Positions 1-64,000 of a DNA stretch of 64,000 bases are shown one piece after another. The stretch lies in the NCBI GenBank assembly GCA_041660005.1, contig JBAZXG010000002.1:122037-186036 (forward strand). The letters run 5' to 3'. Within the stretch, counting starts at the first letter, position 1. The number at the start of each line of letters is the position of its first letter. The notes under the pieces are model-generated. The model was not told the origin of the DNA. It saw nothing but the letters and a program-made list of their open reading frames with translations, and made no database searches. Made by a program: the position numbers and the translations under genes. The stretch is from Patescibacteria group bacterium. GTDB lineage: Bacteria > Patescibacteriota > Patescibacteriia > GWA2-46-9.

Positions 1-1
1 T

Positions 2-364
2 AACCAAAGTTCGCATAGTTCTCCGGATCGTAAAGGGGGTTCCGAAGAAGAGCTGTCGAACATGTTTCACACTAATAAAGATGCCGCCGTTCAAGCTGTC
101 GCCACTTTGACGACGAGTGGTGAAATTCAAGCGTTCTATGCGACGTTTGTTGAATCAATGAGACCGTATGCTGATTTAGTTGCTGAAAATTCTGGTGAGC
201 CATGGTCCGCTGAACAGGCAGCTGCTGGCTTTCTTGCGTTCGCTCTTCAAAGGCATGATATGGAAACCCGAGACCGGTGGACGTCTGTTTTGCCTGAGGA
301 TGTCGGTGCCGCGCTTAAACGGATGCCACCAAACATGCAGGGTAACAGAAAGGGTCCAGTATAG
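2..364 (+). CDS. hypothetical protein, 5'-truncated by window edge (reading frame open from nt 2)
   Basis: ORF 62..364 has no in-frame stop upstream to the window start; no recognisable motif. Confidence 0.3.
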   Translation, partial: NQSSHSSPDRKGGSEEELSNMFHTNKDAAVQAVATLTTSGEIQAFYATFVESMRPYADLVAENSGEPWSAEQAAAGFLAFALQRHDMETRDRWTSVLPEDVGAALKRMPPNMQGNRKGPV

Positions 365-428
365 TGGCTGACAAAACCAGTTACTCTGTTACGTAAATGA
401 GTTTAAGTCGGGCTCTGTCATTAAGGTC

Positions 429-890
429 TTGAGTTGCTGGTTCAGTATGAAAAAGGAGCATTTCAAACTCATACCCGCCGTTCACCTTTTCTTAATTAAG
501 GATGGAAAGATATTATTGTTGCGTAGGTTTAATACAGGGTATGAAGACGGAAACTATAGCGTGCCCGCCGGGCATATTGATGGTGAAGAAAAAGCGACGA
601 GCGCGATGACCAGAGAGGCAAAAGAAGAAGTGGGGATAGATATAAACGAAGGTCAGTTGCGTATGGCGCATGTCATGCATAGAAAATCCGACGAAGAACG
701 AATCGATTTTTTCTTTGAGGCAACACAGTGGCAAGGCGAGCCGAAAAATATGGAGACGAACAAATGTGATGACTTGAGCTGGTTTTCAATAGACCAGCTA
801 CCGTCGAATATAATCCCTTACGTTAAAGCTGGCATAGAGAACTACAGAAATAAGCTTTCATTTTCCGAATTTGGCTGGAACGAAAGATGA
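429..890 (+). CDS. NUDIX hydrolase
   Basis: Nudix box GHIDGEEKATSAMTREAKEEVGIDI (GX5EX7REUXEEXGU pattern); start may be the Met at 447. Confidence 0.75.
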   Translation: MSCWFSMKKEHFKLIPAVHLFLIKDGKILLLRRFNTGYEDGNYSVPAGHIDGEEKATSAMTREAKEEVGIDINEGQLRMAHVMHRKSDEERIDFFFEATQWQGEPKNMETNKCDDLSWFSIDQLPSNIIPYVKAGIENYRNKLSFSEFGWNER

Positions 891-988
891 GGTACTAGAT
901 TTTGCAGGAACGGCCTACTAGTCTCGTTCCACTTCAAAAACTTTTCTTTTCTAGCCATTTGCTATACGCTATTTGCGATTTGCCCTAC

Positions 989-1062
989 GGGCCTGTAGTA
1001 AAGTGGTATTACGCTGCATTCGCATTGCAGAGGCGGGGGTTCGATTCCCCCCAGGTCCACCA
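989..1062 (+). tRNA. tRNA-Ala (anticodon CGC)
   Basis: Cloverleaf folded by eye: acceptor GGGCCUG/CAGGUCC with G3:U70 Ala identity pair, D arm GUAA/UUAC, anticodon stem CUGCA/UGCAG with loop UUCGCAU, T arm GGGGG-UUCGAUU-CCCCC, encoded ACCA. Confidence 0.85.
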
Positions 1063-1237
1063 AAAATAAATTGCTGGCGCTGTGCCAGCTTATTTATTTT
1101 TGATATGGTATGAGGGAATCGAACCCGGGAAAGGGCGCTGGGAAAACTCTAGTTTTCCCATGGCGGAATTATTCAAACCGAGGGGTTTGAAAGAAGAGCG
1201 GTAGCGACGAGGGTTCTAGGTCCGATATGTCGGACCG

Positions 1238-1256
1238 GATTCCCCCAGGTCCACCA
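1238..1256 (+). repeat. direct repeat of the 3' end of tRNA-Ala (T-loop half plus acceptor strand plus ACCA), 176 bp downstream of the tRNA
   Basis: ggattcccccaggtccacca matches tRNA 3' end gattccccccaggtccacca with one C indel; an inverted tRNA T-arm-like fragment (gggaatcgaaccc) lies between at 1113-1126. Confidence 0.6.
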
Positions 1257-1430
1257 TTCGACTCGCTTCGCTCGCTCATGGCAAGCCATCCTCTGGCGAG
1301 TCGAATGCACTGAGCGTAACGAAGTGAAGCCGAAGTGCCGTCATTAAAACACCCCCAATCGAAGTGTCCTGTTGGAGCATTGCAGGGGTAAGGAGTTTTT
1401 ATCCATTCGGGTTCTCGTTATGGTGCCTAT

Positions 1431-1769
1431 ATGTCTCCAAAAGTCCTCAAATTTAGAGCACACCTCGTTCCCCTTATTCTGAGTGGGAGTAAAAAAGTTA
1501 CCTGGCGGTTATTCGATGAAAAACATTTACAGGTTGGAGATGAACTCGTGTTTCAAGACTCTGATACAGGGAAAGATTTTGCCACAGCAGAAGTTTTGGG
1601 AGTAAGAGAAAAAACATTAGGAAAAATTAGCTCTTTTGATTATCAAGGGCACGAGAAGTTTCACGATCAGGAAGACATGCTTCGGCACTACAAAGCCGCT
1701 TACGGGGAAAGGGTTGATTTGGATACAAAGGTAAAAATTGTTACCTTTAAGCTGGTTGAGAAACTCTGA
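1431..1769 (+). CDS. ASCH/PUA-like domain protein (tentative)
   Basis: 112-aa ORF with RBS-like context; resemblance to ASCH-fold small proteins is weak and by eye only. Confidence 0.4.
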   Translation: MSPKVLKFRAHLVPLILSGSKKVTWRLFDEKHLQVGDELVFQDSDTGKDFATAEVLGVREKTLGKISSFDYQGHEKFHDQEDMLRHYKAAYGERVDLDTKVKIVTFKLVEKL

Positions 1770-1790
1770 TTTAATTAAGTAGGTACTTGC

Positions 1791-2213
1791 ATGGAGAGTG
1801 AACGCAGCACATTTCCTATCGGCGTAAATGCGGTTGTTATGCGCGACAACAGCATTCTTCTCGGGTTGCGTAAAAATTCTCATGGCAGCGGAACCTGGAG
1901 TCTCCCTGGTGGGCACCTTGAGCTCGGAGAATCAGTGGTTGACGCTGTTGCGCGTGAGCTTTTGGAAGAAACAGGACTTCGACCAAGACGATTTGTGTTT
2001 TCAGCAGTTGTGAATAATGTCGATAATAGCAGGCACTATATACAGTTCGCTTTTTTAGCCGAAGAAGTGACCGGAGAGCCAGAGGTGAAAGAGCCTGACC
2101 TTTGCGAATCTTGGCAATGGTTTCCTGCGCAGCAGTTACCAGAGAACCTTTTCCCTCCCCACAAACAGCTTATTGTTTCTGCTTTGAAGGGGGACCATTA
2201 TACAGAAAGTTAA
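1791..2213 (+). CDS. NUDIX hydrolase (MutT-like)
   Basis: Nudix box LPGGHLELGESVVDAVARELLEETGL. Confidence 0.75.
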   Translation: MESERSTFPIGVNAVVMRDNSILLGLRKNSHGSGTWSLPGGHLELGESVVDAVARELLEETGLRPRRFVFSAVVNNVDNSRHYIQFAFLAEEVTGEPEVKEPDLCESWQWFPAQQLPENLFPPHKQLIVSALKGDHYTES

Positions 2214-2227
2214 AGCATATAAATTTT

Positions 2228-3325
2228 ATGGAAGAAAGAAAAAAAATTAATGTCGGTCTTATTTATGGTGGCAAGAGCGCTGAGCACGAAGTTTCACTGC
2301 GATCTGCGCGCAGTATTTATGAGGCGCTCGACAAAGACAGGTACAATGTTGTGCTCATTGGTATTAGTCACAACGGCCAGTGGTTACTTGCGAGTGAGGC
2401 AGCGCAACTTTTAACAGCCACGGCTGTCTCTGAAAAAGTCGGCACTCATGTTATTCCTGTTGAACAAGGGAACATGTCGCTTCGCGAAGTCGGCTCAGGT
2501 GAGGAACTTGGCACGCTTGATGTCGTCTTCCCTATTATTCACGGCACCGGCGGCGAAGATGGGAGCTTACAAGGACTTCTGGAATTACTGGACGTTCCTT
2601 ATGTCGGCTGTGGTGTTCTAGGTTCTGCAGTAGGTATGGATAAAGATGTTGCAAAACGTCTCATGCGTGACGCTGGCATTGCCGTTGCAAATTATGTAGC
2701 CGTGCGCGCCAATGAATCCTGGGAAGGAGAACTCGATGCCATTGCCGCGACACTGCACTACCCGTTATTTGTGAAGCCGGCAAACCTCGGATCTTCTGTT
2801 GGGGTGCAAAAAGTAAAAGATCGTAGCACTTTGAGTGCAGCGGTTGTTGAAGCGTTCACTTTTGATACCAAAGTGCTCATAGAAGAATGTATTGAGGGGC
2901 GTGAAATTGAAGTCGCTGTTCTTGGGAACGCCGATCCCAAAGCGTCACTTCCTGGTGAAATTTTGCCGCACCACGAGTTCTATTCATACGAAGCCAAATA
3001 CATTGATGAAAACGGCGCATCGCTCTCCTTGCCAGCTGCATTATCCTTCGAAGAGCAGCAAGAAGTGCAACGCGCAGCTTGTCGCGTGTTCACTACGCTC
3101 GAGCTTTATGGCATGGCTCGGGTTGATTTCTTTTTTACCAAAGATGGCCGATGGATTTGTAACGAAGCGAATACCGCGCCCGGGTTTACTTCCATAAGTA
3201 TGTATCCAAAGCTGTGGGAGCTTTCCGGTGTGCCGTTTAATGAATTGGTTGATCAGCTTATTGAGTTGGCTTTTGAGCGTAAGAAGGTGGAACGTAAACT
3301 ACGAAGGCGTTATAACAAGCGATAA
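2228..3325 (+). CDS. ddl: D-alanine--D-alanine ligase
   Basis: N-terminus INVGLIYGGKSAEHEVSLRSA, ATP-grasp core; start chosen at MEERKKINVG (the listed ORF 2102 start overlaps the upstream gene). Confidence 0.9.
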   Translation: MEERKKINVGLIYGGKSAEHEVSLRSARSIYEALDKDRYNVVLIGISHNGQWLLASEAAQLLTATAVSEKVGTHVIPVEQGNMSLREVGSGEELGTLDVVFPIIHGTGGEDGSLQGLLELLDVPYVGCGVLGSAVGMDKDVAKRLMRDAGIAVANYVAVRANESWEGELDAIAATLHYPLFVKPANLGSSVGVQKVKDRSTLSAAVVEAFTFDTKVLIEECIEGREIEVAVLGNADPKASLPGEILPHHEFYSYEAKYIDENGASLSLPAALSFEEQQEVQRAACRVFTTLELYGMARVDFFFTKDGRWICNEANTAPGFTSISMYPKLWELSGVPFNELVDQLIELAFERKKVERKLRRRYNKR

Positions 3326-3457
3326 GCAGACGAGTATTTGTTGGTAGCTCTCTTACAATTGCCAAATACAGCAGCTTTCTATAGGATAGCAATGTGAGCT
3401 GTACCTTTCGCAAACTCGCCCCAGGGGTGAGCTTTTGTTCAACTGGACTCAACGCAT

Positions 3458-4819
3458 ATGCAAAAATCGCTTAACAGAGTGCAAGATGCCTTTCTTCGGC
3501 TAGTACGCAACCGGGCGTATTCTCATGCATACAATGCTTTGAAGCAAATGCATCCTGCCGATTTGGCTCAGTTGCTTCCTTATCTACAAAAACGAGAACA
3601 GCAGTGGTTTGCCGAGAGTCTTCTCAAGACCAGGAAACTTGCTGGAGTAGTTAGTGAAATAGACGAGAATTTAGTTCTCGATTTTTTAAACCTCATTCCC
3701 GGTGAAGAATTTGTAACGGCACTCCAAGAAATTAACGCCGATGACGCCGCTGACCTTATTACGCTTTTACCTGAAGATCGGCGGCAGGTCATATTAGAGC
3801 GACTTTCCGGACCGCAGAAGAAAGCAGTAGGGAAACTTCTCGGCTACGCTCCGAACACTGCCGGAGGTATCATGAGCCCCGACTTTGTTTCGCTGCCGCA
3901 GACCTTGACTGCAGGAGAAGCAATAGAAAAGTTACGAGCGCGTGCTATTACCGGAAGCGAAGAAATTTATAACATTTACATTTGCGACGCCGAAGACCAG
4001 TTGGTCGGCGTCGTTTCTTTTAAAGACCTCGTTCTTTCACCCGTTGGTAAAACATTAGGAGACATCATGGAGCATGACCCGGTTGCGGTCAGGCCGCATG
4101 CCAACCAGGAGTTTGTGGCCGACCTTATTGCGCGCTATAACCTGCTCTCTCTGCCGGTCATTGACGAAAATCATCGGCTCGTTGGTCGCATTACGGTTGA
4201 CGACGCTATCGACGTTTTGAAAGAAGAAGCAACAGAAGATATCTACCACCTGGGAAACCTCGGCCAAGAAGATCACATCTCAACTCCTGTATTAACTTCA
4301 ACAAAGCAACGTGTACTTTGGTTGCTCATTAACCTGGCGACGGCCATCCTCGCAGCCGCTTCTATCGCAATTTTTAGCGATACCATTTCAAAGTTCGTTA
4401 TACTGGCCGCGCTCATGCCGATTGTTTCCGGCATGGGAGGTAACGCAGGAACGCAGTCGCTGACGGTTGTGGTGCGGGGGTTGGCGCTCGGCGAAGTCGA
4501 CTGGAGTTTGGCGCTTAAAGTTGTTTGGAAGGAACTATCGGTTGGGTTACTCAATGGTATCATTCTCGGCATTGTTATTGGTGTTCTTACCTTTATTTGG
4601 TATCACAACTTGGCCTTAGCATTGGTCATGACCTTGGCTATGGTTGGTAACCTTATTATTGCCGCTTTGGCCGGAGCGTTTATTCCGCTCCTTCTCAGAA
4701 AAATGCATCAAGACCCAGCCCTTGCTTCCAGTATCTTTGTGACAACCGCAACTGACGTCGGTGGCTTCGTCCTCTTCCTTGGGTTAGCCACAGTGTTTAT
4801 CCAACTCATTATTAAATAG
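3458..4819 (+). CDS. mgtE: magnesium transporter MgtE
   Basis: MgtE N-domain (DDAADLITLLPEDRRQVILERL), CBS pair, C-terminal 5-TM domain with PIVSGMGGNAGTQS. Confidence 0.9.
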   Translation: MQKSLNRVQDAFLRLVRNRAYSHAYNALKQMHPADLAQLLPYLQKREQQWFAESLLKTRKLAGVVSEIDENLVLDFLNLIPGEEFVTALQEINADDAADLITLLPEDRRQVILERLSGPQKKAVGKLLGYAPNTAGGIMSPDFVSLPQTLTAGEAIEKLRARAITGSEEIYNIYICDAEDQLVGVVSFKDLVLSPVGKTLGDIMEHDPVAVRPHANQEFVADLIARYNLLSLPVIDENHRLVGRITVDDAIDVLKEEATEDIYHLGNLGQEDHISTPVLTSTKQRVLWLLINLATAILAAASIAIFSDTISKFVILAALMPIVSGMGGNAGTQSLTVVVRGLALGEVDWSLALKVVWKELSVGLLNGIILGIVIGVLTFIWYHNLALALVMTLAMVGNLIIAALAGAFIPLLLRKMHQDPALASSIFVTTATDVGGFVLFLGLATVFIQLIIK

Positions 4820-4825
4820 TTCGAC

Positions 4826-5584
4826 ATGGACGCGCTCGTCGTGCGGGATTTGAAAAAAAGTTACAACGGTATCCCGGCCCTCGACGGGATTTCTTTTCAG
4901 ATTAATGAGGGAGAATTTTTTGGGTTTCTCGGCCCCAATGGTGCAGGTAAGACGACGACTATCGGCTGTACGGTTGGCCTAGTAACCCCAGACGGCGGGT
5001 CTGTAGAAGTTTTTGGGCATAACGTGGTTAGCGAATATCGCACTGCGCGTCGCCTCATTGGTCTTTCACCACAAGAATTTAACGTTGATATTTTCCGTCA
5101 CCCTTGGGAAACGTTAATTAATAACGCCGGCTACTTTGGCATACCGCGAAGCATCGCCAAAGAGCGCGCTGAACGGTTACTTCGCCGCCTTGGTCTTTGG
5201 GAGCATCGTTTCAAGCGTTTCCAAAGTTTGTCTGGCGGCATGAAACGCAGGGTCCTGTTGGCAAAGGCGCTTATACATGAGCCGAAACTTTTGATTCTTG
5301 ATGAGCCGACCGCTGGCGTCGACGTTGAGCTTCGGCACTGGCTTTGGAATGAGCTAAAAAGAATACAGAGTAACGGTACAACAATTTTGTTGACCACTCA
5401 CTACTTAGAGGAAGCTGAACAGCTCTGCGAACGATTGGCTATCATTACGCATGGGAAGTTGGCGCTTGTTGAAAAAACAAGTGACCTTTTGAAGCGGTAT
5501 GGTGAGAAAAAACTTGAGGAGATTTACCTGCAAATCACCGACAGCGGAGATAAAGCAGAAGACGGTAACGCACCAGCAATATGA
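4826..5584 (+). CDS. ABC transporter ATP-binding protein (ABC-2 type)
   Basis: Walker A GPNGAGKTT, signature LSGGMKRR, Walker B LLILDEPT. Confidence 0.9.
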   Translation: MDALVVRDLKKSYNGIPALDGISFQINEGEFFGFLGPNGAGKTTTIGCTVGLVTPDGGSVEVFGHNVVSEYRTARRLIGLSPQEFNVDIFRHPWETLINNAGYFGIPRSIAKERAERLLRRLGLWEHRFKRFQSLSGGMKRRVLLAKALIHEPKLLILDEPTAGVDVELRHWLWNELKRIQSNGTTILLTTHYLEEAEQLCERLAIITHGKLALVEKTSDLLKRYGEKKLEEIYLQITDSGDKAEDGNAPAI

Positions 5585-6345
5585 ACTGGGTTGGACTTGC
5601 CACGCTTTACTGGCGCGAAATTCGTCGAACCTTTCAGGTTTCGATGCAGACGATTTTCCCGCCTATCATTACGTCTCTTTTGTACATTCTCATTTTTGGG
5701 AACGTTCTAGGATCTCGTATTCAAGAAATTTTACCCGGAGTGAGTTACATTGATTTTATGATTCCGGGCCTCCTCATGATGAACGTAATCTCTGCCAGCT
5801 TTTCAAGTAGTTCGGCGGTTATTTATATTGGTAAGTTACAAAACACCACTTCAGAACTTTTAGTTGCACCACTTTCCTATTTAGAAATTGTTTTAGGGTT
5901 TGTGCTAGCGGCGACAACACGGGGTTTAATTGTTGGGATGGGCGTTTATGGCGTGGCTCTCTTTTTTACGACCGCAACCTTCGCGCATTTTTGGATGTTT
6001 CTCTATTTTGTTCTGGCGACATCACTCCTCTTTGGTGCCGTTGGGGCGATGGTGGGGCTCTGGGCAGAAACGTTTGATCACGTTAATTTACCGAATACGT
6101 TTGTTTTGCTACCCCTCTCATTTTTTGGTGGGGTGTTCCATTCTATTAGACTGCTGCCGAGCTGGATGCAGACGCTGAGTCAAGCAAATCCCGTTTTTTA
6201 CATGGTAAATGGCATTCGCGCGAGTATGATTGGTACTGCTGACGTGCCGATGTATGTATCAGCAATCGTCGTGCTACTCCTTGCTGCTGTCAGTTTGACC
6301 TTTTGCGTTCGACTTTTTCAAAAAGGATACAACTTGCGGAGTTAG
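5581..6345 (+). CDS. ABC-2 family transporter permease
   Basis: 6-TM hydrophobic profile, translationally coupled to upstream ATPase (ATGA overlap). Confidence 0.8.
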   Translation: MNWVGLATLYWREIRRTFQVSMQTIFPPIITSLLYILIFGNVLGSRIQEILPGVSYIDFMIPGLLMMNVISASFSSSSAVIYIGKLQNTTSELLVAPLSYLEIVLGFVLAATTRGLIVGMGVYGVALFFTTATFAHFWMFLYFVLATSLLFGAVGAMVGLWAETFDHVNLPNTFVLLPLSFFGGVFHSIRLLPSWMQTLSQANPVFYMVNGIRASMIGTADVPMYVSAIVVLLLAAVSLTFCVRLFQKGYNLRS

Positions 6346-6346
6346 T
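6321..6346 (+). repeat. 26-bp direct repeat, left copy (3' end of permease gene); matches 8689..8714
   Basis: aaaaggatacaacttgcggagttagt vs aaaaggatataacttgcggagttagt, one mismatch, 2368 bp apart. Confidence 0.8.
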
Positions 6347-6458
6347 GTAAAATCTTGTGGGGTTTTTGCGGCGGTGCTAAGGTACCGTCGTTTGCTTTTA
6401 GTGTCCGGGAAGATGTACTAGACAGGTCTTTACCAGAGGAATAGGAGGAAGTTGGGTC

Positions 6459-7256
6459 ATGAAAGAGTTTTTGTTGCCAATGTATCTCGTGGGTATGGGT
6501 ACAGGGAGCGGTTCGACTCTTGCGGCCATAGAATTGGCGACCAAGGAAGGCGGTCCTTTGCATGGACTCGTCAGGATGGTCCTCGCAATCGCCACCAACG
6601 CCGAGGCCGGCCTCATCAAGAGGTTGACCGATCTTGGCATGGAGGAAGGCGAGAACCTTCTGGTCATGCCGTACAAGAAGGAGAAGTCCGAACAGTGGGG
6701 TCGGGACATTCTCCGGCGGTGCCGCGCATTCGGCGCAAATCAGTTCGGACTTTTCGGCTGTGTCCCGACGGTACCAGAGTCATGCATTGAAGCACTGATT
6801 ACCGACGGCGTGCGCTGCACAAACCAACATCCTGCGTGACCGAGAGAGTTCGGTGGCGTCGGCATGATTGGGAAACGCGCAGTGGCGGCGCAGCTCCTTT
6901 TTGAGAGGATGTTGCCTCGCGGGAACGACTTCACCGCTGCTGCCGTTTGCCAAGAGTTGGATCCCGCTGTCGACGGCGGGCGCGTTCTTCACTACGAGCG
7001 CTGCCCTATCCTCGACACCGACGACGCTGAATCGCTTCAGAAGCGGCTGCTCACGATCGAGCACAAGGTGCAGATCGAAGCGCTGCGTCGAGCAGCACTC
7101 GGTGAGCTCATTCCTGTCGAGTATCCTTCGCCAGTGAAGGCGGGGGAAGAAACTCGCTGTCGCTGGGCGAAAGAGGCGGCATTTGCTTTGTACCGCGAGG
7201 GCATTCCGTACCGGAAGTCTCTTGCTCAGATCTGGGCGCAGCAAGCCGCTCTATAG
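6459..7256 (+). pseudogene. phosphoribosylglycinamide formyltransferase-like (PurN family) interrupted by an in-frame TGA at 6837-6839; GC-rich
   Basis: ORF 6459..6839 (GTGSGSTLAAIELA ... NQHPA*) and same-frame ORF 6864..7256 (LPRGNDFTAAAV...DTDDAESLQKRLLTIEHKVQIEAL) together cover the PurN/formyltransferase fold; the two halves are in the same frame, separated by one TGA. Confidence 0.6.
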
Positions 7257-7269
7257 GAGACACAAGATC

Positions 7270-8562
7270 ATGAGAATCGGAATCATTGATGGAGGTGGCC
7301 GTGGAGCCGCCATAGCGAACGCGCTTTACAACACGGGTCGCAGGACTCGTGATGTAACGCACGTTTACAACATTGGTCGCAGTGTGGTCGGCGGATACTT
7401 CGCCGGCTCGGCGCCGACGATCAACCCGAACGACGACGAGGCCATCGCGGCCTACGTCAGGAAGATGAAGATCGACATCATCATTCCGGCACGCGACGCG
7501 GAACTCTGCGCTGGTCTCGTCGATCGTCTGACGGCGCGCGGTATCACCACGGTCGGCCCAACGGCTGAGGCGGCTCAGCTTGAAGGAAGCAAGGGTTTCT
7601 TTGCCGACCTCTGTGCTACGGTCGGAATTCCTTCCCCAGCGTCGATCGTCTGTACCAGTACAGCTCGGGCATCCTCGGCTGTGCGTCTTCTACACCGTCG
7701 GTTTGGTCAACTCCCCGTTGAGAAAGCTGATGGGCTGTGGGATGGAAAGGGAGTAGTCGTTCCAGAGACCCTCGACGAGGCCGATGCAGCAATCGCGATG
7801 CTGATGGCTGGCGGCAAAGATGTCGTCATTCAAGAGCGTCTCGACGGAGTCGAGTTCTCTTTCTTTGCTCTTTCAGACGGGAAGGTTGCAGTTCCGGTCG
7901 GGTCGGCCATTGACTACAAACGCCTTCTCGACGGCAGCATTGGTCCGAATACGGGCGGCATGGGAGCGGTGTCGCCAGTTCCGTTCGTGACCAAGATTCT
8001 GGAAGATCGAGTGATGAGAGAGGTCGTGCGTCCGCTCCTGTGGGTGATGGCCCGCCGGGGTACGCCATGCCGCGGTATCATCTATTGCGGGATGATGTTG
8101 ACCAAAGAGGGGCTGAAGGTCCTCGAGGTGAACGTGCGTTTTGGTGATCCCGAGGCGCAAGGTCTCCTTCCGCGGCTCGATCAGGTAAACGGTGCGACCT
8201 TGGCTGAGCTGCTCGTCGCCACCACCAAGGATGGTGAGCTCGAAAAGCTCAGCGTCCGCCTGCGGCCGGAGGCCGCAGTCTGTGTGGTGATGGCGTCCGC
8301 GGGATACCCCGAGGCGCCGAGGGAGGGTGATCCCATCCAGGGGCTTATCACGAACGTGGAGGGCACCGAAGTCTTCCACGCCGGCACCAAGCTCGCTGAC
8401 GACAGGCGAACTTTCCTCACCGACGGTGGGCGCGTTCTCGACGTCGTCGGGTTCGCCCCGACGGTTTTCGAGGCACGTAAGCGCGCCTATGCTCGCGTCG
8501 ATACCATCAGCTGGGATGGTGAGCAGCACCGTCATGACATCGCCGAAGACATAGCCGCCTAG
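7270..8562 (+). CDS. purD: phosphoribosylamine--glycine ligase (PurD), GC-rich
   Basis: MRIGIIDGGGRG N-terminus, near-exact PurD motif AAQLEGSKGF, ATP-grasp; RBS aggaga upstream of 7270. Confidence 0.8.
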   Translation: MRIGIIDGGGRGAAIANALYNTGRRTRDVTHVYNIGRSVVGGYFAGSAPTINPNDDEAIAAYVRKMKIDIIIPARDAELCAGLVDRLTARGITTVGPTAEAAQLEGSKGFFADLCATVGIPSPASIVCTSTARASSAVRLLHRRFGQLPVEKADGLWDGKGVVVPETLDEADAAIAMLMAGGKDVVIQERLDGVEFSFFALSDGKVAVPVGSAIDYKRLLDGSIGPNTGGMGAVSPVPFVTKILEDRVMREVVRPLLWVMARRGTPCRGIIYCGMMLTKEGLKVLEVNVRFGDPEAQGLLPRLDQVNGATLAELLVATTKDGELEKLSVRLRPEAAVCVVMASAGYPEAPREGDPIQGLITNVEGTEVFHAGTKLADDRRTFLTDGGRVLDVVGFAPTVFEARKRAYARVDTISWDGEQHRHDIAEDIAA

Positions 8563-8583
8563 CTTGGCGGCGTAACACACACA

Positions 8584-8665
8584 AAGGAGGGTTCAAACAG
8601 AACACAAGGAGGGAAGGCGGCGTTGTCACAGGGCAACGCCGTTTTTCCATGAGGAATATTTTGTG
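8584..8665 (+). repeat. about 80-bp unit containing an RBS-like aaggaggg and a rho-independent terminator (cggcgttg...caacgccg + TTTTT); copy 1 of 2
   Basis: Near-identical to 9209..9290; hairpin CGGCGTTG/CAACGCCG followed by gttttt. Confidence 0.75.
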
Positions 8666-8688
8666 ACTTTTCTTAGAAAAGTTTTTAG

Positions 8689-8714
8689 AAAAGGATATAA
8701 CTTGCGGAGTTAGT
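8689..8714 (+). repeat. 26-bp direct repeat, right copy (duplicate of permease 3' end), followed by hairpin gtcaac-tttaaacg-gttgac + T7 terminator at 8719-8750
   Basis: See 6321..6346. Confidence 0.8.
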
Positions 8715-8806
8715 ACGGGATTGGTCAACTTTAAACGGTTGACTTTTTTTGCAAAAAAGAGAAGAGTAGTTTGGTTCCACACGTTCAAGACAGGGGAGGT
8801 AAACCC

Positions 8807-9151
8807 ATGGCCGATTGCATTACGGATATGCTGAAAGGACAAGACCTCGCTGGCTGCCGAATCGAGACCTGGATCAGTCTCGAGTGGCCGACAGATGCAG
8901 GGAAGAGCGAGCACGTTGAGTACTTTTCACTGGCGGACCGCAAGGTCGTTCAAGACCTTGCTACCTCTGAAGGGATCCCTCCGCATTTCAAGGAGGTGCA
9001 AGTTCTGACGGACGGATGCGGTTCCGGTCTCATTGTTGGCAGGAGTGCTCACCTGTCAGCGGGCGAGGCCGCAAGGGCAAAGATCCAACTCAACGCCAGA
9101 GCAAGACTTCGTTCCATCGATGTAATAGCACTGGGCCTTTCGACGGAGTGA
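8807..9151 (+). CDS. hypothetical protein (about 114 aa), GC-rich cassette between two copies of the 80-bp terminator unit
   Basis: ORF with RBS ggggagg 8 nt upstream of ATG 8807; no recognisable motif. Confidence 0.4.
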   Translation: MADCITDMLKGQDLAGCRIETWISLEWPTDAGKSEHVEYFSLADRKVVQDLATSEGIPPHFKEVQVLTDGCGSGLIVGRSAHLSAGEAARAKIQLNARARLRSIDVIALGLSTE

Positions 9152-9208
9152 GTACCATCGGAACGGACATCGCCGCCGGCCTTTAAGGCTAACGCAGCAA
9201 TTCGACTC

Positions 9209-9290
9209 AAGGAGGGTCAAACAGAACATGAGGAGGGAAGGCGGCGTTGTCACAGGGCAACGCCGTTTTTCCATGAGAGGAATTTTGTCC
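9209..9290 (+). repeat. 80-bp terminator-containing unit, copy 2 of 2
   Basis: Matches 8584..8665. Confidence 0.75.
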
Positions 9291-9662
9291 ATTTCTTTGT
9301 GCGGGCAAAGAAATGGACGAAAGAAAGCCCGCCCCGCATCGACGCTCCAGGTCGGCAGTCATTCCGAAACAAACACGGCGGCAATGAACTCGCCTTCAGC
9401 TCAAACAGCATTGCCGCTCAGTCGTGTTCGTTTCGTCTGTCTGTTCTCCCCGGTCGATGAGGGGGTGTTGCAGAGTCCAAATCCCATAGGATCGGCGTCA
9501 GAGCTTGCGATGGAAGTGAGTGCTCTAATCTTTTAGGAGACGGTCGTGGTAATGCGAACAGGGTCTGTGGCGTTTGCTAGTTGTTGATAATTTTTGACTT
9601 GCAGTTTTGCCTTTTGATTTTTGAATTACTACTTACCTGTGCAGCCCGAGGACGTTATGTTT
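9289..9662. repeat. R1 composite structured element, copy A (begins with hairpin ccatttctttg-tgcgggca-caaagaaatgg, ends ...cagcccgaggacgttatg)
   Basis: Shares modules with 30523..31007, 48861..49290, 60020..60356: the covarying stem module (c/a)atgaactcg(y)c...caaacagcat; the piece cccataggatcggcgtcagagcttgc (inverted relative to copy D); and gttgataatttttgacttgcagttttg shared with copy B. Confidence 0.8.
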
Positions 9663-9753
9663 GAAAATTTAAAACAATGTTTTTTAAGTGAACAAAAAAT
9701 GAGCACGACGGTTATCGTGCGTAAAGCTTATAGCGTATAACGTATAGCTTATT

Positions 9754-11280
9754 TTATTCCCATTCCGTCGTCGCTGGCGGTTTTGAGGTGATGTCGTAGA
9801 GAACGCGGGTTGCGCCTTTTACTTCGTTTGTTATGCGCCAGGAAAGACGTGCTAGAAAAGCGTGCGGTAATTGCGCCCAGTCTGCGGTCATGATGTCTGA
9901 AGAAGTGATGATGCGGACCACCACGGGATAAGCATAACAGCGTTCGTCCCCAGTAACACCGACTGTTTTTTGACTGAGCACCTGTGCAAAGTAGTGATAA
10001 AATTCATCTTCTTTTTTCACGCGGTGAATTTCTTGGCGCACAATTAAATCTGCTTCACGCACAATGCGCAATTTTTCTGGCGTAACCTCGCCCGCAATGC
10101 GTATGGCGAGACCCGGCCCCGGGAAGGGTTGTCGCCAAACGAGCGCCTTTGGTAGACCCAGTGATTCTCCAAGTTCGCGTACTTCGTCTTTGAAGAGGTC
10201 ACGTAGTGGCTCAATTAACTTCCATTTGATTCCTTTCGGAAGACCGCCCACATTGTGATGTGATTTAATAACGCGTGCTGTTTTACCGCTCGCGGCTCCT
10301 GCAGACTCAATGACATCTGAGTGAATAGTCCCTTGGGCGAGAAACGTTGGACGCGGGTGTATATTTTTGACGGCTCGATCAAACGTGCGAATAAATTCTT
10401 TGCCGATAATTTTTCTTTTCTGTTCCCCGAAGGTAACACCCTTAAGTTTACTTAGAAATTGTCGCTCTGCATTAATGTAACGGACGCGACAACCGAGTGT
10501 AGAGAGGATTGCGTGCACCTCATCTGGCTCGTTTTGCCGCATGAGTCCTTGGTTTACAAAAATCGCAGTCAACTGTTTTCCGATTGCGCGGCTGATGAGC
10601 GCTGCTGTTACTGTGGAGTCAACACCTCCAGAAACCGCAGCAACAACTGGTTCGTTGCCGACGGTACTTTGAATAGTTTTAATTTTTCGCTCCACAACAT
10701 TTTTAATGTCCCAGTCTTTTTTGCATTTGGCGACAATAAAAAGAAAGTTTTTTAGTAGCGTCATGCCGTAATCGGTGTGTTCAACTTCAGGGTGAAACTG
10801 AATGCCATAAAGCTTCTTTTTTTCGTTTGCAATTGCCGCGTCGGGAGAATTGTCGGTCGTCGCTATATGGGTGAATCCTAACGGCAGTTTAGTGACAATG
10901 TCACCGTGCGACATCCAAACACGCGAGCGCTCAGGAATATTTTTAAAAAGTGGTGTTGCTTTTTCTAGGCGGAGCGTCGCCGGACCGTATTCTCCCTTTT
11001 TTCCCCGTCCGACTTCTCCGCCGAGCTTATGCGCCATGAGTTGCATGCCGTAACAAACACCGAGAACAGGAATGCCGAGTTGGAAAAGCTGCTTGCTGTA
11101 GCTCGGCGCGCCGGTAGTGTAGACAGAATTTGGCCCACCTGAGAGCACAATAGCGCAGGCGTTTTTCAGTTTTGAAGTGGGTGTGGTAAAAGGAACGAGT
11201 GTCGCCTCTACTCCCAGCGAACGAATACGCCTACCAATGAGGTGGGAGTACTGTGAACCGAAGTCAATGACGTACACCAT
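9754..11280 (-). CDS. guaA: GMP synthase (glutamine-hydrolysing)
   Basis: N-terminal GATase MVYVIDFGSQYSHLIGRRIRSLG, ATP-PPase SGGVDSTV, C-terminal dimerisation domain. Confidence 0.92.
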   Translation of the reverse strand: MVYVIDFGSQYSHLIGRRIRSLGVEATLVPFTTPTSKLKNACAIVLSGGPNSVYTTGAPSYSKQLFQLGIPVLGVCYGMQLMAHKLGGEVGRGKKGEYGPATLRLEKATPLFKNIPERSRVWMSHGDIVTKLPLGFTHIATTDNSPDAAIANEKKKLYGIQFHPEVEHTDYGMTLLKNFLFIVAKCKKDWDIKNVVERKIKTIQSTVGNEPVVAAVSGGVDSTVTAALISRAIGKQLTAIFVNQGLMRQNEPDEVHAILSTLGCRVRYINAERQFLSKLKGVTFGEQKRKIIGKEFIRTFDRAVKNIHPRPTFLAQGTIHSDVIESAGAASGKTARVIKSHHNVGGLPKGIKWKLIEPLRDLFKDEVRELGESLGLPKALVWRQPFPGPGLAIRIAGEVTPEKLRIVREADLIVRQEIHRVKKEDEFYHYFAQVLSQKTVGVTGDERCYAYPVVVRIITSSDIMTADWAQLPHAFLARLSWRITNEVKGATRVLYDITSKPPATTEWE

Positions 11281-11298
11281 GGGGAGTTGAATGGTAAC

Positions 11299-12300
11299 TT
11301 ATTTGATAAACGTTGCAGCGAATGCGTTATCGATGCACGTTTTAATTTCTTGCTCAGAAAAAACTTTGTTGTTTTTTAGAAATTCTAATTCTTTTTCCAG
11401 GTTCGTTTCATACATTTCTGGGCCGTCAGTATTGATGGTCAATTTGACCCCAGCAGCAAACAGTGTGCGATATGCTTTTTTAAGCTCGGCAAGATTTTTA
11501 AATACCCCCACCTTAAGGTTTGAAGTGGGACAGGCTTCAAGAGCTATATTTTTTTCGGCGAGCAAGTTCATCAGTTTTGGATTGCGGTATGATTTGACCC
11601 CATGACCGATGCGCATAGGTTCAATTTTTTTCACCACAAATTCCATTTCTTTGAGAGATCCTTCCTCGCCCGTATGAATCGTAACCCCGAGCCCTTTCTT
11701 TTTTGCTTCTCTGAACAAGTCGACATACTGGCTCATTCTGAAAGTTTGTTTTTGTGGGCCAGCGATATCGATACCGATAATGCCTCGATGCTGGTATTTG
11801 AGCGTTTTTTGATAAATGATTTCGTTTTGTTCAAAGGTGAATTCACGATCGAGCATGAGAATGATGCCGGCGCGAACGGTCGGGTATTCGAGCAGTGCTC
11901 GTTCGAGCCCGCGGATGGCAGCATGAATAATGTGATCGAGATCGCGCTCGCCGTTACGGTTACGCTTCATGGGGTTGAAGCGAATTTCGTGGAGCACAAT
12001 GTTATGTGACCGATATGCTCCGCCAATCGTTTGATGCACAGCTGGCTCCATGGCTACTGGTGAAGATTGAATGAGCTCAGTCCAGTGGTATTTGGCGCGA
12101 TCAATCTCTTTCAAACTTTTATAATTGCGTTTGACGGTTACCATGTCTTCAAACTCCCAGTAGTTTTTCGTGGGAAGACGAATCCCTTGGTCATGCGCGA
12201 GCGTCCAAAGTACAGCCGCATCTACTGCGCCCCCCATGTGCGTGTGCAGTTCAGCCAAAGGAATTCTTTTTGCGGTTGGTAAATGTTGTTCGTTTGGCAT
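11299..12300 (-). CDS. add: adenosine deaminase family protein
   Basis: LAELHTHMGGAV metal-binding motif and C-terminal INTDGP motif. The start is set at MPNEQHL (12300), immediately after the guaB stop; the 128-aa upstream extension of the listed ORF overlaps guaB out of frame and is rejected. Confidence 0.7.
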   Translation of the reverse strand: MPNEQHLPTAKRIPLAELHTHMGGAVDAAVLWTLAHDQGIRLPTKNYWEFEDMVTVKRNYKSLKEIDRAKYHWTELIQSSPVAMEPAVHQTIGGAYRSHNIVLHEIRFNPMKRNRNGERDLDHIIHAAIRGLERALLEYPTVRAGIILMLDREFTFEQNEIIYQKTLKYQHRGIIGIDIAGPQKQTFRMSQYVDLFREAKKKGLGVTIHTGEEGSLKEMEFVVKKIEPMRIGHGVKSYRNPKLMNLLAEKNIALEACPTSNLKVGVFKNLAELKKAYRTLFAAGVKLTINTDGPEMYETNLEKELEFLKNNKVFSEQEIKTCIDNAFAATFIK

Positions 12301-12301
12301 A

Positions 12302-13360
12302 CTAAGCAGTATAGTTTGGCGCCTGTCGTTCGATAATAATTGAGTGTGGATGACTTTCGGCTCGTCCTGCAGGCGTGATACGTATGAAGCGGGCTTTTTT
12401 CTGGAGCTCAGGAATCGTTTTTGCGCCGCAGTACCCCATGCCAGATTTGAGACCACCGGCGATATGGAAAAGGATGTCGGAAACGCCGCCCTTGAAGGGG
12501 ACAATGCCTTCAACTCCTTCTGGCACATATTTCGCGGCACCCTTTTGCCCATAGCGGTCTGAGCTCTGGCCGTTTTGCATAGCACCCAAAGAGCCCATGC
12601 CGCGGTAGCGTTTGAATTGTTTCTTATTGATAGTAATAACATCTCCAGGTGCTTCACTTGAACCGGCGAGCATGGAGCCAAGCATGACTACCGAGGCGCC
12701 AGCGGCCAGCGCCTTGACGACATCACCAGAATAACGAATGCCGCCATCTGCGATTACTGGAATGTTTTTCTTTTTGGCGACCGCGGTGATCTCCATAATG
12801 GCCGTGAGTTGTGGAACACCCACACCAGCAACAATGCGGGTGGTGCAAATAGCACCTGGTCCGACGCCAACTTTCAGCGCATCGGCGTAGGGGAGAAATG
12901 CTTTGGCTGCTGCGGCCGTTGCAATGTTACCGATGATCAATTCAGCTCGCAGTTTTCGTCTAAAAATTTTCATGCTCTGAATAACATCTGGTTTGTGAAC
13001 ATGTGCTGCGTCAACAGCAATAACGTCAACCCCCGCTTTGTCGAGCGCGAGCGCCCGTTCGAGATCATGCGGCCCGACAGCAGCACCAACGCGTGCCTTC
13101 TTTTTTTTCACTGCCTGCACCATTGTAACCTGTTCGGCAGTTGTGCAGTTTCTGTGCAGGATTCCTAGCCCGCCGATGGCATCCAAAGCTATTGCCATCC
13201 GGCTTTCGGTGATTGTATCCATGGCTGCAGAAATAATAGGCAAAGCAAGACGCAGCTTTTTTGTAAGCCGCGTTTCAATGCTCGCCTCTCGTGGATTAAT
13301 GTTCGAGAGCTGAGGAACCAGGAGGACGTCGTCGAAGGTGATACCTAAAGGAATGTCCAT
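12302..13360 (-). CDS. guaB: IMP dehydrogenase / GMP reductase family protein (short form without CBS pair)
   Basis: TIM-barrel IMPDH motifs [23 protein letters not shown]; 352 aa. Confidence 0.8.
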
Positions 13361-13425
13361 AGTGATAATGTATGGGCGTAGTATATATGAAAACCGGCTG
13401 TTCGCACAGCCGGTTTTCGACTCGT

Positions 13426-14661
13426 TTATCCTATAGGGGACCCAGTAGCGTAGCTATTGAGATGCTCCGTCGAAACCGTAACAATTTCGGACCAGCTATA
13501 ATCAAGTGCGTTAAAGACGTCTGCCGACAGGAATAGTCGTTTCTGGTTGTCTTGCAGTAAATAGATTCCCGGGTCTTTGTCAGTTTTTATCAGATTCGCG
13601 TTCGGATAGGCGTTGATATCAAGTGCGTCAACGACGGCAACATTGCCCCATTGATTCTGTGGGTATGAAACAAACGCAGTTGGCGATGGCATGTTAATTT
13701 TTAACCACTGTCGCTCCTTACGTGTGTAGATGAAGTAAATCGTAGCGTCTTCAGGCGTGCGTACGAGACGTGATTCTGGATAACGGTCGAGCGTTGTTTG
13801 CGATACTGTTTTAATTTGGTTGTAGTGGTAGTCGTATTTCTCGAAAGCTGTTGGACTTGTGATGTAGTGTCGGTATCCGTTGGCATAAATAGCATAGACC
13901 GCAGGACTCTCCGCTGTTTTAAACAATGCTACAGCTGGTGTGTAGCCAGTAGTACTTGCACCAAGAACGGTACCGTGTGTGGTGCTGTCATTATTCGTAC
14001 CAGAGCCTGCGGGCGGCGTTGGTGCGCCAGTTAGTGGCACGTCATCAACGGAGCAGCCTGGTGGGAGAGGTGCGTAATAAAGTGAAGTTGGCGCGTCAAA
14101 CTTAAACACTGAGTACGGTCGTGATCGCTCTGCAAAGTAAATATTGAGTTCATGAACACCCTCTGTCAGAGAGACATCTTTTGTTCCATTTGCGCCCCGG
14201 TAAGAGTTGCCGAGGTTGATGAGTAAATTACCGTCGATGTAGAGCCAGGCGTCGTTGTTCGCAGTAACTTTAAACGTATACGTTCCTGTTGTCGGCACCA
14301 CGATGCCTGATCGCCAGTGGGTGGCGAAGTGAAATGGATCGCCAGCTTTGCCGGTGTTAACCGGCATAAAGTTATCGCCAAAGTTTATATTTTGGTCAAC
14401 GCGTGAAAATACAAAATAGTCCTTGCCGTACCAGTAGTTATTTGGACCTTCTTCAGTTGTGTAGGCATAGATATTTCCTTGTATACCCGGATCGCTTTCT
14501 GCCATGTTGTAGTACTGACCATAGAAACCTTTTTCGTGCTGAACAATATTTTTGTCGCAGACCGGTGTCGTTTCCGCGCGCACGGTCATACCGCTCGCGA
14601 GTGTTGCGAGGAGAGTAATGCCAATGAAAATTCGCCCGCAGGCGTTACTGCGCTTATACAT
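13426..14661 (-). CDS. secreted protein with PA14-like domain
   Basis: N-terminal signal peptide (MYKRSNACGRIFIGITLLATLASGMTVRA); central region with PA14-like beta-barrel signature (GTYTFKVTANNDAWLYIDGNLL). Confidence 0.55.
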   Translation of the reverse strand: MYKRSNACGRIFIGITLLATLASGMTVRAETTPVCDKNIVQHEKGFYGQYYNMAESDPGIQGNIYAYTTEEGPNNYWYGKDYFVFSRVDQNINFGDNFMPVNTGKAGDPFHFATHWRSGIVVPTTGTYTFKVTANNDAWLYIDGNLLINLGNSYRGANGTKDVSLTEGVHELNIYFAERSRPYSVFKFDAPTSLYYAPLPPGCSVDDVPLTGAPTPPAGSGTNNDSTTHGTVLGASTTGYTPAVALFKTAESPAVYAIYANGYRHYITSPTAFEKYDYHYNQIKTVSQTTLDRYPESRLVRTPEDATIYFIYTRKERQWLKINMPSPTAFVSYPQNQWGNVAVVDALDINAYPNANLIKTDKDPGIYLLQDNQKRLFLSADVFNALDYSWSEIVTVSTEHLNSYATGSPIG

Positions 14662-14998
14662 AGCAAAAAATTAGACGGTTCATTACGTAAAAAATTACGT
14701 AATCGAGTAAGATAGCAGGTTTCGGCCGTTCTGTCAACCGTAGCGGCGAGGACATCCCTCGTCAGTTGATACAAGGGTAAGTGTTTTAGATAAGTAATGA
14801 CGGGGTGAACTGAAGATTTCTGGTGAGGAAAATCTGAAGCAAAATTCCCTCATGGGGTAGCGCAGGAGTTTGCGCCTGAGCTATTGCAGGGGCATACCCT
14901 ATGCTCAATATTGAAATGAGCGTAAGGAGAATAAATTTTTCAGAGCGTAAACCTTTCTTCTCTAAAAAGAATGACACCACTAGCTTATTTAAGTCATT

Positions 14999-16519
14999 TT
15001 AGCTCGGTTGCTGATAATCTTTGTATTGTTCAAGCTCAGGATTTTTTGAGTTAAGAATTTTATCCGCTGTCATGCGGGATATGTTAAGCGATTGCCACTT
15101 CGAAAAATAGTGAGAGTCGCCATTGTTAGCACGGAGGTATAACTCACGAGCGAATCCTTTTCTCAAGTCCTCGTTCGGTATGTTTAACACCTTGATCGTA
15201 TCGGGTATAGCATCACTTGAGAGGCGGCTCAAGTAGTAAATATCAAGTTTCCCGGTGGTAACGAACCGCTCAATATTACGACGCGCGATAAATGCATCTG
15301 GATTAAGAAAGTTTATGGCCGCCAGAAACAAAGCAATTGCAGTGAAAACATGAAAAGCAAAAGTGTTTTCTCTTTTATCTTTATAGATTTTATAGAGCAA
15401 TAAACAAAAGATAATCGCTAACAAAATAATAAATGAATGGCTATACAATCGTAGGGTTGTAAAGCCGTAGGCTTCCTCGTAGAACGATAAGCGCATAAAA
15501 GCAGACGCCATGGTTAAAATTACCTGGATTACCAGCGCGGTGCTTAGTATCTTGAACCCCAGTGTGTGCCCAGTGTCTTTTTTCTTGGCAATGTATTTTT
15601 CAGTGGTGAGAAGCAACAACAGAGAGATCATTGCTACTGCTATAAGTTCAAAAAAGCCGCGTCGTGCATACTCGGCATAGGTAAAGCCCTGAGAAGAAAT
15701 GTTGCTTTCTCCACCAAAAAGGTACGTTAGTTGAACGACAATAAAAATGAAAAATAGAACGTTGACCGAACCAAGCAGGATAGAACTTTCTATATGTCCA
15801 ACGCTACGACCTGCACGAGTTAGTTGCGCAGCATTTTGCTCCCCCTTTTCTTCTCGAAAAGTGTAGGAATATGCGCCAATATAAACAAGGGTAGCGATCA
15901 AAACTAACACAGACCTTAAAATCGTTTCCGGCTTAATATTAATAGTGATTAAATCGGAAACGTATTTTTGAAAAATCAAATCCGCAGATGAGAAGAGCAA
16001 TACAAAAACAACCAGAACGGGGGTCGCCATTACAACGCCTCTCACAACCTGTGATAAAACTTTTTGTTCCTTAGATACTCCGGGTAGTGAGAATAAATTG
16101 GACAGTGTTTGGAGTAGTGGTCGAATAAAACTCAATGGTAGGAAAAATATCTTTATATAATCTCTCATCCAAAATGCTTTCATCTTCCCACCGAAAGACA
16201 CCTCGGCAATGAGAAGCAGCAACAACAATGAAGCGACCACGTTAAGGAATATAAGTAAGTAGCTGGAACGGACGAGAACCATTGCGCTGAAAAACATGAG
16301 TGGTATCAAAAGCCAATACACCTCTTTGCTCATCTGTTTCTTCAAGAAGTGTGCGATAGTAAAAAGCCCAACTACAATAAGAAAGATATAGAGCGGGAAG
16401 GCAATCCCCGGGACCTTGGCATAGAAAAAGTAATCAAAAAGCAAACCGAGGACCAAAGATACCCCGACTACTACTCCTGCTTTGGTTAAAGTATTATATT
16501 GTGAATTTTGTATATCCAT
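14999..16519 (-). CDS. polytopic integral membrane protein, unknown function
   Basis: 506 aa, at least 10 hydrophobic spans. Confidence 0.5.
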   Translation of the reverse strand: MDIQNSQYNTLTKAGVVVGVSLVLGLLFDYFFYAKVPGIAFPLYIFLIVVGLFTIAHFLKKQMSKEVYWLLIPLMFFSAMVLVRSSYLLIFLNVVASLLLLLLIAEVSFGGKMKAFWMRDYIKIFFLPLSFIRPLLQTLSNLFSLPGVSKEQKVLSQVVRGVVMATPVLVVFVLLFSSADLIFQKYVSDLITINIKPETILRSVLVLIATLVYIGAYSYTFREEKGEQNAAQLTRAGRSVGHIESSILLGSVNVLFFIFIVVQLTYLFGGESNISSQGFTYAEYARRGFFELIAVAMISLLLLLTTEKYIAKKKDTGHTLGFKILSTALVIQVILTMASAFMRLSFYEEAYGFTTLRLYSHSFIILLAIIFCLLLYKIYKDKRENTFAFHVFTAIALFLAAINFLNPDAFIARRNIERFVTTGKLDIYYLSRLSSDAIPDTIKVLNIPNEDLRKGFARELYLRANNGDSHYFSKWQSLNISRMTADKILNSKNPELEQYKDYQQPS

Positions 16520-16692
16520 AAAATGTAATTAACGAACATCTCACCAAGCTACCCTCAAGGGCTTTTGCTCGCTTTCGCACGGAATAATTTTTGAACGACC
16601 TTGACGGAGGGAAAATCCGCCGCCGTTCCACTATGGCGGACAGCCTTTACTCAAAATGTCTGGCGTTAGCCAGCCGTAACTTTAGTGAAGGC

Positions 16693-16769
16693 TGGTGCCC
16701 TCGGCAGGAATCGAACCTGCAACCTTATGGGTAGAAACCATACGCTCTATCCAATTGAGCTACGAGGGC
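16693..16769 (-). tRNA. tRNA-Arg (anticodon UCU)
   Basis: Minus-strand cloverleaf GCCCUCG...CGAGGGC-A-CCA, D arm GCUC-AAUUGGAUA-GAGC, anticodon stem UAUGG/CCAUA loop UUUCUAC, T arm GCAGG-UUCGAUU-CCUGC. Confidence 0.85.
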
Positions 16770-16917
16770 ATATTTAGCGAACTATTTTAACGGAACGGTC
16801 ACTGCATTGAGCCCCGATGTTGCAATCGGGGCCCCGACACGAAACCGTCGTCGGGGCTACGAGGGCGCACGGCGGGAAGTATATAGGAATAGCAGAGGAA
16901 TACCAGTCTAATGAGCT

Positions 16918-17035
16918 ATTATTTATTTTTGCCAATACCTCGTCGGCTTGCCGCGAAGATGTCATATACTGAGGCAAAAATATCCCTCGTAGCCGAGTTT
17001 GACTCGGCGAAGTGGGATTACCTAGTTTTCCCGTG
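16918..17035. repeat. R2 structured element, copy 1 (atttttgcc...cctcgtcggcttgccgcgagg...ggcaaaaat...gcgaagtgggattacct)
   Basis: Same element at 30231..30390 and 47963..48054; nested inverted repeats (9-bp outer stem, inner hairpin CCTCG(T)CGG-CTTG-CCGCGAGG). Confidence 0.8.
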
Positions 17036-17983
17036 AAACTGTTCGTGAACGTGACGCAGCTGTTGGTCGGTGAGGTGCGTGTAAATTTGCGTTGTGGTTA
17101 CTGAAGCGTGACCAAGAAGACTCTGCACTGACCGAAGATCAGCACCGTTAATAAGAAGGTCAGTGGCGAACGAGTGGCGGAGCGTATGCGGGCTCACTTT
17201 TTTTGTGATGCCGGCAACCTTGGCGTAGCGGCTGACGATGCGTTCAATACTGCGTGGTGTTAGTGGTGCGCCGCCCTCTTTGCGCTCGCGTTCCGTTTGT
17301 TTTGTCTTGGCGCGATCGTGGCGAATAAAAAGATAGGGCGAGGCGTCATGTCGCGCTTCAATATAAGAGCGAAGCAGCGCACGAGCGTCAGAAGAAAGAA
17401 ATACCACGCGCACCTTGCTACCCTTACCACGAACGCTGAATTCGGTGAGTGTATGCGCTTTGGTGTCGCGCAGGTTCACTTGGTCAATTTTTAAGTTTGC
17501 CAACTCAGAGACGCGCAGACCAGTTGAAAATGTTGATGCCAGCATCGCTTGGTCGCGTAGCATGAGAATTTTGGGCTGCTTCACGAGCGTTGGCGCGTTA
17601 AGTAGGCGTTCTAGTTCCGTGCTACTTAGAAATTCAATGGAGCGATCTGGCATTTTCATGAGTTCAATTTTCTCTGGCGCGAGACTCGTGACATCGCGCT
17701 TCGCTAGATATTTCAAAAATGAGCGCAGAGCAATGAGATGGTAATTCTGTGTATTTTTTTTAAGCGACTCACCCCGCGCATCAGTTAAACGATTCAGCCA
17801 TAGGCGATATTGCCGTATCAGCTCCGCGGATAGGTCTTTCGCATTTTTACTGCCACGTTCCTCGGCCCAGGCAACAAACCGATCAAGGTAGAAACTATAA
17901 TTGCGAATAGTCGCCGCGCTGCGGTTTCTTTCTATTTCTAAATATTCTAAAAATTCTTTGCGATAACGTTCGAGGTCGGCCAT
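17018..17983 (-). CDS. tyrosine recombinase XerC/XerD family
   Basis: C-terminal catalytic HTLRHSFATDLL...LLGHASVTTTQIYTH; N-terminal core-binding domain; start at MADLERY. Confidence 0.85.
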   Translation of the reverse strand: MADLERYRKEFLEYLEIERNRSAATIRNYSFYLDRFVAWAEERGSKNAKDLSAELIRQYRLWLNRLTDARGESLKKNTQNYHLIALRSFLKYLAKRDVTSLAPEKIELMKMPDRSIEFLSSTELERLLNAPTLVKQPKILMLRDQAMLASTFSTGLRVSELANLKIDQVNLRDTKAHTLTEFSVRGKGSKVRVVFLSSDARALLRSYIEARHDASPYLFIRHDRAKTKQTERERKEGGAPLTPRSIERIVSRYAKVAGITKKVSPHTLRHSFATDLLINGADLRSVQSLLGHASVTTTQIYTHLTDQQLRHVHEQFHGKTR

Positions 17984-18611
17984 AGCAGTATTGTACGACA
18001 CAACAGAGTGTGTGGCTACTTTACATCGAAGATGACTTTGCGTTGATGCAGTGTTGCGTCGTGAGGAAGGAATAGTGCTGCGCGACGTGGTGTTGCTATT
18101 TTTGGCTGGCACGGTCGAGGGTTACTATTCAACACGTTATTAGGTCTATATCCTTTCACTCCTGAAGTTTACTGAAGGACATCTCCACAAGAAGAGGGCA
18201 AGAAGTTTGACCGCTCGTTTTCCGTCGCACACTACCGTGACCCATAAACCAATGGTGTTCGAGCGACATCACAAGGCTAGTATCTCTCGAAGTGAAGCCA
18301 TGATCGTGTCTGCATAAGCTGGATACAAAAAGCTGTGAATATTGAGAGAAAAAGAAAAAGACCCCCCGGCGCAGAGAAAAAATTTGCGCCGAAGGGTCGA
18401 GGTGATCGAGGATCAAGTCCTCAATTCGATCGAATGAATTGTGCTGTTACTACTGCACAAACGCGGACGCTCCTCCATAGCGTTTGTCTGTGTCGCCTTC
18501 TGCAAAACTAATATCGTAATCGAGTCGGCCGTTACGGATGCGCCAGTGGGCAGCCCCATAGAAGGATAAACCGGAGCCGCCGTAGTTACGGCGGAGGCGG
18601 AAAGACCACAC

Positions 18612-19424
18612 TTACCCGACGAAGAGCAGCCCGCCCGAATAGTCGCAGTACCCAAGCTCCAGGTACGACCTGCCGCTGACACTAATCCTGCTGTCGCGCG
18701 GGCCGAAGAACAACGACCCGCCGGACCGCCACTGGAGTGCGGCCATGTCATAGAGAAGAGTCATTCTGTCCCGCGCGAGCTCAGCCGGGTACATGACCTG
18801 GCCGATCGAGCTGTCGACACCACCAGTCAGAAGGAAACCCTCGTAAAGGTCCTCCATCTGCTCGCGCTGGGCGTTTATCGACCAGCCCTGCAAGGGATTC
18901 GGGAAGTATATCCCGACGACGGGACCTCCCCTCATGCGCTCGACGAGTCGCTCGTGACGGCTGCCCTCGACAATCGAGACCTGCTCGATGAGGTCCCCTT
19001 CGATGTTCTGACAGAACTTCCGGGCGGGGAACCGGGTCTCGTAGCTGCGGCCGACCGCAGGAAGGAAGGTCTCCTTCAATGCGCGACCGTAGTCCGACAC
19101 GTCGAACTGCGGGATCACGATCGGGAGGTGCACGGCCTTGAGGATGTTGGCAATGCTCGGCGTGCTCGCGATCTGCGCAAGCAGTGCCTCACTCTTGCAC
19201 TTGAAGCCGGCTTCGCCGAGAGCGAGCAGGCTCTCACCCTCGAAGGTGGACGACAGTCGTCCCCAGGGAGCGGTGTAGTCACACGCTGCCTGATCGGGGT
19301 TGTAGGTGAAGTCCGGTGCGCAGACAGCGGCCTTGATCCTCGTAGAAACAAGGCGTTGACCATTGTCCTCGTTGAAGAATATGGCCTCTTGCTCCCGATC
19401 TTCGTCGATCATTGATGTATTCAT
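18612..19424 (-). CDS. hypothetical protein (270 aa), GC-rich island
   Basis: Intact ORF in a region of visibly higher G+C; no recognisable motif. Downstream 18113-18611 has only fragmentary ORFs. Confidence 0.4.
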   Translation of the reverse strand: MNTSMIDEDREQEAIFFNEDNGQRLVSTRIKAAVCAPDFTYNPDQAACDYTAPWGRLSSTFEGESLLALGEAGFKCKSEALLAQIASTPSIANILKAVHLPIVIPQFDVSDYGRALKETFLPAVGRSYETRFPARKFCQNIEGDLIEQVSIVEGSRHERLVERMRGGPVVGIYFPNPLQGWSINAQREQMEDLYEGFLLTGGVDSSIGQVMYPAELARDRMTLLYDMAALQWRSGGSLFFGPRDSRISVSGRSYLELGYCDYSGGLLFVG

Positions 19425-19838
19425 CTTCTTCGTTCCTCTTCTCCACTAGCCGCCCAAACAGGACGGGTTACAAACAAACCTCAAAAACGAACAGGTTGTT
19501 ACAGAACAATCAAAAAAGCTCTCCACCCGAGGGTGAAGAGCTTTCGTGCAAGTATCTAATAAAAAGCTACGCGCAAGACAACTCTCCACCCTTTCGAAGG
19601 GTGAGCAAACTAACCGTAAGAAGAGTTAGACTTGGCAATCGGTACATATTAATTAATGAAAAGTTACCACTCAACCTATTCAGCGTCAAGACGCGCGCGG
19701 TTTTCCGTTTTCTTGACATTCTCCCTCTTTTCAACTACACTCTCGCCACTACTTAGTTACTTACTATATTTAATAAGCGCGAACGCTCGGTCGGGGGAAC
19801 ACCCACTCTTGGCGTCTCGTAAGTGAAAAAACACCACT

Positions 19839-20219
19839 ATGTTAGATAAGAAAGCCAAAGACCGTATTATTAAAAAATATCGGACCCACGACTCGGACAC
19901 CGGTTCAAGTCAAGTCCAGATCGCCATTTTGACGACGGAGATTAAGGAGCTCACGGGGCATTTAAAGACGCACCGCAAAGACCACTCGTCCCGTCGCGGG
20001 CTTTTAAAAAAAGTTGGCGAACGACGTCGGTTGCTACGCTATCTCGAGCACGAAGATCCGAAAGGTTTTGAAGAGCTCGTGAAGCAATTGAAACTAAAGA
20101 TTGCCAAGCGCTACGACCAGAAGACCATTGAAGCTGCAGAGGCCGCACACGTTGCGGAGCTTGAAGCTGCAGAAGAAGCGGCAGAGGTCGGCGAAGACGA
20201 TTTGGACGATGAAGCATAG
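19839..20219 (+). CDS. rpsO: 30S ribosomal protein S15 with acidic C-terminal extension
   Basis: LTGHLKTHRKDHSSRRGLLKKVGERRRLLRYL core; extra alanine/glutamate-rich tail. Confidence 0.9.
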   Translation: MLDKKAKDRIIKKYRTHDSDTGSSQVQIAILTTEIKELTGHLKTHRKDHSSRRGLLKKVGERRRLLRYLEHEDPKGFEELVKQLKLKIAKRYDQKTIEAAEAAHVAELEAAEEAAEVGEDDLDDEA

Positions 20220-20234
20220 GGTCCCCTTGAAAGA

Positions 20235-20780
20235 ATGATTAAACATAAGGAACAAAGAGTTGGCGTGTTCATCGACGTGGCGAACATGTACCACTCAGCG
20301 AAGAACCTCCATGGTTCACGAGTAAATTTCAAAGAAGTTTTAGAAGCGGCTGTCGATGGACGACGGCTGATGCGGGCTATTGCCTACGCCATTAAATCGG
20401 ACTCTGAAGAAGAGGTCAGTTTTTTCCAGGCGCTTGATAAATCTGGCTTTGAAGTAAAAACTAAAGATCTGCAAATTTTTCCAGGCGGCGCTAAGAAGGC
20501 TGACTGGGATGTCGGCATTGCCGTGGATGCTATTACCATTGCCCTCAAGCTTGATGTCGTAGTGCTAGTGACTGGGGACGGTGACTTTATTCCTCTGGTT
20601 GAGTTTTTGCAGTTTCAAGGGTTACTGGTTGAACTGGTTTCTTTTGGTGAGACAACTTCTTCAGGGCTCAGAGCCGTAGTTGATGACGTGACCGATCTCT
20701 CGGCTGACAAAAAACGATTCCTCATGCGTTCGCGTACTACACAGGCGACGTACCAGGAAGAAAAAACAAAAAGTACGTAG
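20235..20780 (+). CDS. NYN/LabA-like (PIN-like) domain protein
   Basis: VFIDVANMYH, DWDVGIAVDA, VLVTGDGDF motifs. Confidence 0.7.
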   Translation: MIKHKEQRVGVFIDVANMYHSAKNLHGSRVNFKEVLEAAVDGRRLMRAIAYAIKSDSEEEVSFFQALDKSGFEVKTKDLQIFPGGAKKADWDVGIAVDAITIALKLDVVVLVTGDGDFIPLVEFLQFQGLLVELVSFGETTSSGLRAVVDDVTDLSADKKRFLMRSRTTQATYQEEKTKST

Positions 20781-20857
20781 GCATTATTTACTATAACGCC
20801 GCTATCGATTGTGGGTGTTACTGGTAGCTACGTCATTCTCCCTGACCAAATGTTGGA

Positions 20858-23167
20858 GTGAACGATGTACCTACCATAAGCGCCTTTCGCCAAGCGGCTG
20901 AAGGACATCTTATGGATAAAACAGCTTCAACGAACGTCGTTCGTCGAGAAATAGAGTGGGGAGGTCGCACGCTTTCTATAGAATTTGGAAAGCTTGCCCT
21001 GCAGGCAACCGCCTCAGCGACCGTGCGCTATGGTGATACCGTTGTATTGGCGACGGTCGTCATGAGCCCGAACATCAGGGACGGTATGGATTATTTTCCA
21101 CTTACCGTTGACTATGAAGAGCGGTTTTATGCCGCCGGGAAAATAAAAGGTTCGCGCTTCATTAAGCGCGAAGGTCGTCCGACGGACGAAGCCGTATTGG
21201 CAGCGCGCGTCGTTGACCGTTCAATCCGTCCGTTGTTTGACGACCGTATGCGCAACGATCTACAAATCGTTCTTACTGTGTTGTCTTTTGATGGCGAAAA
21301 CGATGCGGATATTCCGTCGCTCATCGCTTCTTCTCTCATTCTCTCACTTTCTAACATACCGTGGGCAGGACCCATTGCTGGGCTGCGCGTTGGCCGCGTG
21401 AATAATGAGTGGTTGATGAACCCTAGTTATGAAGCGCTCCAGGAGAGCGATCTCGACCTTGTGGTTGCTGGTACGCATGAGAAGGTAACCATGATTGAAG
21501 CGGGCGGCAAAGAAATCTCTGAAGATGCATTTTTTGATGCCATTACCTTTGGCCAGCAGCAGCTGAAGCCCGTTTTGGATCTCATTACCGAACTACAGCA
21601 GAGTTACGGAACACCAAAGCTATCAGTTGACGATATGCTGAAGGACGACCTGGTACTTGAAGCCGATGTCGCAGAGAAAGTTCGATCTTGGTCACAAGTC
21701 GAATTGCGCAAACGGTTCTTTGGCGACGCACAGGCAACAAAGCATGACCGCAAACAGGTGTTGAGTGACATTAAACAAGAACTTGATGCTTGGCTGATTA
21801 CCGACCAGGTTGGCAAAGAGCGTCGTCAGCTTGCTTTCGCACTCTTTGATGGGTTGGTTGAAGATGAAGTTACGCGCGCCATTCTCGATGATGATCGCCG
21901 CGTAGACGGCCGCTCGCTTACTGATATTCGTCCGCTCTCAGCCGAGGTCAACATCTTACCGCGCACGCATGGTTCTGGTTTGTTCAGCCGCGGTGAGACA
22001 CAGGTACTCTCCGTTGTAACGCTCGGCTCATCGAGCGATGAGCAGCTCTTGGACACCATGGAGACGAATAGTAAGAAGCGCTACATGCATTACTACAATT
22101 TCCCGCCGTTCTCCGTTGGTGAAGCGGGAAGAATGATGGGTCCGAAGCGCAGAGAGATCGGTCACGGCGCGCTTGCTGAAAAAGCATTAGTTCCCGTGCT
22201 GCCGCCACGCGAATCTTTCCCATACACCGTTCTCGTTACTTCTGAAGTGCTTGGTTCAAATGGTTCATCATCTATGGCATCGGTTTGCGGATCAACGCTG
22301 TCGCTCATGGACGCCGGTATTCCTATTACCGCTCCGGTTGCCGGTGTTGCCATGGGTTTGGCGTCCGACGATAAAGGACGCTACAAAATTTTGACTGACC
22401 TACAAGATCTTGAAGACGGTATTGGCGGCATGGACTTTAAAGTTGCTGGAACTGCCAAAGGTATTACGGCTGTGCAGATGGACACCAAGACGCATGGGTT
22501 AACGTCAGCCATGGTAAAAGAAACATTGACCGCAGCACGCGATGGACGCATGAGAATTTTAAAGACGATCACGGACGTTCTGGCTGCACCGCGAGCGCAA
22601 ATGTCGCAGTACGCCCCACGCATTGTGACGGTTAAGATTAGTCCTGACCGCATTCGTGATTTAATTGGTCCTGGCGGAAAAGTTATTAATGAAATCATCG
22701 ACAAGACCGGCGTCTCCATTGATGTTGAACAAGACGGGAGCGTTAAGATTTGTTCTGCTAAAGCAGACGAGCTTGACCGAGCGGTTAAGTGGGTGAAGCA
22801 ACTCACGCGAGAAGTGGAAGTTGGCGAAGTGTACGAAGGCAAAGTAACACGTCTCATGGACTTTGGTGCTTTCGTAGAAATCTTGCCGAAGAAAGATGGC
22901 CTCGTGCACATTTCTGAACTCGCACCGTACCGGGTGAACAAAGTTGGAGACGTGGTGAAGATGGGGCAAGAGGTGAAGGTGAAGGTGATAGAAATAGATG
23001 AACTGGGTCGCGTCAATCTTTCTATGAAGCAAGCTATGCCGGCTGACGCTTTTCCTCCGGCACCCGAAGTGAATGATGCTCCTTACGAACGCGGTGGCGA
23101 CGATCATCATCACCCACACGCCGGTGGACCGCGCAATAACCGCCCGCAACATCCTCCGCGCCATTAA
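20858..23167 (+). CDS. pnp: polyribonucleotide nucleotidyltransferase (PNPase)
   Basis: Two RNase PH domains, KH (IRDLIGPGGKVIN) and S1 domains; His/Pro-rich tail; start may be the Met at 20912. Confidence 0.92.
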   Translation: MNDVPTISAFRQAAEGHLMDKTASTNVVRREIEWGGRTLSIEFGKLALQATASATVRYGDTVVLATVVMSPNIRDGMDYFPLTVDYEERFYAAGKIKGSRFIKREGRPTDEAVLAARVVDRSIRPLFDDRMRNDLQIVLTVLSFDGENDADIPSLIASSLILSLSNIPWAGPIAGLRVGRVNNEWLMNPSYEALQESDLDLVVAGTHEKVTMIEAGGKEISEDAFFDAITFGQQQLKPVLDLITELQQSYGTPKLSVDDMLKDDLVLEADVAEKVRSWSQVELRKRFFGDAQATKHDRKQVLSDIKQELDAWLITDQVGKERRQLAFALFDGLVEDEVTRAILDDDRRVDGRSLTDIRPLSAEVNILPRTHGSGLFSRGETQVLSVVTLGSSSDEQLLDTMETNSKKRYMHYYNFPPFSVGEAGRMMGPKRREIGHGALAEKALVPVLPPRESFPYTVLVTSEVLGSNGSSSMASVCGSTLSLMDAGIPITAPVAGVAMGLASDDKGRYKILTDLQDLEDGIGGMDFKVAGTAKGITAVQMDTKTHGLTSAMVKETLTAARDGRMRILKTITDVLAAPRAQMSQYAPRIVTVKISPDRIRDLIGPGGKVINEIIDKTGVSIDVEQDGSVKICSAKADELDRAVKWVKQLTREVEVGEVYEGKVTRLMDFGAFVEILPKKDGLVHISELAPYRVNKVGDVVKMGQEVKVKVIEIDELGRVNLSMKQAMPADAFPPAPEVNDAPYERGGDDHHHPHAGGPRNNRPQHPPRH

Positions 23168-23229
23168 ATCAGGGAGTGAGCTTCCCCTCACTTCCAACTG
23201 TGGATAATTCTGGGTATAACCTGTTCATG

Positions 23230-23262
23230 CACTGTGGCCTTTAGGGGCCACAGTGTTGTTTT
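23230..23262 (+). terminator. rho-independent terminator after pnp
   Basis: cactgtggcc-tttag-ggccacagtg followed by ttgtttt. Confidence 0.6.
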
Positions 23263-23767
23263 CCCTTATTTATCTGTACTTTCTTATCTTGTTTTTTTGG
23301 TTATTCCGTGCTATAATTATGCACAGATCATTAACAACCAAAGTCTTTATACGAAGCAGTGCATCGAATTCATAATAATTCGGTTCATAGCTTCCCATTC
23401 TACTAAACCGTCGGCGTAAATCCCGTTGTTACGCCACAGCCAATAAAAATAAAAAGCCTCCCGTCGTTCGTAGGGAGAAAAGGTGATTGCCGGTAGCGCA
23501 ACGTCGCCCGCACAACACCACCAAGGTCGGTAGAGTGGCCGCACGTTTCATAATTACGGGGAAACGCCTTAGGGTTGCTGTACAAAAATCTTGAGAATTG
23601 CCACCGGCGGTTCTGAAGAAGGAAGGCAGCCCAAAGAGGCGCATCACGCCATTTACAAACAAGGGCGCTGTATGCGCCTCTTACTCGTTTAGGGCTCTTT
23701 TTTACTCTTGCTCCCTTTGTTGCCGACTGGTATACTGCCCTCTGCTTTGTTAATTAGCTAATGATCT

Positions 23768-24130
23768 ATGGATAGCACGCTCGCAGAAAAAATTCGTCCG
23801 ATTTTACTTGAAACAGAAAGCAAACTTTTGAAAGAGTTAGGAGAAGTTGCCGGCAAAGGAGCCGATGGCTACGAAACAAATTTTCCGGATTACGGCAGCG
23901 ACGAAGATGAGAACAGCGCCGAGGTAGCGACCTTCACCACCAACCTTTCAGTTGAGAGTGAATTAGAAAAAGCTTTGCGTGATGTGCGGGCAGCACTGAA
24001 GCGCCTTGATGATGGTACGTACGGTAAATGTAAATATTGCGGAGAGCAAATTGATGAGCGCCGTTTATTTGCGCGTCCTTCATCGAGTGCCTGCATTAGC
24101 TGCAAGCAAGAGATGAAGAATCGGTTGTAG
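23768..24130 (+). CDS. DksA/TraR family C4-type zinc-finger protein
   Basis: CKYCGEQI...CISCKQ zinc finger after coiled-coil region. Confidence 0.7.
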   Translation: MDSTLAEKIRPILLETESKLLKELGEVAGKGADGYETNFPDYGSDEDENSAEVATFTTNLSVESELEKALRDVRAALKRLDDGTYGKCKYCGEQIDERRLFARPSSSACISCKQEMKNRL

Positions 24131-24139
24131 ACCGTTAGT

Positions 24140-24604
24140 GTGCTGGGGGTTATTGTTGTCGGTGCGTTTGTCGTTCTCGATCGTTTGACGAAAGTCCTGG
24201 CTGTTCAAAACAGCACCCTGAAGGCGTCAATTATTCCACACGTTCTTTCTGTAACTTCTGCCGTCAACACCGCCGGTCCTCTGGGCCTTCCGATTTCGGG
24301 CGGTGTTTTTTTTGTGTTGTCATTTGTTGTTGCGAGTCTTCTTTTTGTTTTTGTTTTTTTTGAGGAGCGCCGTAGTAACCAAGCGTTGTTTCTCGCCATC
24401 ATTGTCGGCATTCTGTCGAACACTATCGATCGCATGCAGTACGGTTATGCCATCGATGTATTGCGCTTAGAGCCCGGTCTTGTTTTTAATATTGCCGACC
24501 TATTAATCGTAGGCGGGGTCGTCCTTCTTTTTTCACGTCTTGTGCACCAGCTTTTTACCGAGCGTCATTCATTAGACCATAGCGAACATCATTCACTCGA
24601 CTAA
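24140..24604 (+). CDS. lspA: lipoprotein signal peptidase II
   Basis: SNTIDRMQYGYAIDVL and FNIADLLIVGG motifs, 4 TM. Confidence 0.7.
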   Translation: MLGVIVVGAFVVLDRLTKVLAVQNSTLKASIIPHVLSVTSAVNTAGPLGLPISGGVFFVLSFVVASLLFVFVFFEERRSNQALFLAIIVGILSNTIDRMQYGYAIDVLRLEPGLVFNIADLLIVGGVVLLFSRLVHQLFTERHSLDHSEHHSLD

Positions 24605-24613
24605 ATTCTCCGC

Positions 24614-26137
24614 ATGCCTTCTAAAGTTTACTCAGCAGCTACCATAGGGCTCGATGCAGTAACCGTGGAGGTAGAGGCAGACATTGGACGTTCTCTGCCG
24701 AGCGTGCTCGTGGTAGGCCTTCCGGATGCGGCCGTGCAAGAATCGCGAGAACGCGTTCGTTCCGCAATCAAAAATAGTGGCCTTACCTTTCCAACGACCA
24801 AGGTAACGATTAATTTAGCACCTGGAGATCTCAAAAAAGAGGGTCCGCTTTACGATCTTCCGGTTGCACTTGCTGTACTGTTGGCGGCTCATGAGTTGCC
24901 CATGGGCGAATTTTTGACGAGCACTCTGTTTTTAGGTGAACTGGCACTCGACGGAACACTCCGCCCGGTGAGCGGCGTTCTTTCGGCGACACTCCACGCC
25001 AAGGCAGCAGGTTTCAGGACAATTGTTGTCCCAAGCGAGAACGCTTCCGAGGCTGCGCTGGTTGATGGCATACTTGTCCTTGGCGCCTCTTCACTACTTT
25101 CGGTGGTGCGTCATATTATTGGAGAAACTCAACTTATTGAAGCAGCCACAGGGGAAAGTATATTTCAGTCATTTATCGGAACGGCGTTAGATGATTTTGC
25201 CTACATTCAAGGGCAGGCCCATGCGAAGCGGGCACTAGAGGTGGCGGCGGCGGGCGGCCATAATATTCGGCTGATTGGCCCGCCAGGATCCGGCAAAACA
25301 CTTTTGGCGAGAGCACTTGTCAGTATTTTGCCGCCGATGAACAAACAGGAGATGCTTGAGGTGACCAGGATTTATAGCGTTTGTGGCATGCTTGCAGGAA
25401 AACCACTTATGGCATCGCGACCGTTTCGTAGTCCTCATCACACAACGTCGCACGTGGCGCTCGTTGGCGGAGGAAGCCAGCCGCGACCAGGAGAAATATC
25501 ACTGGCTCATCGTGGCGTTCTCTTCCTGGATGAATTTCCTGAATTTCCCCGGCACGTTCTGGAGGCACTGCGCCAACCTCTTGAGGACGGTTCTATCGTT
25601 GTTGCTCGCGCTGCTGGAACAATAACGTTTCCAGCACAGCTTATGCTCGTTGCAGCAGAAAATCCTTGTCCATGCGGTTACGCAACCGATCCAATGCATC
25701 CCTGCACTTGTTCGTCGGCAGCCCTAGTGCGCTACCAACAGAGAATCTCTGGTCCGCTCTTAGACCGGATTGATATGCACGTTCCGGTGCCGCGGCTCGG
25801 CATTGAAGAGCTGCGGGGTAGTGCGGCCGCAGAGTCTTCGGCGTCTGTGCGGGAGCGTGTTTCTGCCGCACGATTGACTCAGCTTGAGCGATTTAAAGAT
25901 ACTGAGGTGCTAACAAATGCTGAGCTCGCGAGTGAGCAAGTGCGTCAGTGGTGCATTTTGTCTCCAGCAGCTGACGAGCTCTTAATGCAGGCGACTGAGC
26001 GTCTTAAGTTGTCGGCACGAGCTTATTATCGTGTTCGCAAATTAGGGCGTACTATTGCTGACCTCGCCGGCTCAGTTGATATTGAAGTGCCACATATTGC
26101 AGAAGCCTTGCAGTACCGAGGGGATGAAGGGCACTAA
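24614..26137 (+). CDS. YifB/ComM family Mg-chelatase-like AAA+ ATPase
   Basis: N-terminal Lon-protease-like fold (ATIGLDAVTVEVEADI...), AAA+ Walker A GPPGSGKT, C-terminal domain. Confidence 0.85.
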   Translation: MPSKVYSAATIGLDAVTVEVEADIGRSLPSVLVVGLPDAAVQESRERVRSAIKNSGLTFPTTKVTINLAPGDLKKEGPLYDLPVALAVLLAAHELPMGEFLTSTLFLGELALDGTLRPVSGVLSATLHAKAAGFRTIVVPSENASEAALVDGILVLGASSLLSVVRHIIGETQLIEAATGESIFQSFIGTALDDFAYIQGQAHAKRALEVAAAGGHNIRLIGPPGSGKTLLARALVSILPPMNKQEMLEVTRIYSVCGMLAGKPLMASRPFRSPHHTTSHVALVGGGSQPRPGEISLAHRGVLFLDEFPEFPRHVLEALRQPLEDGSIVVARAAGTITFPAQLMLVAAENPCPCGYATDPMHPCTCSSAALVRYQQRISGPLLDRIDMHVPVPRLGIEELRGSAAAESSASVRERVSAARLTQLERFKDTEVLTNAELASEQVRQWCILSPAADELLMQATERLKLSARAYYRVRKLGRTIADLAGSVDIEVPHIAEALQYRGDEGH

Positions 26138-26173
26138 AGGCATGGTATACTAGCTTTGTAAACGATACACTTT

Positions 26174-28384
26174 ATGGCACGTCGCCGACCTTACACACGC
26201 TCTCGCAGTTTTTTTGGAACGTCCGCAAGCTCGCTTCTGTCTGAAGAAACCGCTGACGGATTGGTGGTGCTCTTGCTTTTGGCATTCGCCGGAGTGAGCA
26301 TTTTTTCTATTCTCCATCTGGCCGGTCCTTTTGGATCTTTTTGGCTTGGTGTTCTCAAAAATCTTTTCGGTTGGGGAATTTGGTTGTTTCCGACTTTTCT
26401 CATTTTTCTCGCTACCATCCGTATGCGTCCACCGGTCAGCCGTCCGGCCGGCGTCGTTATCTTTGGCCTGTTGTTGGCTATCCTTTCCCTCTCCTCGTTA
26501 TTTGATACTCTGATTCCGCTTGACTTTGACTTGCGCCGGCAGCTCGTCGGAGAAGGGGGAGGATACGTGGGCTTATTTTTACGTTTTCCACTGGAAACTA
26601 TTTTTGGTTTTTGGGTTAGTGTGCTGGTACTTTTTTTGCTTTTCTTAGCTTCTATTCTCCTCATTTTCGATTTACCACTAGCACGTCTTGGTCACTTGCT
26701 CATTGCACCCGTTGTGGTCGCTCGTGATTTTTTCCGTGGCCTCTTTCAAGCGTCTGGTCAAAAAAATTACAGAGAAGAAGCTACACACAACGATGCTGCG
26801 TCGTATCAGCTCAATCGATTCACAATGGGTGCGGACGAAGAGGAAGAAACAGAAGAAGAGAGTGAAGAAAAAAACAGTCAGCCAGCGGCTCCGGCAACAC
26901 TTCCAGGTCTCAGTGCTAATAGGAGCCCACGTTTTCGCCCAGTGAGTATTGATCTACCATTAACGCTCCTCGAGGAGAGTAGCGACAAGCCGACCAGTGG
27001 GGATATCAACGCCAATCGAGACCTGATTAAACTCACCCTTGAGAATTTTGGAATTTCCGTTGAAATGGCGGACATCAGCGTAGGGCCGACCGTAACCCAG
27101 TACACACTAAAGCCAGATAGTGGCGTAAAACTGTCCGCTATTACTTCGCTTTCTAATGACCTTGCCTTAGCACTTGCCGCGCATCCTATTCGTATTGAGG
27201 CGCCGATTCCAGGCCGCTCCTTGGTTGGCATTGAGGTACCAAACAAAGCGGTTGCTCGGGTTCACTTGAGAGAGATTCTGGAGTCAGAGGGTTTTCAGAA
27301 GCGAACATCAAACTTAGCACTAGCACTAGGTAAGGATGTAACGGGGCTTCCCTGGGTCGTCGACCTGGAGCGGATGCCGCACCTGCTCGTTGCCGGCTCG
27401 ACGGGTTCAGGGAAGTCAGTCGCTTTGAATGGCGTCATTCTTTCTTTGTTGTATCAAAATAATCCAGCTGACCTCAAGTTTATTCTGGTTGACCCAAAAC
27501 GTGTGGAGTTTAGCATCTACCAGCACATGCCGCATTTGCTGACGCCGATTATTACCGAAGTACCTGCCACAGTGAATGCACTGAAGTGGCTGCTCGGAGA
27601 AATGGACCGTCGGTTTACCGTGCTCGCCGCAGCCGGGTTCCGAAACATTCAAGCATATAATCAGAAGTCAGTAGAAAAAATGCCTTACATTATTTTGGTT
27701 ATCGACGAGCTGGCCGACTTAATGGTGGCCGCTGGTTCAGAAGTAGAGGCGGCCATTATTCGTTTGGCGCAAATGTCTCGGGCTGTTGGTATTCACCTAA
27801 TCTTAGCGACGCAGCGCCCTTCCGTTGATGTTATTACGGGTCTCATTAAAGCCAACATCACCGCGCGCATAGCTTTTTCGGTTGCGTCACTCACCGACTC
27901 GCGAACCATCCTTGACTCGTCTGGTGCAGAAAAACTTTTGGGACGCGGCGACCTTTTGTACGTTTCAGCCGAAGTGACAAAACCGAAGCGTTTGCAAGGA
28001 GCATTCATTGGGGATGATGAAATTAGAGAGGTGGTTAACTTTCTCAAAAACAAAGCAACGCCCGAATACGTGAATGAGATTATTGAAAAACCCGGCAGAG
28101 GACTCGGTGGTTTTGACGATGCGTCTGACGACCCACTTTACCCTGACGTAGAACATTTGGTGCTCACGAGTCGAAAGGCATCCGCTTCATTTTTACAGCG
28201 ACGGCTCAAGGTTGGCTATGCTCGGGCAGCGCGGCTGCTTGATATTCTTGAAGCAAGGGGTGTCATAGGCCCAGGAGACGGTGCTAAACCGCGAGAAGTG
28301 TTGCTCGCCTTGGACGAGCGTGATATCCTGGATAGTACAATACCATCAGAAAGTGACGATGCCGACGAAACCGAAGAATTCTAA
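26174..28384 (+). CDS. ftsK: DNA translocase FtsK
   Basis: N-terminal TM segments, linker, motor domain LLVAGSTGSGKSV, gamma domain. Confidence 0.9.
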   Translation: MARRRPYTRSRSFFGTSASSLLSEETADGLVVLLLLAFAGVSIFSILHLAGPFGSFWLGVLKNLFGWGIWLFPTFLIFLATIRMRPPVSRPAGVVIFGLLLAILSLSSLFDTLIPLDFDLRRQLVGEGGGYVGLFLRFPLETIFGFWVSVLVLFLLFLASILLIFDLPLARLGHLLIAPVVVARDFFRGLFQASGQKNYREEATHNDAASYQLNRFTMGADEEEETEEESEEKNSQPAAPATLPGLSANRSPRFRPVSIDLPLTLLEESSDKPTSGDINANRDLIKLTLENFGISVEMADISVGPTVTQYTLKPDSGVKLSAITSLSNDLALALAAHPIRIEAPIPGRSLVGIEVPNKAVARVHLREILESEGFQKRTSNLALALGKDVTGLPWVVDLERMPHLLVAGSTGSGKSVALNGVILSLLYQNNPADLKFILVDPKRVEFSIYQHMPHLLTPIITEVPATVNALKWLLGEMDRRFTVLAAAGFRNIQAYNQKSVEKMPYIILVIDELADLMVAAGSEVEAAIIRLAQMSRAVGIHLILATQRPSVDVITGLIKANITARIAFSVASLTDSRTILDSSGAEKLLGRGDLLYVSAEVTKPKRLQGAFIGDDEIREVVNFLKNKATPEYVNEIIEKPGRGLGGFDDASDDPLYPDVEHLVLTSRKASASFLQRRLKVGYARAARLLDILEARGVIGPGDGAKPREVLLALDERDILDSTIPSESDDADETEEF

Positions 28385-29120
28385 ATCCGACACAGAAAGC
28401 CGGCCGGTGCAAAGCAGCCGGGTAGTGTTTCGTCGCGTGTCTGTGGAAGACGTGAATTCAGTAGGGTCAACATTGCGTAGCGCACGCGACAGTGCCGGAC
28501 AGAGCATCAATGATTGTGCTAAAAAAATTGGTGTTCCAGAACGATATCTGCGTGCCCTTGAAGGGGAAGATATGAGTTCGCTGCCGGGGTTGGTTTATGA
28601 GAGGCATTTCATTGTACGTTACGCTCGATTGCTCGGGCTCAGTCCTGCCCCGCTGGTTACTTCCTGGTCAGATTTACGCAGGGAGAGTGTTATAGGAAAT
28701 CAATTCGTGCAAAGAGTCAGTTGGAGAGACTTAAAAAGCGGTCCCATGTTTTGGCGACGTTTTGCCGCCTCTATTTTTGTGGTTGCTCTGGCCGTTTATT
28801 TAGGTAGTGAGCTTTTCGTTATGGCAGCGCCACCGCGTCTTGAGGTACAACAGCCGATGCCAGGCACCGTGGTAACGTCGGCGGACATGATTATATCTGG
28901 TGTTGCCGCAGCTGATGCTTCAGTTTCAGTAAATGGGCAGTTGGTAGTAGCTTCAAGCAATGGATCGTTCTCCATTCCCGTAACGCTGGGTCCTGGACCA
29001 AACAGTATTCGTATTGTTGCTGAGAAACGGTATGGCCGTCCGAACGTGGTTGAGCGCCAAGTTTTTTTGGCAGTGCCGCGTGACGTAACCGGTCTTGCGC
29101 CTACTCGTCCGACACTATAA
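28356..29120 (+). CDS. RodZ-like helix-turn-helix membrane protein
   Basis: HTH_XRE-like segment (SINDCAKKIGVPERYLRALE), one TM, C-terminal domain; start at MPTKPK overlapping ftsK end. Confidence 0.5.
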   Translation, partial: TMPTKPKNSKSDTESRPVQSSRVVFRRVSVEDVNSVGSTLRSARDSAGQSINDCAKKIGVPERYLRALEGEDMSSLPGLVYERHFIVRYARLLGLSPAPLVTSWSDLRRESVIGNQFVQRVSWRDLKSGPMFWRRFAASIFVVALAVYLGSELFVMAAPPRLEVQQPMPGTVVTSADMIISGVAAADASVSVNGQLVVASSNGSFSIPVTLGPGPNSIRIVAEKRYGRPNVVERQVFLAVPRDVTGLAPTRPTL

Positions 29121-29137
29121 TTTTTTAGAATTTTCTC

Positions 29138-30196
29138 ATGGCAAAAAGCAAAGTAACAAATACTACCCCTTCTGAAGCGCGACAAAAGGCCGCGCAGAAT
29201 GCGATTGCCCAGATTCAAGAACGTTTCGGTGCCGGTTCTATTATGCGATTTGGCGAAGCTCAAGCCACAGACGTTGAAGCCGTGTCGACCGGATGCTTGT
29301 CTCTTGATTTAGCGCTTGGTGTGGGCGGGGTGCCGCGCGGGCGTATCATCGAAATTTACGGACCGGAAGCATCAGGTAAAACAACGCTGGCGCAGCATAT
29401 TGTGGCAGAGGTGCAAAAGGCGGGCGGTACGGCAGCATTTATTGACGCCGAACATGCACTTTCGCCTGAGTACGCAAAAAAAATTGGCGTTGATGTCGAC
29501 AAGTTGCTCATCTCACAGCCAGATACTGGTGAGCAGGCCTTAGAAATTTTAGAAACACTGGTTCGTTCGAATGGGGTCGATGTTATTGTTATCGACTCTG
29601 TAGCCGCGCTCGTTCCGCGAGCGGAAATTGAGGGCGAAATGGGAGATTCGCACATGGGTTTGCAAGCCCGGCTTATGAGCCAGGCGCTTCGAAAGCTTGC
29701 GGGTATTGTTTCAAAAACTAATACGGTGGTGATTTTTATCAATCAAATCCGCATGAAGATTGGTGTATTTTTTGGCAACCCTGAAACAACGACCGGTGGT
29801 ACGGCATTGAAGTTTTACTCGTCCGTACGCATTGAAGTACGCCGCGCCGCGCAGATTAAATCTGGCGAGAAGAACGTGGGTAATCGGGTTAAAGTGAAAG
29901 TGGTGAAGAATAAAGTGGCGCCGCCATTTCAGACAACCGAGTTTGATATTATGTACAACGAGGGCATTTCAGTTGCTGGGGATCTCATTGATACCGGTCT
30001 TCTTTATGGCGTTGTTGAAAAGAGCGGTAACAGTTATGCAGTTGGCGAAGAAAAGCTCGGCGTTGGACGCGAGACCGCCCGTCAATATTTGCGAGAACAT
30101 AAGGCAACCATGAAGCGCATTCGTGAGTTAGTTATGAAAAAAGTTGCCGCAGATCGAGTTGCACAAAAGCCACTACCACCCCCAGACGAGGAATAA
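29138..30196 (+). CDS. recA: recombinase RecA
   Basis: [18 protein letters not shown] Walker A and full RecA core. Confidence 0.95.
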
Positions 30197-30210
30197 TGAT
30201 GTGTGAAATT

Positions 30211-30240
30211 TCTCCGGCCTCTGGCCGGAGTTTATTTTTG
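30211..30240 (+). terminator. recA terminator (ctccggcc-tc-tggccggag + TTTATTTTT) overlapping the start of R2 copy 2
   Basis: Perfect 8-bp stem followed by T-run. Confidence 0.65.
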
Positions 30241-30390
30241 CCTAACCACCTCGTCGGCTTGCCGCGAGGTTACCGTTGCAGAAGACAAAAATATCCCGCG
30301 TAGCTCCCTGACCGTCCGTAGCCTTGCTGTGTCCCGCCGTAGTTTTATACGAGCGGGAGCGAAGGAGGTTAGCGAAGTGGGATTACCTAT
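30231..30390. repeat. R2 structured element, copy 2 (expanded by an internal insertion of about 70 bp)
   Basis: tttatttttgcctaaccacctcgtcggcttgccgcgagg ... gcgaagtgggattacct. Confidence 0.8.
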
Positions 30391-30522
30391 TCATTTGGTG
30401 CTTTCACAAACGAAGAAATAACAACCCTGAGTAGAATCGAAGGGTTACAATCTTTATTTTTCATCCTTACATACTTGAGAATGTTGGTATGACAGTTTGC
30501 TTGTTTATTATATCACTCAGTA

Positions 30523-31007
30523 AACCTCGCCCCGTCTGACGGGGCTGTGGGTTGCCTACTTTCTTACTCGCCTAAGAAAGTAGGCGGAAAGAACGGCGCC
30601 CCTGTGTCGACACTATCGTCGGCGAACGTTCCTCAGTGCGGGTGGCGACAATGAACTCGTCTTCGTCTCAAACAGCATCGTCGCTTATTCACCCGCACTT
30701 CGTCCGTTCGCTCTCCTCGGTCGGCAATGGGGTTTGGCAGAGTGAAGTGAACAATTCCTTTAGGAAACGGCCGTGGTAACGGGAGCGGCGTCTACGGTGT
30801 TTATTTGCAGTTGATAATTTTTGACTTGCAGTTTTGACTTTTGCCTTTTGATTTATAATTTCTGCTAGCCCATACAGCTCGAGGACGTTATGTTTATGTA
30901 ATGAAACTCCTACAGGATCGGCGTCGGTAATGACCGAAGAGGAACATTCAGGGCGGGATTTCTTTCACCTCTTTCCTTGTCTAAACAAAGAAAGGAGTAC
31001 GGTTTCT
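30523..31007. repeat. R1 composite structured element, copy B
   Basis: hairpin ctactttctta-ctcgcc-taagaaagtag, module gacaatgaactcgtc...caaacagcatcgtcgc, gttgataatttttgacttgcagttttg, cagctcgaggacgttatg, ctcctacaggatcggcgtc, terminal hairpin. Confidence 0.8.
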
Positions 31008-31228
31008 TGCCGTATATAAAGAAATACTATAAGGTGTCCTGGCTTGATCGTCGGTGTGGGTTGCCAAACCGCCATAGAGGTACGCTTCACCGCTCTCTGT
31101 GGGCATCTTATCACCACGATCTCGCCTGCCGGGTACCGTTCTTTCACAAAGAGGACGGTGCCCGGCGCAACATTTTTAAAACACAAAACCCCTCGAGTAC
31201 TCGAGGGGTTTTGTTTACTGTAAAAAAT

Positions 31229-31798
31229 TTAAGCGCGTTCTACGTACTCGCCTCGTTCGGTATTCACGCGAATGATGTCGCCTTCTTTTACAAAGAGAGG
31301 AACATTCAGGGTAGCACCCGTTTCAAGCTTGGCAGGTTTCAAAACGGCACCTTGAGCCGTGTCGCCCCGCGCGCCCGGTTCAGTTTCAATTACCTTGAGT
31401 TCAACTTTTTTAGGAAGCTCAAGGTTCATCGGTTTATCATTGTAGTAGAGTACATCAACCGTTTCCCCATCTTTAAGATAGTCCGACTTTCCACCAATAA
31501 GAGATTTAGGCAGAGAGAATTGTTCAAAAGTTTCTCCGTCCATAAAATGGAACTGGTCAGTTTCACGATAGAGGTAGCTCACTTTCTTGCGAGCGAGGTC
31601 GGCTGTTTCAACGCGATCCCCGGGTTTAAAACTAATTTCTAAGACCTTACCCGTGATGAGGTGTCGCATTTTTGTCTGCATCACTGGTTTACGCTGCTGC
31701 ATGCGGACAAAGTGCGCTTCCAGTACAATATACGGCTCACCTTCGTAATTGATGACGAGTCCGACTTTGATGTCGTTTAAGGTAGAAGTAGTTCCCAC
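31229..31798 (-). CDS. efp: elongation factor P
   Basis: KVGLVINYEGEPYIVLE, KPGKG-equivalent loop, three OB domains. Confidence 0.9.
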   Translation of the reverse strand: MGTTSTLNDIKVGLVINYEGEPYIVLEAHFVRMQQRKPVMQTKMRHLITGKVLEISFKPGDRVETADLARKKVSYLYRETDQFHFMDGETFEQFSLPKSLIGGKSDYLKDGETVDVLYYNDKPMNLELPKKVELKVIETEPGARGDTAQGAVLKPAKLETGATLNVPLFVKEGDIIRVNTERGEYVERA

Positions 31799-31804
31799 AG
31801 CCGT

Positions 31805-32053
31805 TTATTGATTAACGTACGGAAGAAGCGCCATAACCCGTGCGCGCTTAATCGCCATCGATAGTTTGCGCTGATGTTTGGCACAGACGCCGCTCTTTCT
31901 GCGGGGAACAATTTTTGCGTACGAAGAAGTAAACCGTTGTAGTGTGCTCGTTTCTTTGTAGTCGATGTCGGTAATGCCGTTCATGCAGAACTGGCAATGC
32001 CGATCTTGCGCCATTGATGTGCTGTTTTGAGTACGTGTGTTTCTTTGTTGCAT
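31805..32053 (-). CDS. rpsR: 30S ribosomal protein S18
   Basis: [12 protein letters not shown]...[17 protein letters not shown]. Confidence 0.9.
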
Positions 32054-32062
32054 AGTCGTTAA

Positions 32063-32512
32063 CTAAAAAGGAATATTTTCAAGTTGAATTTCGTCTTCTT
32101 CGTTTGGTGCTGATTGTACGCCCTCGTCACTGCTCGGTTGTGGTGTGCTCGGTCGGAAGGGGCCGCCGGCTGCGTCGCCAGATCGGTCTAGCATGATGAA
32201 ATTTTCAGCGACGATTTCTGTGCGACTTCGTTTGGCACCATCCTGGCCTTCCCATTCGCGGGTTTGCAATCTCCCTTCAATGTATACTTTTCTTCCTTTA
32301 CCAAGGAAACGTTCGGCAATCTCGGCTAATTTCCCCCAGGCGACGATATTGTGAAATTCAGTTCGTTCCTGCTTCTCGCCCGTAGGCGTTTTCCACGAAC
32401 GGTTTGTAGCGACACCGAACGTAGTGACATTCTGCCCAGAGGGGGTTGCTCGTGTTTCAGGATCGCGTGTCAAGTTCCCAATGATCAGAACTTTATTGAG
32501 ACTCATTGCCAT
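32063..32512 (-). CDS. ssb: single-stranded DNA-binding protein
   Basis: OB-fold LNKVLIIGNLTRDPE..., acidic C-terminal tail DEIQLENIPF. Confidence 0.9.
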   Translation of the reverse strand: MAMSLNKVLIIGNLTRDPETRATPSGQNVTTFGVATNRSWKTPTGEKQERTEFHNIVAWGKLAEIAERFLGKGRKVYIEGRLQTREWEGQDGAKRSRTEIVAENFIMLDRSGDAAGGPFRPSTPQPSSDEGVQSAPNEEDEIQLENIPF

Positions 32513-32548
32513 ACTTTTTTGTTACTAGGTAAACAAAAATGCTTATGA

Positions 32549-33004
32549 TTAAAGTTCGGCACTCTCTTCCAGAATTTTGGAGAGTTTCTGGTCAAGCTCT
32601 TCAGCGCTGATGGCTGGGCTCACCTTCTTGCTCGGCGTTGGCGTGTCAATGTGCTGCTGACGACGTGCCGCTAGGCGGTCGCGTAAGGCCTGCTCTCGGT
32701 CTAGTGTTGCCTGACTCTTAATCGGTTTTTCAATGATGAGGTGGCGCAGAATTTCTTGGGACAGTCGGAACGTATCGTTCAGTTTTGCCATTACCGCAGG
32801 GTCTGCACTAAATTCAATCAGTCGGTAGTAGCCGTAGCGCTGGTTTTGAATGGGGTAGGCCAGGCGTTTCTTTTCCATGTTGACTTCGTGCGTAATTTGG
32901 CAGTTCTGCTGTTGCAGCTGCTCAGTTACTTTTGCCACAATAGGGGCGGTTTCTTCCTCGGTCATGGTTGCCGGTAGAATGTAGACGAGTTCGTAGCGTT
33001 TCAT
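32549..33004 (-). CDS. rpsF: 30S ribosomal protein S6 (with C-terminal extension)
   Basis: MKRYELVYIL start at 33004 (the listed 209-aa ORF has a spurious upstream extension); rpsF-ssb-rpsR operon order. Confidence 0.85.
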   Translation of the reverse strand: MKRYELVYILPATMTEEETAPIVAKVTEQLQQQNCQITHEVNMEKKRLAYPIQNQRYGYYRLIEFSADPAVMAKLNDTFRLSQEILRHLIIEKPIKSQATLDREQALRDRLAARRQQHIDTPTPSKKVSPAISAEELDQKLSKILEESAEL

Positions 33005-33200
33005 GGGCTCTATAAGAAAAAAATAAAACGGCCTCGTGTCGACGCCGCTCAACCTTACTAGAGTAAGGGTGCTTCGTCGGACCCCGATGTATATCGGGGT
33101 GTCCCGATCAGTTGCCGGGACACAAAGACGTGTAAAATAATGTAGCCACACCCTACCATGGCCACTGGCGTTTTGCAAGCCCTATGTCATACTGGCCTTT

Positions 33201-34421
33201 ATGAAAACCTATCTCTTTATTTTTGGTCGGCATCCGGCACTTTCTTTGGCAGAACTCTACGCTTTTGCTGAAACAGAACAATTAACCCTAACCGTTACCG
33301 GGTTGTCGTCAGAAGTGGCAGTAGTTACCGGTATTCCTGAAGCACAAGCCGAAACACTGCTCATGCGTTTGGCGGGAACGATTAAAATTGCGGTTGTACT
33401 CGGTTCTCTCGTGCCGCCGGAGAAAAACGATGTTGTAGCCTGGACGAACCTATTGCAGCCGTTTGTAAAAAATCATCCGTTGCGTTCCTTTGGTATGAGC
33501 TATTATGGTGCAGCACAGTTGTTGCCCGGGGTAACACCACAAGAACATATCGCCTTAACTCTTAAAAAAGAATTTCGTGAGGCGTCCGGAAAAGTACGCT
33601 GGGTGAGCGGGCGAGGCAAACCATTGAGTTCGGTGCAGGTCGACAAAAATCACATGGTTGGCGAAACGGGGAGTGAATTTATTATTGCTGTAAGCAGTGC
33701 CGAAGAGGCGTATATTGCAAAAACACTTTCCGTACAGCCTTTTGAAGACTGGAGCAACCGTGATTTTGGTCGACCATCGCGTGATGCGCGCTCGGGCATG
33801 CTGCCGCCGAAGCTCGCGCGGCTCATGGTGAATTTATTAGGGCTTCCGCATGAGGGGACGCTTCTTGATCCTTTTTGCGGATCAGGCACCGTACTCATGG
33901 AGGCGCTGCTTTCTGGCTGGACTTCTGTCATCGGCTCTGACAAAAGTGCAAAAGCAGTTATGGATTCTCAAAAAAATATGGAGTGGTTAAACAATAGTCA
34001 ACGTATTGCGACTAGCGGGTGTTCTTTTTTTACTCGTTCAGTAGAGGAACTGACTGCCCTCATTCCAGAGCGTTCAGTTGCAGCTATAGTTACTGAACCA
34101 GATCTCGGACCAGCGCTTCGTGAACCGCCAACGACAGAGGAGGCGATGCGTATAGCGAAAACATTAGTGCCCCTCTACAAGCAAGCGCTTGAAACTTTTG
34201 CGCACATTCTTTCTCCGGGCGGTCGGGTTGTTATAGTGTTCCCTTGCTGGATCACTCAAGACCATGAAGAGGTGGTCTTGCCTTTAAGAGAAACCGATCT
34301 TCCCACAGGTCTTCGTGAACGGTTGCTCCTTGATTGGTCAACTACAAAGAATACTTTTATCTATCGCCGACCAGACCAATTTGTGGCGCGAAAAATTGTT
34401 TCCTTTGAAGCTGTTTTGTAG
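33201..34421 (+). CDS. THUMP-domain class I SAM-dependent RNA methyltransferase
   Basis: SAM motif LLDPFCGSGTVLMEA; N-terminal ferredoxin-like/THUMP region. Confidence 0.65.
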   Translation: MKTYLFIFGRHPALSLAELYAFAETEQLTLTVTGLSSEVAVVTGIPEAQAETLLMRLAGTIKIAVVLGSLVPPEKNDVVAWTNLLQPFVKNHPLRSFGMSYYGAAQLLPGVTPQEHIALTLKKEFREASGKVRWVSGRGKPLSSVQVDKNHMVGETGSEFIIAVSSAEEAYIAKTLSVQPFEDWSNRDFGRPSRDARSGMLPPKLARLMVNLLGLPHEGTLLDPFCGSGTVLMEALLSGWTSVIGSDKSAKAVMDSQKNMEWLNNSQRIATSGCSFFTRSVEELTALIPERSVAAIVTEPDLGPALREPPTTEEAMRIAKTLVPLYKQALETFAHILSPGGRVVIVFPCWITQDHEEVVLPLRETDLPTGLRERLLLDWSTTKNTFIYRRPDQFVARKIVSFEAVL

Positions 34422-34508
34422 GGTAATTGCTTACCCCAAAATGGTGTGCGGTGGTATAATAAACAGCACAGATTTCAACGATATATCTTACAGAAAGGGG
34501 GTGACGGT

Positions 34509-34754
34509 ATGAAAAATCTTCATTTTGTGACTTTTCTTCTCCTCGTTATTGGTGGGTTGAATTGGCTACTTTTCGGACTGTTTGGTTGGGAAATAGGAGC
34601 ACTATTGGGTGGTATGGGGGCAGTACTGTCTCGTATCATTTACGTACTTGTCGGTTTGTCGGCAATCTACGAAGTTGCGACACACAAAGCGTCTTGTAAG
34701 CAGTGCGAAACGAAAGCATCTTCATCGCAGGCGCCCATGAGTCACAGCATGTAG
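34509..34754 (+). CDS. DUF378-like small membrane protein
   Basis: Two TM helices with GGLNWLLFGLFG motif; start at MKNLHF. Confidence 0.5.
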   Translation: MKNLHFVTFLLLVIGGLNWLLFGLFGWEIGALLGGMGAVLSRIIYVLVGLSAIYEVATHKASCKQCETKASSSQAPMSHSM

Positions 34755-34900
34755 TTATTGTTGTGTGGGTATTGAACTGCCTCGACGTTATGTCGGGGCA
34801 GTTTTATTTTTGCCGAGGATAGTGAGTGGAGTACAAACAGTAATTTGTATTTCCGAACGACGCAGGCATCAAAGGGTTTAGTATCCATGTATTATGTTTT

Positions 34901-34936
34901 TTACACCATTTTGTGCGTACGCACAAAATGGTGTAA
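34901..34936. repeat. 36-bp perfect palindrome P, copy 1 (TTACACCATTTTGTGC-GTAC-GCACAAAATGGTGTAA)
   Basis: Identical sequence at 47900..47935; flanking tattatgttttt is also shared in inverted orientation. Confidence 0.9.
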
Positions 34937-35025
34937 TTTGACACTTACGTAGCTCTGCCGCGTCGCCTTTCTCAATACGCCGGTGGGCGTATTGAGGGAG
35001 CCAGGGCTTTGCCTTGAGGTAGTTG

Positions 35026-35058
35026 ATATGCAATTGGGGCGTCGTTCGTGTTCTACGA
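35026..35058. terminator. GC-rich perfect hairpin ggggcgtcgttcgt-gttctac-gaacgacgcccc just downstream of the dapA-like gene (minus strand)
   Basis: 14-bp perfect stem. Confidence 0.5.
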
Positions 35059-35098
35059 ACGACGCCCCACATCGGTTCTTCTCGGCTTTGGCTGGCCC

Positions 35099-35975
35099 CT
35101 AATCCAGCATGCCGAGTTTTCGGAGTTCACGCCCGAGCAGTTCCATCGCCCCTGTGCTCATGGGCGTGAGTGGCAGGCGAACGTAGTCGTTGCAGAGTCC
35201 CATCATGGCGAGCGCGGCCTTGATGGGGATCGGGTTGGTTTCAAGAAAGAGGGCCCTCATCAGCGGGAGCAGATGGTAGTGAGTGGCTCTCGCTCTCGGT
35301 AAGTTCCCCCGCTGCAGGTGTTCCACCATGCCGACGAACGCCTCCGGGAGGAGATTCGAGAGAACTGAGATCACTCCATGCCCCCCGACCGACATGATGG
35401 GTAAGGTCAACCAGGAAGTCCGGGCCGCAAGCCTTGATGACATCCATGGTCTTGTTGAGAGACCCAGTGGCCTCCTTGAGTCCCACCACCTCCGGGATCC
35501 GTGTGAGTTCCACCATCGTTGCTGTTTCAATCCCGACACCAGTCCGGCCGGGAATGTCGTAGGCGATGAGTGGAAAGCCGGGTACGGCTGCGGCTATTGC
35601 GCGAAAGTGCTCGATGATGCCTTGTTGTGTGGGCTTGTTGTAATAGGGGCTGATGATCAGCGCCCCGTCAGCGCCTGCGTCCTTCGCCGCCCGAGTGAGC
35701 GCAGTCGCCTCAGCGGTCGAGTTCGACCCTGTGCCGGCGATGACTCGTGCGCGCCCATTCGCTGCCTCGACGACGATTCGAATGATGCGCTCTTGCTCTT
35801 CGCGTGTGAGCGTTGCTGCTTCACCAGTCGAGCCGCACGGCACGAGTCCTGGTACACCAGCGGCGATCTGCAGCTCCACAAGTCGTCGGAGTGCTTCCTC
35901 GTCGACTGACCCGTCTTTCTTGAATGGAGTTACGAGCGCGGTCGCAACTCTAGTGATTAGATCTGTTCTTGCCAT
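35099..35975 (-). pseudogene. dapA: 4-hydroxy-tetrahydrodipicolinate synthase (DapA) with a frameshift, GC-rich
   Basis: ORF 35241..35975 encodes the N-terminal two thirds (GSTGEAATLTREEQ...VIAGTGSNSTAEA, YYNKPTQQG). ORF 35099..35539 in another frame encodes the C-terminus (LTLPIMSVGGHGVISV...ETNPIPIKAAL). Frameshift lies near 35440-35470. Confidence 0.7.
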
Positions 35976-36123
35976 GGCGTATGTCCTCCAACCTCAGTGA
36001 ACTTTTTTAAGGAGCGCTGCCGCTTCCTGTGACACAATCGTAGGGAAATCTTAAAAAACAAGGAATTTTTCATATACCTAATACATTTTTGATACAATTT
36101 GTAATATTTGATACAATATAGAT

Positions 36124-36792
36124 ATGTTAAAAGTATCTACGTCTGTTGAAAAATTAGTTCTCTCCTCAGAGGTAACGCTTTCTGCTCTCACGAGCGGTCA
36201 ACTTAATTTAACGGCTTATGCGCGTTCTATTTTGCCAGCAATTAAAGAGGAAACAAAAAAAGCAGTAAAACTAGGGAGCATTGTTACCGCTCTCTCACGG
36301 CTCTCACGAACCGTTACTCACGTCGCTCCCTTAGTGCCGCGAGTTGTACTCCTTGATGTCGCTGTTCGCCTTGGACTCTGTGAACTTGTTTATAACCGAA
36401 CCGAGGAAAACTTAATTCGACTGCGCAATATATATCATAATCAAAAACTCAGAACTGATGACGTACTCGCTATGTCAGTCGGAACCGATGAAGTAACCGT
36501 TTTTGCAACCAACGCTGCTATCTTGCATATACGTCGTTACTTTGGCAGCGAAAAACCGAAAGTGCATCTCGACGGACTCGGTAGTTTGACTGTTCGTTTT
36601 AGCAATGACTACATCAAAACGCCTAATGTCATTTTTGCTTTGGTGCGCAGTTTGGCGGTTCGGCGCATTAACATCGTCGAAATAATTTCCGCCTATACCG
36701 AACTGACGTTCATTCTTCAGGAAGCTGACCTAACGCGTGCGCTTGAAGTAGTAACGAATGATTTTCGCGATACTTCGAGCGCTCGATCTTAG
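36124..36792 (+). CDS. hypothetical protein (possible tandem ACT-like regulatory domains)
   Basis: 222-aa ORF; weak beta-alpha-beta-beta-alpha-beta periodicity; no firm motif. Confidence 0.35.
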   Translation: MLKVSTSVEKLVLSSEVTLSALTSGQLNLTAYARSILPAIKEETKKAVKLGSIVTALSRLSRTVTHVAPLVPRVVLLDVAVRLGLCELVYNRTEENLIRLRNIYHNQKLRTDDVLAMSVGTDEVTVFATNAAILHIRRYFGSEKPKVHLDGLGSLTVRFSNDYIKTPNVIFALVRSLAVRRINIVEIISAYTELTFILQEADLTRALEVVTNDFRDTSSARS

Positions 36793-37850
36793 TGTGTTGG
36801 TGCAAAGCGGAAGTGGGCAACGTCGCCATCCTGCATAGTGTACGTTTTGCCTTCAAGACGAATGAGTCCTTTTTCTTTAGCTTTTGCTTCTCCGTTAGCT
36901 TCCACAAGGTCAGACCAAGAAATAATTTCGGCGGCGATAAACCCTTTTTCAAAGTCCGTGTGAATAACACCAGCGGCCTCAGGCGCGCTGGCTCCGCGGT
37001 GAACGGTCCAAGCGCGGCTCTCCATTGGCCCAGCAGTGAAAAAGGTAATGAGATCCAGTAGTTCATAGCTTGCCTGGATGAGGCGATCTAACCCAGATCG
37101 CTCCCAACCAAGCTCTTGGAGATAGTGCTTGGCATCTTCCGGTTCTAGCTCGACAAGTTCAGATTCAATTTTTGCAGAGATAGCAATTGCGTTGCTGTCA
37201 GACACTTTTTTCACATCTTCCTCGGCAACATTTTCAACAACCAGAAGCGGCTTGGCGGTCAGGAGATTTAGTTGTTTCAGTATTTTTTTCTCTTCCTCAT
37301 TTACCTCAACTTCCCGCGTTGGTTTCTGTGCGTCAAGCGCACTGGCTAATCGACGGAGAAGATCCAATTCTTTGGCAGCTGTTTTGTCGCCGCTTGTGGC
37401 TTTGCCCTCGGTAGCTTTTATGCGCCTACTCACGGTGTCCATATCGGCAAACGCCAGCTCAATACCGATAACAGCGCGGTCGCGTGCGGGGTCAGGGGAG
37501 CCCATAACGTGCATAATATCGTCGTCTTTGAAGTTACGCACCACTTCAATAATCGCATCAACTTCCCGAATGTGAGACAAAAATTTATTCCCGAGACCCT
37601 CGCCTTGGTGCGCCCCAGCAACGAGCCCGGCGATATCAACAAACTCAATCACTGTGTGGACAATTTTTTTAGACTCGGCAACACGAGCAAGTTCTGCCAG
37701 CCGATGGTCGGGCACGGTAACCACGCCCACGTTTGGTTCAATCGTAGCGAATGGATAATTTTCAATCGTTACCTGTATTTTAGTAAGCGCCTTGAAAAGC
37801 GTTGATTTGCCAACATTGGGGAGTCCGACGATGCCAACCTTGAGCGACAT
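36789..37850 (-). CDS. ychF: ribosome-binding ATPase YchF
   Basis: MSLKVGIVGLPNVGKSTLFKALTK, TGS C-terminal domain. Confidence 0.9.
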   Translation of the reverse strand: MSLKVGIVGLPNVGKSTLFKALTKIQVTIENYPFATIEPNVGVVTVPDHRLAELARVAESKKIVHTVIEFVDIAGLVAGAHQGEGLGNKFLSHIREVDAIIEVVRNFKDDDIMHVMGSPDPARDRAVIGIELAFADMDTVSRRIKATEGKATSGDKTAAKELDLLRRLASALDAQKPTREVEVNEEEKKILKQLNLLTAKPLLVVENVAEEDVKKVSDSNAIAISAKIESELVELEPEDAKHYLQELGWERSGLDRLIQASYELLDLITFFTAGPMESRAWTVHRGASAPEAAGVIHTDFEKGFIAAEIISWSDLVEANGEAKAKEKGLIRLEGKTYTMQDGDVAHFRFAPTH

Positions 37851-37946
37851 ACGTAAAATTCATGCGAATGAATAATGTGCCCAATAGCATACAAGGTGTT
37901 GGCAGCTTTTGCTAGGGCGGCATCTTGTTATTCATGAGTGCTACTG

Positions 37947-38104
37947 GATCGCCGCACTTGCGGCAGCGTCTTATTCTTAATGAGCGCTGTTGATCGCCGC
38001 ACTTACGACAGCGTTTCGTTCTCGGTAAGTGTTGTTGACCCTGCACTTGTTCGGCAGCGTCTCGTTATCAATCGGTACTATAGGATCGCTGCACTTACGG
38101 CAGT
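37947..38104. repeat. degenerate tandem repeat, about 4 units of about 45 bp (GATCGCCGCACTTRCGRCAGCGTYT...)
   Basis: Units begin at about 37947, 37992, 38037, 38084; intergenic between ychF and the exonuclease gene. Confidence 0.7.
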
Positions 38105-38145
38105 AAAAGGGGTGTGAAGAGTGGCAGAGCTCGCGATTTTGCGCT

Positions 38146-38676
38146 ATGGTCAGATACATGACCCAAAACGATTCTCGACCACACATTGTTCTCGATATTG
38201 AAACAACCGGTTTTTATTATGCCGGCGGGGACGAGATTATTGAGCTTGCTGCCGAGCGCGTTGTCAACAGAGTAGTGGTTGATCGATTTCACGCGTTTAT
38301 TCGGCCCTCAATAGCGGTGCCACCAGCTGCGACCGCGGTGCATGGTTTGACTGATACGTTTCTTGCTGAACATGGCAGCGATGCTGCTTCAGTGTTTCAG
38401 GATTTTGCAAAGTTTGTCGAGCAAGGCATTTTGGTTGGGCATAACATTCGCAATTTTGATTTTCCATTTCTGGAGCACCACTTTTCTCGACATGGTTTGG
38501 TCATGGAAGCATTGGACTTGGTTGACACGCTGGAGCTTGCTCGTCGGCAACTCCGTTTATTAAATTACAAACTTGGAACCGTTGCGACACACTTTGGCAT
38601 TGATAATCGTGGTGCGCATCGAGCTGACCGGGATGTTGAAATTACCCGAGAAGTTTTTTTGCGATTGACAGCGTAA
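38146..38676 (+). CDS. DEDDh 3'-5' exonuclease (DNA polymerase III epsilon-like)
   Basis: Exo I VLDIETTG, Exo II HNIRNFDFPFL, Exo III HRADRD. Confidence 0.8.
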   Translation: MVRYMTQNDSRPHIVLDIETTGFYYAGGDEIIELAAERVVNRVVVDRFHAFIRPSIAVPPAATAVHGLTDTFLAEHGSDAASVFQDFAKFVEQGILVGHNIRNFDFPFLEHHFSRHGLVMEALDLVDTLELARRQLRLLNYKLGTVATHFGIDNRGAHRADRDVEITREVFLRLTA

Positions 38677-38748
38677 GGTTTCAACAATAAGATACTGACG
38701 TTTCCAAGTAGGTCTATGTGAAGAATCCCACTAGGAGGAGGACGCGCC

Positions 38749-39330
38749 ATGGGTTCACTATTGTTTGAGTTTCAGTTGGAGCCCGATTTTCTGACGCCCG
38801 AGCAGTACTTCGGCAAGCTTCGGAGCAAGAGCGGTCTAGAATCAGAGCACCGCTTATATCTAGCGGTTCTACAGGATGCACTGGAGTGTTTCCAGAAATA
38901 CCTAAACGAAAGCAAGGGAAAGCATCGCCGGCTTTTCCTGGACGCCGAAGCATGGTTTGCGAGCGAGGACGCGGAGGGACTCTTCGCTTTCGAGGTCGTT
39001 TGCGAAGCCTTGCGGATCGATGCCGAGTACATTCGTCGGGGGCTCGCTGCGTGGCGGAAATCTGCGCAGCCGCGAAACGTGCCTACTCCAAAAGAGCCGC
39101 CACCGGCTCTCGGTCCCGAGATCAGGTGCCAGCGTTGCCACTGGCGCGAACGTATGAAGCAGCGTCAGAAGCACAGCCCAGGGTACGCTACGCCGCCGAT
39201 CATCTGTACGGCCTGCAATACGTACTTTGTGCAGCTGCTCGACAGGGGCAAGGTCGTGAGCGAGGAGGGGTTTGTTCAAGAGTTCCCTTACCAGGGCCAA
39301 AGGGACACGAAGCCACGCCGCGCAACATAA
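38749..39330 (+). CDS. hypothetical protein with C-terminal Cys4 zinc ribbon (CQRC...CTAC), moderately GC-rich
   Basis: Strong RBS ggaggagg; palindromic hairpin gccgcgcaac-ataaa-gttgcgcggc immediately downstream. Confidence 0.4.
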   Translation: MGSLLFEFQLEPDFLTPEQYFGKLRSKSGLESEHRLYLAVLQDALECFQKYLNESKGKHRRLFLDAEAWFASEDAEGLFAFEVVCEALRIDAEYIRRGLAAWRKSAQPRNVPTPKEPPPALGPEIRCQRCHWRERMKQRQKHSPGYATPPIICTACNTYFVQLLDRGKVVSEEGFVQEFPYQGQRDTKPRRAT

Positions 39331-39390
39331 AGTTGCGCGGCGGCTCCCTTTTCAAGAGAATATCGGACCTGTGCTACACTGTACCCCACC

Positions 39391-41082
39391 ATGGCAGAGA
39401 AAAATCCTCAAACAATATTAAACGACGTGTTCGGCTACCAAGCATATCGTCGTGGGCAAGAAGATGTTATCGCGGCTCTACTAGACGGACGTGATGCTCT
39501 GGTCGTTATGCCAACGGGCGCCGGGAAATCACTTTGTTATCAATTGCCGTCATTGCTATTACCCAGCCTTACTATCGTTGTTTCGCCCTTGATTGCACTC
39601 ATGAAAGACCAAGTAGACGATCTTAATCGCCGCGGCATTCGGGCAACATTTATTAACAGTTCACTTTCGGTTAGTGAACTCAAAAAGCGCACCGAAGAAG
39701 TTCTTGCCGGTCAATATAATTTGCTCTATGTCGCCCCAGAGCGGTTTTATGACCAAGCGTTTGTGCAGCAACTACAAGCTCTGAAAGTTTCATTACTGGC
39801 AATTGACGAAGCGCACTGCATTTCTGAGTGGGGCCATGATTTTCGGCCGAGCTATCTGCGGTTGCATATTGTTGCTGAAGCGCTTGGTCGTCCACCGATT
39901 GTCGCGCTGACCGCCACCGCCACCCCTGACGTTCGGGACGATATTATAAAAGCACTGCAGCTTCGGAACCCTTTGGTTATGGTAACGGGTTTTGATCGGC
40001 CAAATTTGACCTACGGCGTCGTTCGCGCCACACCTTCAGAGAAAATAGGAAAAGTATTGGAATTAATTGAGCGTGTACCTGGACCAGCAATTATTTATGC
40101 AGGTACGCGTGATTCTGTTGATACGTTGCGTGAGGTTTTAGAAGTTAATGACATCAACGTGGCCGCATACCATGCGGGCATGGATAAATTAGACCGGGAA
40201 ACCTCGCAGCGGCGATTCATGACTGATGAGGCGCGTGTTATGGTGGCGACCAATGCCTTTGGCCTCGGTATCGACAAGCCGAACATTCGCTTGCTGGTGC
40301 ATTTTGATTTGCCAGGAACACTTGAGGCCTATTACCAAGAAGCTGGACGCGCCGGACGTGACGGTAAGCCAAGTTACGCCGTGCTCTTATATCATCCGTC
40401 CGACCGGTACCTTCGTGAATTTTTTATCGATGGAGAAAATCCGTCGCCGGAACTCATTCGTGAAGTGTACCGTTATTTAACACAACAGGTCGGAGAGGTT
40501 ATTCAGACAACGTACAGCGAAATTCTTGGTGCTATTGCCATGAAAGCGCCGGACCTGGCGGTGAGTACCGCCATGAAGATGCTGGAGCATGCTGGGTATA
40601 TACGACGTCCACGGGAAGGGGAGATTGAAGCGCGATTGCAGCTGTTGCAGCCAGTTGGTGACGTGGACAAAGCGGTTCTACCGCGCGCTAAAGTGCAGCG
40701 TCAAGTTTGGGAGTTACTGCGCGACCGTCACAGGGACGTACTCGAGGCAGGGTTTCGGTTTTCTGCTGAAGATCTTATTCGCAATACCGATGTTTCTCGC
40801 GAAGCTATTGGCCGTTCACTACGCGCACTAAACGACAAAGGACTTTTGGTTTATCAGCCGCCGTTCCGTGGTCAAGAAATACGGTTGCTGAACCGCGTTA
40901 GTCCTGAAGAATTGGCGCTCGACTGGGTGGCGCTCAGAGCAAAACGTCGTCGCAGCGAACAGAAGTTAGCGCTTATGGAAACCTACGCCCACACTTCAAA
41001 TTGTCGCCGATCGTATGTTTTGCGCTACCTGGGTGACAGTGCCGCGCCCGAAACTTGTGCCGCTTGTGACAACTGTCTTTAA
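39391..41082 (+). CDS. recQ: ATP-dependent DNA helicase RecQ
   Basis: Q-motif, PTGAGKSLCYQLP, DEAH (AIDEAHCISEWGHDFR), RQC zinc domain (CRRSYVLRYLGD...CDNC). Confidence 0.9.
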   Translation: MAEKNPQTILNDVFGYQAYRRGQEDVIAALLDGRDALVVMPTGAGKSLCYQLPSLLLPSLTIVVSPLIALMKDQVDDLNRRGIRATFINSSLSVSELKKRTEEVLAGQYNLLYVAPERFYDQAFVQQLQALKVSLLAIDEAHCISEWGHDFRPSYLRLHIVAEALGRPPIVALTATATPDVRDDIIKALQLRNPLVMVTGFDRPNLTYGVVRATPSEKIGKVLELIERVPGPAIIYAGTRDSVDTLREVLEVNDINVAAYHAGMDKLDRETSQRRFMTDEARVMVATNAFGLGIDKPNIRLLVHFDLPGTLEAYYQEAGRAGRDGKPSYAVLLYHPSDRYLREFFIDGENPSPELIREVYRYLTQQVGEVIQTTYSEILGAIAMKAPDLAVSTAMKMLEHAGYIRRPREGEIEARLQLLQPVGDVDKAVLPRAKVQRQVWELLRDRHRDVLEAGFRFSAEDLIRNTDVSREAIGRSLRALNDKGLLVYQPPFRGQEIRLLNRVSPEELALDWVALRAKRRRSEQKLALMETYAHTSNCRRSYVLRYLGDSAAPETCAACDNCL

Positions 41083-41087
41083 ACGTT

Positions 41088-41981
41088 ATGCATATTATTA
41101 ACGGAAGAAAAGTAGCAAAAGAAATAACTGGTCTTATTCGTCAGCGGCTCTCTCAAATGCCCGAACCTTTGTCATTTCATTGTTTGTTGGTTGGGGACGA
41201 TCCTGCGTCGCATCTTTATGTTCGGCGTAAAGAAAAAATGGCGCGTAGTTTAGGCATAACTTTTACCTTGCACCATCTTCCGGCCGATGCGTCAGTGGAG
41301 TCTATAATTAAAAAAACGAATGAGCTGAATCAACTGCAGCATGGTTACATTATTCAGCTGCCCTTGCCGCCGGCATTACGCCCTGAAACCAATGATCTCT
41401 TGCAACATATCGATCCTGCCAAGGATGCTGACGGTCTTACAGAGATTAACCGAAATCGATTTTTAGAGGATCTACCCGGTGCGTTTTTACCAACACCAGT
41501 CGCCGCAGTCATGGCTCTGGTTTGCTCCCTCGAAGATAGTGATTATTCGTACCTGCCATTTATGAAGGACGCTGCTCTTGCCGTCGTTCCTGAAATGCTG
41601 CAGCAAAAGAAAGCAGTTATTATATCGGACGGAGACGTGTTTGGCCCGACGCTCGCCGTGGCGCTCGAGCGTGCGGGTATGAGCCCGAGCGTTGTTAGAA
41701 GCGATAGTCCTACTTGTGCCGAAGCAACTGTTATAGCGGATCTCGTGGTGAGCGCTGTTGGGAAACCCGGCTTAATTAACGGAGCGATGGTGCAGATGGG
41801 TGCGGTTATTATTGATGTCGGTACAACACTCGTTCAAGGACACACCGTTGGTGATGTTGATTGGCAAAGTATTTCCAACAAAGCGTATGCGGCAACTCCA
41901 GTGCCTGGCGGCGTTGGACCGGTAACAGTAGCGATGTTGTATGCGAACCTTCTCTATCTTGCTACTAGAAAGAGTGCTTAG
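41088..41981 (+). CDS. folD: bifunctional methylenetetrahydrofolate dehydrogenase / methenyl-THF cyclohydrolase
   Basis: IINGRKVAKEI..., YVRRKEK, TPVPGGVGPVTVAML. Confidence 0.9.
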   Translation: MHIINGRKVAKEITGLIRQRLSQMPEPLSFHCLLVGDDPASHLYVRRKEKMARSLGITFTLHHLPADASVESIIKKTNELNQLQHGYIIQLPLPPALRPETNDLLQHIDPAKDADGLTEINRNRFLEDLPGAFLPTPVAAVMALVCSLEDSDYSYLPFMKDAALAVVPEMLQQKKAVIISDGDVFGPTLAVALERAGMSPSVVRSDSPTCAEATVIADLVVSAVGKPGLINGAMVQMGAVIIDVGTTLVQGHTVGDVDWQSISNKAYAATPVPGGVGPVTVAMLYANLLYLATRKSA

Positions 41982-43309
41982 CTGATTGCAAGTTCTGGGT
42001 AGAGGGGGTGTGCAGCGGTAAGTTCTTTCACTACTTTTCGTGCATCATTTTTTACCGTGTCGGATTCGGGGTTCTGCAATACCGTGGCAATTATTTTTCC
42101 AATGCGCCGCATATCGTCTTCGGTAAAGCCGCGAGTGGTTAGAGCTGGCGTACCTAGACGAATACCTGATGGATCCATTGGTTTTCTTTGATCGAAAGGA
42201 ATCATGTTTTTATTCACCGTTATGCCAACCTCATCGAGAAGTGTTTCGGCGACTTTTCCTGAAGTCGAAGTGTTAGCAAGATTAACGAGGATGAGGTGGT
42301 TATCCGTGCCGCCGGTGACGAGCGTCAGTCCGGCTTCGGTGAGTGACTCAGCGAGCGCCTTAGCATTTTTGACGATACAGTGGCCGTAGTCGATAAATGT
42401 TTTTTCTTGCGCCTCTTTTAGGGCGACCGCAATTGCTGCCGTTTGGTGATTATGTGGTCCTCCTTGGAGGCCGGGAATGATCGCTGCATCAATAAGGCCG
42501 GCCAAATCTCGCTTGGTGTTGCTGTGGTACAGGTCGTGGAAGCGGTCGGCAACTTTCGGTACAAGAATCATTGCCCCGCGCGGACCACGTAGCGTTTTGT
42601 GCGTCGTCGTCATTACGATGTCAGCATAAGGCACCGGGCTTTGATGGTCACCCGAAATAATAAGGCCGGTAATGTGTGAAATATCAGCCAAGAGGTAAGC
42701 GTTCACTTCGTCAGCAATACTACGAAAGGCAGCAAAGTCAAAAGCTCTTGGGTAAGCCGTTGCGCCACAGATGATGAGTTTGGGGTTTTCTTTTTTTGCA
42801 ATGGCGCGGATAGCATCGTAGTCTAAACGCTCTGTAGTTTTATCGACGCCGTAGCCGACTGATTTATAAAATTTTCCAGAAAAGTTAAGCGAGTAGCCGT
42901 GTGTGAGGTGCCCACCCTGAGCGAGTTCCATCCCGAGTACGGTGTCTCCGGGGTTTAGAAGCGCAAAGTAGACTGCTTGATTTGCCGGAGATCCTGAGTA
43001 GGGTTGCACGTTGGCGTGTTCAACGCCGAAGAGTTCTTTGGCGCGCGCTCGACAAAGCTCTTCAATTTGATCGATGTACTGATTGCCGCCATAGTAACGT
43101 CTGCCGGGGTAGCCCTCCGAGTACTTGTTGGTGAGTACTGAACCCAATGCTTCCATGACGGCAAGAGAGGTAAAGTTTTCGGAAGGTATCATTTCAAGGC
43201 CAGTGCGCTGGCGATTGAGTTCGTCAAAAATTAGGCTCGAAAGCGTAGGGTCCGTTGTCATCAGGTTTTTCATATAGTTCATCCTAGACGCCGTTTGCAG
43301 TACTGTCAA
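41978..43309 (-). CDS. glyA: serine hydroxymethyltransferase
   Basis: MIPSENFTS, TTHKTLRGPRG PLP lysine motif. Confidence 0.92.
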   Translation of the reverse strand: MTVLQTASRMNYMKNLMTTDPTLSSLIFDELNRQRTGLEMIPSENFTSLAVMEALGSVLTNKYSEGYPGRRYYGGNQYIDQIEELCRARAKELFGVEHANVQPYSGSPANQAVYFALLNPGDTVLGMELAQGGHLTHGYSLNFSGKFYKSVGYGVDKTTERLDYDAIRAIAKKENPKLIICGATAYPRAFDFAAFRSIADEVNAYLLADISHITGLIISGDHQSPVPYADIVMTTTHKTLRGPRGAMILVPKVADRFHDLYHSNTKRDLAGLIDAAIIPGLQGGPHNHQTAAIAVALKEAQEKTFIDYGHCIVKNAKALAESLTEAGLTLVTGGTDNHLILVNLANTSTSGKVAETLLDEVGITVNKNMIPFDQRKPMDPSGIRLGTPALTTRGFTEDDMRRIGKIIATVLQNPESDTVKNDARKVVKELTAAHPLYPELAIS

Positions 43310-43452
43310 AACAGTTCTTGGTTAGTTGCTTTCACTAACAAAGAGACTACGCCGCACGTTTCTAGCCAAGGGTTGCTTCATCGCTTTCTAACAGGTACAC
43401 TTGCTTTATTATTGCCAGTCGTTGACTGGCCCATTTTTTCAAGGGGTAACCA

Positions 43453-44841
43453 ATGAACCCAAGCATATTTCGGGAATACGATATTCGCGGGCTGGTTGAT
43501 AAAGACCTGACCCCTGAGGTGGTGCGCGACATTAGTCGAGCCTACGCAACCTATATGCAACGACGTGGTTTTGACACGGCCATTGTTGCGCGTGATAGTC
43601 GCGATTACAACGCGACCATTCAGAAGCAAACAGTTGTTGCGCTCAGAGAAGCTGGCATGAATGTGGTTGATATTGGCGTTGTGACCGTTCCAGTTTTTTA
43701 CTTTGCTCAACTGTTTTTGAAGATCACCGCTGGGGTAATGGTAACCGCCTCACACAACCCAGTTGGTTGGAGCGGTTTCAAGCAGCTTGTGGGTACGTTG
43801 CAGACTGCAACATCGGCAGAGTTAGCCGACGTGAAGTCACTTATCGAAAAGAAAGATTTCTTGAGTGGTGCGGGCACTTATGAAGAGCGTGGCGGTGTGG
43901 TCGCTGCTTATAGTAAAGACGCACTTTCTCGCGTTACCATCAAGCGACCCTTACGAGTGGTGGTTGACTGTGGTAATGAAACCGGTAGCTTAATTAATCC
44001 CGATATTTTACGGTCGGCGGGGCTTACGGTTATAGAGCAAGACACGGAGGTCGGGAAACCAGCGCCGCATGAACCAAATCCTTCAACTCTTGAAGCACTT
44101 GAGCATATACGTGAAGGCGTGCTTGCCAATCATGCGGATATTGGGATTGGCTACGATGCTGACGGTGACCGTTTTGGCGTTGTCGATGATCAGGGGGAAA
44201 TTATTTGGCCCGATCGCGTGGCCATGGTACTGGTGCGTAAAATTTTAAAGGACAACCCCGGGAGTTCGGTTGTCTTCGATGTAAAATGTACTCAGGCGCT
44301 TATCGATGAGATCGTAAAAGACGGAGGGACTCCGGTGATGTGGAAAACAGGCCATTCTTGGATTCGTCGAAAAGGCCAAGAAGTTGATGCCGCTTTTGCG
44401 GCGGAACGCAGTGGGCATTTTTATTTCCGTCGTGGGCATTGGGGGTATGATGATGGACTGTTTGTGACACTGAAGTTATTAGAAATTATTGCCGCTCAAG
44501 AGAAACCACTGCATGAGTTTATGGCTGATTTTCCACAGTACGAAACATCGCCAGTGTGGCATGCGCCATGCGCGGATGAAGTAAAGTATGCTGTTGTTGA
44601 ACGGTTGACGAAAGCGTGTAAAGAAGAATATGGCGAAGACAAAGTCATTGACGTAAATGGTGCGCGCGTGCAATTTGATGACGGATGGGGGCTGGTGCGG
44701 GCTTCGTCAAACATTCCTGCACTGGTGCTGGTGTTTGAAGGAAAAACACCCGAGGCACTTGAGAGAATTAGTAAACTTTTTGAAGCCATGCTTGGACGCT
44801 ACCCTGAAATCGCTACGCGCGACCGATGGGAAAGTGGCTAA
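43453..44841 (+). CDS. phosphoglucomutase/phosphomannomutase family protein
   Basis: Active-site TASHNP, metal-binding DADGDR, sugar-binding GESGH-like (ERSGHF). Confidence 0.85.
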   Translation: MNPSIFREYDIRGLVDKDLTPEVVRDISRAYATYMQRRGFDTAIVARDSRDYNATIQKQTVVALREAGMNVVDIGVVTVPVFYFAQLFLKITAGVMVTASHNPVGWSGFKQLVGTLQTATSAELADVKSLIEKKDFLSGAGTYEERGGVVAAYSKDALSRVTIKRPLRVVVDCGNETGSLINPDILRSAGLTVIEQDTEVGKPAPHEPNPSTLEALEHIREGVLANHADIGIGYDADGDRFGVVDDQGEIIWPDRVAMVLVRKILKDNPGSSVVFDVKCTQALIDEIVKDGGTPVMWKTGHSWIRRKGQEVDAAFAAERSGHFYFRRGHWGYDDGLFVTLKLLEIIAAQEKPLHEFMADFPQYETSPVWHAPCADEVKYAVVERLTKACKEEYGEDKVIDVNGARVQFDDGWGLVRASSNIPALVLVFEGKTPEALERISKLFEAMLGRYPEIATRDRWESG

Positions 44842-44859
44842 ATAGGGTAATGTAATATT

Positions 44860-45621
44860 ATGGCAACAACAGAACCAACATTAGAACAAATTTATTTCAT
44901 CGTACTGCCGCTCATTCGCCGAGCCGGGCAGATGCTGGTGGCGCGTCAGCGTGAGCTGTGGGGGAAGAGCGATAAGGAGCGGCACACACGTGGTCAAGAG
45001 ATCGAACAGGAGATTCGCGACTTTCTCGTCTCCACTTTGCAGCTGCTTTTCCCGAACTACGGCGTTCACGGTAAACAAGGGTCAGTGCCGCAGACTTGGC
45101 AGTGGGTAGTAACCCCACTAGACGGTAGCCGCTATTATTTCCGCGGGTTACCACTCTATACCACAGCTATTGCACTTCGGGATAAAGGTGAAATAGTTCT
45201 TGGCATCATTTATCAGCCAGTTACGGGCAATGTTTTTCATGCCTTAAAGGGCGGCGGTGCTTTTATGAATACGCATGCAATAACTGTTTCGAATCAAAAA
45301 GAGTGGGTTGGTACTTCAGCCTATGTTCCTGCCAGTAAACACTTGTTGATTGCCAATAAAGCCGGAGCGGATTGCCACAACCTTGGCGTAACGTCACTGG
45401 GGCTCTGTTATCTGGCGGCCGGTGTTTACGACGTTCTTTTGGTGCCCATTGATATGGCCGGCCTCTTTAGCCAAGCTGCGGGGCTCATTATTGCTCGTGA
45501 AGCAGGAGCAAAGCTAAGCGATGTTTCGGGCGGGGCGCTCGGGGGCGGCGGTAAACTCGATACGCTTCTTGCCGCCACACCAGGGTTGCAAAAAAAGGCA
45601 GTGCAAATTTTTAATAAGTAA
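44860..45621 (+). CDS. inositol monophosphatase family protein
   Basis: WVVTPLDGSRYY (DPLDGT-type) and IMPase fold. Confidence 0.75.
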   Translation: MATTEPTLEQIYFIVLPLIRRAGQMLVARQRELWGKSDKERHTRGQEIEQEIRDFLVSTLQLLFPNYGVHGKQGSVPQTWQWVVTPLDGSRYYFRGLPLYTTAIALRDKGEIVLGIIYQPVTGNVFHALKGGGAFMNTHAITVSNQKEWVGTSAYVPASKHLLIANKAGADCHNLGVTSLGLCYLAAGVYDVLLVPIDMAGLFSQAAGLIIAREAGAKLSDVSGGALGGGGKLDTLLAATPGLQKKAVQIFNK

Positions 45622-45628
45622 TGATTGT

Positions 45629-46423
45629 ATGATTGGCGTCTTCGACTCCGGAGTCGGAGGGCTTACGGTTCTTAAAGAAATTCATAAAGAGCTGCCGGGG
45701 TACGACACGATTTATTTTGGCGACTCGGCCCGTTACCCCTATGGTAACTTGAGTGATGCTGTACTGAAGCAGTATGCAACTGAGGATGCTCAATTTTTGG
45801 TTTCTAAAGGAGCCAAAGTTATTGTCGTTGCCTGTAACAGCGCATCGGTTGCGGCGGGAGATTTGCTTCGTACAAATTTGTCAGTGCCCGTGTTTGATGT
45901 TTCGCGTGCGCCAATAGAAAAAGCACTTCAAGTAACGAAGAATAAAAAAATTGCCGTTATCGGTACGCGCGCCACAATTGCCAGCCATAGACATGAACAA
46001 TTGTTAACCGAAGAGGATAGCTCGGTGAAGGTTTTTGCCGTGGCGACGCCACTGCTTGTTCCGCTTGTTGAGGAGCGTGCCTGGCGCTACCCGGAAGCCA
46101 TGCGCATTCTGCGTCGCTATTTGCGGCCGTTGAAAGACGCTCAAGTTGATACGCTCATCTTGGGGTGTACACACTATCCGCTTATTGAAAAACAGATTCA
46201 GCGCATTATGGGAAAGCGTGTGCATATTGTGAGTTCTGGTCGTGCCACCGCTGAAGCATTGAGGACTTATTTAGAAAACAATCAAGAGAGAGCAGTGGCG
46301 GTAAGTCAAAAAGGGCAGGAATATTATTTTGTAAGCGGGGACGTTCAGCAGTTTAAGCAGACTGCAGCCGAGTGGCTCGGTAAAAAAATTACTGCGACCT
46401 CAGCCGCGGCGCTGAATGTCTAA
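45629..46423 (+). CDS. murI: glutamate racemase
   Basis: IGVFDSGVGGLTV, ACNSAS, GCTHYP motifs; start at MIGVFDSG. Confidence 0.85.
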   Translation: MIGVFDSGVGGLTVLKEIHKELPGYDTIYFGDSARYPYGNLSDAVLKQYATEDAQFLVSKGAKVIVVACNSASVAAGDLLRTNLSVPVFDVSRAPIEKALQVTKNKKIAVIGTRATIASHRHEQLLTEEDSSVKVFAVATPLLVPLVEERAWRYPEAMRILRRYLRPLKDAQVDTLILGCTHYPLIEKQIQRIMGKRVHIVSSGRATAEALRTYLENNQERAVAVSQKGQEYYFVSGDVQQFKQTAAEWLGKKITATSAAALNV

Positions 46424-47807
46424 AGAAAACGTTATGTCGTGGCAAGGAAAACAGGTCGCCATCATTGGCTTTGGCATAGAAGGAGAAGCGGCTCTTGATT
46501 ATCTTATTAAAAATGGTGCCAAGGTTACTGTTTGCGACAAGATCGACGAGGCGGCTTTAGGAGATCGTTATACGCGCTCACGCGAAAAAGTTGAAGCGTG
46601 GCAGTTAGGCGCCGATTACCTCCATAAACTAAAAGAAGTTGATGCAGTTTTTCGAAGTCCTGGTACTCCTTTTTACAGCGTAGAAATTCAGGAAGCGCTC
46701 AAGAGTGGCGTTCAAATTACGAGCGGCACCAAAGAGTTTTTTCAAAATTGTCCGGCGCGCATTGTCGGTGTAACCGGCACCAAAGGCAAAGGGACAACCG
46801 CAACGCTCATTTATGAGATGCTCAAAGCCGCCGGTCAGCGAGCGTATCTCGTTGGTAATATTGGCAAACCAGCGCTATCTGTGTTGCCTGAACTTACCAA
46901 AGAGGACATTGTGGTGTTTGAGCTTTCTAGTTTTCAGCTGCAGGACCTTGATTCCTCGCCCTCAATCGCCGTTGTTCTTGGGGTAACGGTTGACCACCAA
47001 GATCATCATGCTTCGGTTGAAGAGTACGAAGAGTCCAAGAGTGCAATTGTCCGTTTTCAAAAGGAAGAAGATGTTACAATTACCAACATCGATTATCCGG
47101 CAAGTGAACGCATTGCCGCCGAGACAAAAGGGAGACTCGTGCCCGTGAGTACTGCTCGCCAGCTTGAGTATGGAGTGTATGTTGCTGATGGAAACATCAT
47201 GCAAAATATTGGAGGCAGCCCCATCAGTATTGTCGCTTTAAACGAAATAGGGCTGCGTGGTGCATTCAACGCTGAGAATGTGGTTGCGGCTGTGGCAGCC
47301 GGGAGCGTTTTAGGAATTGAAGAAGAAACAATTGCGGCGGTGCTTAGGATCTTCACCGGGTTGCCGCATCGCTTAGAATTTGTGCGAGACGTACGAGGTG
47401 TCATGTATTGGGATAATTCTTATGCCACAACCCCCGAGACAACGGTTGCAGCCATTCAATCCTTTAAGGAGCCGATCGTGCTTTTACTTGGTGGCTACGA
47501 AAAAGGATTTAATTATCGTGCACTTGCTGACGGCGTTGTGGCCAGTTCAGTGAAAGCTATTGTTGGCATTGGCAAGAACGCACCGCAAATGTATGAAGCA
47601 GTACAAGTTGCAGCTAGTAAGGCTGGTAAATCTGCGCCGCAGTATATTGAAGGAGGAGAAACGATGTCGAGTATGATTAGTGCTGCAAATAGCGTAGCGG
47701 TTTCGGAAGACGTCGTGTTGCTGTCTCCGGCTGCCGCCAGTTTTGATAAGTTTAAAAATGTAACTGACCGAGGAGAGCAATTCAAAAAAGTAGTAGAGAG
47801 TCTATAA
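46416..47807 (+). CDS. murD: UDP-N-acetylmuramoylalanine--D-glutamate ligase
   Basis: GVTGTKGKGTTATLI P-loop, Mur ligase middle and C domains. Confidence 0.9.
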   Translation: MSKENVMSWQGKQVAIIGFGIEGEAALDYLIKNGAKVTVCDKIDEAALGDRYTRSREKVEAWQLGADYLHKLKEVDAVFRSPGTPFYSVEIQEALKSGVQITSGTKEFFQNCPARIVGVTGTKGKGTTATLIYEMLKAAGQRAYLVGNIGKPALSVLPELTKEDIVVFELSSFQLQDLDSSPSIAVVLGVTVDHQDHHASVEEYEESKSAIVRFQKEEDVTITNIDYPASERIAAETKGRLVPVSTARQLEYGVYVADGNIMQNIGGSPISIVALNEIGLRGAFNAENVVAAVAAGSVLGIEEETIAAVLRIFTGLPHRLEFVRDVRGVMYWDNSYATTPETTVAAIQSFKEPIVLLLGGYEKGFNYRALADGVVASSVKAIVGIGKNAPQMYEAVQVAASKAGKSAPQYIEGGETMSSMISAANSVAVSEDVVLLSPAAASFDKFKNVTDRGEQFKKVVESL

Positions 47808-47899
47808 ATGGTATTAACCCCATAGAAAGTCCCGGAGCATTTTATCTGCCACCGAGCGAACTGAAAAAGGGAGTGCGACAGAGCTACGTAAGTATCAAA

Positions 47900-47935
47900 T
47901 TACACCATTTTGTGCGTACGCACAAAATGGTGTAA
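47900..47935. repeat. 36-bp perfect palindrome P, copy 2
   Basis: Identical to 34901..34936. Confidence 0.9.
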
Positions 47936-47962
47936 AAAACATAATAAGTGATATTTAACCCT

Positions 47963-48054
47963 TTATTTTTGCCAATACCTCGTCGGCTTGCCGCGAGGTT
48001 ACCATATACTGAGGCAAAAATATCCCTCGTAGCTTTAGCGAAGTGGGATTACCT
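47963..48054. repeat. R2 structured element, copy 3
   Basis: ctttatttttgccaatacctcgtcggcttgccgcgaggttaccatatactgaggcaaaaatatccctcgtagctttagcgaagtgggattacct. Confidence 0.85.
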
Positions 48055-48133
48055 ATGTATACCCCGTCCCCTTTAGGGCGGGGTAATTGACTTGCCTGCG
48101 TCGGCTCGAAGACCCGGCAGTAAAGTTTTGATC

Positions 48134-48165
48134 CCCCGGACGCGCATTGTGTGGCGCGTCCGGGG
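48134..48165. other. GC-rich hairpin ccccggacgcgc-attgtgtg-gcgcgtccgggg (member of a CCCCGRRCGCGC...GCGCGYYCGGGG hairpin family downstream of small minus-strand genes)
   Basis: 12-bp perfect stem; no clear U-tract. Confidence 0.5.
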
Positions 48166-48198
48166 TATCGGGTTCGTAGCGTTGTCGCAGGAGAAGAG

Positions 48199-48333
48199 TT
48201 ATGTGTCCTCTTCAAACAAATCGGGTTTGAACATGCCGAACAGCTCTTCTTGCAGCCAATCAGGCAACCAAACGACGATTAGCACGACACCTGCGATGAT
48301 TACGAAAGCTACAACTGCCTTGAGTCTGCCCAT
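48199..48333 (-). CDS. small membrane peptide (44 aa) MGRLKAVVAFVIIAGVVLIVVWLPDWLQEELFGMFKPDLFEEDT
   Basis: Hand-translated; RBS ggagga 7 nt upstream; one TM helix; below the 60-aa ORF-track cutoff. Confidence 0.5.
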   Translation of the reverse strand: MGRLKAVVAFVIIAGVVLIVVWLPDWLQEELFGMFKPDLFEEDT

Positions 48334-48430
48334 GGTGATCCTCCGGCAAGACGTTTTTTGTTGTTACGGATGGCGCTAGTTTACACTCATGAATAACGCG
48401 GTCAAGTAAGTTTGTTTATAAAATTTTGAA

Positions 48431-48465
48431 CCCCGAGCGCGCTTGTGCATAACGCGCGCTCGGGG
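48431..48465 (-). terminator. rho-independent terminator for the small-peptide operon (ccccgagcgcgc-loop-gcgcgctcgggg, then U-run on minus strand)
   Basis: 12-bp GC stem followed on the minus strand by ttcaaaattt. Confidence 0.65.
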
Positions 48466-48477
48466 TTCGGGTTGTAC

Positions 48478-48600
48478 CTACACTCGCCAGTAGAAGTAAG
48501 TGTAGGTAACTAGAACGGCGAGGGCTCCGAAAATCCAGCGAAGCTGGACCAATTCGCTGTGGTTTTTCGGATCCCTCCAATAGGCAATGAATTCCCTCAT
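48478..48600 (-). CDS. small membrane peptide (40 aa) MREFIAYWRDPKNHSELVQLRWIFGALAVLVTYTYFYWRV
   Basis: Hand-translated; RBS gggagg upstream; immediately followed by terminator hairpin. Confidence 0.5.
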   Translation of the reverse strand: MREFIAYWRDPKNHSELVQLRWIFGALAVLVTYTYFYWRV

Positions 48601-48636
48601 AGCATGCTTCCTCCCTCTCAAGAGTATCTACGCGTG

Positions 48637-48780
48637 CTAGTCCGCGCGGATTCTTGATACCCATTCATTCAGGAGCCATATCCCGTCGTATACAGCAAAC
48701 AGCAGAAGTACGCCGAGTATTACGAGTTCAGGAGTAATACTCGGTTGGTCGTTATGCGTGGAATCGTCGGTCGGTCTCAT
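48637..48780 (-). CDS. small membrane peptide (47 aa) MRPTDDSTHNDQPSITPELVILGVLLLFAVYDGIWLLNEWVSRIRAD
   Basis: Hand-translated; RBS ggaggg upstream; one TM helix; apparently co-transcribed with the 48478..48600 peptide. Confidence 0.5.
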   Translation of the reverse strand: MRPTDDSTHNDQPSITPELVILGVLLLFAVYDGIWLLNEWVSRIRAD

Positions 48781-48860
48781 GCAGTCCCTCCTGGTTTTTT
48801 GCACTGCTGCAGATTAAAATTAGTTTAACGTTATTAAAGACAAAATCAAGTTCAAATTGT

Positions 48861-49290
48861 CCACTTTCTTACTTGTCTAAGAAAGTGGACGGAAAGAATG
48901 ACACCCTGAGGACTCGGCTGTGGGCTTGCTTCATACAGCAGACTGCTGACCATGAACTCGTCATCCGCCCCATAGCGGATTCCTCAAACAGCATGGTCAC
49001 TAAGTGCAGTCTGCTTCCCTCGCAAGCTTTGACGCCGATCCTAAGGGATTTTGCACTCTGCTCTGCCAAACCCCTGGTGTCCGGTCGTGGCAATGAGGAC
49101 GAAGACAGGACGAAAGAAAACAAGAGCATGTGTGAGATGAACCACAAGGTGAGGCGAGTTTGCTCTTGTTCGTCCTGCTGAGGAAGGAATGCCCGACCGG
49201 AGCACCCGGGGCGGGCTTCTTTGGGTACTTTCTTGCCCGCACAAGAAAGTACCAACTAGTCGCGAGGGCACAGCCCGAGGACGTTATGAG
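48861..49290. repeat. R1 composite structured element, copy C
   Basis: hairpin ccactttctta-cttgtc-taagaaagtgg; cctgaggactcggctgtgggcttgcttc; gaccatgaactcgtc...caaacagcatggtca; gacgccgatcctaaggg; hairpin gtactttcttg-cccgca-caagaaagtac; cagcccgaggacgttatg. Confidence 0.8.
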
Positions 49291-49341
49291 TTAAAGAAAA
49301 AGAAATGAAAAATCAAATTAAAAACAGCTGTAAATTTATAT

Positions 49342-49375
49342 CCCCGGGCGCGCACTCTATAGCACGCGTCCGGGG
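49342..49375 (-). terminator. terminator-like GC hairpin downstream of the Flp pilin gene (ccccgggcgcgc...cgcgtccgggg) with AT-rich tail on the minus strand
   Basis: Same hairpin family as 48134..48165 and 48431..48465. Confidence 0.5.
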
Positions 49376-49427
49376 CGGGTCGGGTGGCGAAGTCCGCCAG
49401 CTGGCGGATTCTCCGCCGGCTGCGAGC

Positions 49428-49580
49428 TCAGTTGGTCGTCGGAACGACCGGTGCCAGTTGCTGCGAACCGACGACGCTCATGGCCACGATGGCCGCGATC
49501 GAAATCAGTGCGGCGAGCAGAGCGTACTCAGCGACCGTCGCCGCGGTCTCGTCTTTCAAGAAAGCAACAAAACGTTCCAT
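49428..49580 (-). CDS. Flp/Fap-family type IVb (Tad) pilin (50 aa) MERFVAFLKDETAATVAEYALLAALISIAAIVAMSVVGSQQLAPVVPTTN
   Basis: Hand-translated. Characteristic Flp motif FLKDE..A.EYALLAALI followed by a hydrophobic helix; RBS gaggga upstream; GC-rich. Confidence 0.65.
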   Translation of the reverse strand: MERFVAFLKDETAATVAEYALLAALISIAAIVAMSVVGSQQLAPVVPTTN

Positions 49581-49728
49581 GTTTTTCCCTCGAGGTCGAT
49601 TTCCGTACTACTGTCGTACGGATGGCTCGTAGGTTACACATACAAATATTTCATGTCAACTTTTTCGTAAATAAAAAAGAGTCGCCACACACGGGGCGAC
49701 TCTTTTTTATAAAGATTAAATTTACTTT

Positions 49729-50991
49729 TTATCCTCGGGCTTTCATCGCAGCTTCTAGCCGTTCCAGTGCCAGAATAAACGCCGCTACGCGCATGGTTGT
49801 TTTATACTTTTCTTTTCTTTCCCACACCGCGTTAAAGGCATCTTTCATAATTGGCTCCAGCTTGCTTCGCACTTCTTTTTTGGGCCAATAGTACCCTTGC
49901 CTGTTCTGCACCCATTCAAAGTACGAAACCGTAACGCCTCCAGAGTTTGCCAAAATGTCCGGAACGACAACGACTTTTTTCTTTGCCAATTTTTTGTCAG
50001 CATTTGGCGTTGTTGGCCCGTTGGCAAGCTCTAACACAACCTTAGCTTTGATGCGTGAAACATTCTTTTCTGTTATTTGGTTTTCAAGCGCTGCTGGGAT
50101 CAAAATATCGCAACTTGTTTCGAGCAGCTGTTTGTTACTGACGTGCTTATAATTTTTATTATCACAGACAGCGTCAACGCAGTAGACGCCATCAATATGA
50201 CCCAGCTCTTGCTTTCTCTTTAGGACATTTTTTGGGTCCATACCATTCTTTTTGAGATCAACAATTCCGCCGCTAGAATCAGACAAGCCGACAATCTTGA
50301 ATCCGGCTTTGTGCACCAGCTCAGCCATGTTGTAGCCGGCGTTTCCCAACCCCTGGATAATGACAGTTGTTTTTTGCGGTACTAGTTTCAATTTTTTTGC
50401 TAACTCTTCAAGCACCATAAAGCCACCGTCGGCAGTTGCTGTGTCTCGACCCTTTGATCCGCCGAGTGCTAAGGGTTTACCAGTTACAACAGCCGGCTCC
50501 AGGTGGCCAACCATTTGACTGTATTCGTCCATGATCCAACCCATAATCTCGGCAGTGGTGTTGACGTCAGGGGCAGGGACATCGCGGTCAGGTCCAAAGA
50601 CATCTTTCATGCTGCGCGTGAATGCTCTGGTCAATCGTTCTAATTCAGCGTGTGATAATGTTCTCGGGTCGACCGTAATGCCGCCCTTGCCACCACCCAT
50701 AGGAATACCAACAACCGCACATTTCATGGTCATCCACAGTGCCAGTGCTTTGACCTCATTAATATCGACTTGCTCATGATAGCGCAGGCCCCCTTTGTAT
50801 GGGCCGCGTGCGTTTGAGTGCTCAACCCGATATCCGGTAAAGAGTTTGCGTACTCCGGAGTCAAGCGTCAGCGGTATGGTTACCTCTACGATTCTCTCCG
50901 GTCGTTCGAGCTCTGAGAGTACAGTACGACTTGTCCCAGCGATAGTCCCTGCTTCACGAAGTTGCTCTAAAGCATTTTTGAATGCATTCAT
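49729..50991 (-). CDS. gdhA: NAD(P)-specific glutamate dehydrogenase
   Basis: KGGLRYH, GIPMGGGKGG, Rossmann GLGNAGY. Confidence 0.9.
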   Translation of the reverse strand: MNAFKNALEQLREAGTIAGTSRTVLSELERPERIVEVTIPLTLDSGVRKLFTGYRVEHSNARGPYKGGLRYHEQVDINEVKALALWMTMKCAVVGIPMGGGKGGITVDPRTLSHAELERLTRAFTRSMKDVFGPDRDVPAPDVNTTAEIMGWIMDEYSQMVGHLEPAVVTGKPLALGGSKGRDTATADGGFMVLEELAKKLKLVPQKTTVIIQGLGNAGYNMAELVHKAGFKIVGLSDSSGGIVDLKKNGMDPKNVLKRKQELGHIDGVYCVDAVCDNKNYKHVSNKQLLETSCDILIPAALENQITEKNVSRIKAKVVLELANGPTTPNADKKLAKKKVVVVPDILANSGGVTVSYFEWVQNRQGYYWPKKEVRSKLEPIMKDAFNAVWERKEKYKTTMRVAAFILALERLEAAMKARG

Positions 50992-51009
50992 GGTAATTGG
51001 TTAGGTATA

Positions 51010-52005
51010 TTACTTACTACTAAGGAGGCCGACGCGTTGTTTCACGGTTTTGAGAGTGCCATTGGCAACACGCTCTGCTCGTTTAGCGCCGTCATTGAGA
51101 GTGGTGAGTAGCGTCTTGCGGTTTTTGACTACACTTGCAAACTTTTTTTGGTAAGGAGCGAGCTCCCGAGCAATTGAATCTGCCAAACTGTCTTTGAGAT
51201 CGCTGTAGCGAATAGTCCCATCTGCATAAGCCGCTTTAAACGTAGTAACAGTTTTTGGATCGCTAAATTCTTCCAAGAGTAAAAAGAGGTTGCTGACGCC
51301 CGCGCTCATAGCATCTTTTTGATTGGTACCCGTATCGGTGACTGCGCGCATAATTTTTTTCTTGATAACTACCGGGTTGTCTTCGAGGAACAAACAACCA
51401 GTGGGTTCTGACTTACTCATTTTTCTTGTGGGGTCAGCAAGACTCATGAGTCGCGGAAAGCGGGTGTGCAGTGCTTGCGGCAGAACGAATGTTTCACCAT
51501 AGCGCTGGTTAAACTTGCGAGCAACGATGCGCGTCAATTCCAGATGTTGCGCTTGGTCGTCACCAACCGGAACAACTGGCGGCTGGTAGAGGAGAATATC
51601 AGCAGCCATAAGCGCAGGGTAGGTGAGAAGACCTGCGTTGATATTTTGCGCTTGACGCTTTGCTTTGTCTTTATATTGTGTCATGCGTTCGAGCTCAGCG
51701 ACGGGAACCAGAGTGTCAAAAATCCAAGCAAGCTCGGCATGTGCTGGTACAAACGACTGCACAAAGAGAACGCTTTTTTTGGGGTTCACTCCCGCAGCCA
51801 AAAAAGCTGCCGCCACTTGTAAAGTTTGATTTTCCTTCTCTTTAGGATCGAAGTTTTCAGTCAGCGAGTGTAAATCGGCAACCATGTAGAAACCTTGATG
51901 ATCAACTTGCAGCCGAACAAAATTTTTCAAAGCACCAAGGTAATTTCCAAGGTGGAGTGGTCCGGTCGGCTGTATGCCAGAGAGTGTTCGTGGTAGTGAT
52001 GCCAT
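51010..52005 (-). CDS. trpS: tryptophan--tRNA ligase
   Basis: SGIQPTGPLHLGNYLGAL (HIGH region), KMSKS. Confidence 0.9.
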   Translation of the reverse strand: MASLPRTLSGIQPTGPLHLGNYLGALKNFVRLQVDHQGFYMVADLHSLTENFDPKEKENQTLQVAAAFLAAGVNPKKSVLFVQSFVPAHAELAWIFDTLVPVAELERMTQYKDKAKRQAQNINAGLLTYPALMAADILLYQPPVVPVGDDQAQHLELTRIVARKFNQRYGETFVLPQALHTRFPRLMSLADPTRKMSKSEPTGCLFLEDNPVVIKKKIMRAVTDTGTNQKDAMSAGVSNLFLLLEEFSDPKTVTTFKAAYADGTIRYSDLKDSLADSIARELAPYQKKFASVVKNRKTLLTTLNDGAKRAERVANGTLKTVKQRVGLLSSK

Positions 52006-52007
52006 AG

Positions 52008-53495
52008 TTATGTTTTCTTAAAGATACCAAAAAGTTTACGCGAACGATTAATTTCGAGCTTGATGCGTTCTCTGGCAGTTCGGGTTTTAACAAATTGCAG
52101 CCAGTCAGGGGATGGGCGCACGCGCTTCTTGTCAGTAATGATATCAACAACGTCACCAGATTTCAGGGGTGTAGACACTGGCATCAGCTTATCATTGATG
52201 CGGCTCGCCACACAGTGATTACCCACATCAGAGTGAATATGGTAGGCAAAATCAATTGGCGTTGCTCGATCAGGGAGAGCAATGACGTCACCATTTGGTG
52301 TAAAAACAAAAATATTGTCAGGAAAAACGTCAATTTTTAAGGATTCAAGGTACTCGGTGCTGTCCTGAATTTCTTTTTGCAGTTTGACGAGCTTATTCAC
52401 CCAAGCAAATTTTGGGCTGTTGACCTTGACGCCTTCCTTGGGCTTTCCTTGTTCGGTGTAGTACCAGTGCGCAGCAACGCCGTAGTAAGATTCCTCTTCC
52501 ATTTTTTGTGTGCGAATTTGGAATTCCACAATTTCACCTTGTCCGACGAAGACAGTGGTGTGGAGTGATCGGTAGCCGTTCGGTTTTGGTTGCGCGATGT
52601 AATCTTTGATGCGTCCGCGCAGCGGTTTCCAGAGTTGGTGAATAATGCCGAGCACGGCGTAACACTCACTTTCCTCTTGCACCACCACGCGTGCAGCAAT
52701 GAGGTCGTAGATTTTAGAAATATCACGTTCGTGGCGAAGTAGTTTTTTATACAAACTGTAGAGATGCTTAGCGCGTCCTTGGATACTGATAACATGCAAG
52801 TTTGGCTGTTCCTTTAGTTTTTCTCGGAGCATCTCTATAACCTTAGCTAAGCTCTTCTCTTTACTGGGCGAGGTTGTTTCCATGAGTTGTGTTACCCAGC
52901 CACAGGCATCGGGATCAATGTATTTGAATGACAGATCTTCCAGTCTTCCTTTTGTTTCCCACATGCCAAGGCGAAGCGCAATCGGCGCAAAAATTTCCAT
53001 ACTTTCAAGCGCCACGCGTTTCTGTTTGTCGGGAGGAATGGCGTCGAGCGTTTCCAGGTTGTGAATGCGGTCAGCAAATTTGATGAGAAGCACCCGTACA
53101 TCCTTAGAGATGGCGAGAAACATTTTTCTCAAATTTTCGACATAGCGCTCTATGCCGCGATACTTTAGGGTACCGAGCTTCGTTACACCTTCAACAAGGC
53201 CAGCAATGTCATCGCCAAAGTTTTTTCGAATGTCCACAATGGTATAGGAAGTGTCCTCGGGGACGTCATGCAAGAGTCCAGCGATGATGGTGTTCAAATC
53301 TGTCCGCATGGTCGTCAGGTTCATGGCAGCGGCGAGTGCGTGCGTGATATAGGGGTCGCCATTGGTGCGGCGCTGCCCTTGGTGCGCGCGGTCGGCAAAT
53401 TCGTAGGCGAGCTTTACCATATCAAGATCAGCTCCTGGGAACAGGCGCTTGAGTATCTGCAGTAAGTTTTGGAGAGACTGGTTTGCTGGGGCCAC
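52008..53495 (-). CDS. bifunctional (p)ppGpp synthetase/hydrolase, RelA/SpoT homologue (short form)
   Basis: HD domain (HDVPEDT), synthetase domain (RIKDYIAQPKPNGYRSLHTTV), TGS-like C-terminus. Confidence 0.85.
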   Translation of the reverse strand: MAPANQSLQNLLQILKRLFPGADLDMVKLAYEFADRAHQGQRRTNGDPYITHALAAAMNLTTMRTDLNTIIAGLLHDVPEDTSYTIVDIRKNFGDDIAGLVEGVTKLGTLKYRGIERYVENLRKMFLAISKDVRVLLIKFADRIHNLETLDAIPPDKQKRVALESMEIFAPIALRLGMWETKGRLEDLSFKYIDPDACGWVTQLMETTSPSKEKSLAKVIEMLREKLKEQPNLHVISIQGRAKHLYSLYKKLLRHERDISKIYDLIAARVVVQEESECYAVLGIIHQLWKPLRGRIKDYIAQPKPNGYRSLHTTVFVGQGEIVEFQIRTQKMEEESYYGVAAHWYYTEQGKPKEGVKVNSPKFAWVNKLVKLQKEIQDSTEYLESLKIDVFPDNIFVFTPNGDVIALPDRATPIDFAYHIHSDVGNHCVASRINDKLMPVSTPLKSGDVVDIITDKKRVRPSPDWLQFVKTRTARERIKLEINRSRKLFGIFKKT

Positions 53496-53509
53496 ACTCG
53501 TAGCGTTAG

Positions 53510-55735
53510 CTAGTCTTCAGCCGCCTCTGTTTTATATGGACACTCTTTAGAGCTACAACGGACAGTACCTTTGGCACCCATAACGAGGAGCGACTTGCAG
53601 GTTGGGCAAAATTCACCTGTCGGGCGGCTCCAGAGGGCAAACGTGCAGTCCGGATAACGATTGCAAGAGTAGAATGTTTTTCCACGGCGGCTTCGCTTCT
53701 CTATTATATCCCCTTTACCGCATTCAGGGCACTTGATATTGAGCGACTTGGCAATTGACTTGATACCTTTGCATTCCGGGTAGCCGGTACAGCCCAAAAA
53801 CGGGCCAAATCGCCCGCGTTTCAGTTGCATGGGCTTTCCACACTTGTCGCATACTTCGTTGGTTGCCTCTTTCTCCGCAGCTTCTTCTGGGCTGCCTTTG
53901 ATGGGCTTGGTGTTTTTGCATTCTGGAAAACCAGTGCAGGCCAAGAATTTGCCGAACCGTCCGAGCTTGCTGATCATGGGTTTGCCGCATTTCTCGCACA
54001 CTTCATCCGTGGCTTCTTCTGAAATGTTTGACTTCAAAAGGAGCGCATCTTTTTCTTCGAGGTGCTTTTTAAACGGTACGTAAAAATCTCTAAGGATGGG
54101 AATGTACTCTTTATTACCCTCAGCAATGTCATCGAGATCTCTTTCTATGCGCGCCGTAAACTCATAGTCCACAATTTCTGGAAAATGTTCGACCAGAAGA
54201 TCATTAACAAGGTATGCAAGGTCAGTGGGGTGGAGACGTCGCTCTTGGCGTTCGACATAGCCGCGGTCGGTGATGGTAGAAATGGTCGGTGCGTAGGTGG
54301 ATGGTCGGCCAATGCCATGCTCTTCGAGCGCCTTAATGAGTGAGGCATCGGTAAAACGCGGGAGCGCTTCAGTGAAGTGCTGTTTGCCGTCAACGGCTTT
54401 TAGGGTCAGTGCGTCTCCTTTGGTAACCGAGGGTAGTTCGATGTCGCTTGTGTCCGTTGGATACACTTTCCGCCATCCATCGAAAGTAACAACAGAACCA
54501 CTGGCACGCAGTTCGTAGGGACGTTCTGTTTTTGCAGTGCTAATGTTGATGGTGGTAGTTGCAACTTCTGCCTCTGGCATTTGTGAAGCAATAGTTCGCT
54601 GCCAGATGAGTTGATAGAGCTTGCGCTGGCGTGGATCCAGGTAGGGGGCGACCACTTCCGGTGTTCGACGCGGATCGGTTGGGCGAATGGCCTCGTGCGC
54701 TTCCTGGGCATTTTTGCTTTTTGATTTGAAGCGTCGCGGCGTGGGTAGAGCGTACTGCTTACCATAGGCATCTTCTAAGAATGCGGCGGTGTCTAGTAAA
54801 AATTTTTCACCGAGGTTCATAGAGTCCGTACGCATGTAGGTGATGAGACCAACCGATCCTTCCTCGCCAATCGTGACTCCTTCGTAGAGCTGCTGGGCGA
54901 GAACCATGGTTTGTTTTGGGCTCATGCTGAGCCGTCGGCTGGCATCTTGCTGGAGAAGTGAAGTAGTGAAAGGAGTCGGTGGTTTTTTCTTGGTTTCTTT
55001 GCCAATGACGTCTGTGACCGCGTAGGTCGCCTTATTTAGTTCTGCAACGTGTTTGTCCGCGTCTTCCTTTGATTGAATGTCGAACTTCTCAAGTCGTTTG
55101 CCGTCAATGGCTGTTACGGTCGCGGTGAGTGGAGCATTATTTTTCGTGTTCAGGTCAGCTTCAATGGTCCAGTACTCCTCAGCTTTGAAAGCGTTGATTT
55201 CGCGCTCGCGTTCCACCACCATGCGCACCGCTACCGACTGCACGCGTCCGGCACTTAGTCCGCGATAAATTTTCCGCCAGAGAAACGGTGAAAGTTCGTA
55301 GCCGACCAGCCGGTCGAGCAACCGGCGTGCCTGCTGGGCGTTGACCAAGTTTTCATCGATAGCTCGCGGTTTTTTTAAGGCCTCTTCAATGGCCTCTTTG
55401 GTAATTTCATGGAAAGCGATGCGTTCAGTCGGCGTGTCTTTCAAATCCAGTGCGGCAACGAGGTGCCAGGCAATAGCTTCGCCTTCGCGATCTTCGTCGG
55501 TTGCCAGAATGACGCGTTTTGCCTTGGCTGCTTTTTTCTTTAAGGCGGTTACGTTCTTGCGCGCGCGGGTCGGGATAATGTAGTGCGCCGCAAAGTCATT
55601 TTCAGTGTCGATACCCATTTTTGATTTTGGCAGATCACGCACATGACCATAAGACGACAGCACCTCGTAGGGTTTGCCCAGAAATTTCTGAATTGTTTTG
55701 GCCTTGGTTGGCGACTCAACAATGACAAGTTCCAT
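53510..55735 (-). CDS. topA: DNA topoisomerase I with C-terminal zinc ribbons
   Basis: Toprim ELVIVESPTKAKTI, catalytic Tyr region, 4 CxxC zinc fingers; start at MELVIVESP. Confidence 0.92.
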   Translation of the reverse strand: MELVIVESPTKAKTIQKFLGKPYEVLSSYGHVRDLPKSKMGIDTENDFAAHYIIPTRARKNVTALKKKAAKAKRVILATDEDREGEAIAWHLVAALDLKDTPTERIAFHEITKEAIEEALKKPRAIDENLVNAQQARRLLDRLVGYELSPFLWRKIYRGLSAGRVQSVAVRMVVEREREINAFKAEEYWTIEADLNTKNNAPLTATVTAIDGKRLEKFDIQSKEDADKHVAELNKATYAVTDVIGKETKKKPPTPFTTSLLQQDASRRLSMSPKQTMVLAQQLYEGVTIGEEGSVGLITYMRTDSMNLGEKFLLDTAAFLEDAYGKQYALPTPRRFKSKSKNAQEAHEAIRPTDPRRTPEVVAPYLDPRQRKLYQLIWQRTIASQMPEAEVATTTINISTAKTERPYELRASGSVVTFDGWRKVYPTDTSDIELPSVTKGDALTLKAVDGKQHFTEALPRFTDASLIKALEEHGIGRPSTYAPTISTITDRGYVERQERRLHPTDLAYLVNDLLVEHFPEIVDYEFTARIERDLDDIAEGNKEYIPILRDFYVPFKKHLEEKDALLLKSNISEEATDEVCEKCGKPMISKLGRFGKFLACTGFPECKNTKPIKGSPEEAAEKEATNEVCDKCGKPMQLKRGRFGPFLGCTGYPECKGIKSIAKSLNIKCPECGKGDIIEKRSRRGKTFYSCNRYPDCTFALWSRPTGEFCPTCKSLLVMGAKGTVRCSSKECPYKTEAAED

Positions 55736-55789
55736 AGTAATATGAGAGACAATACGCGAAAGATTACCAAATGGCAAATGTGGGCACCG

Positions 55790-56887
55790 TTAGTGCGCCA
55801 GACGAATGAAATTTTTGCCGCCAATATCGCGTACAAAATCTTTCATTTCGAGCATGCTCATGGTTGAGAGAAGTTCGGTTAAAGTGAGCGCAGTGCGGTT
55901 ACAAAGTTCGTCAATATGGAGCGGCTGCTTGGTGAGCGCGGCCAGTACGGTTTGTTCTGATGTACTCAAGGTATTTATTGTCCTGGTAGGTTGTGGCTGA
56001 GTGCGTTCCAGTTGCAGCGCTTCAAGAATGTCATCAACCGAAGTAACAACGCGGGCACCAAGTTTAATGAGATCGTTGCCGCCAACACTGTTCGGTTCAA
56101 AAATGGGGCCAGGAACCGCCATCACTTCGCGGTTGTATTCAAGCGCCTGGCGAGCGGTGATGAGTGCGCCGCTTCGCTCTGGTGCTTCAATGACCAGTGT
56201 GCCCTTGGTGAGTCCGGCAATGATGCGGTTACGCGCCGGGAAGTGGTGCTTCGCCGGTCCAACGCCGGGTGGGTATTCAGAAAGAATGAGTCCGCCCGTG
56301 CGGACAATGCGACTAGCCAGGTTGCGGTGTTCGCCAGGGTAGATGTCTGCTTCGCGAATGGACGATCCAAGGACGGCAGTTGTTCGTCCGCCGACTTCGA
56401 GCGTGGCTTCGTGTACCAAGCCGTCGATGCCGCGCGCGAGTCCGCTTACAATTACGATGTTGCTCCGCGCGAGCGCCCGGGTCAGCTGCAATGTTACGGT
56501 CTTGGCGTATTGGCTGAATCGGCGAGTACCGACAATGGCGAGCGCGAGTTCGTTGGTGGTTGGCAGTGCGCCGGAGTAGAAGAGCACGACTGGCGCATCA
56601 TAAATTTCTTTGAGACGGCTTGGGTAGTTGGGGTCAGTAATAGTAATTGCTTGGATGCCAGCCGCTTCAAGTTTTGTTGCATATACTTCTGGCGGTTGCT
56701 TTTCTTGATTTATTTTGAGCTGTTCAGCTGTAACTTTGGTTAGTCCGAGCGTTTGGAGTTCGTGCGCAGGTGCTTGCCAAGCGGACGCACCGTCTGGAAA
56801 ATGATGGTAGAGTTTTCTGAGCTGTCCTGGGTCGGTTAGGTTCGCTAGGGCTATCCAATAGGTGGCGTCTTGATGCATGTTGTTCAC
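55790..56887 (-). CDS. dprA: DNA processing protein DprA (Smf)
   Basis: Rossmann-like IVSGLARGIDGLVHEA, C-terminal winged helix. Confidence 0.85.
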   Translation of the reverse strand: MNNMHQDATYWIALANLTDPGQLRKLYHHFPDGASAWQAPAHELQTLGLTKVTAEQLKINQEKQPPEVYATKLEAAGIQAITITDPNYPSRLKEIYDAPVVLFYSGALPTTNELALAIVGTRRFSQYAKTVTLQLTRALARSNIVIVSGLARGIDGLVHEATLEVGGRTTAVLGSSIREADIYPGEHRNLASRIVRTGGLILSEYPPGVGPAKHHFPARNRIIAGLTKGTLVIEAPERSGALITARQALEYNREVMAVPGPIFEPNSVGGNDLIKLGARVVTSVDDILEALQLERTQPQPTRTINTLSTSEQTVLAALTKQPLHIDELCNRTALTLTELLSTMSMLEMKDFVRDIGGKNFIRLAH

Positions 56888-56907
56888 TTCGCTACTATAG
56901 AGCTATT

Positions 56908-57120
56908 ATGATGTGTTCAAATTGCAGGATATCATTGGTCAACGGCGTTTGCCCTGGTTGTGGCTATACAGAAGAACCAATTGAGATAAAGAAAGAGCTT
57001 CGTCAAACAAGCGAAAAGCCGAGTGAACCCTCGAAGCGTACTGGCGAGGGTGCGCCGTCAATTCCTCCCATTGATCCACAAGAACCTCTCCCGTTTTTTC
57101 GAGATCACCATCGGCATTAA
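56908..57120 (+). CDS. small zinc-ribbon protein (CSNC...CPGC)
   Basis: 70-aa ORF followed by hairpin terminator aaaacaacc...ggttgtttt. Confidence 0.35.
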   Translation: MMCSNCRISLVNGVCPGCGYTEEPIEIKKELRQTSEKPSEPSKRTGEGAPSIPPIDPQEPLPFFRDHHRH

Positions 57121-58314
57121 AGAAACTGTAGCACGAGTATTGTCTTGACAGGAAGCGATTCCTGTGCTAAGTTGTGCCGTTAAGTGCGGTCTTGACCGTG
57201 CTTAATAAAAACCTAGAATTTTTTGTTCGGGTGTTCCTATCTGGGAGCGACGAACGCGCCGCCACCCCTCCTAAGCGACGCAAGTAGTCACCAAGTAGTG
57301 GTGTTGAGGCTTCTGCCAAAGACACCACTCGCTCCCAGTTAAGAGCTTCGGAACGAACGCGACAAAGCCTTAAGCTATACGCAGTACGCTATACGGTGGA
57401 CGGTAGACGACCGTAAGCGCCGTACGCTATACGTTGATGAATCGTAAAGGACAAAACAACCTCGACATGACGTCGGGGTTGTTTTGAAATAACTCTAAAG
57501 TGAACGTAGGGCGTACAGCGTAACGCGTCAATCCTGTTTTTGTACCTTTACGTATAGCTTACAGCGTATAGCGTAAATCTTTCGTGTATTTATCCCAAAG
57601 TACGTCACTGCTTCCATGTATTTATCCCGAAGTAAATTGAGGGACTAGTACGTGGTTAGTAGTAAAAGTCAAGGTGGTGAGAAGTAGGGTGGAATAAAAA
57701 GGTGACTGAAAGTGGCACGCCGGGGGACAACGTTCACGATCTTGAAACCCTGCGGCTTCGCGAAAGTAATTGTTTGTCCCCCGGCGCTGTTCGGATTGGC
57801 CTCGCCCTCGGCTAGTGACGCTTGCCCTTCGTGTGCGTCTTCTTCTCGTCGCCGAGCTTCTTCTTCGGGTGCCGCGCGCCGGTGCCCGCTTGAGCTGCCG
57901 CGATTGCCGTTGCCGTTGATTGGTGATGGACCGGATGGCCCGTCGTTTGAGCGGTCATGGCTTCTTCTTCCTTGAGGGGTTTGTGGTCCCCCTCGTGCTG
58001 TTTGGGGCCCGGGCGCCCCGTTCTTGTTGTCGTCGATGCTCGGCAGAGCTTCGACATTCGTTCGCTACCAGCCGGTTGCGAAGCTCCTATTGCGGGGCCG
58101 GGCGCCCCTCGGAGCAATTAAATGGTAATCCTAGTTTAAAAGAAGCGTCAAGAGAGTTTTCAAATATTTAAGTAACGAACAACGCCACGAGATGACGACA
58201 GTTACGTGGAGCCGATGCTCTCTTCGTAATGTCGCCACTCGCGGCGCTATTGGCAGGGTTACCCCTGCCTTCGTTCATTGGTGGCACCCGCGTTGCGGGG
58301 CCACCTTCCCTTCG

Positions 58315-58773
58315 TCAGGTGCCGGCGTGGTGGTCGCCGGCCGTCGTACCCGTATCGCCGTGGTGCATGGTGCCCGTCTGGCCCGTCGTCGGCGCGGCAG
58401 CGTCGTGGTCGGTGCTCAGGTGTTCGGCAATCTTCGGCGTCGTCGCACCGTGGTGGTCCATCTGGCCCGTGGCCGCAGCGTCGTGATGGACTGCCGTTCC
58501 TTGTTCAGCAGCGCCGACTTCTTTCTCGACCTTCGCGAGCGCGGTGCCGTGTTCGGCCTTCTGCATGGTGCCGTCGGTCTTGACGGTCGGGGTTGCCGGC
58601 GTCGGCGCGGTCACGGTCTTCGAGATTGCCGTGGTTCCGTGCGTGTCGGCGTAGCTCACCTGGCTGCTGGTGACGTAGAACGCGAAGGCTCCCAGTCCCG
58701 TCAGTACACCAACAACGAGATAGGTTCCCCAGCGCGGGGTCTTGGGTGGATGTTCGGAATGAACGTTCTTCAT
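58315..58773 (-). CDS. membrane-anchored His-rich secreted protein (possible metal-binding), GC-rich island
   Basis: N-terminal TM anchor (WGTYLVVGVLTGLGAFAFYV), Thr/Ala-rich linker, repeated HH motifs (AVHHDAA, MDHHGATT, TMHHGDTG, GDHHAGT); RBS ggaggg. Confidence 0.5.
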   Translation of the reverse strand: MKNVHSEHPPKTPRWGTYLVVGVLTGLGAFAFYVTSSQVSYADTHGTTAISKTVTAPTPATPTVKTDGTMQKAEHGTALAKVEKEVGAAEQGTAVHHDAAATGQMDHHGATTPKIAEHLSTDHDAAAPTTGQTGTMHHGDTGTTAGDHHAGT

Positions 58774-58888
58774 GATGCCCTCCTATGGGCTTGTTCCGGC
58801 TTTGTTAGCCGGCGGTCGTGTCAAACCAGCGGACTTGCTGGTAGACCGGCTGACGATACAATAATACCTTTCGTTTGTCAAACAAAAT

Positions 58889-59812
58889 TCAAACAATTGT
58901 CAACCATTTTGTATATTTAGAGTCTCCCGCATGAACAATCTTTCGGTAGCTCTCCTGAAATTTTAAAGTGAGTGCGCCAGCTTTTCCGTTACCGATTTTC
59001 TGGTTATCGACTTGTGAGACAGGCGTGATCTCAACAGCCGTGCCGCAGAAGAACACCTCATCTGCTTTTTTTAATTCAGCAAGCGTAATATTTTTTTCTA
59101 TAACCTTGATGCCGCTCTTCCGCGCCAGGGAAAATATTGTGTCGCGGGTGATGCCTGGAAGCACACTGGCAGCGTGAGGTGTGTAGAGTCGTCCCTTTTT
59201 CACCATGAAAATATTTTCAACCGGCCCTTCGGTAACATATCCTTTGGCGTCAAGTAAAATCGCTTCGTCATAGCCAAATTTTTTCGCTTCTAAAGTAGCG
59301 AGAATGGAAGTTGCATAATAACCAGATACTTTGGTATTGAAAACAATAGAAGCTGGATCTCGCCAGCGAATTGATGAGCAGTGAACGCGAATCGCTTTGG
59401 TTTCAAAATGTTGCGGCCATGACCAGGTGGCAAGTGCCACATGCACCGGACAGCCGACTGGCGCCATGCCCATGCGGCTTCCGTAATAAGCGAGTGGTCG
59501 CAAATATCCTTCGCTCAGTTTATTTTTTTTGACGAGTGTTCGTGCAACGTCGGTCAATTGCGCTGTGGTGTAAGGAAGATGCATTCCCATGGCGCGCGCG
59601 GAGCGGAAGAATCGCGCCAGGTGGTCAGAGAGGCGAAAAACAGCAGTACCGTTTTTCGTTTTGTAAAAACGAATGCCCTCATACACTGCGCTGCCATAGT
59701 GGAGACTGTGCGTGAGAATGGGTACATTCGCTTTTGCCATTGGTACGTAGCGTCCATCCACCCAGACAATGCTGGCTTTTGGTGCAACGCTGCGGGAAAG
59801 TTTTTTTTGCAT
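58889..59812 (-). CDS. ilvE: branched-chain amino acid aminotransferase
   Basis: Fold-type IV PLP enzyme; EGYLRP, catalytic Lys region. Confidence 0.85.
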   Translation of the reverse strand: MQKKLSRSVAPKASIVWVDGRYVPMAKANVPILTHSLHYGSAVYEGIRFYKTKNGTAVFRLSDHLARFFRSARAMGMHLPYTTAQLTDVARTLVKKNKLSEGYLRPLAYYGSRMGMAPVGCPVHVALATWSWPQHFETKAIRVHCSSIRWRDPASIVFNTKVSGYYATSILATLEAKKFGYDEAILLDAKGYVTEGPVENIFMVKKGRLYTPHAASVLPGITRDTIFSLARKSGIKVIEKNITLAELKKADEVFFCGTAVEITPVSQVDNQKIGNGKAGALTLKFQESYRKIVHAGDSKYTKWLTIV

Positions 59813-60019
59813 GGGGAGAATAATATATTTTTCTTCTTCTATATTATAGCACCTTAAATTTGTCCTGCGATGCAGGACTGTAATTTGTTCGTTTTCGTCT
59901 TCTTAAGCTGCTAACGTCCTCGGTCCGCCGAGGTGGACCTCGCGACTGTTTGTTACTCTTTTGCGCACCCAAAATTTATTAACAAGAGCAAGTCCGCCAG
60001 AGGCGGATCCGCCTTTGGC

Positions 60020-60356
60020 GGAAAAAGGGTGCCCTGAGGACTCGGCTGTGGGCTTGCTTCGTGCAGCAGGCTGCTGACCATGAACTTGTCGCTTCGCTCC
60101 GCAAACAGCATGGTCATTAAATGCAGCCTGTTTCCCTTGCAAGCTCTGACGCCGATCCTATGGGATGAGCACTTTGCTAAACCCCATTGCCGACCGCGGA
60201 AAGCGAACGGACGAAGTGTGGGTGGTTAAGCGACGGTGTTGTTTGAAGCGGAGCAAGTTCATCGTCGCCATCCACACTGAGGAACGTTCGCCGACGAGAG
60301 TGTCGGCACAGGGCGGGCTTTCTTTCGTCTATTTCTTTGCCCGCACAAAGAAATAG
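60020..60356. repeat. R1 composite structured element, copy D (left half like copy C; right half is the reverse complement of the copy-B module)
   Basis: cctgaggactcggctgtgggcttgcttc; gaccatgaacttgtc...caaacagcatggtca; gacgccgatcctatggg; inverted B-like segment; terminal hairpin ctatttctttg-cccgca-caaagaaatag. Confidence 0.8.
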
Positions 60357-60418
60357 ACAACTTAATTTGTATTTGCGATTTCGCAAAAAATGTGCTAAAA
60401 TAAAAAAACTATCATTCT

Positions 60419-61921
60419 ATGCAACCAAAGAGAAACGAGGACTCATCACAAGCGGTGCGCCTTTTTCAGACCAAGAAGAGTGAATACTGGGTCCGCTCGG
60501 GCCAAGCAAATGCTATCTCACTTTTTAAAAAAGCGGCTCGGCTCGTTCCTGCCTATCGTCATTTTTTAAAAAAACATCGGGTGAACCCTTCCAAGATTCG
60601 CACCTGGAACGATTTTCAACACCTGCCGACCATTGATAGGAAGAACTACCTTACGCAGTATCCGCTGGAAAATTTAGTTTGGCCGACAGCGTTTGATTCA
60701 GGAACCGTGTTATCGGCTACTTCAGGTTCTTCGGGTGCGCCATTCTATTTTCCACGCAGCGCAGCTGTTGACGCACATTCTTCTGCCTATCATCGATGGT
60801 TTCTGTCACACCGATCAGCGGGCAAACGTGATCGCACACTCGTCATCGACTGCTTTGGTATGGGTGTATGGATCGGCGGCATAATTACCTATCAAGCATT
60901 TCGGAATATCGCCGACGAGGGTTATCCGCTTACCATTATTACCCCTGGCGTCAACAAGAAGCAGATTTTTGAATCGCTGGTGAATGTCGCTCCAAAGTTT
61001 TCAACGGTTGTTCTTTGCGGTTATCCGCCGTTTCTGAAAGATGTCATTGACCAGGCGGCAGACAATGGCGTGCGTTGGTCGACACTCAATCTCAAGTTTC
61101 TTTTTGCGGCTGAACCGTTCTCGGAAAAGTTTCGACAGTACGTCGTGGAGAAAACGAATGTGCACAATCACTACACCGACACCACCAACGTTTACGGCAG
61201 CGCCGACCTTGGCACCATGGCGCTCGAAACGCCGCTTACTATTTTGATGCGTGAAATTGCACTCGGGGACAAGAATATCTATCAGCGCTTTTTTCAAAAA
61301 GTTGACCGCTTGCCGACGTTGGCTCAGTTCAACCCACAGGCGGTTCAGTTTGAAGCGCCGGAGGGGAACGTCCTCTGCACGGGCAATAGCAGCTTGCCGC
61401 TCATTCGTTATGCCATTGGTGACAACGGTGCGGTGGCCAGTTTTGACGAAGCAGCTGATGTGTTTACGCATGACAAAATTAATTTGCGCCAAGCGGCGCG
61501 TCGTGCCGATATTAGCAAAACGCTTGCTGAGCTACCTTTTGTGTACATTTACGAACGCTCAGACCTTTCGACGAAGCTCTACGGCGCAACCATTTACCCC
61601 GAACATTTGAAAGATGCGTTACGTGAATCGCCACTGGATCGCTCACTCACCGGCAATTTTACTTTGCGGACAAAATATGACCGACACGAAAACGAATACC
61701 TCGAGGTTAACATCGAGCTCCGCCCGAAGATTAAAGCCAGCCGTACATTGAAAGGGCTCCTTGTAGAAAAAATTACGGCTGCGTTTATGGAGAAAAATGC
61801 GGAGTACAGGAATAACATGCATGTCATGCCCGAACGCATGCGACCGCATTTGGTGTTTTGGCAGCATGAGCACCCGCTCCATTTCAGCCGCGGGGCAAAA
61901 CATAAGTGGGCAAAGCACTAA
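60419..61921 (+). CDS. adenylate-forming enzyme, phenylacetate-CoA ligase / coenzyme F390 synthetase (PaaK/CapK) family
   Basis: ATSGSSGAPFYFP (P-loop equivalent), YGSADLG, LPLIRYAIGD hinge motif. Confidence 0.7.
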   Translation: MQPKRNEDSSQAVRLFQTKKSEYWVRSGQANAISLFKKAARLVPAYRHFLKKHRVNPSKIRTWNDFQHLPTIDRKNYLTQYPLENLVWPTAFDSGTVLSATSGSSGAPFYFPRSAAVDAHSSAYHRWFLSHRSAGKRDRTLVIDCFGMGVWIGGIITYQAFRNIADEGYPLTIITPGVNKKQIFESLVNVAPKFSTVVLCGYPPFLKDVIDQAADNGVRWSTLNLKFLFAAEPFSEKFRQYVVEKTNVHNHYTDTTNVYGSADLGTMALETPLTILMREIALGDKNIYQRFFQKVDRLPTLAQFNPQAVQFEAPEGNVLCTGNSSLPLIRYAIGDNGAVASFDEAADVFTHDKINLRQAARRADISKTLAELPFVYIYERSDLSTKLYGATIYPEHLKDALRESPLDRSLTGNFTLRTKYDRHENEYLEVNIELRPKIKASRTLKGLLVEKITAAFMEKNAEYRNNMHVMPERMRPHLVFWQHEHPLHFSRGAKHKWAKH

Positions 61922-63135
61922 TTTATTCCATTGTAACCATGACGCAAGAACTAAGTTCGGTATTGAGCACGTTAGCGGGTGAGCGGTCACCATCAAAGCC
62001 CCAACTTTTTAATTTGGCTGAAGAAAATGACCGAGCCCAGGTTTCAGCGCTTCTTCAAGGCAACAAAATTCAGCAGGTGGTTGATGATTATCGTGAACAG
62101 CTTGTCGAACTCTACCAAATAGAGCATCCGGCAAACGTCTACGCGCCGACATTCGTCGCCGAGCTTGAAGCACACCTCGCAGCGCTGGAAAAAGAAGCGC
62201 CATTATGGTCTCGCGGTCGTTGGGCGTTTTTTCCATGGATTGGGACTATCGTGCACGTGCTTGAGGAAGCGCCGTTTCAAACTGTTCGTACTGCTCGCAA
62301 TCGAAATTTAATTACCGAAGCGGAACAGAAAAAGTTTTATAACACCGTTGTGGGTATCGCCGGGCTAAGCGTGGGGAATAGTGTGGCGCTTGCTATTGTG
62401 CTCCAGGGTGGAGCCAGGCATATTCGCCTAGCTGATCATGACGCCTTGGCGCTTTCCAACACGAACCGCGTGCGAGCTGGAGTAGCGGATCTTGGTTTGC
62501 CGAAAGTGGAAATGACCGCGCGGCAAATTTATCTCTTGAATCCTTACGCAACCGTCGAGCTGTTTCCCGACGGGATTACCAAAGACAACATTGCAGCATT
62601 TTTTGAAGGACCGCCGAAGCTCGATGTCGTCATCGACGAGGTTGATAATTTGGCGGTTAAATATCTTATTCGCGAGCAGGCAAAAAAACACCGATTGCCA
62701 ATTGTCATGGCGGCTGACAACGGCGACAACGCCGTGGTGGATATTGAGCGCTATGACCAAAATCCTGATCTGGCGTTTTTTCAGGGACGGCTCGGGGATG
62801 TTACCTATGAGGAGTTGCTGTCGCTTGATAAATTTGGTATCGGCAAAATGATTACCAAACATGTCGGGCCAGAAAATGTTACCGAGCGCATGCAGCAGTC
62901 TTTGCTGGAGATGGGTAAGACCATTGTCTCTTGGCCGCAGTTGGGCGGCGCGGCGCTTTTGAATGGTGCAGCCGTTGCCTATGCCGTGCGCAAAATTATC
63001 ATTGACGAGCCACTTGAGGACAACCGGGCGCTCATATCTTTGGACGAGAAATTAATACCGACGTACAATAGTGAAGCCGAGCAGGCGAAGCGTGCATCTG
63101 TTGCGGCAACGTTCCGAAAAATTTTTGGCCTTTAG
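61906..63135 (+). CDS. ThiF/MoeB (E1-like) family protein with N-terminal extension
   Basis: VGIAGLSVGNSVALAIVLQGGARHIRLADHDALALSNTNR nucleotide-binding motif; start may be at 61939. Confidence 0.7.
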   Translation: MGKALIYSIVTMTQELSSVLSTLAGERSPSKPQLFNLAEENDRAQVSALLQGNKIQQVVDDYREQLVELYQIEHPANVYAPTFVAELEAHLAALEKEAPLWSRGRWAFFPWIGTIVHVLEEAPFQTVRTARNRNLITEAEQKKFYNTVVGIAGLSVGNSVALAIVLQGGARHIRLADHDALALSNTNRVRAGVADLGLPKVEMTARQIYLLNPYATVELFPDGITKDNIAAFFEGPPKLDVVIDEVDNLAVKYLIREQAKKHRLPIVMAADNGDNAVVDIERYDQNPDLAFFQGRLGDVTYEELLSLDKFGIGKMITKHVGPENVTERMQQSLLEMGKTIVSWPQLGGAALLNGAAVAYAVRKIIIDEPLEDNRALISLDEKLIPTYNSEAEQAKRASVAATFRKIFGL

Positions 63136-63163
63136 TTAAACTACCCACTTACCGTTTGTCGCT

Positions 63164-64000
63164 ATGGTTCTTGAAGGGAAGATGCGCCAACTCATTACTG
63201 CCGCCACCTTGGCGCCGTCGGGCGAGAATTGTCAGCCCTGGCGTTTTGTGATTAACGGCAATGAATTGCAGCTTTTTAACGTGCCCGAACGAGATGATTC
63301 GCTCTATAACTTTCGTCAGCGCGGGTCATTGGTTGCCCATGGGGCATTACTTGAAAATTTTACAATTGCAGCGAAAGCGCTTGGTTTTAACGCAGACATT
63401 CGGCTTTTCCCTGATGCGCAAAATGAGAATTTAGTTGCCGCCATTCATCTCGAGAACGCTGAACCTGTGGCTGATCCACTCTATGCGGCGATAACCGCGC
63501 GGAGCACGAATCGCAAACCATACGCGAACGAGTCGCTTACTACTAGTGAACGAGAGTCTATTAATGCCGCTGGGGTTTCTACGAGCTGTCGGTTCGTCTT
63601 AATTGAACAGAAAGAATCCATTAGCACGTGGGCCACGGCAGCGAGCGCTAACGAGCGCGTTATGTTTGAGCATCACGGCCTCCATGATTTTTTCTTTTCG
63701 CATCTTAATTGGACAGACGCAGAGGAACAGGAACGACGGCACGGGTTTTACATAAAAACGCTTGAACTCCAACCACCGCAAGTCATCGGCATGAAAATTG
63801 CTAAGCACTGGGCTGTGGCTTCAGTTTTGAACCGCTTGGGTCTTTCTAAACAGGTTGCTGCGGACAATATAAAGTCCAACTCCGCTGCTGCGGCAATTGG
63901 TGGCGTGGTGATTCACGGTGAGCGACCGCAAGATTTTGTTGAGGCCGGTCGCATTGTTGAGCGTGTCTGGCTGACCGTTACGAATTTAGGATTGAGTCTG
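63164..64000 (+). CDS. nitroreductase-family (FMN-dependent) two-domain protein, 3'-truncated by window edge
   Basis: Hand-translated MVLEGKMRQLITAATLAPSGENCQPWRF (nitroreductase SxxNxQPW motif); frame open to end of window. Confidence 0.65.
   Translation, partial: MVLEGKMRQLITAATLAPSGENCQPWRFVINGNELQLFNVPERDDSLYNFRQRGSLVAHGALLENFTIAAKALGFNADIRLFPDAQNENLVAAIHLENAEPVADPLYAAITARSTNRKPYANESLTTSERESINAAGVSTSCRFVLIEQKESISTWATAASANERVMFEHHGLHDFFFSHLNWTDAEEQERRHGFYIKTLELQPPQVIGMKIAKHWAVASVLNRLGLSKQVAADNIKSNSAAAAIGGVVIHGERPQDFVEAGRIVERVWLTVTNLGLSL

Follow-up and report, generated by a model that had tools for sequence, protein, structure and literature searches.

A GC-rich purN–purD segment in a Candidatus Uhrbacteria genome is probably an old purine gene cluster undergoing piecemeal loss, with a later local repeat

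How a GC-rich segment with de novo purine synthesis genes came to lie between a transporter gene and purine salvage genes is the question raised by a 64,000-nucleotide stretch of Patescibacteria DNA (hereafter the window). The source genome is a metagenome-assembled genome (MAG) of Candidatus Uhrbacteria (Patescibacteria/CPR), and permeases of Uhrbacteria MAGs match the permease encoded in the window at 86, 62 and 60%. The segment (6347–9290) is preceded by this ABC-2 type transporter permease gene, a backbone gene (5581–6345, plus strand; Pfam ABC2_membrane, 107 bits), and is followed on the minus strand by conserved, convergent purine-interconversion genes (9754–13360), namely guaA (9754–11280), add (about 11305–12264) and guaB (about 12308–13360). 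A sequence-only reading proposed a recent insertion of about 2.37 kb from a high-GC donor, perhaps a host, placed past the permease stop codon but ahead of the gene's terminator, bracketed by an att-like or target duplication and already decaying. Our analysis favors a different history, to which we assign a probability of roughly 70%: the segment is what remains of an old pur cluster at a fixed locus that is being lost piecemeal in each lineage, and the repeat is a later scar of local recombination.

Composition and assembly of the segment

The base composition of the purN–purD segment is indeed foreign-looking, as the sequence-only reading had perceived. Windowed G+C across 6501–8500 is 0.586–0.64 against a window median of 0.49 (z 3.4–5.3), and the purN–purD island has the most deviant tetranucleotide profile among 89 sliding chunks of the 64-kb window, both of which support a composition that is not uniform. 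Several other GC-rich islands, missed in the earlier reading, are present within the same 64 kb.

An assembly chimera or a sequencing error might have created the island, the repeat or the in-frame TGA described below, given that the source is a metagenome-assembled genome and that GC-shifted, repeat-flanked segments are classic places for mis-joins. However, a Logan contig (L001, SRR18595301) is 100% identical to window positions 1253–8002, across the left junction and the TGA, and a JGI contig (L025, sample 3300014208) is 100% identical to 8456–9584, spanning the end of purD, both copies of the purD terminator unit (D4), repeat copy 2 and the start of R1. Together with the same gene order in relatives, these independent assemblies make an artefact extremely unlikely.

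The only ORFs in 6347–9290 are those of a PurN variant and PurD and an orphan candidate ORF, and no integrase or transposase is encoded there; the nearest tyrosine recombinase gene (17018–18112) belongs to the backbone and is present in the related lineage L002 as well. Copy A of the structured repeat element R1 (9290–9662, plus strand) lies downstream of the small ORF, where it had been placed before, and is a neighbor of the pur cluster rather than a part of it. The R1 repeat shows strong base-pair covariation, and no Rfam family matched it.

The PurN-variant gene and its nonsense codon

The first gene of the cluster (6459–7256, plus strand) encodes a GAR formyltransferase-like protein. It matches PF00551 (Formyl_trans_N) at 29.8 bits (cut-off 26.1), the best PDB matches of its family profile are GAR transformylases (E 4e-30), and the catalytic triad N122, H124 and D172, invariant across the family alignment, is kept in the window gene. 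The N/H/D triad is shared with TIGR00639 PurN, from which the protein differs in its architecture (about 245 aa, an insertion past the NQHP motif and an extended C-terminus) and in its score, as intact members reach 22–86 bits against the 150-bit equivalog threshold. The family is therefore a diverged subfamily of Patescibacteria and not a curated equivalog. All its named relatives are Patescibacteria, and this Patescibacteria-wide distribution leaves a host donor unsupported for the PurN-like protein. The PurN variant also exceeds its surroundings in G+C in unrelated CPR contigs (L029 and L033).

As first read, the gene is split by a single in-frame TGA (6837–6839), which occurs in two assemblies and falls inside the catalytic NQHPAxP motif. 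Intact orthologues carry His (P0122, from L026) or Trp (P0327, from L034) at the stop site; L034 has CAT CCT GCG TGG where the window has CAT CCT GCG TGA, and the next 27 residues are identical. These data support the view that the PurN-variant gene has been inactivated by one nonsense codon, and the knockout would be recent, most likely through a single TGG (Trp) to TGA change in the catalytic NxHP motif. Could the protein still function, whether by readthrough or recoding of the TGA or as a split enzyme made of the two halves? Apart from the TGA, the 265-codon ORF is intact and retains the catalytic N, H and D, L034 has Trp (TGG) at this site, TGA encodes Trp in some reduced genomes, and an ATG lies 8 codons past the TGA. 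Nevertheless, ordinary genes of the window, such as that of the ABC ATPase, end at TGA with the lengths expected from their orthologues, and the alternative codes known from Patescibacteria, in which TGA stands for Gly, belong to other lineages. In addition, the stop parts the catalytic N and H from the D residue, and relatives have lost the same gene outright. A functional product is thus highly improbable.

An intact but divergent PurD

The second gene, purD (phosphoribosylamine–glycine ligase; 7270–8562, plus strand; G+C 0.61, GC3 0.67), is intact, in agreement with the sequence-only reading: its ORF is uninterrupted, and its product scores 359.4 bits against TIGR00877 (cut-off 288) with GARS_N, GARS_A and GARS_C all present. 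PurD here is thus of the TIGR00877 type, with an N domain that is divergent throughout the clade, 43 of 158 otherwise conserved positions being changed in the window protein. Near-universal residues are altered as well (REHA to RGAA, GPE to ARD and GLAAGKG to GLWDGKG). GAR synthesis by this PurD is putative; the lineage nevertheless shows purifying selection. PurD encoded at the same site in L002 is about 65–66% identical in amino acid sequence (dN 0.27, dN/dS 0.18). At positions conserved in other PurDs, 28 changes are shared by the two proteins and 15 are unique to each, suggesting equal rates of PurD evolution in both lineages.

No PurD relative above 50% identity was found outside the clade, where the top matches come from high-GC Alphaproteobacteria (best 50%). 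The window PurD is 46–48% identical to alphaproteobacterial PurDs but only 37% identical to PurD from the same locus of the distant relative L028; thus, purD may have been replaced inside the lineage at some point. The closest kin of PurD and the PurN variant belong by far to the same clade (62–65%, with nothing else above 50% or 39%).

The same locus in related lineages

In five related lineages, pur genes or their relics lie between the ABC-2 permease gene, whose product is 86% (L006), 73% (L026), 70% (L002) or 57% (L028) identical to that of the window, and guaA-add-guaB. In L002/L003, the permease's predicted terminator (term1) is followed by a 76-nt relic of the purN 3' end (score 36, shuffle maximum 17), an intact purD, D4 and guaA. 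L006 has a term1-like hairpin, a purD broken across at least three frames with stops, D4 and guaA, while the order in L026 is term1, intact PurN variant, a 230-nt purD 3' relic, D4, purL, purQ, a further D4 and guaA. L034 has term1, an intact PurN variant and purD, and the more distant L028 has the PurN variant, purD, purQ, purL and guaA. The purL-purQ pair is therefore retained in some relatives only and is absent from the cluster of the window.

An empty site was found in none of the five relatives sharing the locus in public data; all hold pur genes or relics. Purine synthesis genes beside guaA/add/guaB, an arrangement regarded as unexpected in the sequence-only reading, are in fact a conserved feature of these relatives, and a survey reported that about 32% of CPR MAGs have the complete de novo purine pathway (PMC11608272). 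The suggestion of ongoing decay, in contrast, proved sound: a nonsense codon, frameshifts and deletions are seen in different lineages with relics still in place, the mode of decay being a TGG-to-TGA change in the window and deletions or frameshifts elsewhere.

Divergence at the locus also bears on its age. Backbone proteins of these lineages are 70–81% identical (dN 0.14–0.24) and backbone synonymous sites are saturated (pS 0.72–0.87). The PurN variant of the window is 62% identical to that of L026 with a dN/dS of 0.17, so that the pur genes fall at 0.17–0.18. PurD identity of 65% compares with 70–74% for backbone proteins. Since the Pur proteins diverge in parallel with the backbone, at the same locus of lineages with saturated backbone pS, the acquisition is old and not recent as had been proposed. 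One observation runs against our best explanation: the GC3 of the pur genes is 0.62–0.67 even in L002, whose backbone GC3 is 0.29–0.34 (0.29–0.49 for backbones overall), whereas amelioration would be expected under simple long residence. GC3 kept at this level despite near-saturation leaves room for repeated gene flow, and a GC-rich member of the Uhrbacteria (L032) has purN/purL of native composition (GC3 0.77–0.86).

Predicted terminators

Stable hairpins with a U tract after a stop codon, as predicted from sequence, identify term1, D4a, D4b and term2 as intrinsic terminators. The permease's own terminator, term1 (6368–6401, plus strand), consists of a 10-bp G+C-rich stem and a TTTGCTTTT tail; its hairpin (6368–6391) lies 22 nt past repeat copy 1 and folds at -18.9 kcal/mol (z -4.5). 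This strong hairpin was overlooked in the sequence-only reading. Its position is conserved in L002, L026, L034, L006 and L028, and its core GGTGCTAAGGTACCG is identical in the window, L002 and L026. Term1 thus contradicts an insertion that would have parted the permease gene from its terminator, as it lies right after the stop in the window and in all five relatives. The hairpin formerly taken for the permease terminator is present after repeat copy 2 (term2, 8723–8751, plus strand); it is A/T-rich (GGTCAAC...GTTGAC) with a T7 tail, folds at -11.8 kcal/mol (z -2.6) and has no counterpart that we could find in relatives.

The purD terminator unit occurs twice in the window. D4a (8584–8674, plus strand) contains a hairpin with a 17-bp stem (8611–8648; -28.6 kcal/mol, z -6.5), and its A-rich 5' arm and U-tract 3' arm give it the shape of a bidirectional terminator. 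Its homologues are the post-purD units of L002, L006 and L026 and the convergent purD/purQ terminator of L028. The hairpin core of D4b (9209–9297, plus strand; core 9235–9272, -28.6 kcal/mol) is identical to that of D4a, and the two units of about 90 nt are 90–94% identical. D4 similarity is 94% between the copies within the window versus 71–85% between genomes, and wherever D4 occurs in the fetched loci, it follows purD or purQ.

The direct repeat and the second, degenerate unit

The recurrence of the last 26 bp of the permease gene (6321–6346 and 8689–8714, one mismatch) is real, no such match being obtained in 100 shuffles, and the repeat in fact extends to 33 nt with 30/33 identity and a sharp left edge. 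Copy 1 (6314–6346, plus strand) is the permease 3' end plus 1 nt, and copy 2 (8682–8714, plus strand) is a non-coding copy of this end. No second copy was detected in L002, L006 or L026 with up to 6 mismatches in 26 allowed, so the repeat is specific to the lineage of the window. Moreover, copy 2 matches the window's own permease end at 25/26, whereas the permease end of the nearest relative, L006, is visibly different. Both observations indicate that the repeat is younger than the pur cluster.

Copy 2 forms the left edge of a degenerate 0.6-kb unit to the right of the purD terminator, which closes with a relic of the purD 3' end and D4b. Between the two D4 units, as had been noticed, lies a small candidate ORF (8807–9151, plus strand; 114 aa, G+C 0.56), whose ATG is preceded at 7 nt by a GGAGG box. 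Among 5.8 billion proteins it retrieved only itself; it has no match in Pfam, NCBIfam or PHROG, and its similarity to PurD is not significant. The purD relic (9137–9186, plus strand), overlooked in the sequence-only reading, lies just before D4b, is frameshifted and encodes ..EYHRN/DIAAGL followed by a stop. It aligns to the last 30–46 nt of purD from L026 (a score equalled by 0 of 300 shuffles) and L002 (p 0.007), and its last 10 encoded residues are those of the L026 relic, unlike purD of the window or L006; against purD of the window itself, the best match falls in another part of the gene. The relic directly before D4b marks the second unit as island-derived; its interior (8715–9136) has no significant similarity to unit 1. 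That copy 2 opens a unit ending in the purD relic and D4b points to unequal or illegitimate recombination rather than an att or target duplication, and the mosaic of an L026-like relic beside a window-like repeat does not fit a single simple event.

Proposed history of the locus and alternatives

Our explanation builds on what is observed directly: a locus common to the lineages, relics left at it, divergence in step with the backbone, a repeat confined to one lineage and a nonsense codon. The old cluster, located past the permease term1 and convergent with guaA-add-guaB, would have consisted of the PurN variant and purD, joined in some relatives by purL-purQ. Its inheritance along with the backbone would predate the divergence of at least five sampled lineages, and it would have been kept under purifying selection for most of that time, its piecemeal loss now differing by lineage. 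The 26/33-bp repeat would then be the left edge of a second, collapsed unit that runs from the permease 3' end to the purD 3' end and purD terminator, the two units standing head to tail with their joint in short A/T-rich palindromes at the R1 start and the permease end. This second unit most likely originated by unequal or illegitimate recombination after the split from the nearest sampled relative, and the partner was probably a close haplotype whose purN-purD had already collapsed to an orphan filler of about 0.45 kb. Such a haplotype (permease, term2, orphan ORF, relic, D4) is absent from the databases searched. How the recombination took place, which way the exchange ran and where the GC-rich genes first came from are parts of this history that we infer.

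A recent insertion from a high-GC donor, perhaps a host, would account for GC-rich genes bracketed by the repeat with a hairpin and T7 past copy 2, for the strongly atypical composition and for the high-GC Alphaproteobacteria among the best outside-clade PurD matches, but it is very unlikely. The conserved permease terminator precedes the island, five lineages have genes or relics at the site, of which the three checked (L002, L006 and L026) lack the repeat, and divergence tracks the backbone. Nor does the repeat behave as a bracket, as copy 2 is not the edge of the island: to its right lie again the purD relic and the purD terminator, and to the right of copy 1 lies term1. Transposon target-site duplications are identical repeats of about 2–15 bp around an element with terminal inverted repeats; the repeat here is 33 bp, too long for such a duplication, with 3 mismatches, no terminal inverted repeats were reported around the segment, and integrase and transposase genes are lacking from it. 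Furthermore, the PurN variant is of Patescibacteria type, and the best outside-clade PurD reaches only 50%. The repeat might instead stem from an in-place tandem duplication, by palindrome slippage, of the stretch bounded by the permease 3' end and the purD terminator, with the interior of the second copy later lost or replaced. Both boundary repeats are window-like and similarly diverged (permease end 91%, D4 90–94%), the joint falls within small palindromes and the D4 hairpin core is the same in both copies. We nonetheless consider this rather unlikely, because the dissimilar interior (8715–9136), a term2 unrelated to term1 and a relic that significantly matches the purD ends of L026 and L002 but finds its best match in the window's own purD elsewhere in the gene would all require extra replacement events.

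A broader alternative is that the site past the permease terminator is a recombination hot spot that repeatedly receives GC-rich, terminator-bounded blocks from GC-rich Patescibacteria, so that composition never ameliorates and the gene set differs per lineage. This would fit the persistent GC3 (0.62–0.67 against 0.29–0.49), the variable content flanked by D4 units (purL-purQ in L026, the orphan unit in the window) and the greater similarity of D4 copies within a genome than between genomes, as well as the native-composition purN/purL of L032, the GC-richer PurN variant of L029 and L033 and the origin of related lineages from JGI samples with neighboring numbers. However, the pur proteins of the window, L002, L026 and L034 are mutually closest among billions of proteins (62–65%, with nothing else above 50% or 39%), the "missing" genes have left relics in place, which fits loss rather than differential gain, and no recombinase is tied to D4, which occurs only after purD or purQ in the fetched loci. 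A hot spot of this kind thus appears improbable. We give similarly little credence to the idea that the site is an integrase-independent exchange point, where co-occurring Uhrbacteria, GC-rich ones among them, swap or re-supply D4-flanked blocks by homologous or illegitimate recombination and GC3 is thereby sustained. If this were true, a recent exchange would have left the 33-bp repeat and the degenerate unit as its scar, and the site would reveal a cassette-like mechanism of gene flow in CPR bacteria.

Comparison with known systems and implications

Pseudogenization of pathways is known from reduced or symbiotic genomes such as those of Mycobacterium leprae, Rickettsia and insect endosymbionts, and nucleotide synthesis is patchy in CPR bacteria. 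The locus resembles these cases in that sister lineages are hit in different genes of one pathway while relics stay and guaA-add-guaB is kept; it differs in that the pur genes retain a foreign composition past synonymous saturation and in that purD is intact and constrained in two lineages without its neighbors. Integrase-mediated islands at gene 3' ends likewise show a direct repeat that copies the 3' end of the flanking gene and atypical G+C, but here there is no integrase, relatives carry these genes but lack the repeat, the island does not end at the right repeat and the gene's terminator lies upstream of the "island". Homology-facilitated illegitimate recombination and unequal crossing-over of diverged alleles are known from naturally transformable bacteria, and the genome of the window encodes RecA and DprA. 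As in such events, two diverged versions of the locus stand head to tail with boundary homologies differing by 6–9% and a joint at short A/T-rich palindromic microhomology, although the partner allele is hypothetical here. In the Chlamydia plasticity zone, a guaAB-add purine-interconversion cluster in a reduced genome is variably retained among relatives. The same three salvage genes are clustered here, but in these unrelated organisms every relative examined has kept the cluster, and de novo pur genes adjoin it.

The locus carries a caution, namely that atypical G+C and a flanking direct repeat are insufficient to call a recent insertion. Two loose ends may be worth more than the finding itself: the pur GC3 above 0.6 against a backbone of 0.3, and the R1 repeat with its covariation and no Rfam match. 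For the biology of these organisms, the locus would offer a view of the stepwise loss of de novo purine synthesis in ultra-small Patescibacteria that keep salvage, with six lineages caught at different stages.

Structure of the purine segment

The 3' end of the ABC-2 permease gene is repeated downstream over 26 nt with one mismatch (6321-6346 and 8689-8714), a match with no comparable counterpart in 100 shuffles. This direct repeat in fact measures 33 nt (6314-6346 and 8682-8714), with identity at 30/33 positions, and its left edge is sharp. Between the copies lie a PurN-like ORF of the formyltransferase family (6459-7256), split by a single in-frame TGA (6837-6839), and an intact purD (7270-8562) that scores 359 bits against TIGR00877 (cut-off 288). 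A hairpin followed by seven T residues (term2, 8723-8751) stands 3' of the second copy, and beyond it is an orphan ORF of 114 codons (8807-9151), flanked by two ~90-nt units, D4a (8584-8674) and D4b (9209-9297), that are 90-94% identical. Across 6501-8500 the G+C is 0.586-0.64, whereas the window median is 0.49 (z 3.4-5.3), and the pur block has the most deviant tetranucleotide profile among 89 sliding chunks of the window. The sequence features listed by the sequence-only reading, which took the segment for a recently inserted island, are all real. It had also allowed for an assembly chimera, but 1253-8002 is matched at 100% identity by a Logan contig (SRR18595301), and 8456-9584, again at 100%, by a JGI contig from a different sample (3300014208); because the two jointly span the TGA and both junctions, the structure is no assembly artefact.

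The permease matches Candidatus Uhrbacteria MAGs at 86, 62 and 60% identity. The window's proteins are deposited under 'Patescibacteria group bacterium' (locus tags WC817_02005 to 02020), with the PurN-like halves annotated as two separate hypothetical proteins. Housekeeping genes elsewhere in the window include ddl, mgtE, pnp, ftsK, recA, recQ, folD, glyA, murD, topA and dprA; purL and purQ were not found in the window by tblastn, and Pfam detected no pur-gene domains in its largest remaining ORFs. De novo purine genes, previously considered unexpected in a reduced genome, are not rare in CPR; one survey reports the complete pathway in ~32% of CPR MAGs (PMC11608272).

The locus in related lineages

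Five other lineages have the same gene order, ddl - mgtE - ABC ATPase - ABC-2 permease, an interval of differing content, and guaA - add - guaB. In L002/L003 (JGI contigs) the interval holds a terminator, a 76-nt 3' relic of the PurN-like gene (score 36 vs a shuffle maximum of 17), intact purD and D4. In L006 (Uhrbacteria CG10_..._48_11), the closest relative with a permease 86% identical, purD is scattered over three or more frames and contains stops, and no PurN-like relic is detectable at the locus. L026 (NCBI/JGI Patescibacteria) has an intact PurN-like gene, a 230-nt 3' relic of purD, D4, purL, purQ and a further D4, and L034 (Logan) has an intact PurN-like gene followed by purD, where the contig ends. 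The distant L028 (permease 57% identical) carries a sigma-54 activator gene, the PurN-like gene and purD, followed by purQ and purL, which are encoded on the other strand.

A terminator hairpin lies ~20-50 nt after the permease stop in every locus compared, and its core, GGTGCTAAGGTACCG, is identical in the window, L002 and L026. In the window this hairpin (term1, 6368-6401) folds at -18.9 kcal/mol (z -4.5). Since term1 directly follows the permease stop, the pur genes lie 3' of the permease's own terminator and not, as had been proposed, between the stop codon and a displaced terminator. A metagenome scan with the term1 core returned only two contigs, both already known, and neither a further haplotype nor an empty site.

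Inactivation of the PurN-like gene

The TGA falls inside the catalytic NQHPAxP motif, while N122, H124 and D172 are retained. Where the window reads CAT CCT GCG TGA, L034 reads CAT CCT GCG TGG, and the following 27 residues are identical; the simplest account is thus one TGG-to-TGA transition. The residue at this site is His in L026. Recoding of the TGA is unlikely, judging from ordinary genes of the window, which end in TGA at the lengths predicted from their orthologues. Selenocysteine was likewise rejected, as the alignment places Trp, His, Pro and further residues at this site but in no case Cys. The ORF contains no further lesion, so its inactivation is recent.

Age, selection and source of the pur genes

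Synonymous sites of the backbone are saturated among these lineages (pS 0.72-0.87), and backbone proteins are 70-81% identical (dN 0.14-0.24). The PurD proteins of the window and L002 are 66% identical (dN 0.27, dS ~1.5, dN/dS 0.18), and the PurN-like proteins of the window and L026 are 62% identical (dN/dS 0.17). This match between pur divergence and a saturated backbone indicates that the cluster has been carried with the backbone, under purifying selection, since before the lineages split. From these comparisons the pur cluster is old, contrary to the proposal of a recent acquisition. No evidence was found for relaxation of PurD specific to the window, as changes at sites conserved in other PurDs are symmetric (15 in the window, 15 in L002 and 28 shared).

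A high-GC donor, possibly a host, had also been proposed. The PurN-like family comprises ~245-aa proteins (418 representatives at E up to 1e-3), and its profile best matches solved GAR transformylases (E 4e-30). All named members are Patescibacteria (Uhrbacteria, Nomurabacteria, Pacebacteria and 'Patescibacteria group'); the nearest homologues are thus of the same lineage, an outcome that the sequence-only reading had itself named as refuting, and for this gene such a donor is not supported. For PurD, nothing more than 50% identical was found outside its clade, and exact look-ups of the 430-aa protein and of a 392-aa JGI call matched no record. The best named matches outside the clade are from Alphaproteobacteria (43-47%) and suggest a donor there, but this is not established, as identities amount to just 45-50%, the sequences compared had been picked by similarity to the query, and the L028 PurD is also nearer those sequences than the window's. 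A search for a phage origin gave no link either: no viral contig was found with a PurD relative or with the pattern of D4 or of the structured repeat R1, and PHROG gave no match for the GC-rich orphan ORFs.

In this clade the N domain of PurD is unusual (window 7270-8562; the orthologue P0002; L034 1050-1262). In the window RGAA replaces the near-universal REHA, ARD replaces GPE and GLWDGKG replaces GLAAGKG; L034 still keeps GGREHA, and the APGNPG motif is absent from both full-length PurDs compared (window and L002).

The composition of the pur genes is odd, since long residence should have erased such a signal. Their GC3 is 0.62-0.67 in every lineage, including L002, whose backbone GC3 is 0.29-0.34, and in unrelated CPR contigs, too, genes of the PurN-like family exceed their surroundings in G+C. 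In L032, a GC-rich Uhrbacterium, purN and purL are of native composition. Any of three processes, repeated gene flow, gene conversion or compositional selection, could explain the retained GC3.

A younger rearrangement behind purD

D4 is purD's own terminator, a hairpin with a 17-bp stem in which the U tract is paired with an A-rich 5' arm (-28.6 kcal/mol, z -6.5 to -7.6). In L002, L006 and L026 it follows purD, and in L028 it can be recognised; Rfam has no match for D4 or R1 at the gathering threshold, nor with E values of up to 1. Directly before D4b lies a frameshifted relic of the purD 3' end (9137-9186) that matches the last 30-46 nt of purD, with 0/300 shuffles as good for L026 and 2/300 for L002. 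Given the second permease end, this relic and D4b, the region reads as two head-to-tail units: the permease end, term1, the PurN-like gene, purD and D4a form the first, and the permease-end copy, term2, ~0.45 kb of orphan sequence, the purD relic and D4b form the second, after which come R1 and guaA. The two units are joined by a small A/T palindrome (8665-8681) similar to the first hairpin of R1, and the permease end is itself palindromic (CTTTTTCAAAAAG).

This arrangement does not fit the att-like or target duplication suggested earlier, as no second permease-end copy exists in L002, L006 or L026, and the purD relic and D4b lie beyond copy 2. Moreover, repeat copy 2 matches the permease end of the window's lineage and not those of its relatives, and D4a and D4b are 94% alike whereas D4 units of different genomes are 71-85% alike. 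The rearrangement is therefore young and lineage-specific, while the pur cluster is old.

As to its origin, the interior of unit 2 has no significant similarity to unit 1. Comparison of the orphan ORF (8807-9151) with purD, as its possible source, gave nothing significant by BLASTP against two PurDs (E above 5), by hhalign against a 24-sequence PurD profile (probability 0.4%), by tblastx/blastx, or by nhmmer using a DNA profile of purD; a 27-nt match to purD codons 201-210 was considered insufficient (p 0.017), and a derivation from purD can be demonstrated only for the final ~50 nt ahead of D4b. Because the two interiors are dissimilar, the favoured origin is an unequal or illegitimate recombination in which the partner was probably a related haplotype with pur genes that had already collapsed; this partner haplotype was not found in any database. 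A simple in-place tandem duplication is the less likely alternative. The last ten residues encoded by the purD relic are those of the L026 relic and not of the window or L006 gene, which may reflect a mosaic history.

L026, too, has two purD terminator units, at 10925-11010 and 14640-14725 (91% identical), which flank purL-purQ. In L028 purL-purQ is oppositely oriented, and one convergent terminator is common to purL-purQ and purD. These arrangements suggest that the palindromic purD terminator mediates inversion or duplication.

Other repeats and GC-rich patches

R1 is an intergenic family of about 330-400 nt, with copies at 9290-9662 (+), 30557-30925 (+), 48880-49300 (-) and 59990-60370 (-) in the window and at 11480-11935 (-) in L002, where the copy at the pur locus is inverted relative to the window. 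Its base-pair covariation is strong: 87.6% of cells are paired vs 41-45% with partners slid, 40 pairs are changed on both sides vs 3-12, and 0/500 shuffles reach the paired and covariation values. Every pair covaries in one 10-bp helix, and the invariant G-U pairs speak for the aligned strand. By these alignments R1 may be a new multi-copy structured RNA or a structured mobile repeat of Uhrbacteria.

Decay also affects dapA (35099-35975, -), a second biosynthetic gene of high G+C (0.60), which is split by a frameshift; the ORF at 35241-35975 covers DapA profile positions 2-180 of 286 (214 bits), and the C-terminal part lies in a different frame (ORF 35099-35539). Further GC-rich patches (z 3-4.5) occur at 18612-19424 (-), 38749-39330 (+), 57812-58920 and 56001-56500, the last inside dprA. 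The ORF at 18612-19424 (270 aa, GC3 0.78) lies between a XerC-like recombinase gene and rpsO and is missing there in L002. No Pfam, NCBIfam or PHROG match was obtained for the ORFs at 18612-19424, 38749-39330 and 58192-58920; 57812-58117 was scanned with Pfam only.

Another repeat family, of 72-nt and 22-nt units (69-100% identical), occurs at 16922-17025, between tRNA-Arg (16693-16769) and a tyrosine recombinase gene (17018-18112), and at 30233-30390 and 47962-48056, 170-800 nt from R1 copies. The sequence TTACACCATTTTGTGCGTACGCACAAAATGGTGTAA, a perfect palindrome of 36 nt, occurs in two copies of 100% identity, at 34901-34936 just upstream of the GC-rich dapA relic and at 47900-47935 just upstream of the repeat at 47962. 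The repeat finder also returned a 45-nt tandem duplication at 37947-38036 (76% identical; GATCGCCGCACTTGCGGCAGCG...).

Conclusion

The foreign-looking composition and the ongoing decay seen in the sequence-only reading stand; the recent insertion, the att or target duplication, the displaced terminator and the host donor do not. The case is an ordinary, well-resolved stepwise pathway loss in a reduced genome, together with a younger local recombination scar.

Follow-up and report, generated by a model that had tools for sequence, protein, structure and literature searches.

Related Repeats and Structured Elements

REP, BIME, ERIC and BOX are interspersed structured repeats that are normally private to a genus. 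The repeat described here, R1, was studied in a 64-kb stretch of patescibacterial DNA (the window, meaning that whole stretch) and in other bacterial genomes. It resembles the REP, BIME and REPIN repeats of Proteobacteria in being non-coding, structured and intergenic, mostly after gene 3′ ends, in having a copy number that varies between genomes, and in stems that are kept by compensatory change; like BIMEs, it forms inverted doublets of two subtypes (compare the Y and Z REPs) and mosaics with other modules. However, a REP is an imperfect palindrome of 20–40 nt, while an R1 unit measures ~200 nt and folds into several helices and a pseudoknot; the R1 unit ends have no shared GTAG-type 5′ motif, unlike those of REPs; and REP families are specific to a species, while R1 has the same 21-nt core from phylum to phylum. 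REPINs have a RAYT flanked by REPs; for R1, no RAYT was found anywhere in the 64-kb window, nor among the 25 most shared of 154 neighbor Pfam families.

ERIC/IRU, BOX, Correia/NEMIS, RUP and MITE-like repeats are, like R1, modular, 100–400 bp long, situated between genes or in 3′ UTRs, and able to form long hairpins if transcribed. All these families are confined to a genus or family, whereas R1 crosses phyla. They also carry target-site duplications and terminal inverted repeats of the transposase type, while no duplication was found for R1; in MITEs derived from DDE transposases the terminal inverted repeats are conserved and the interior is variable, whereas in R1 it is the apex that stays constant, and changes fall in the outer stems, which covary.

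The IS200/IS605 PATEs and the omega-RNAs of TnpB and IscB share with R1 a length of ~150–220 nt, a pseudoknot, multiple copies, the lack of a target-site duplication and possibly activity as single strands. Yet no tnpA, tnpB or iscB was found beside 56 confirmed R1 copies (among the 25 most shared of 154 Pfam families, from 118 ORFs), R1 has no variable guide-like end, and the end hairpins of its pairs are inverted; neither the window nor 26 loci of other phyla matched HEARO or IS605-orfB in Rfam. Telomerase RNA, SAM-II, preQ1-II and the MALAT1/PAN ENE have, as R1 does, a U-rich strand by a U-rich/A-rich helix and a pseudoknot clamp. The proposed triple-helix region of R1 is at the 3′ end of the sense-strand fold; strand order differs from that of the ENE, and the R1 loop lengths are tight for A-form RNA. 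For bacteria, a 2026 review names only riboswitch and group II intron triple helices (PMC13541005). Integron attC sites, like R1, are recombination-prone, structure-defined, sequence-variable hairpins marking gene-sized blocks, but they are 57–141 nt, have R and L boxes with GTTRRRY, and form arrays next to intI in which all sites point the same way. R1 shares none of this: GTTATGT, its sole candidate for the GTT motif, departs from the RRR rule, there is no intI, and the copies are inverted and ~200 nt. An Xer/dif site is 28 bp with conserved protein-binding arms and occurs once per replicon, whereas the R1 hairpin has five intact copies and one degenerate copy in 64 kb.

R1 Units in the Window

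We found R1 in the window as six intact ~200-nt units and two decayed partners, arranged as four pairs at 9.3, 30.5, 48.9 and 60.0 kb (loci A to D) and always oriented head-to-head. The first-pass annotation had described four elements; the four loci stand, but they comprise six units in head-to-head pairs. Loci C and D each hold two inverted units, while A and B each hold one intact unit and the remains of its decayed partner. The sense strand of the unit is taken as that on which the core reads ATGCTGTTTGAG...CGAGTTCAT. Similarity among the copies is far beyond chance by blastn (E-values down to 1e-49), by nhmmer (six units at E 1e-37 to 1e-55) and by covariance model (five units at 44–65 bits; the sixth, degenerate, at 21.6 bits). 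The exact pattern of the inner stem-loop has four matches in the window, against 0.00 expected. Direct reading found all the motifs of the first-pass annotation where it had placed them, as well as its perfect hairpins (9287–9318, 30554–30585, 48859–48890, 49224–49253 and 60327–60358), the arms of which differ between copies and are perfectly complementary within each. Exact patterns likewise confirmed the compensatory pairs ggcaatg/cattgcc, gacaatg/catcgtc and gaccatg/catggtc around aactcgYc...caaacag.

The intact unit of locus A, of the U subtype, is on the minus strand at 9283–9500 (nhmmer E=4.8e-54; covariance-model core 9352–9443, 62.2 bits; fold). Its terminal hairpin at 9287–9318, recognized by direct reading and by a hairpin finder, has a 13-bp homopyrimidine/homopurine stem and the loop TGCGGG at 9300–9305; at 9319–9332 come the purine tract GAAAGAAAG and then GCCCGC, complementary to the hairpin loop as its pseudoknot partner (direct reading; loop/flank test). 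The invariant apical module is at 9384–9411 on the minus strand (exact pattern match; alignment). The decayed 5′ part of the partner unit was read directly on the plus strand at 9501–9582, where gacggtcgtggtaatg resembles ccggtcgtggcaatg of the U unit of locus C. Repeat comparison and blastn identify an AT-rich module at 9583–9659 on the plus strand, with gttgataatttttgacttgcagttttg at 9583–9609 and cagcccGAGGAcgttATG at 9642–9659; it is common to locus B and stands in place of the partner-unit core. By blastn, 9515–9662 aligns with 30741–30895 of locus B.

In locus B, a V-subtype unit fragment, ccccgtctgacggggctgtgggttgc (30523–30553, plus strand, read against the V units of loci C and D), is fused to the hairpin of the intact U-subtype unit. 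This unit is on the minus strand at 30550–30750 (nhmmer E=4.8e-54; core 30619–30710, 64.7 bits), with its hairpin at 30554–30585 and its apical module at 30651–30678. The decayed partner, on the plus strand at 30751–30997 (direct reading; blastn; a partial nhmmer match at 30932–30993), retains the 5′ remnant acggccgtggtaacg, the AT-rich module (30810–30836), GAGGAcgttATG (30875–30892), cctacaggatcggcgtc (30909–30925) and, at 30951–30997, the imperfect hairpin of a 3′ domain that has degenerated.

The left unit of locus C, of the V subtype, is on the minus strand at 48857–49050 (nhmmer E=4.2e-50; core 48920–49026, 50 bits); its hairpin is at 48859–48890, its tract and loop complement at 48891–48903 and its apical module at 48952–48994. 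The right unit, of the U subtype and with a degenerate apical module, is on the plus strand at 49052–49258 (nhmmer E=1.5e-46; core 49098–49195, 21.6 bits), with loop complement and Y tract at 49207–49223 and hairpin at 49224–49253; repeat comparison places a cagcccGAGGAcgttATG module after it on the plus strand (49271–49288). At locus D the left unit, again V, is on the minus strand at 60020–60168 (nhmmer E=6.6e-37; core 60048–60143, 44.7 bits); it has no Y/R hairpin, two small GC hairpins (59993–60022) being present instead, and its apical module is at 60080–60111. The right unit, again U, is on the plus strand at 60150–60362 (nhmmer E=1.1e-55; core 60204–60294, 51 bits), with loop complement and Y tract at 60311–60326 and hairpin at 60327–60358. 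The right half of locus D is the reverse complement of the left half of locus B, as first described (86–87% over 71–84 nt). The module shuffling and inversion reported earlier is real as mosaicism, but most of it resolves into regular head-to-head pairs of two subtypes plus decay.

Fold and Covariation

The unit has three parts. A long irregular hairpin, closed by the unit's own 5′ and 3′ ends, is capped by the invariant apical module, which on the sense strand reads ATGCTGTTTGAG-variable hairpin-CGAGTTCAT; a conserved bulge of 4–6 nt lies 6–9 bp below this module. The third part is the 13-bp homopyrimidine/homopurine (Y/R) hairpin, with a 6-nt loop that pairs with the flank as a pseudoknot, and an adjoining matching Y/R tract.

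The earlier suggestion that covariation of the stems marks a selected fold was borne out by double changes both in the window, where 22–25 base pairs are doubly changed among the six units, and across phyla. In 35 sequences from many lineages the core-flanking stem is 96.9% paired, and the core stem has 101 doubly changed cells versus 25 in shuffles; its score was reached by none of 500 shuffles, and slid controls pair only 30–48%. Constraint on the unit thus acts on its single-stranded fold. Coding potential was rejected, since the distance from ATG to the second core half is not frame-keeping (gaps of 7, 22, 11, 8 nt and so on).

The terminal Y/R hairpin is present in most lineages, where a tract of adjacent-arm composition separates it from the loop-pairing flank; the units of Variovorax, Omnitrophota and Clostridia are without it. 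Complementarity between the loop and its own flank averages 4.58 nt, versus 3.50 ± 0.25 for permuted partners (0/10000 permutations), and five loop sequences have matching flanks: TGCGGG/CCCGC, CTCGCC/GGCG, CTTGTC/GACA, CTTGAT/ATCAAG and CTTGAA/TTCAAG. The pseudoknot is supported by this covariation of loop and flank. A U·A-U triple helix could arise at the 3′ end of the sense strand from the Y tract and the two hairpin arms, Y and R; loop pairing would clamp it, giving a possible nuclease-resistant cap. Tract length correlates with stem length (r=0.50). The register of a third strand found no statistical support: the mirror repeat was better in five cases and the direct repeat in three, with 10 ties.

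Distribution

The first-pass annotation had counted a lack of conservation beyond this genome toward its refutation; instead, the ~200-base unit is spread over many bacterial phyla that are not related, with no change in its 21-base core. It is found in at least seven lineages besides the source genome and is peculiar neither to that genome nor to Patescibacteria. Carriers of the same architecture and core are Bacteroidota, Ignavibacteriota, Omnitrophota, Variovorax, Desulfobacterota and Clostridia. The exact core pattern was found in 109 stretches of species-representative genomes, and the flanking stem in 56 of these matches. Copies number at least 12 in Melioribacteraceae and at least seven in Omnitrophota, Variovorax has four loci, and others are in Flavobacteriia, Chitinophagaceae, Desulfobacterota and Clostridia. 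Copy number per genome ranges from 0 to >12, and in some genomes the units are multicopy and nearly identical. Intact pairs are head-to-head on the covariance-model strand in all five cases (loci C and D of the window, and Variovorax L049, L073 and L077, whose pairs are of two subtypes); the remnants at loci A and B agree with this order. Pair members are of different subtypes in both the window and Variovorax. Five core-pattern matches in viral contigs were put down to chance, since the flanking stem is absent from all five.

R1 had not been recognized as a known element class, and the Rfam check agrees. With Rfam 15 at the gathering score, the whole window yields only two tRNAs; at E<=10, loci A and C give only chance snoRNA and miRNA matches far below cut-off, including a weak C/D-box sR30 match (E=0.003, 16 bits below cut-off). 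The 26 loci (18 + 8) from other phyla give nothing at the element. In the literature, the core sequence, searched for in either orientation, turned up only in primers and reporter genes, and searches on multicopy structured RNAs, repeats of CPR bacteria and triple helices in bacteria returned nothing resembling this element. Resemblance to tRNA-like/T-loop, SRP or 6S RNA, 5S/23S mimicry, Cas9 repeat/anti-repeat similarity, C/D-box, ssoA CS-6 and ssDNA promoters were considered and dropped, none with a supporting computed result.

Genomic Setting

The units sit between housekeeping genes, outside those genes' own terminators. The genes on either side converge on the repeats at loci A (guaA), B (recA/efp) and C (murD/gdh), and locus D lies between divergent genes, toward which both of its units point; family members elsewhere are mostly between gene 3′ ends too. 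Canonical terminators stand upstream of the repeats for guaA (9720–9703) and recA (30212–30230), so little read-through into the repeats is expected. The recA-efp spacer is 1033 nt here, versus ~100 nt with one bidirectional terminator in the syntenic relative L116; this difference, filled here by ~1 kb of repeats, argues that R1 elements were inserted. None of 80 metagenome recA loci has the element, including four relatives with RecA 74–80% identical.

The absence of transposase, RT and Cas genes, noted earlier beside the copies, extends to all 64 kb (Pfam scans of about 60 ORFs); gene content there is housekeeping only, plus one Xer-like tyrosine recombinase (17018–18112) 7 kb away. The 118 ORFs neighboring the 56 confirmed copies match 154 Pfam families, none enriched; transposase, RT and TnpB are missing from the 25 most shared of these, and among neighboring ORFs no particular gene was found linked to the units. 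Comparison of the flanks found no target-site duplication: the longest direct repeats between 30-nt flanks are 4–8 nt, of low complexity, and none is at a junction. In the earlier reading of R1 as a mobile or recombining element, the insertion relative to a syntenic genome and the mosaicism stand; since a mobilizing enzyme, a target-site duplication and a transposase-type terminal inverted repeat were all not found, mobility itself is what we infer. The copies had also been placed at the edges of GC-rich foreign blocks. GC next door is 0.57–0.59 at loci A and D, but locus C is not clear, leaving the association weak overall; “gap between neighboring genes' terminators” describes the setting better.

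Strand and Transcription Signals

Terminal loops on the sense strand are of the form G(N)NA (GAA, GCA, GGA, GUA, GUAA and GGAA) in at least 12 lineages, and on the opposite strand U(N)NC. The core GUUUG/CGAGU helix is possible only on the sense strand, where the common variant G to A turns U·G into U-A. Among 52 distinct members, an unmasked comparison of G·U pairs favors one strand in 50, a bias inflated by the three G·U pairs of the invariant core; with the core masked, the sense strand folds more stably in 39 of 50 non-tied folds and the opposite strand in 11. We kept the masked bias as weak evidence, from predicted folds, for the sense strand. Isolated stem transition mismatches (4.5 versus 7.4, lineage-weighted) are without clear bias, and within the window both strands fold about equally well. 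For the opposite strand, a U-rich stretch follows the closing helix in several lineages, and the sole sigma-70-like site adjoining a unit (30484–30511) points to it. By our own geometric reasoning, a fully paired 6-nt loop with linkers of 0–1 nt would in A-form RNA fit the opposite strand better, giving there a classical H-type pseudoknot whose loop 3 is A-rich.

A search of the pair centers found no sigma-70-like promoter, and no conserved promoter accompanies the repeat unit; that none travels with it follows from conservation stopping at the fold ends in genomes with near-identical copies. Most window copies have no terminator-like U run after the 3′ hairpin. A consensus scan found one unit hairpin to be terminator-like (60327–60358, with an AT-rich stem); the other hairpins lack a T run.

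Interpretation

We regard R1 as a non-autonomous, REP/BIME-like interspersed structured element acting as a single-stranded nucleic acid, probably RNA, and give this reading a probability of about 0.5. The window contains four head-to-head pairs of a ~200-nt non-coding unit whose family spans many bacterial phyla. Units would colonize transcriptionally quiet gaps and drift by compensatory change, and would recombine with each other, which would give rise to the mosaics at loci A and B. The invariant apical module may be the handle for a putative trans-acting factor that copies or uses the units. The active form would be single-stranded, RNA from the sense strand appearing more likely than ssDNA. 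Identity of the core across phyla implies that either a conserved partner recognizes it or the element moves efficiently between phyla. A fuller version is offered tentatively: R1 may be an uncatalogued cross-phylum class of structured RNA, ~200 nt long, in which the invariant G·U-rich apical helix docks a conserved cellular or element-encoded factor and the 3′ end is a pseudoknot-clamped U·A-U triple helix, and which spreads non-autonomously and settles as head-to-head pairs of two subtypes. If true, this would be the first bacterial triple-helix RNA end cap.

It is rather doubtful that the units are small RNA genes, transcribed outward from a bidirectional promoter at the pair center and acting in trans, for instance as ligands or sponges of a conserved protein via the apical module, with a 3′ triple-helix or pseudoknot cap for stability. 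Sibling sRNAs do combine an invariant core with covarying stems, the G(N)NA loops are on one strand, the head-to-head order sets both 5′ ends at the conserved center TTGCAAGCTCTGACGCCGATCCTAWGGGAT, and both units of locus D face the flanking divergent genes. Those centers, however, show no detectable sigma-70-like promoter, most copies have no U run after the 3′ hairpin, close relatives have the same site without the element, and 0 to >12 copies per genome is unusual for a housekeeping RNA. That conservation ends with the fold, so that no promoter travels with the unit, speaks against sRNA genes and suits another reading, which we consider unlikely: a substrate that would fold as ssDNA in the course of replication, transformation or conjugation, where an HUH (RAYT/IS200-like) enzyme or a tyrosine recombinase encoded elsewhere would cut or recombine it; it would then resemble REPINs, IS200/IS605 PATEs or attC. 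C-GNA-G triloops, GCGAAGC among them, have exceptional stability in DNA, and this type is among the terminal loops of R1. Mirror arrangements of homopurine and homopyrimidine are capable of triplex formation in DNA, B-form geometry would by our own reasoning ease the loop-length problem of the sense-strand pseudoknot, a target-site duplication is absent as for IS200/IS605, and inverted doublets are seen in REPINs. But DNA would be weakly paired in the 5-bp core helix, where three pairs would be G·T; each lineage has REP and attC sequences of its own, while the R1 core is identical across phyla; and the end hairpins of a pair are inverted where those of IS200/IS605 are direct; neither the window nor the 25 most shared of the 154 Pfam families (118 neighboring ORFs) included a Y1/HUH transposase, RAYT or integron integrase.

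The position of loci A, B and C between convergent genes, and of most members elsewhere between gene 3′ ends, would suit cis-acting 3′-end modules. The unit would on the antisense strand end the transcript of the gene that it faces, pseudoknot first and closing helix with U-rich stretch last, as a back-up terminator, insulator or mRNA stabilizer. The antisense strand suits classical H-type pseudoknot geometry, and the site in relative L116 has a bidirectional terminator. This is nonetheless improbable: guaA and recA already have canonical terminators upstream of the repeats, locus D is between divergent genes, U(N)NC terminal loops on the antisense strand are not stabilizing, and termination needs no invariant 21-nt core. 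Least credible is that the 11-6-11 and 13-6-13 palindromes are double-stranded dif/FRT-like sites for the Xer-like recombinase at 17018–18112, with inversions and mosaics as products of site-specific recombination. The window does encode a tyrosine recombinase, and the hairpins have the 11 + 6 + 11 bp Xer layout with a third adjacent arm-like tract as in FRT. Their arms, however, vary between copies and are perfectly complementary within each, which argues for base pairing and not for a protein-binding consensus; the spacer covaries with the flank, the same hairpin type is found in other phyla within a larger fold, and the units of Variovorax, Omnitrophota and Clostridia have no Y/R hairpin.

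R1 has one and the same 21-nt core and architecture in a small-genome bacterium, Variovorax, Flavobacteriia, Ignavibacteriota, Omnitrophota, Desulfobacterota and Clostridia. A triple helix made of the Y/R hairpin, the tract and the loop pairing, if it forms, would bring to bacteria a means of stabilizing RNA that eukaryotes and viruses use. A covariance model of the family, which is absent from Rfam 15, would explain many “empty” long intergenic spacers and, in metagenome-assembled genomes, many of the breaks between contigs. Carriers in culture include Variovorax robiniae KACC 18901, V. paradoxus VAI-C, Lutibacter agarilyticus DSM 29150, Flavobacterium caeni CGMCC 1.7031 and Aureisphaera galaxeae NBRC 110018, which makes pull-downs, probing of the structure and mapping of transcripts directly feasible. 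On the 2.5-Mb replicon of V. paradoxus, a complete RefSeq-style genome, one copy lies between convergent genes without annotation.

Units and Pairs in the Window

Direct reading of the four regions found every motif that the first-pass annotation had named for R1, the intergenic structured repeat at loci A to D. The motifs are real, but the pieces it had taken for shuffled modules align as one non-coding unit of ~200 nt, present in six copies. Long R1 matches in both orientations came out of repeat finding and an all-against-all blastn comparison, with 232 nt common to A and D (inverted), 171 nt to B and D (85%, inverted) and 159 nt to C and D (direct). The six units have nhmmer E-values of 1e-37 to 1e-55, and an unfiltered covariance-model run on the window returned the identical six and no others. 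With "sense" denoting the strand where the conserved core reads ATGCTGTTTGAG...CGAGTTCAT, they are A (9283-9500), B (30550-30750), C-V (48857-49050) and D-V (60020-60168), all with sense on the - strand, and C-U (49052-49258) and D-U (60150-60362), with sense on the + strand.

Because their units are opposite in sense, C and D are head-to-head pairs of subtypes V and U; terminal hairpins lie at the outer ends. To the right of the intact units at A and B a decayed right-hand partner remains: a 5′ remnant similar to C-U, then an AT-rich module and cagcYcGAGGAcgttATG in place of the core, with an additional degenerate 3′ domain at B (30951-30997). The left flank of B (30523-30553) is a V-unit fragment joined to a U-unit hairpin, a fusion that apparently shows recombination or nesting between copies. 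The conserved, Shine-Dalgarno-like cagcYcGAGGAcgttATG module occurs at 9642-9659, 30875-30892, 49271-49288 and 63652-63669, with a degenerate minus-strand copy at 59912-59934; it lies downstream of C-U and D-V in the sense direction, and the ORFs that follow it have only 2-22 codons (ATGTTTATGTAA, ATGAGTTAA).

Fold of the Unit

On the antisense strand, which is the + strand in loci A and B, a unit starts with a 13-bp hairpin of pyrimidine 5′ arm and purine 3′ arm (Y/R hairpin; e.g., gtccatttctttg TGCGGG caaagaaatggac), followed by a purine tract (GAAAGAAAG) and by 4-6 nt that complement the loop of the hairpin. A long irregular hairpin comes next, closed jointly by CCCC and a second helix; it has a bulge of 4-6 nt 6-9 bp below its apex and is capped by an invariant module set around a small, variable stem-loop. 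The strands that return from it end in GGGG(T)TT. Single units have predicted folds of -58 to -93 kcal/mol.

The stem covariation claimed from the four copies is borne out both among the six units, where RNAalifold gave 46-47 consensus pairs with double compensatory changes in 22-25, and in a cross-lineage alignment of 35 sequences (A4). In A4 the 21 core positions are 90-100% conserved and 96.9% of cells in the stem flanking the core are paired, as against only 30-48% in a control with partners slid by 1-3 columns. Doubly changed cells number 101, vs. 25 ± 5 after shuffling, and the covariation score was reached by none of 500 shuffles.

The pairing between hairpin loop and the sequence after the purine tract covaries as well: TGCGGG/CCCGC in A, C-U and D-U, CTCGCC/GGCG in B, CTTGTC/GACA in C-V, CTTGAT/ATCAAG and CTTGAA/TTCAAG in Bacteroidota and Ignavibacteriota, and GGCGGC/GCCGCC in one locus outside the window (L055). 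Each of 10000 permutation trials gave lower complementarity than that to the own flank, supporting a pseudoknot. In composition the tract matches the purine arm beside it, and longer tracts tend to go with longer stems (r=0.5). Mirror and direct register were not separated by a count of 5 to 3 with 10 ties, so a triple helix of tract and hairpin is put forward as a hypothesis and not as a finding.

Occurrence in Other Genomes

We scanned one genome per GTDB species for the exact pattern ATGAACTYGYC-N5-30-CAAACAGCAT. Among the 109 stretches returned, 56 have complementary flanks forming the stem (52 outside the window and the window's own four); the others lack such flanks, lie inside genes and are chance matches. 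We found true members in a Melioribacteraceae MAG (at least 12 near-identical copies), an Omnitrophota MAG (at least 7 copies), Variovorax robiniae and V. rhizosphaerae, several Flavobacteriia isolates (Lutibacter, Aureisphaera, Pseudofulvibacter, Mesonia, Flavobacterium caeni), Chitinophagaceae, Hydrotalea, other Ignavibacteriales, MAGs of Desulfobacterota, Thermodesulfobacteriota and Geobacter, and Clostridia. Extended flanks show the architecture seen in the window. Most members from Bacteroidota, Ignavibacteriota and Desulfobacterota have the Y/R hairpin, purine tract and loop complement (e.g., gtaccctttctttg GCGG caaagaaagggtac ccccaagaaa GCCGCC); those of Variovorax, Omnitrophota and Clostridia have the long hairpin with core only.

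A covariance model built from A4 found 60 copies among the first 100 loci out of the 109, another eight matches among the last nine, and none in 80 unrelated recA loci (~0.55 Mb). V. paradoxus VAI-C has one further copy, unannotated, on its second replicon (2.5 Mb), where the genes on either side are convergent. The family thus extends to many phyla; the observation of the first-pass annotation holds, and goes further than was supposed there.

In the Melioribacteraceae MAG (JALVFE01; L010, L013, L018, L022, L027 and other loci) copies lie within arrays of further short repeats (gtcatcccgaac..gtttcgggatct and the hairpin aaacgccgtatggcgtg), and the variable presence of modules gives a BIME-like mosaic; many matches lie at contig ends, indicating that the repeats break assemblies. 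Three Flavobacteriia loci (L012, L058, L065) are conserved for >100 nt past the unit (gggtcccgaagtcgaatcg ... atgcagaatag..gtcaagctccgagattcaggcc), an extension that has no Rfam match and suggests a larger version of the unit or an attached second element.

Genomic Context and Insertion

Locus A lies downstream of guaA, B between convergent recA and efp, C between convergent murD and gdh, and D between a divergent aminotransferase gene and a gene of unknown type. Canonical terminators precede the repeats after guaA (9720-9703) and recA (30212-30230), and the gene at 60419 has its promoter-like site outside D; the pairs should therefore occupy gaps with little transcription. Most copies elsewhere adjoin gene 3′ ends.

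Pfam scans of ~60 window ORFs found solely housekeeping genes (including purD, guaA, IMPDH, recA, efp, ssb, murD, gdh, pnp, ftsK, topA, dprA, relA and tyrS) and one Xer-like tyrosine recombinase (17018-18112, minus strand), with no transposase, RT, TnpB or Cas gene, in keeping with the earlier remark that none is adjacent. Elsewhere, 118 neighboring ORFs matched 154 Pfam families, none enriched, and the 25 most shared include no mobile-element family.

Metagenome contig L116, whose RecA is ~77% identical, conserves gene order from recA through efp, ssb and rpsF to the gene that follows. Between recA and efp it has a spacer of ~100 nt with one bidirectional terminator; the spacer in the window is 1033 nt and consists of an R2 repeat and R1 locus B. 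The four closest relatives (~31 kb in total) have no R1 copy. By this comparison R1 is inserted relative to a close relative. That the copies of the Melioribacteraceae MAG and those of the Omnitrophota MAG are nearly identical indicates recent amplification; their conservation stops where the fold ends. Target-site duplications, for which the flanks of the window loci were compared, were found at none of them.

Relation to Known Elements

Rfam 15 gave no R1 match for the whole window at gathering score, for loci A and C at E<=10, or at the element in 26 loci from other phyla. Full-text literature searches with the core (either orientation) and the concept found no description, though one may exist elsewhere. 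R1 is a family, found across phyla, of structured interspersed units that are non-coding, lie in intergenic gaps as head-to-head pairs and have no linked gene.

R1 works most like REP/BIME-type elements. E. coli BIMEs contain REP types Y and Z, paralleled here by two-subtype pairs. All intact pairs (window C and D; Variovorax L049, L073 and L077) run - then + on the model strand, an order unchanged by reverse-complementing the locus. The Variovorax pairs, like the V/U pairs, combine two subtypes, ~82% identical to each other and 92-98% within a subtype across loci. However, R1 fails the defining size, motif and lineage restriction of REP/BIME elements, and these lack its invariant core and its pseudoknot domain.

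Active Strand and Form

We put the probability that the sense strand is the active one at about 65-70%. In at least 12 lineages its terminal loops, which C-G pairs close, are GAA, GCA, GGA, GUA, GUAA or GGAA; its core can form GUUUG/CGAGU, and the sole frequent core variant (G to A) turns U.G into U-A on this strand. A first comparison favoring one strand in 50 of 52 was inflated by G.U pairs of the core itself; with the core masked, the sense strand has the more stable predicted fold in 39 of the 50 comparisons without a tie, for 52 distinct members. The window's own units have equal predicted folding on both strands, and isolated transition mismatches show no clear strand bias. On geometric reasoning for A-form RNA, a fully paired 6-nt loop with linkers of 0-1 nt would fit the antisense strand, as a classical H-type pseudoknot with A-rich loop 3. 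In several lineages the antisense strand has a U-rich stretch after the closing helix, and it carries the sole sigma-70-like site beside a unit. As to form, we lean slightly toward RNA. Single-stranded DNA, which C-GNA-G loops and a Y.R-Y triplex would suit as well, is a less probable candidate, and a form that is neither seems unlikely.

Other Repeats in the Window

A 33-nt direct repeat (91%; 6314-6346 and 8682-8714) flanks a GC-rich block (6347-8681, GC 0.53-0.59) containing split purN-like ORFs and purD; its first copy is the 3′ end of an ABC-2 permease gene, so it looks like an integration or duplication junction. The purN-like formyltransferase frame appears split into ORFs 6459-6839 and 6864-7256, only the second matching Formyl_trans_N, weakly, and may be a pseudogene. 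Copies of a 75-nt direct repeat (91%; 8590-8664 and 9214-9288) with a terminator-like hairpin (ggcggcgttg...caacgccgttttt) follow purD and a 126-aa ORF without Pfam match (8771-9151); the second ends exactly at the start of locus A.

R2, the second structured element (16922-17025, 30233-30390, 47962-48056), has no Rfam match. The copy that adjoins tRNA-Arg also abuts the Xer-like gene, the sole recombinase gene in the window, at its 3′ end; the other two are neighbors of loci B and C of R1. A perfect 36-nt palindrome, TTACACCATTTTGTGCGTACGCACAAAATGGTGTAA, is part of a 121-nt inverted repeat (81%; 34890-35010 and 47826-47946), of which one copy adjoins a GC-rich DHDPS-like block (35.2-36.0 kb, GC 0.595) and the other adjoins R2.

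Follow-up and report, generated by a model that had tools for sequence, protein, structure and literature searches.

The question raised by this locus is what a structured sequence of about 100 bases is doing in three places along a single 64-kb stretch of bacterial DNA (hereafter the window). Judging by its sequence, the window comes from an Uhrbacteria-like Patescibacteria (CPR) metagenome-assembled genome (MAG), and its RecA is 100% identical to a protein recorded under a Patescibacteria group bacterium MAG and 88% identical to that of Candidatus Uhrbacteria CG10. The sequence, named R2 here, is a real structured repeat placed behind housekeeping genes, its neighbours being xerD/tRNA-Arg(tct) for copy 1, recA for copy 2 and murD for copy 3. 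Exactly three full copies are found in the window, all on the + strand, at 16922-17024 (copy 1, 125 bits with a covariance model), 30231-30389 (copy 2, 98 bits) and 47962-48055 (copy 3, 119 bits). Run over the window with filters off, the covariance model returned these three copies and nothing further above 16 bits, while the 21-mer pattern of the inner hairpin and the 18-nt pattern of the tail each matched three sites, against 0.00-0.02 expected from shuffles. The first-pass annotation had proposed three copies sharing an outer stem, an inner hairpin, a second hairpin and a conserved tail; the copies were borne out nearly to the base, with their limits now refined, all four parts are present in each of them, and the stem is lengthened from 9 to 10 bp.

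Read from 5′ to 3′, R2 is composed of a T-run with the outer stem, the tetranucleotide AATA, the inner hairpin (h2), a 14-nt spacer, a second hairpin and a tail. The outer stem (TATTTTTGCC/GGCAAAAATA), to which the T-run itself contributes, is located at 16924-16933/16973-16982 in copy 1, at 30233-30242/30284-30293 in copy 2, where GACAAAAATA produces one C.A mismatch, and at 47964-47973/48013-48022 in copy 3. The h2 hairpin, CCTCG-T-CGG CTTG CCG-CGAGG with a bulged T, occupies 16938-16958 (with GAAG and one mismatch in this copy), 30249-30269 and 47978-47998, respectively. The second hairpin, ATCCC...GGGAT, exists in all three copies with a tip of variable length; it is located at about 16983-17017 in copy 1, is enlarged in copy 2 and is short in copy 3. 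The tail, GCGAAGTGGGATTACCTA, is invariant in the three copies, ending at 17024 in copy 1 and spanning 48038-48055 in copy 3. The internal insertion of about 70 bp that had been reported for copy 2 corresponds to ~56-65 additional nt that lengthen the tip of the second hairpin and fold as an extension of that hairpin. This tip (30294-30371) is built from duplications of the hairpin's own arms, with a CGTAGC-like sequence three times on the 5′ side and AGCGAAGG/AGCGAAGT twice (GCGAAG twice) on the 3′ side, which suggests slippage and not a foreign insert. RNA folds of R2 gave z-scores of -2.9 to -3.4 relative to shuffles, and neither strand was favoured.

In the alignment, R2 has sharp ends, beyond which the three copies have unrelated flanks. 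Terminal inverted repeats are absent from R2, whose two ends (TTTATTTTTGCC... and ...GGGATTACCTA, or ...TAATTGAC) do not match in inverted orientation, and no target-site duplication surrounds any of the three copies, whose flanks share nothing. All three copies are carried by the G-rich (+) strand, copy 1 included, though it is established amid minus-strand genes; across all loci, local GC skew was positive in 15 of 22 instances. Just after copy 3 there is a third hairpin, h3 (48058-48091, + strand; TATACCCCG-T-CCCC TTTA GGG-CGGGG TAATTGAC), which has a bulged T in the manner of h2 (overall CCCCG-T-CCCC...GGG-CGGGG, then TAATTGAC). R2 is continued by h3 in the homologue L030 too and, in a variant form, in the homologue L032; h3 is the probable right-end hairpin of the full R2 element, and copies 1 and 2 are without it. 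R2 is a modular element, with an optional second hairpin of variable length and, in complete copies, a further bulged hairpin (h3) near the right end. Beside copy 2, a short stretch at 30413-30452 (+ strand) matches the 3′ half of R2 as represented in L032 and L033, and contains an A-run, a CCCTGAG...TCGAAGGGTT hairpin and TTAC. Its sequence identifies it as a decayed remnant of a second insertion and, as it aligns with a second R2 subfamily, the 3′ site of recA was hit more than once.

Evidence on how R2 came to these positions was drawn from an empty-site comparison with the orthologous loci of three related genomes. Concerning recA, no R2 follows the gene in the relatives (L034 and L036), where the stop codon is succeeded by a terminator hairpin. 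The corresponding hairpin of the window is located at 30212-30230 (+ strand) and, in agreement with the earlier placement of copy 2 at the recA terminator, R2 starts directly after it, so that the T-tract of the terminator is at the same time the first 10 nt of copy 2 (TTTATTTTTG). Likewise, no R2 was found after xerD in L039, L041 and L045, the last of which is syntenic and presents xerD, ~170 nt and tRNA-Arg(tct) without any R2. In the window, copy 1 is established in antisense between xerD and tRNA-Arg, both of which are encoded by the minus strand. The gene for the XerD-like tyrosine recombinase (17018-17983, minus strand), which the first-pass annotation had seen next to copy 1, overlaps it with its 3′ end, stop codon included. 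This gene ends with GGG AAA ACT AGG TAA, compared with GGG AAA CGG AAA TAA in L039, and its last two codons and stop (ACT AGG TAA; 17018-17026) are the reverse complement of the R2 tail; copy 1 therefore supplies the end of xerD, and the C-terminus of the protein reads ...FHGKTR* here versus ...FHGKRK* in its closest relative. As for murD, the relatives (L043 and L044) have no R2 after the gene; a terminator hairpin, CCCCGGAC.../...GTCCGGGG, comes 8-10 nt behind the stop codon. This ancestral hairpin is kept in the window at 48133-48165 (+ strand), ~320-325 nt past the murD stop, and the stretch in between holds a 121-nt palindrome-bearing repeat, R2, the h3 module and 41 further nt. Because the murD terminator is located beyond copy 3, this copy must be transcribed as part of the murD 3′ UTR.

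The displaced murD terminator, the xerD stop supplied by R2 and the sites that are empty in the relatives show that R2 was inserted at three unrelated housekeeping loci. The covariance model did not detect any copy in ~120 kb from the three relatives, compared with three in the 64 kb studied here. These relatives are distant (RecA 88-91% and MurD 55-61% identity), and the insertions are consequently not datable from this comparison. The whole murD-gdh intergenic region (47808-49728) measures 1.9 kb in the window versus ~0.5 kb in L043 and L044, and is composed of the palindrome repeat, R2, h3, further hairpins, a copy of the repeat R1 described below and an ORF of 121 aa (49305-49670), for which no Pfam match was obtained.

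The neighbourhood of copy 1 also offers some similarity to tRNA. The sequence CCCTCGTAGCT is found both in the second hairpin of R2, which terminates in ...ACC(A), and at the 5′ end of the adjacent tRNA-Arg. A tRNA-like element was considered and rejected because of poor acceptor pairing, a CCA out of register and no ARAGORN call. Separately, the interval between copy 1 and tRNA-Arg (16800-16870, minus strand) contains a stretch, GCCCTCGTAGCCCCGACGACGG...CCGATTGCAACATCGGGG, that starts with an 11-nt repeat of the tRNA-Arg gene's 5′ end (GCCCTCGTAGC); its CCCTCGTAGC motif also forms the start of the second R2 hairpin, read from the other strand. This stretch could be a tRNA-derived fragment or a product of chance.

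Absence from all related genomes, which had been envisaged as an argument against R2, was not observed, as other metagenomes and MAGs yielded homologues. Species-representative genomes, scanned once with a 19-mer core, led to 28 loci, about a dozen of which look like chance matches in GC-rich coding sequence, while at ~16 the core is part of a non-coding, multi-hairpin element. A 25-nt core of the inner hairpin (ATACCTCGTCGGCTTGCCGCGAGGT) is identical in 12 of all the loci fetched, at intergenic and non-syntenic sites. Its hosts belong to the CPR (Taylor-, Falkow-, Vogel- and Saccharibacteria and other MAGs), the Bacteroidota and the Bdellovibrionales, and conserved synteny was rejected, since the genes upstream of the related elements differ (Band 7, DUF5683, FtsZ, HAD, RpoC and others). 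True R2-type homologues, with an outer stem around h2, are L021, which equals L033 (Saccharibacteria), L032, L030 and L031, the last three derived from a metagenome scan; L030 is devoid of the second hairpin and L031 bears a tip of the copy 1 type. Together with the three copies of the window, they give seven R2-type sequences, in which 98% of the cells are paired in a model-fitted alignment. The outer stem covaries and its structure is under selection: six of its 10 pairs have changed on both sides in a compensatory manner (GCC/GGC, GTC/GAC and AGCT/AGCT among the double changes), a level reached by none of 500 shuffles. The sample is small (seven sequences) and the alignment was fitted to the structure, while the compensatory changes are plain by eye. 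Across the same sequences h2 is invariant, save for one U.G pair and one C.A mismatch.

The other elements are what we call type A (L007 at 7583-7778, L016 at ~7499-7614, L009, L012, L017, L018, L020, L023, L025, L027 and L028). These are non-coding, multi-hairpin elements of 100-200 nt which end 9 nt after h2 (...GAGG TAGTTCATT) and have a second, h2-like hairpin (h1) ~20-22 nt inside their left end. One of them, 116 nt long and sharply bounded, recurs with 99% identity on two contigs belonging to the same MAG, and another one, of 196 nt, is shared at 92% identity by two Bacteroidota MAGs in which its flanks are unrelated. Type A elements are found beside various unrelated housekeeping genes in MAGs of CPR, Bacteroidota and Bdellovibrionales, and are probably the larger family that R2 belongs to.

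R2 is not the only repeat of the window. R1, a mosaic repeat of 350-450 nt, has copies at 9285-9666, 30545-30899 and 48880-49295 on the + strand and at 59893-60360 on the minus strand, and has the look of a true structured RNA. It opens at the 5′ end with a 12-bp hairpin, the loop of which is paired to a segment ~8 nt further downstream. The pairing covaries between copies (GCGGGC/GCCCGC, CGCC/GGCG, TGTC/GACA), as does a second stem, GGCGACAATG...CATCGTCGC (GGCGGCAATG/CATTGCCGC). R1 has no Rfam match and ends in GAGGACGTTATG, with no conserved ORF after it. A third family, the palindrome-bearing repeat already encountered behind murD, consists of two 121-nt copies, 81% identical, at 34890-35010 and, inverted, at 47826-47946, the latter 15 nt upstream of R2 copy 3. 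Its centre is a perfect 36-nt palindrome (TTACACCATTTTGTGCGTACGCACAAAATGGTGTAA; 34901-34936 and 47900-47935), and a near-identical palindrome is located in the metagenome contig L031 (1125-1164), ~40 nt downstream of the R2 homologue. A repeat finder additionally detected a 75-nt pair, 91% identical, near purD (8590-8664 and 9214-9288), a 33-nt pair (6314-6346 and 8682-8714) and a 45-nt tandem duplication (37947-38036).

Similarity searches with R2 led to no known family. At the gathering threshold, Rfam 15 recognised only two tRNAs in the window. At E<=10, the surroundings of copy 3 yielded only a weak and non-significant HEARO alignment on the wrong strand (17 bits, versus a gathering score of 83). 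The 16 related loci gave tRNAs only, and the type A elements are covered by no family. BLAST of R2 against PLSDB and INPHARED returned nothing and the h2 21-mer had no match in IMG/VR, where a single 18-mer match (L029) was set aside as a chance occurrence inside a coding sequence; a phage or plasmid origin was rejected, as phage, plasmid and viral collections gave no match. A literature search by R2 sequence strings and by topic returned nothing relevant. A group IIC intron inserted after a terminator was also considered and rejected, as Rfam showed no intron domains, the 5′ end is unsuitable and R2 is not part of one unit with R1, from which it is spaced differently at the two sites.

We are inclined to regard R2 as a non-autonomous mobile repeat of the REP or IS200/IS605-derived 'PATE' kind, and consider this reading slightly on the probable side. 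R2 would then represent a new family of a known kind, that of the hairpin-bearing non-coding repeats of the REP/PATE type. The specific HUH mechanism is given about half that credence, because no enzyme was found. Among the suggestions of the first-pass annotation, a REP/MITE-like element fits best, in view of the sharp ends, the empty sites, the decayed fragment and the core found in other phyla. REPs are palindromes of 20-40 nt with a 5′ GTAG that often occur as inverted pairs and reach hundreds of copies; their movement in trans is attributed to a single-copy HUH enzyme (RAYT, TnpA-REP), and they can stabilise upstream mRNA. R2 resembles REPs, BIMEs and REPINs in being a short, structured, intergenic repeat at gene 3′ ends with bulged imperfect hairpins, but differs in its length (~100-130 nt), in its several distinct hairpins, in forming no inverted doublet and in having three known copies. 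GTAG occurs only in the variable second hairpin of R2, and no Y1_Tnp match was obtained. Bacterial MITEs (Correia/NEMIS, RUP, ERIC) are also non-coding and intergenic, measure ~100-200 nt, are structured when transcribed and vary in internal length. In classical MITEs, however, terminal inverted repeats are accompanied by target-site duplications that DDE transposases produce; as R2 has neither, it is not a DDE-type MITE.

The closest geometry is that of the IS200/IS605 elements, which have no inverted repeats, make no duplications and are recognised through imperfect subterminal hairpins on one strand (PMC3201880; PMC5934647). Their insertion takes place in single-stranded form on the 3′ side of a short target, preferably in the lagging-strand template (PMC3201880; PMC5934647), and IS608 is cut 19 nt 5′ of its left hairpin and 10 nt 3′ of its right one (PMC3201880). 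Like these elements and the PATEs, R2 is devoid of terminal inverted repeats and target-site duplications and has bulged hairpins on one strand, while being small, non-coding and dispersed. In R2 (copy 3, L030 and L032), the left end is separated from h2 by 16 nt and the right end from h3 by 8 nt; in type A elements, the corresponding distances are ~22 nt for h1 on the left and 9 nt for h2 on the right. Taken together, the spacings are about 16-22 nt on the left and 8-10 nt on the right, against 19 and 10 for IS608. All R2 copies of the window are on one replication strand. Unlike IS200/IS605, R2 places its left hairpin inside a covarying outer stem and has an extra, optional middle hairpin, the right-end hairpin is absent from copies 1 and 2, and no cognate tnpA or tnpB was found near R2 elements. 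TTAT precedes TTTT(G/A) in all seven R2-type copies and is complementary to the AATA found 5′ of h2, although a target motif is inseparable here from the sequence of R2, because TTAT is A/T-rich and part of the outer stem. Guide and cleavage tetranucleotides were not identified in R2 when the IS608 pairing rule was applied. Membership of IS200/IS605 is consequently not established, considering the missing cognate transposase, the missing target and guide, and the missing h3 in two of the three copies.

Regarding the enzyme, no Y1/TnpA, TnpB or RAYT was found in the window or in ~330 kb of related loci (Pfam, 128 neighbouring proteins), a search which reached ~8-20 kb around each related element, and tblastn with an approximate IS608 TnpA query gave no match in the window or in the related loci. 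A TnpB omega-RNA or an IS605 right end beside its gene was rejected as well, as neither TnpB nor TnpA is found upstream of any element. With no transposase found in the window or beside any related element, the mobilising enzyme is hypothetical. In the mechanism that we propose, h2 (and h3) would serve as handles recognised in single-stranded form by an enzyme encoded elsewhere, the likeliest candidate being an HUH/Y1 single-strand transposase or a RAYT-like protein. T-rich tracts at the 3′ ends of genes may tolerate insertion or be favoured for it; there, the T-run of R2 could replace the U-tract of a terminator, and copies so oriented would survive. Inserted copies would then decay through point mismatches, tip expansion and truncation. 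When R2 is located upstream of a terminator, as copy 3 is, its hairpins in the 3′ UTR may act like REPs, as a side effect and not as its raison d'être.

The alternative that survives best is a functional structured RNA, either a 3′-UTR element or a 3′-UTR-derived small RNA, whose spread would be secondary. According to it, the invariant hairpin would bind a conserved protein, with the outer stem and the second hairpin as a scaffold. This is rather unlikely in our judgement, although several observations speak for it: the outer stem covaries, the folds are stable and have a canonical G(CUUG)C tetraloop, six of the seven R2-type copies closely follow a gene and share its orientation, and it is in copy 1, the single anti-oriented one, that the otherwise invariant region has changed. 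The necessary transcription of copy 3 with murD, and L032, which is followed by a terminator made of a hairpin and T7, point in the same direction. However, copy 2 and several homologues start after a terminator hairpin, where poor transcription is expected, and the non-syntenic sites, together with the absence from relatives, still demand mobility. The strand of action is left undecided by G.U wobbles and mismatches, with three cases in favour of the + strand and two of the minus strand, and an invariant stem sequence such as that of h2 is more typical of a protein or DNA recognition site than of a helix that acts purely as RNA. No conserved sigma-70-like promoter was found in or before R2, where the upstream sequences are unrelated, and an independent small-RNA gene is therefore unlikely. 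Of the small-RNA family put forward by the first-pass annotation, the promoter of its own and the Rfam family are missing, whereas a role within 3′ UTRs is possible.

A bolder version of the RNA reading, to which we give little credence, is that the h2 module (AUACCUCGUCGGCUUGCCGCGAGGU) constitutes a new class of structured RNA spreading horizontally in CPR, Bacteroidota and Bdellovibrionales. If true, h2 could be a protein handle, a guide-like RNA or a ribozyme on small mobile units, and R2 and the neighbouring R1 would be working RNAs and not junk. Very unlikely, in our view, is a vertically inherited terminator-linked or regulatory sequence that was lost in the relatives, or else a segmental duplication; the T-run of R2 does act as the recA terminator tract and its location is always intergenic, but the flanks of the three copies are unrelated up to the ends, the murD terminator is conserved with R2 upstream of it, the xerD stop is replaced and the same core occurs in other phyla.

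The first-pass annotation had also linked R2 to R1 and to the recombinase, and the proximity it described is real: the distance to the start of R1 is ~165 nt from copy 2 and ~830 nt from copy 3. These unequal spacings show that R2 to R1 is not a single unit. Among about 24 intergenic regions of at least 100 nt, three have R2, four have R1 and two have both, a hypergeometric p of ~0.06 that is not significant and does not yet allow for region length. The recombinase, in turn, has thousands of homologues in Patescibacteria (58-82% identity, named XerD by the sources) and is found next to S15, NYN and PNPase in the relatives; this wide distribution and conserved synteny indicate a chromosomal Xer and not the integrase of a mobile element. 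Recombination sites of a Xer or integron type (attC-like) for the adjacent recombinase, possibly together with R1, are hence barely credible: copy 1 does abut a tyrosine recombinase gene, two copies are near R1, and R2 loosely recalls attC, which is likewise a folded single-strand site behind genes and has two stems, extrahelical bases (in R2 the T of h2), an unpaired spacer and a variable tip, but R2 has no R''(RYYYAAC)/R'(GTTRRRY) cores, cassette arrays or intI, the XerD-like gene is syntenic in relatives without R2, six of the seven R2-type copies have no recombinase nearby and the overlap with R1 is that just given. The links of R2 to R1 and to the recombinase look coincidental.

We return to the mobile repeat of the REP/PATE kind and to its meaning for these bacteria. 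CPR/Patescibacteria genomes are tiny and tightly packed, and non-coding insertions behind recA, murD and xerD are for that reason notable. The insertions of R2 point to an active or recently active mobilising system, of a sort undescribed for CPR. For annotation, R2 explains the altered C-terminus of XerD, the hybrid terminator of recA and a murD 3′ UTR longer by ~320 nt. The 25-nt core, identical across phyla, is a handle for finding the whole family and the enzyme that moves it, possibly a new HUH/RAYT-type or TnpB-linked system, as well as for tracing gene flow between CPR and their neighbours or hosts.
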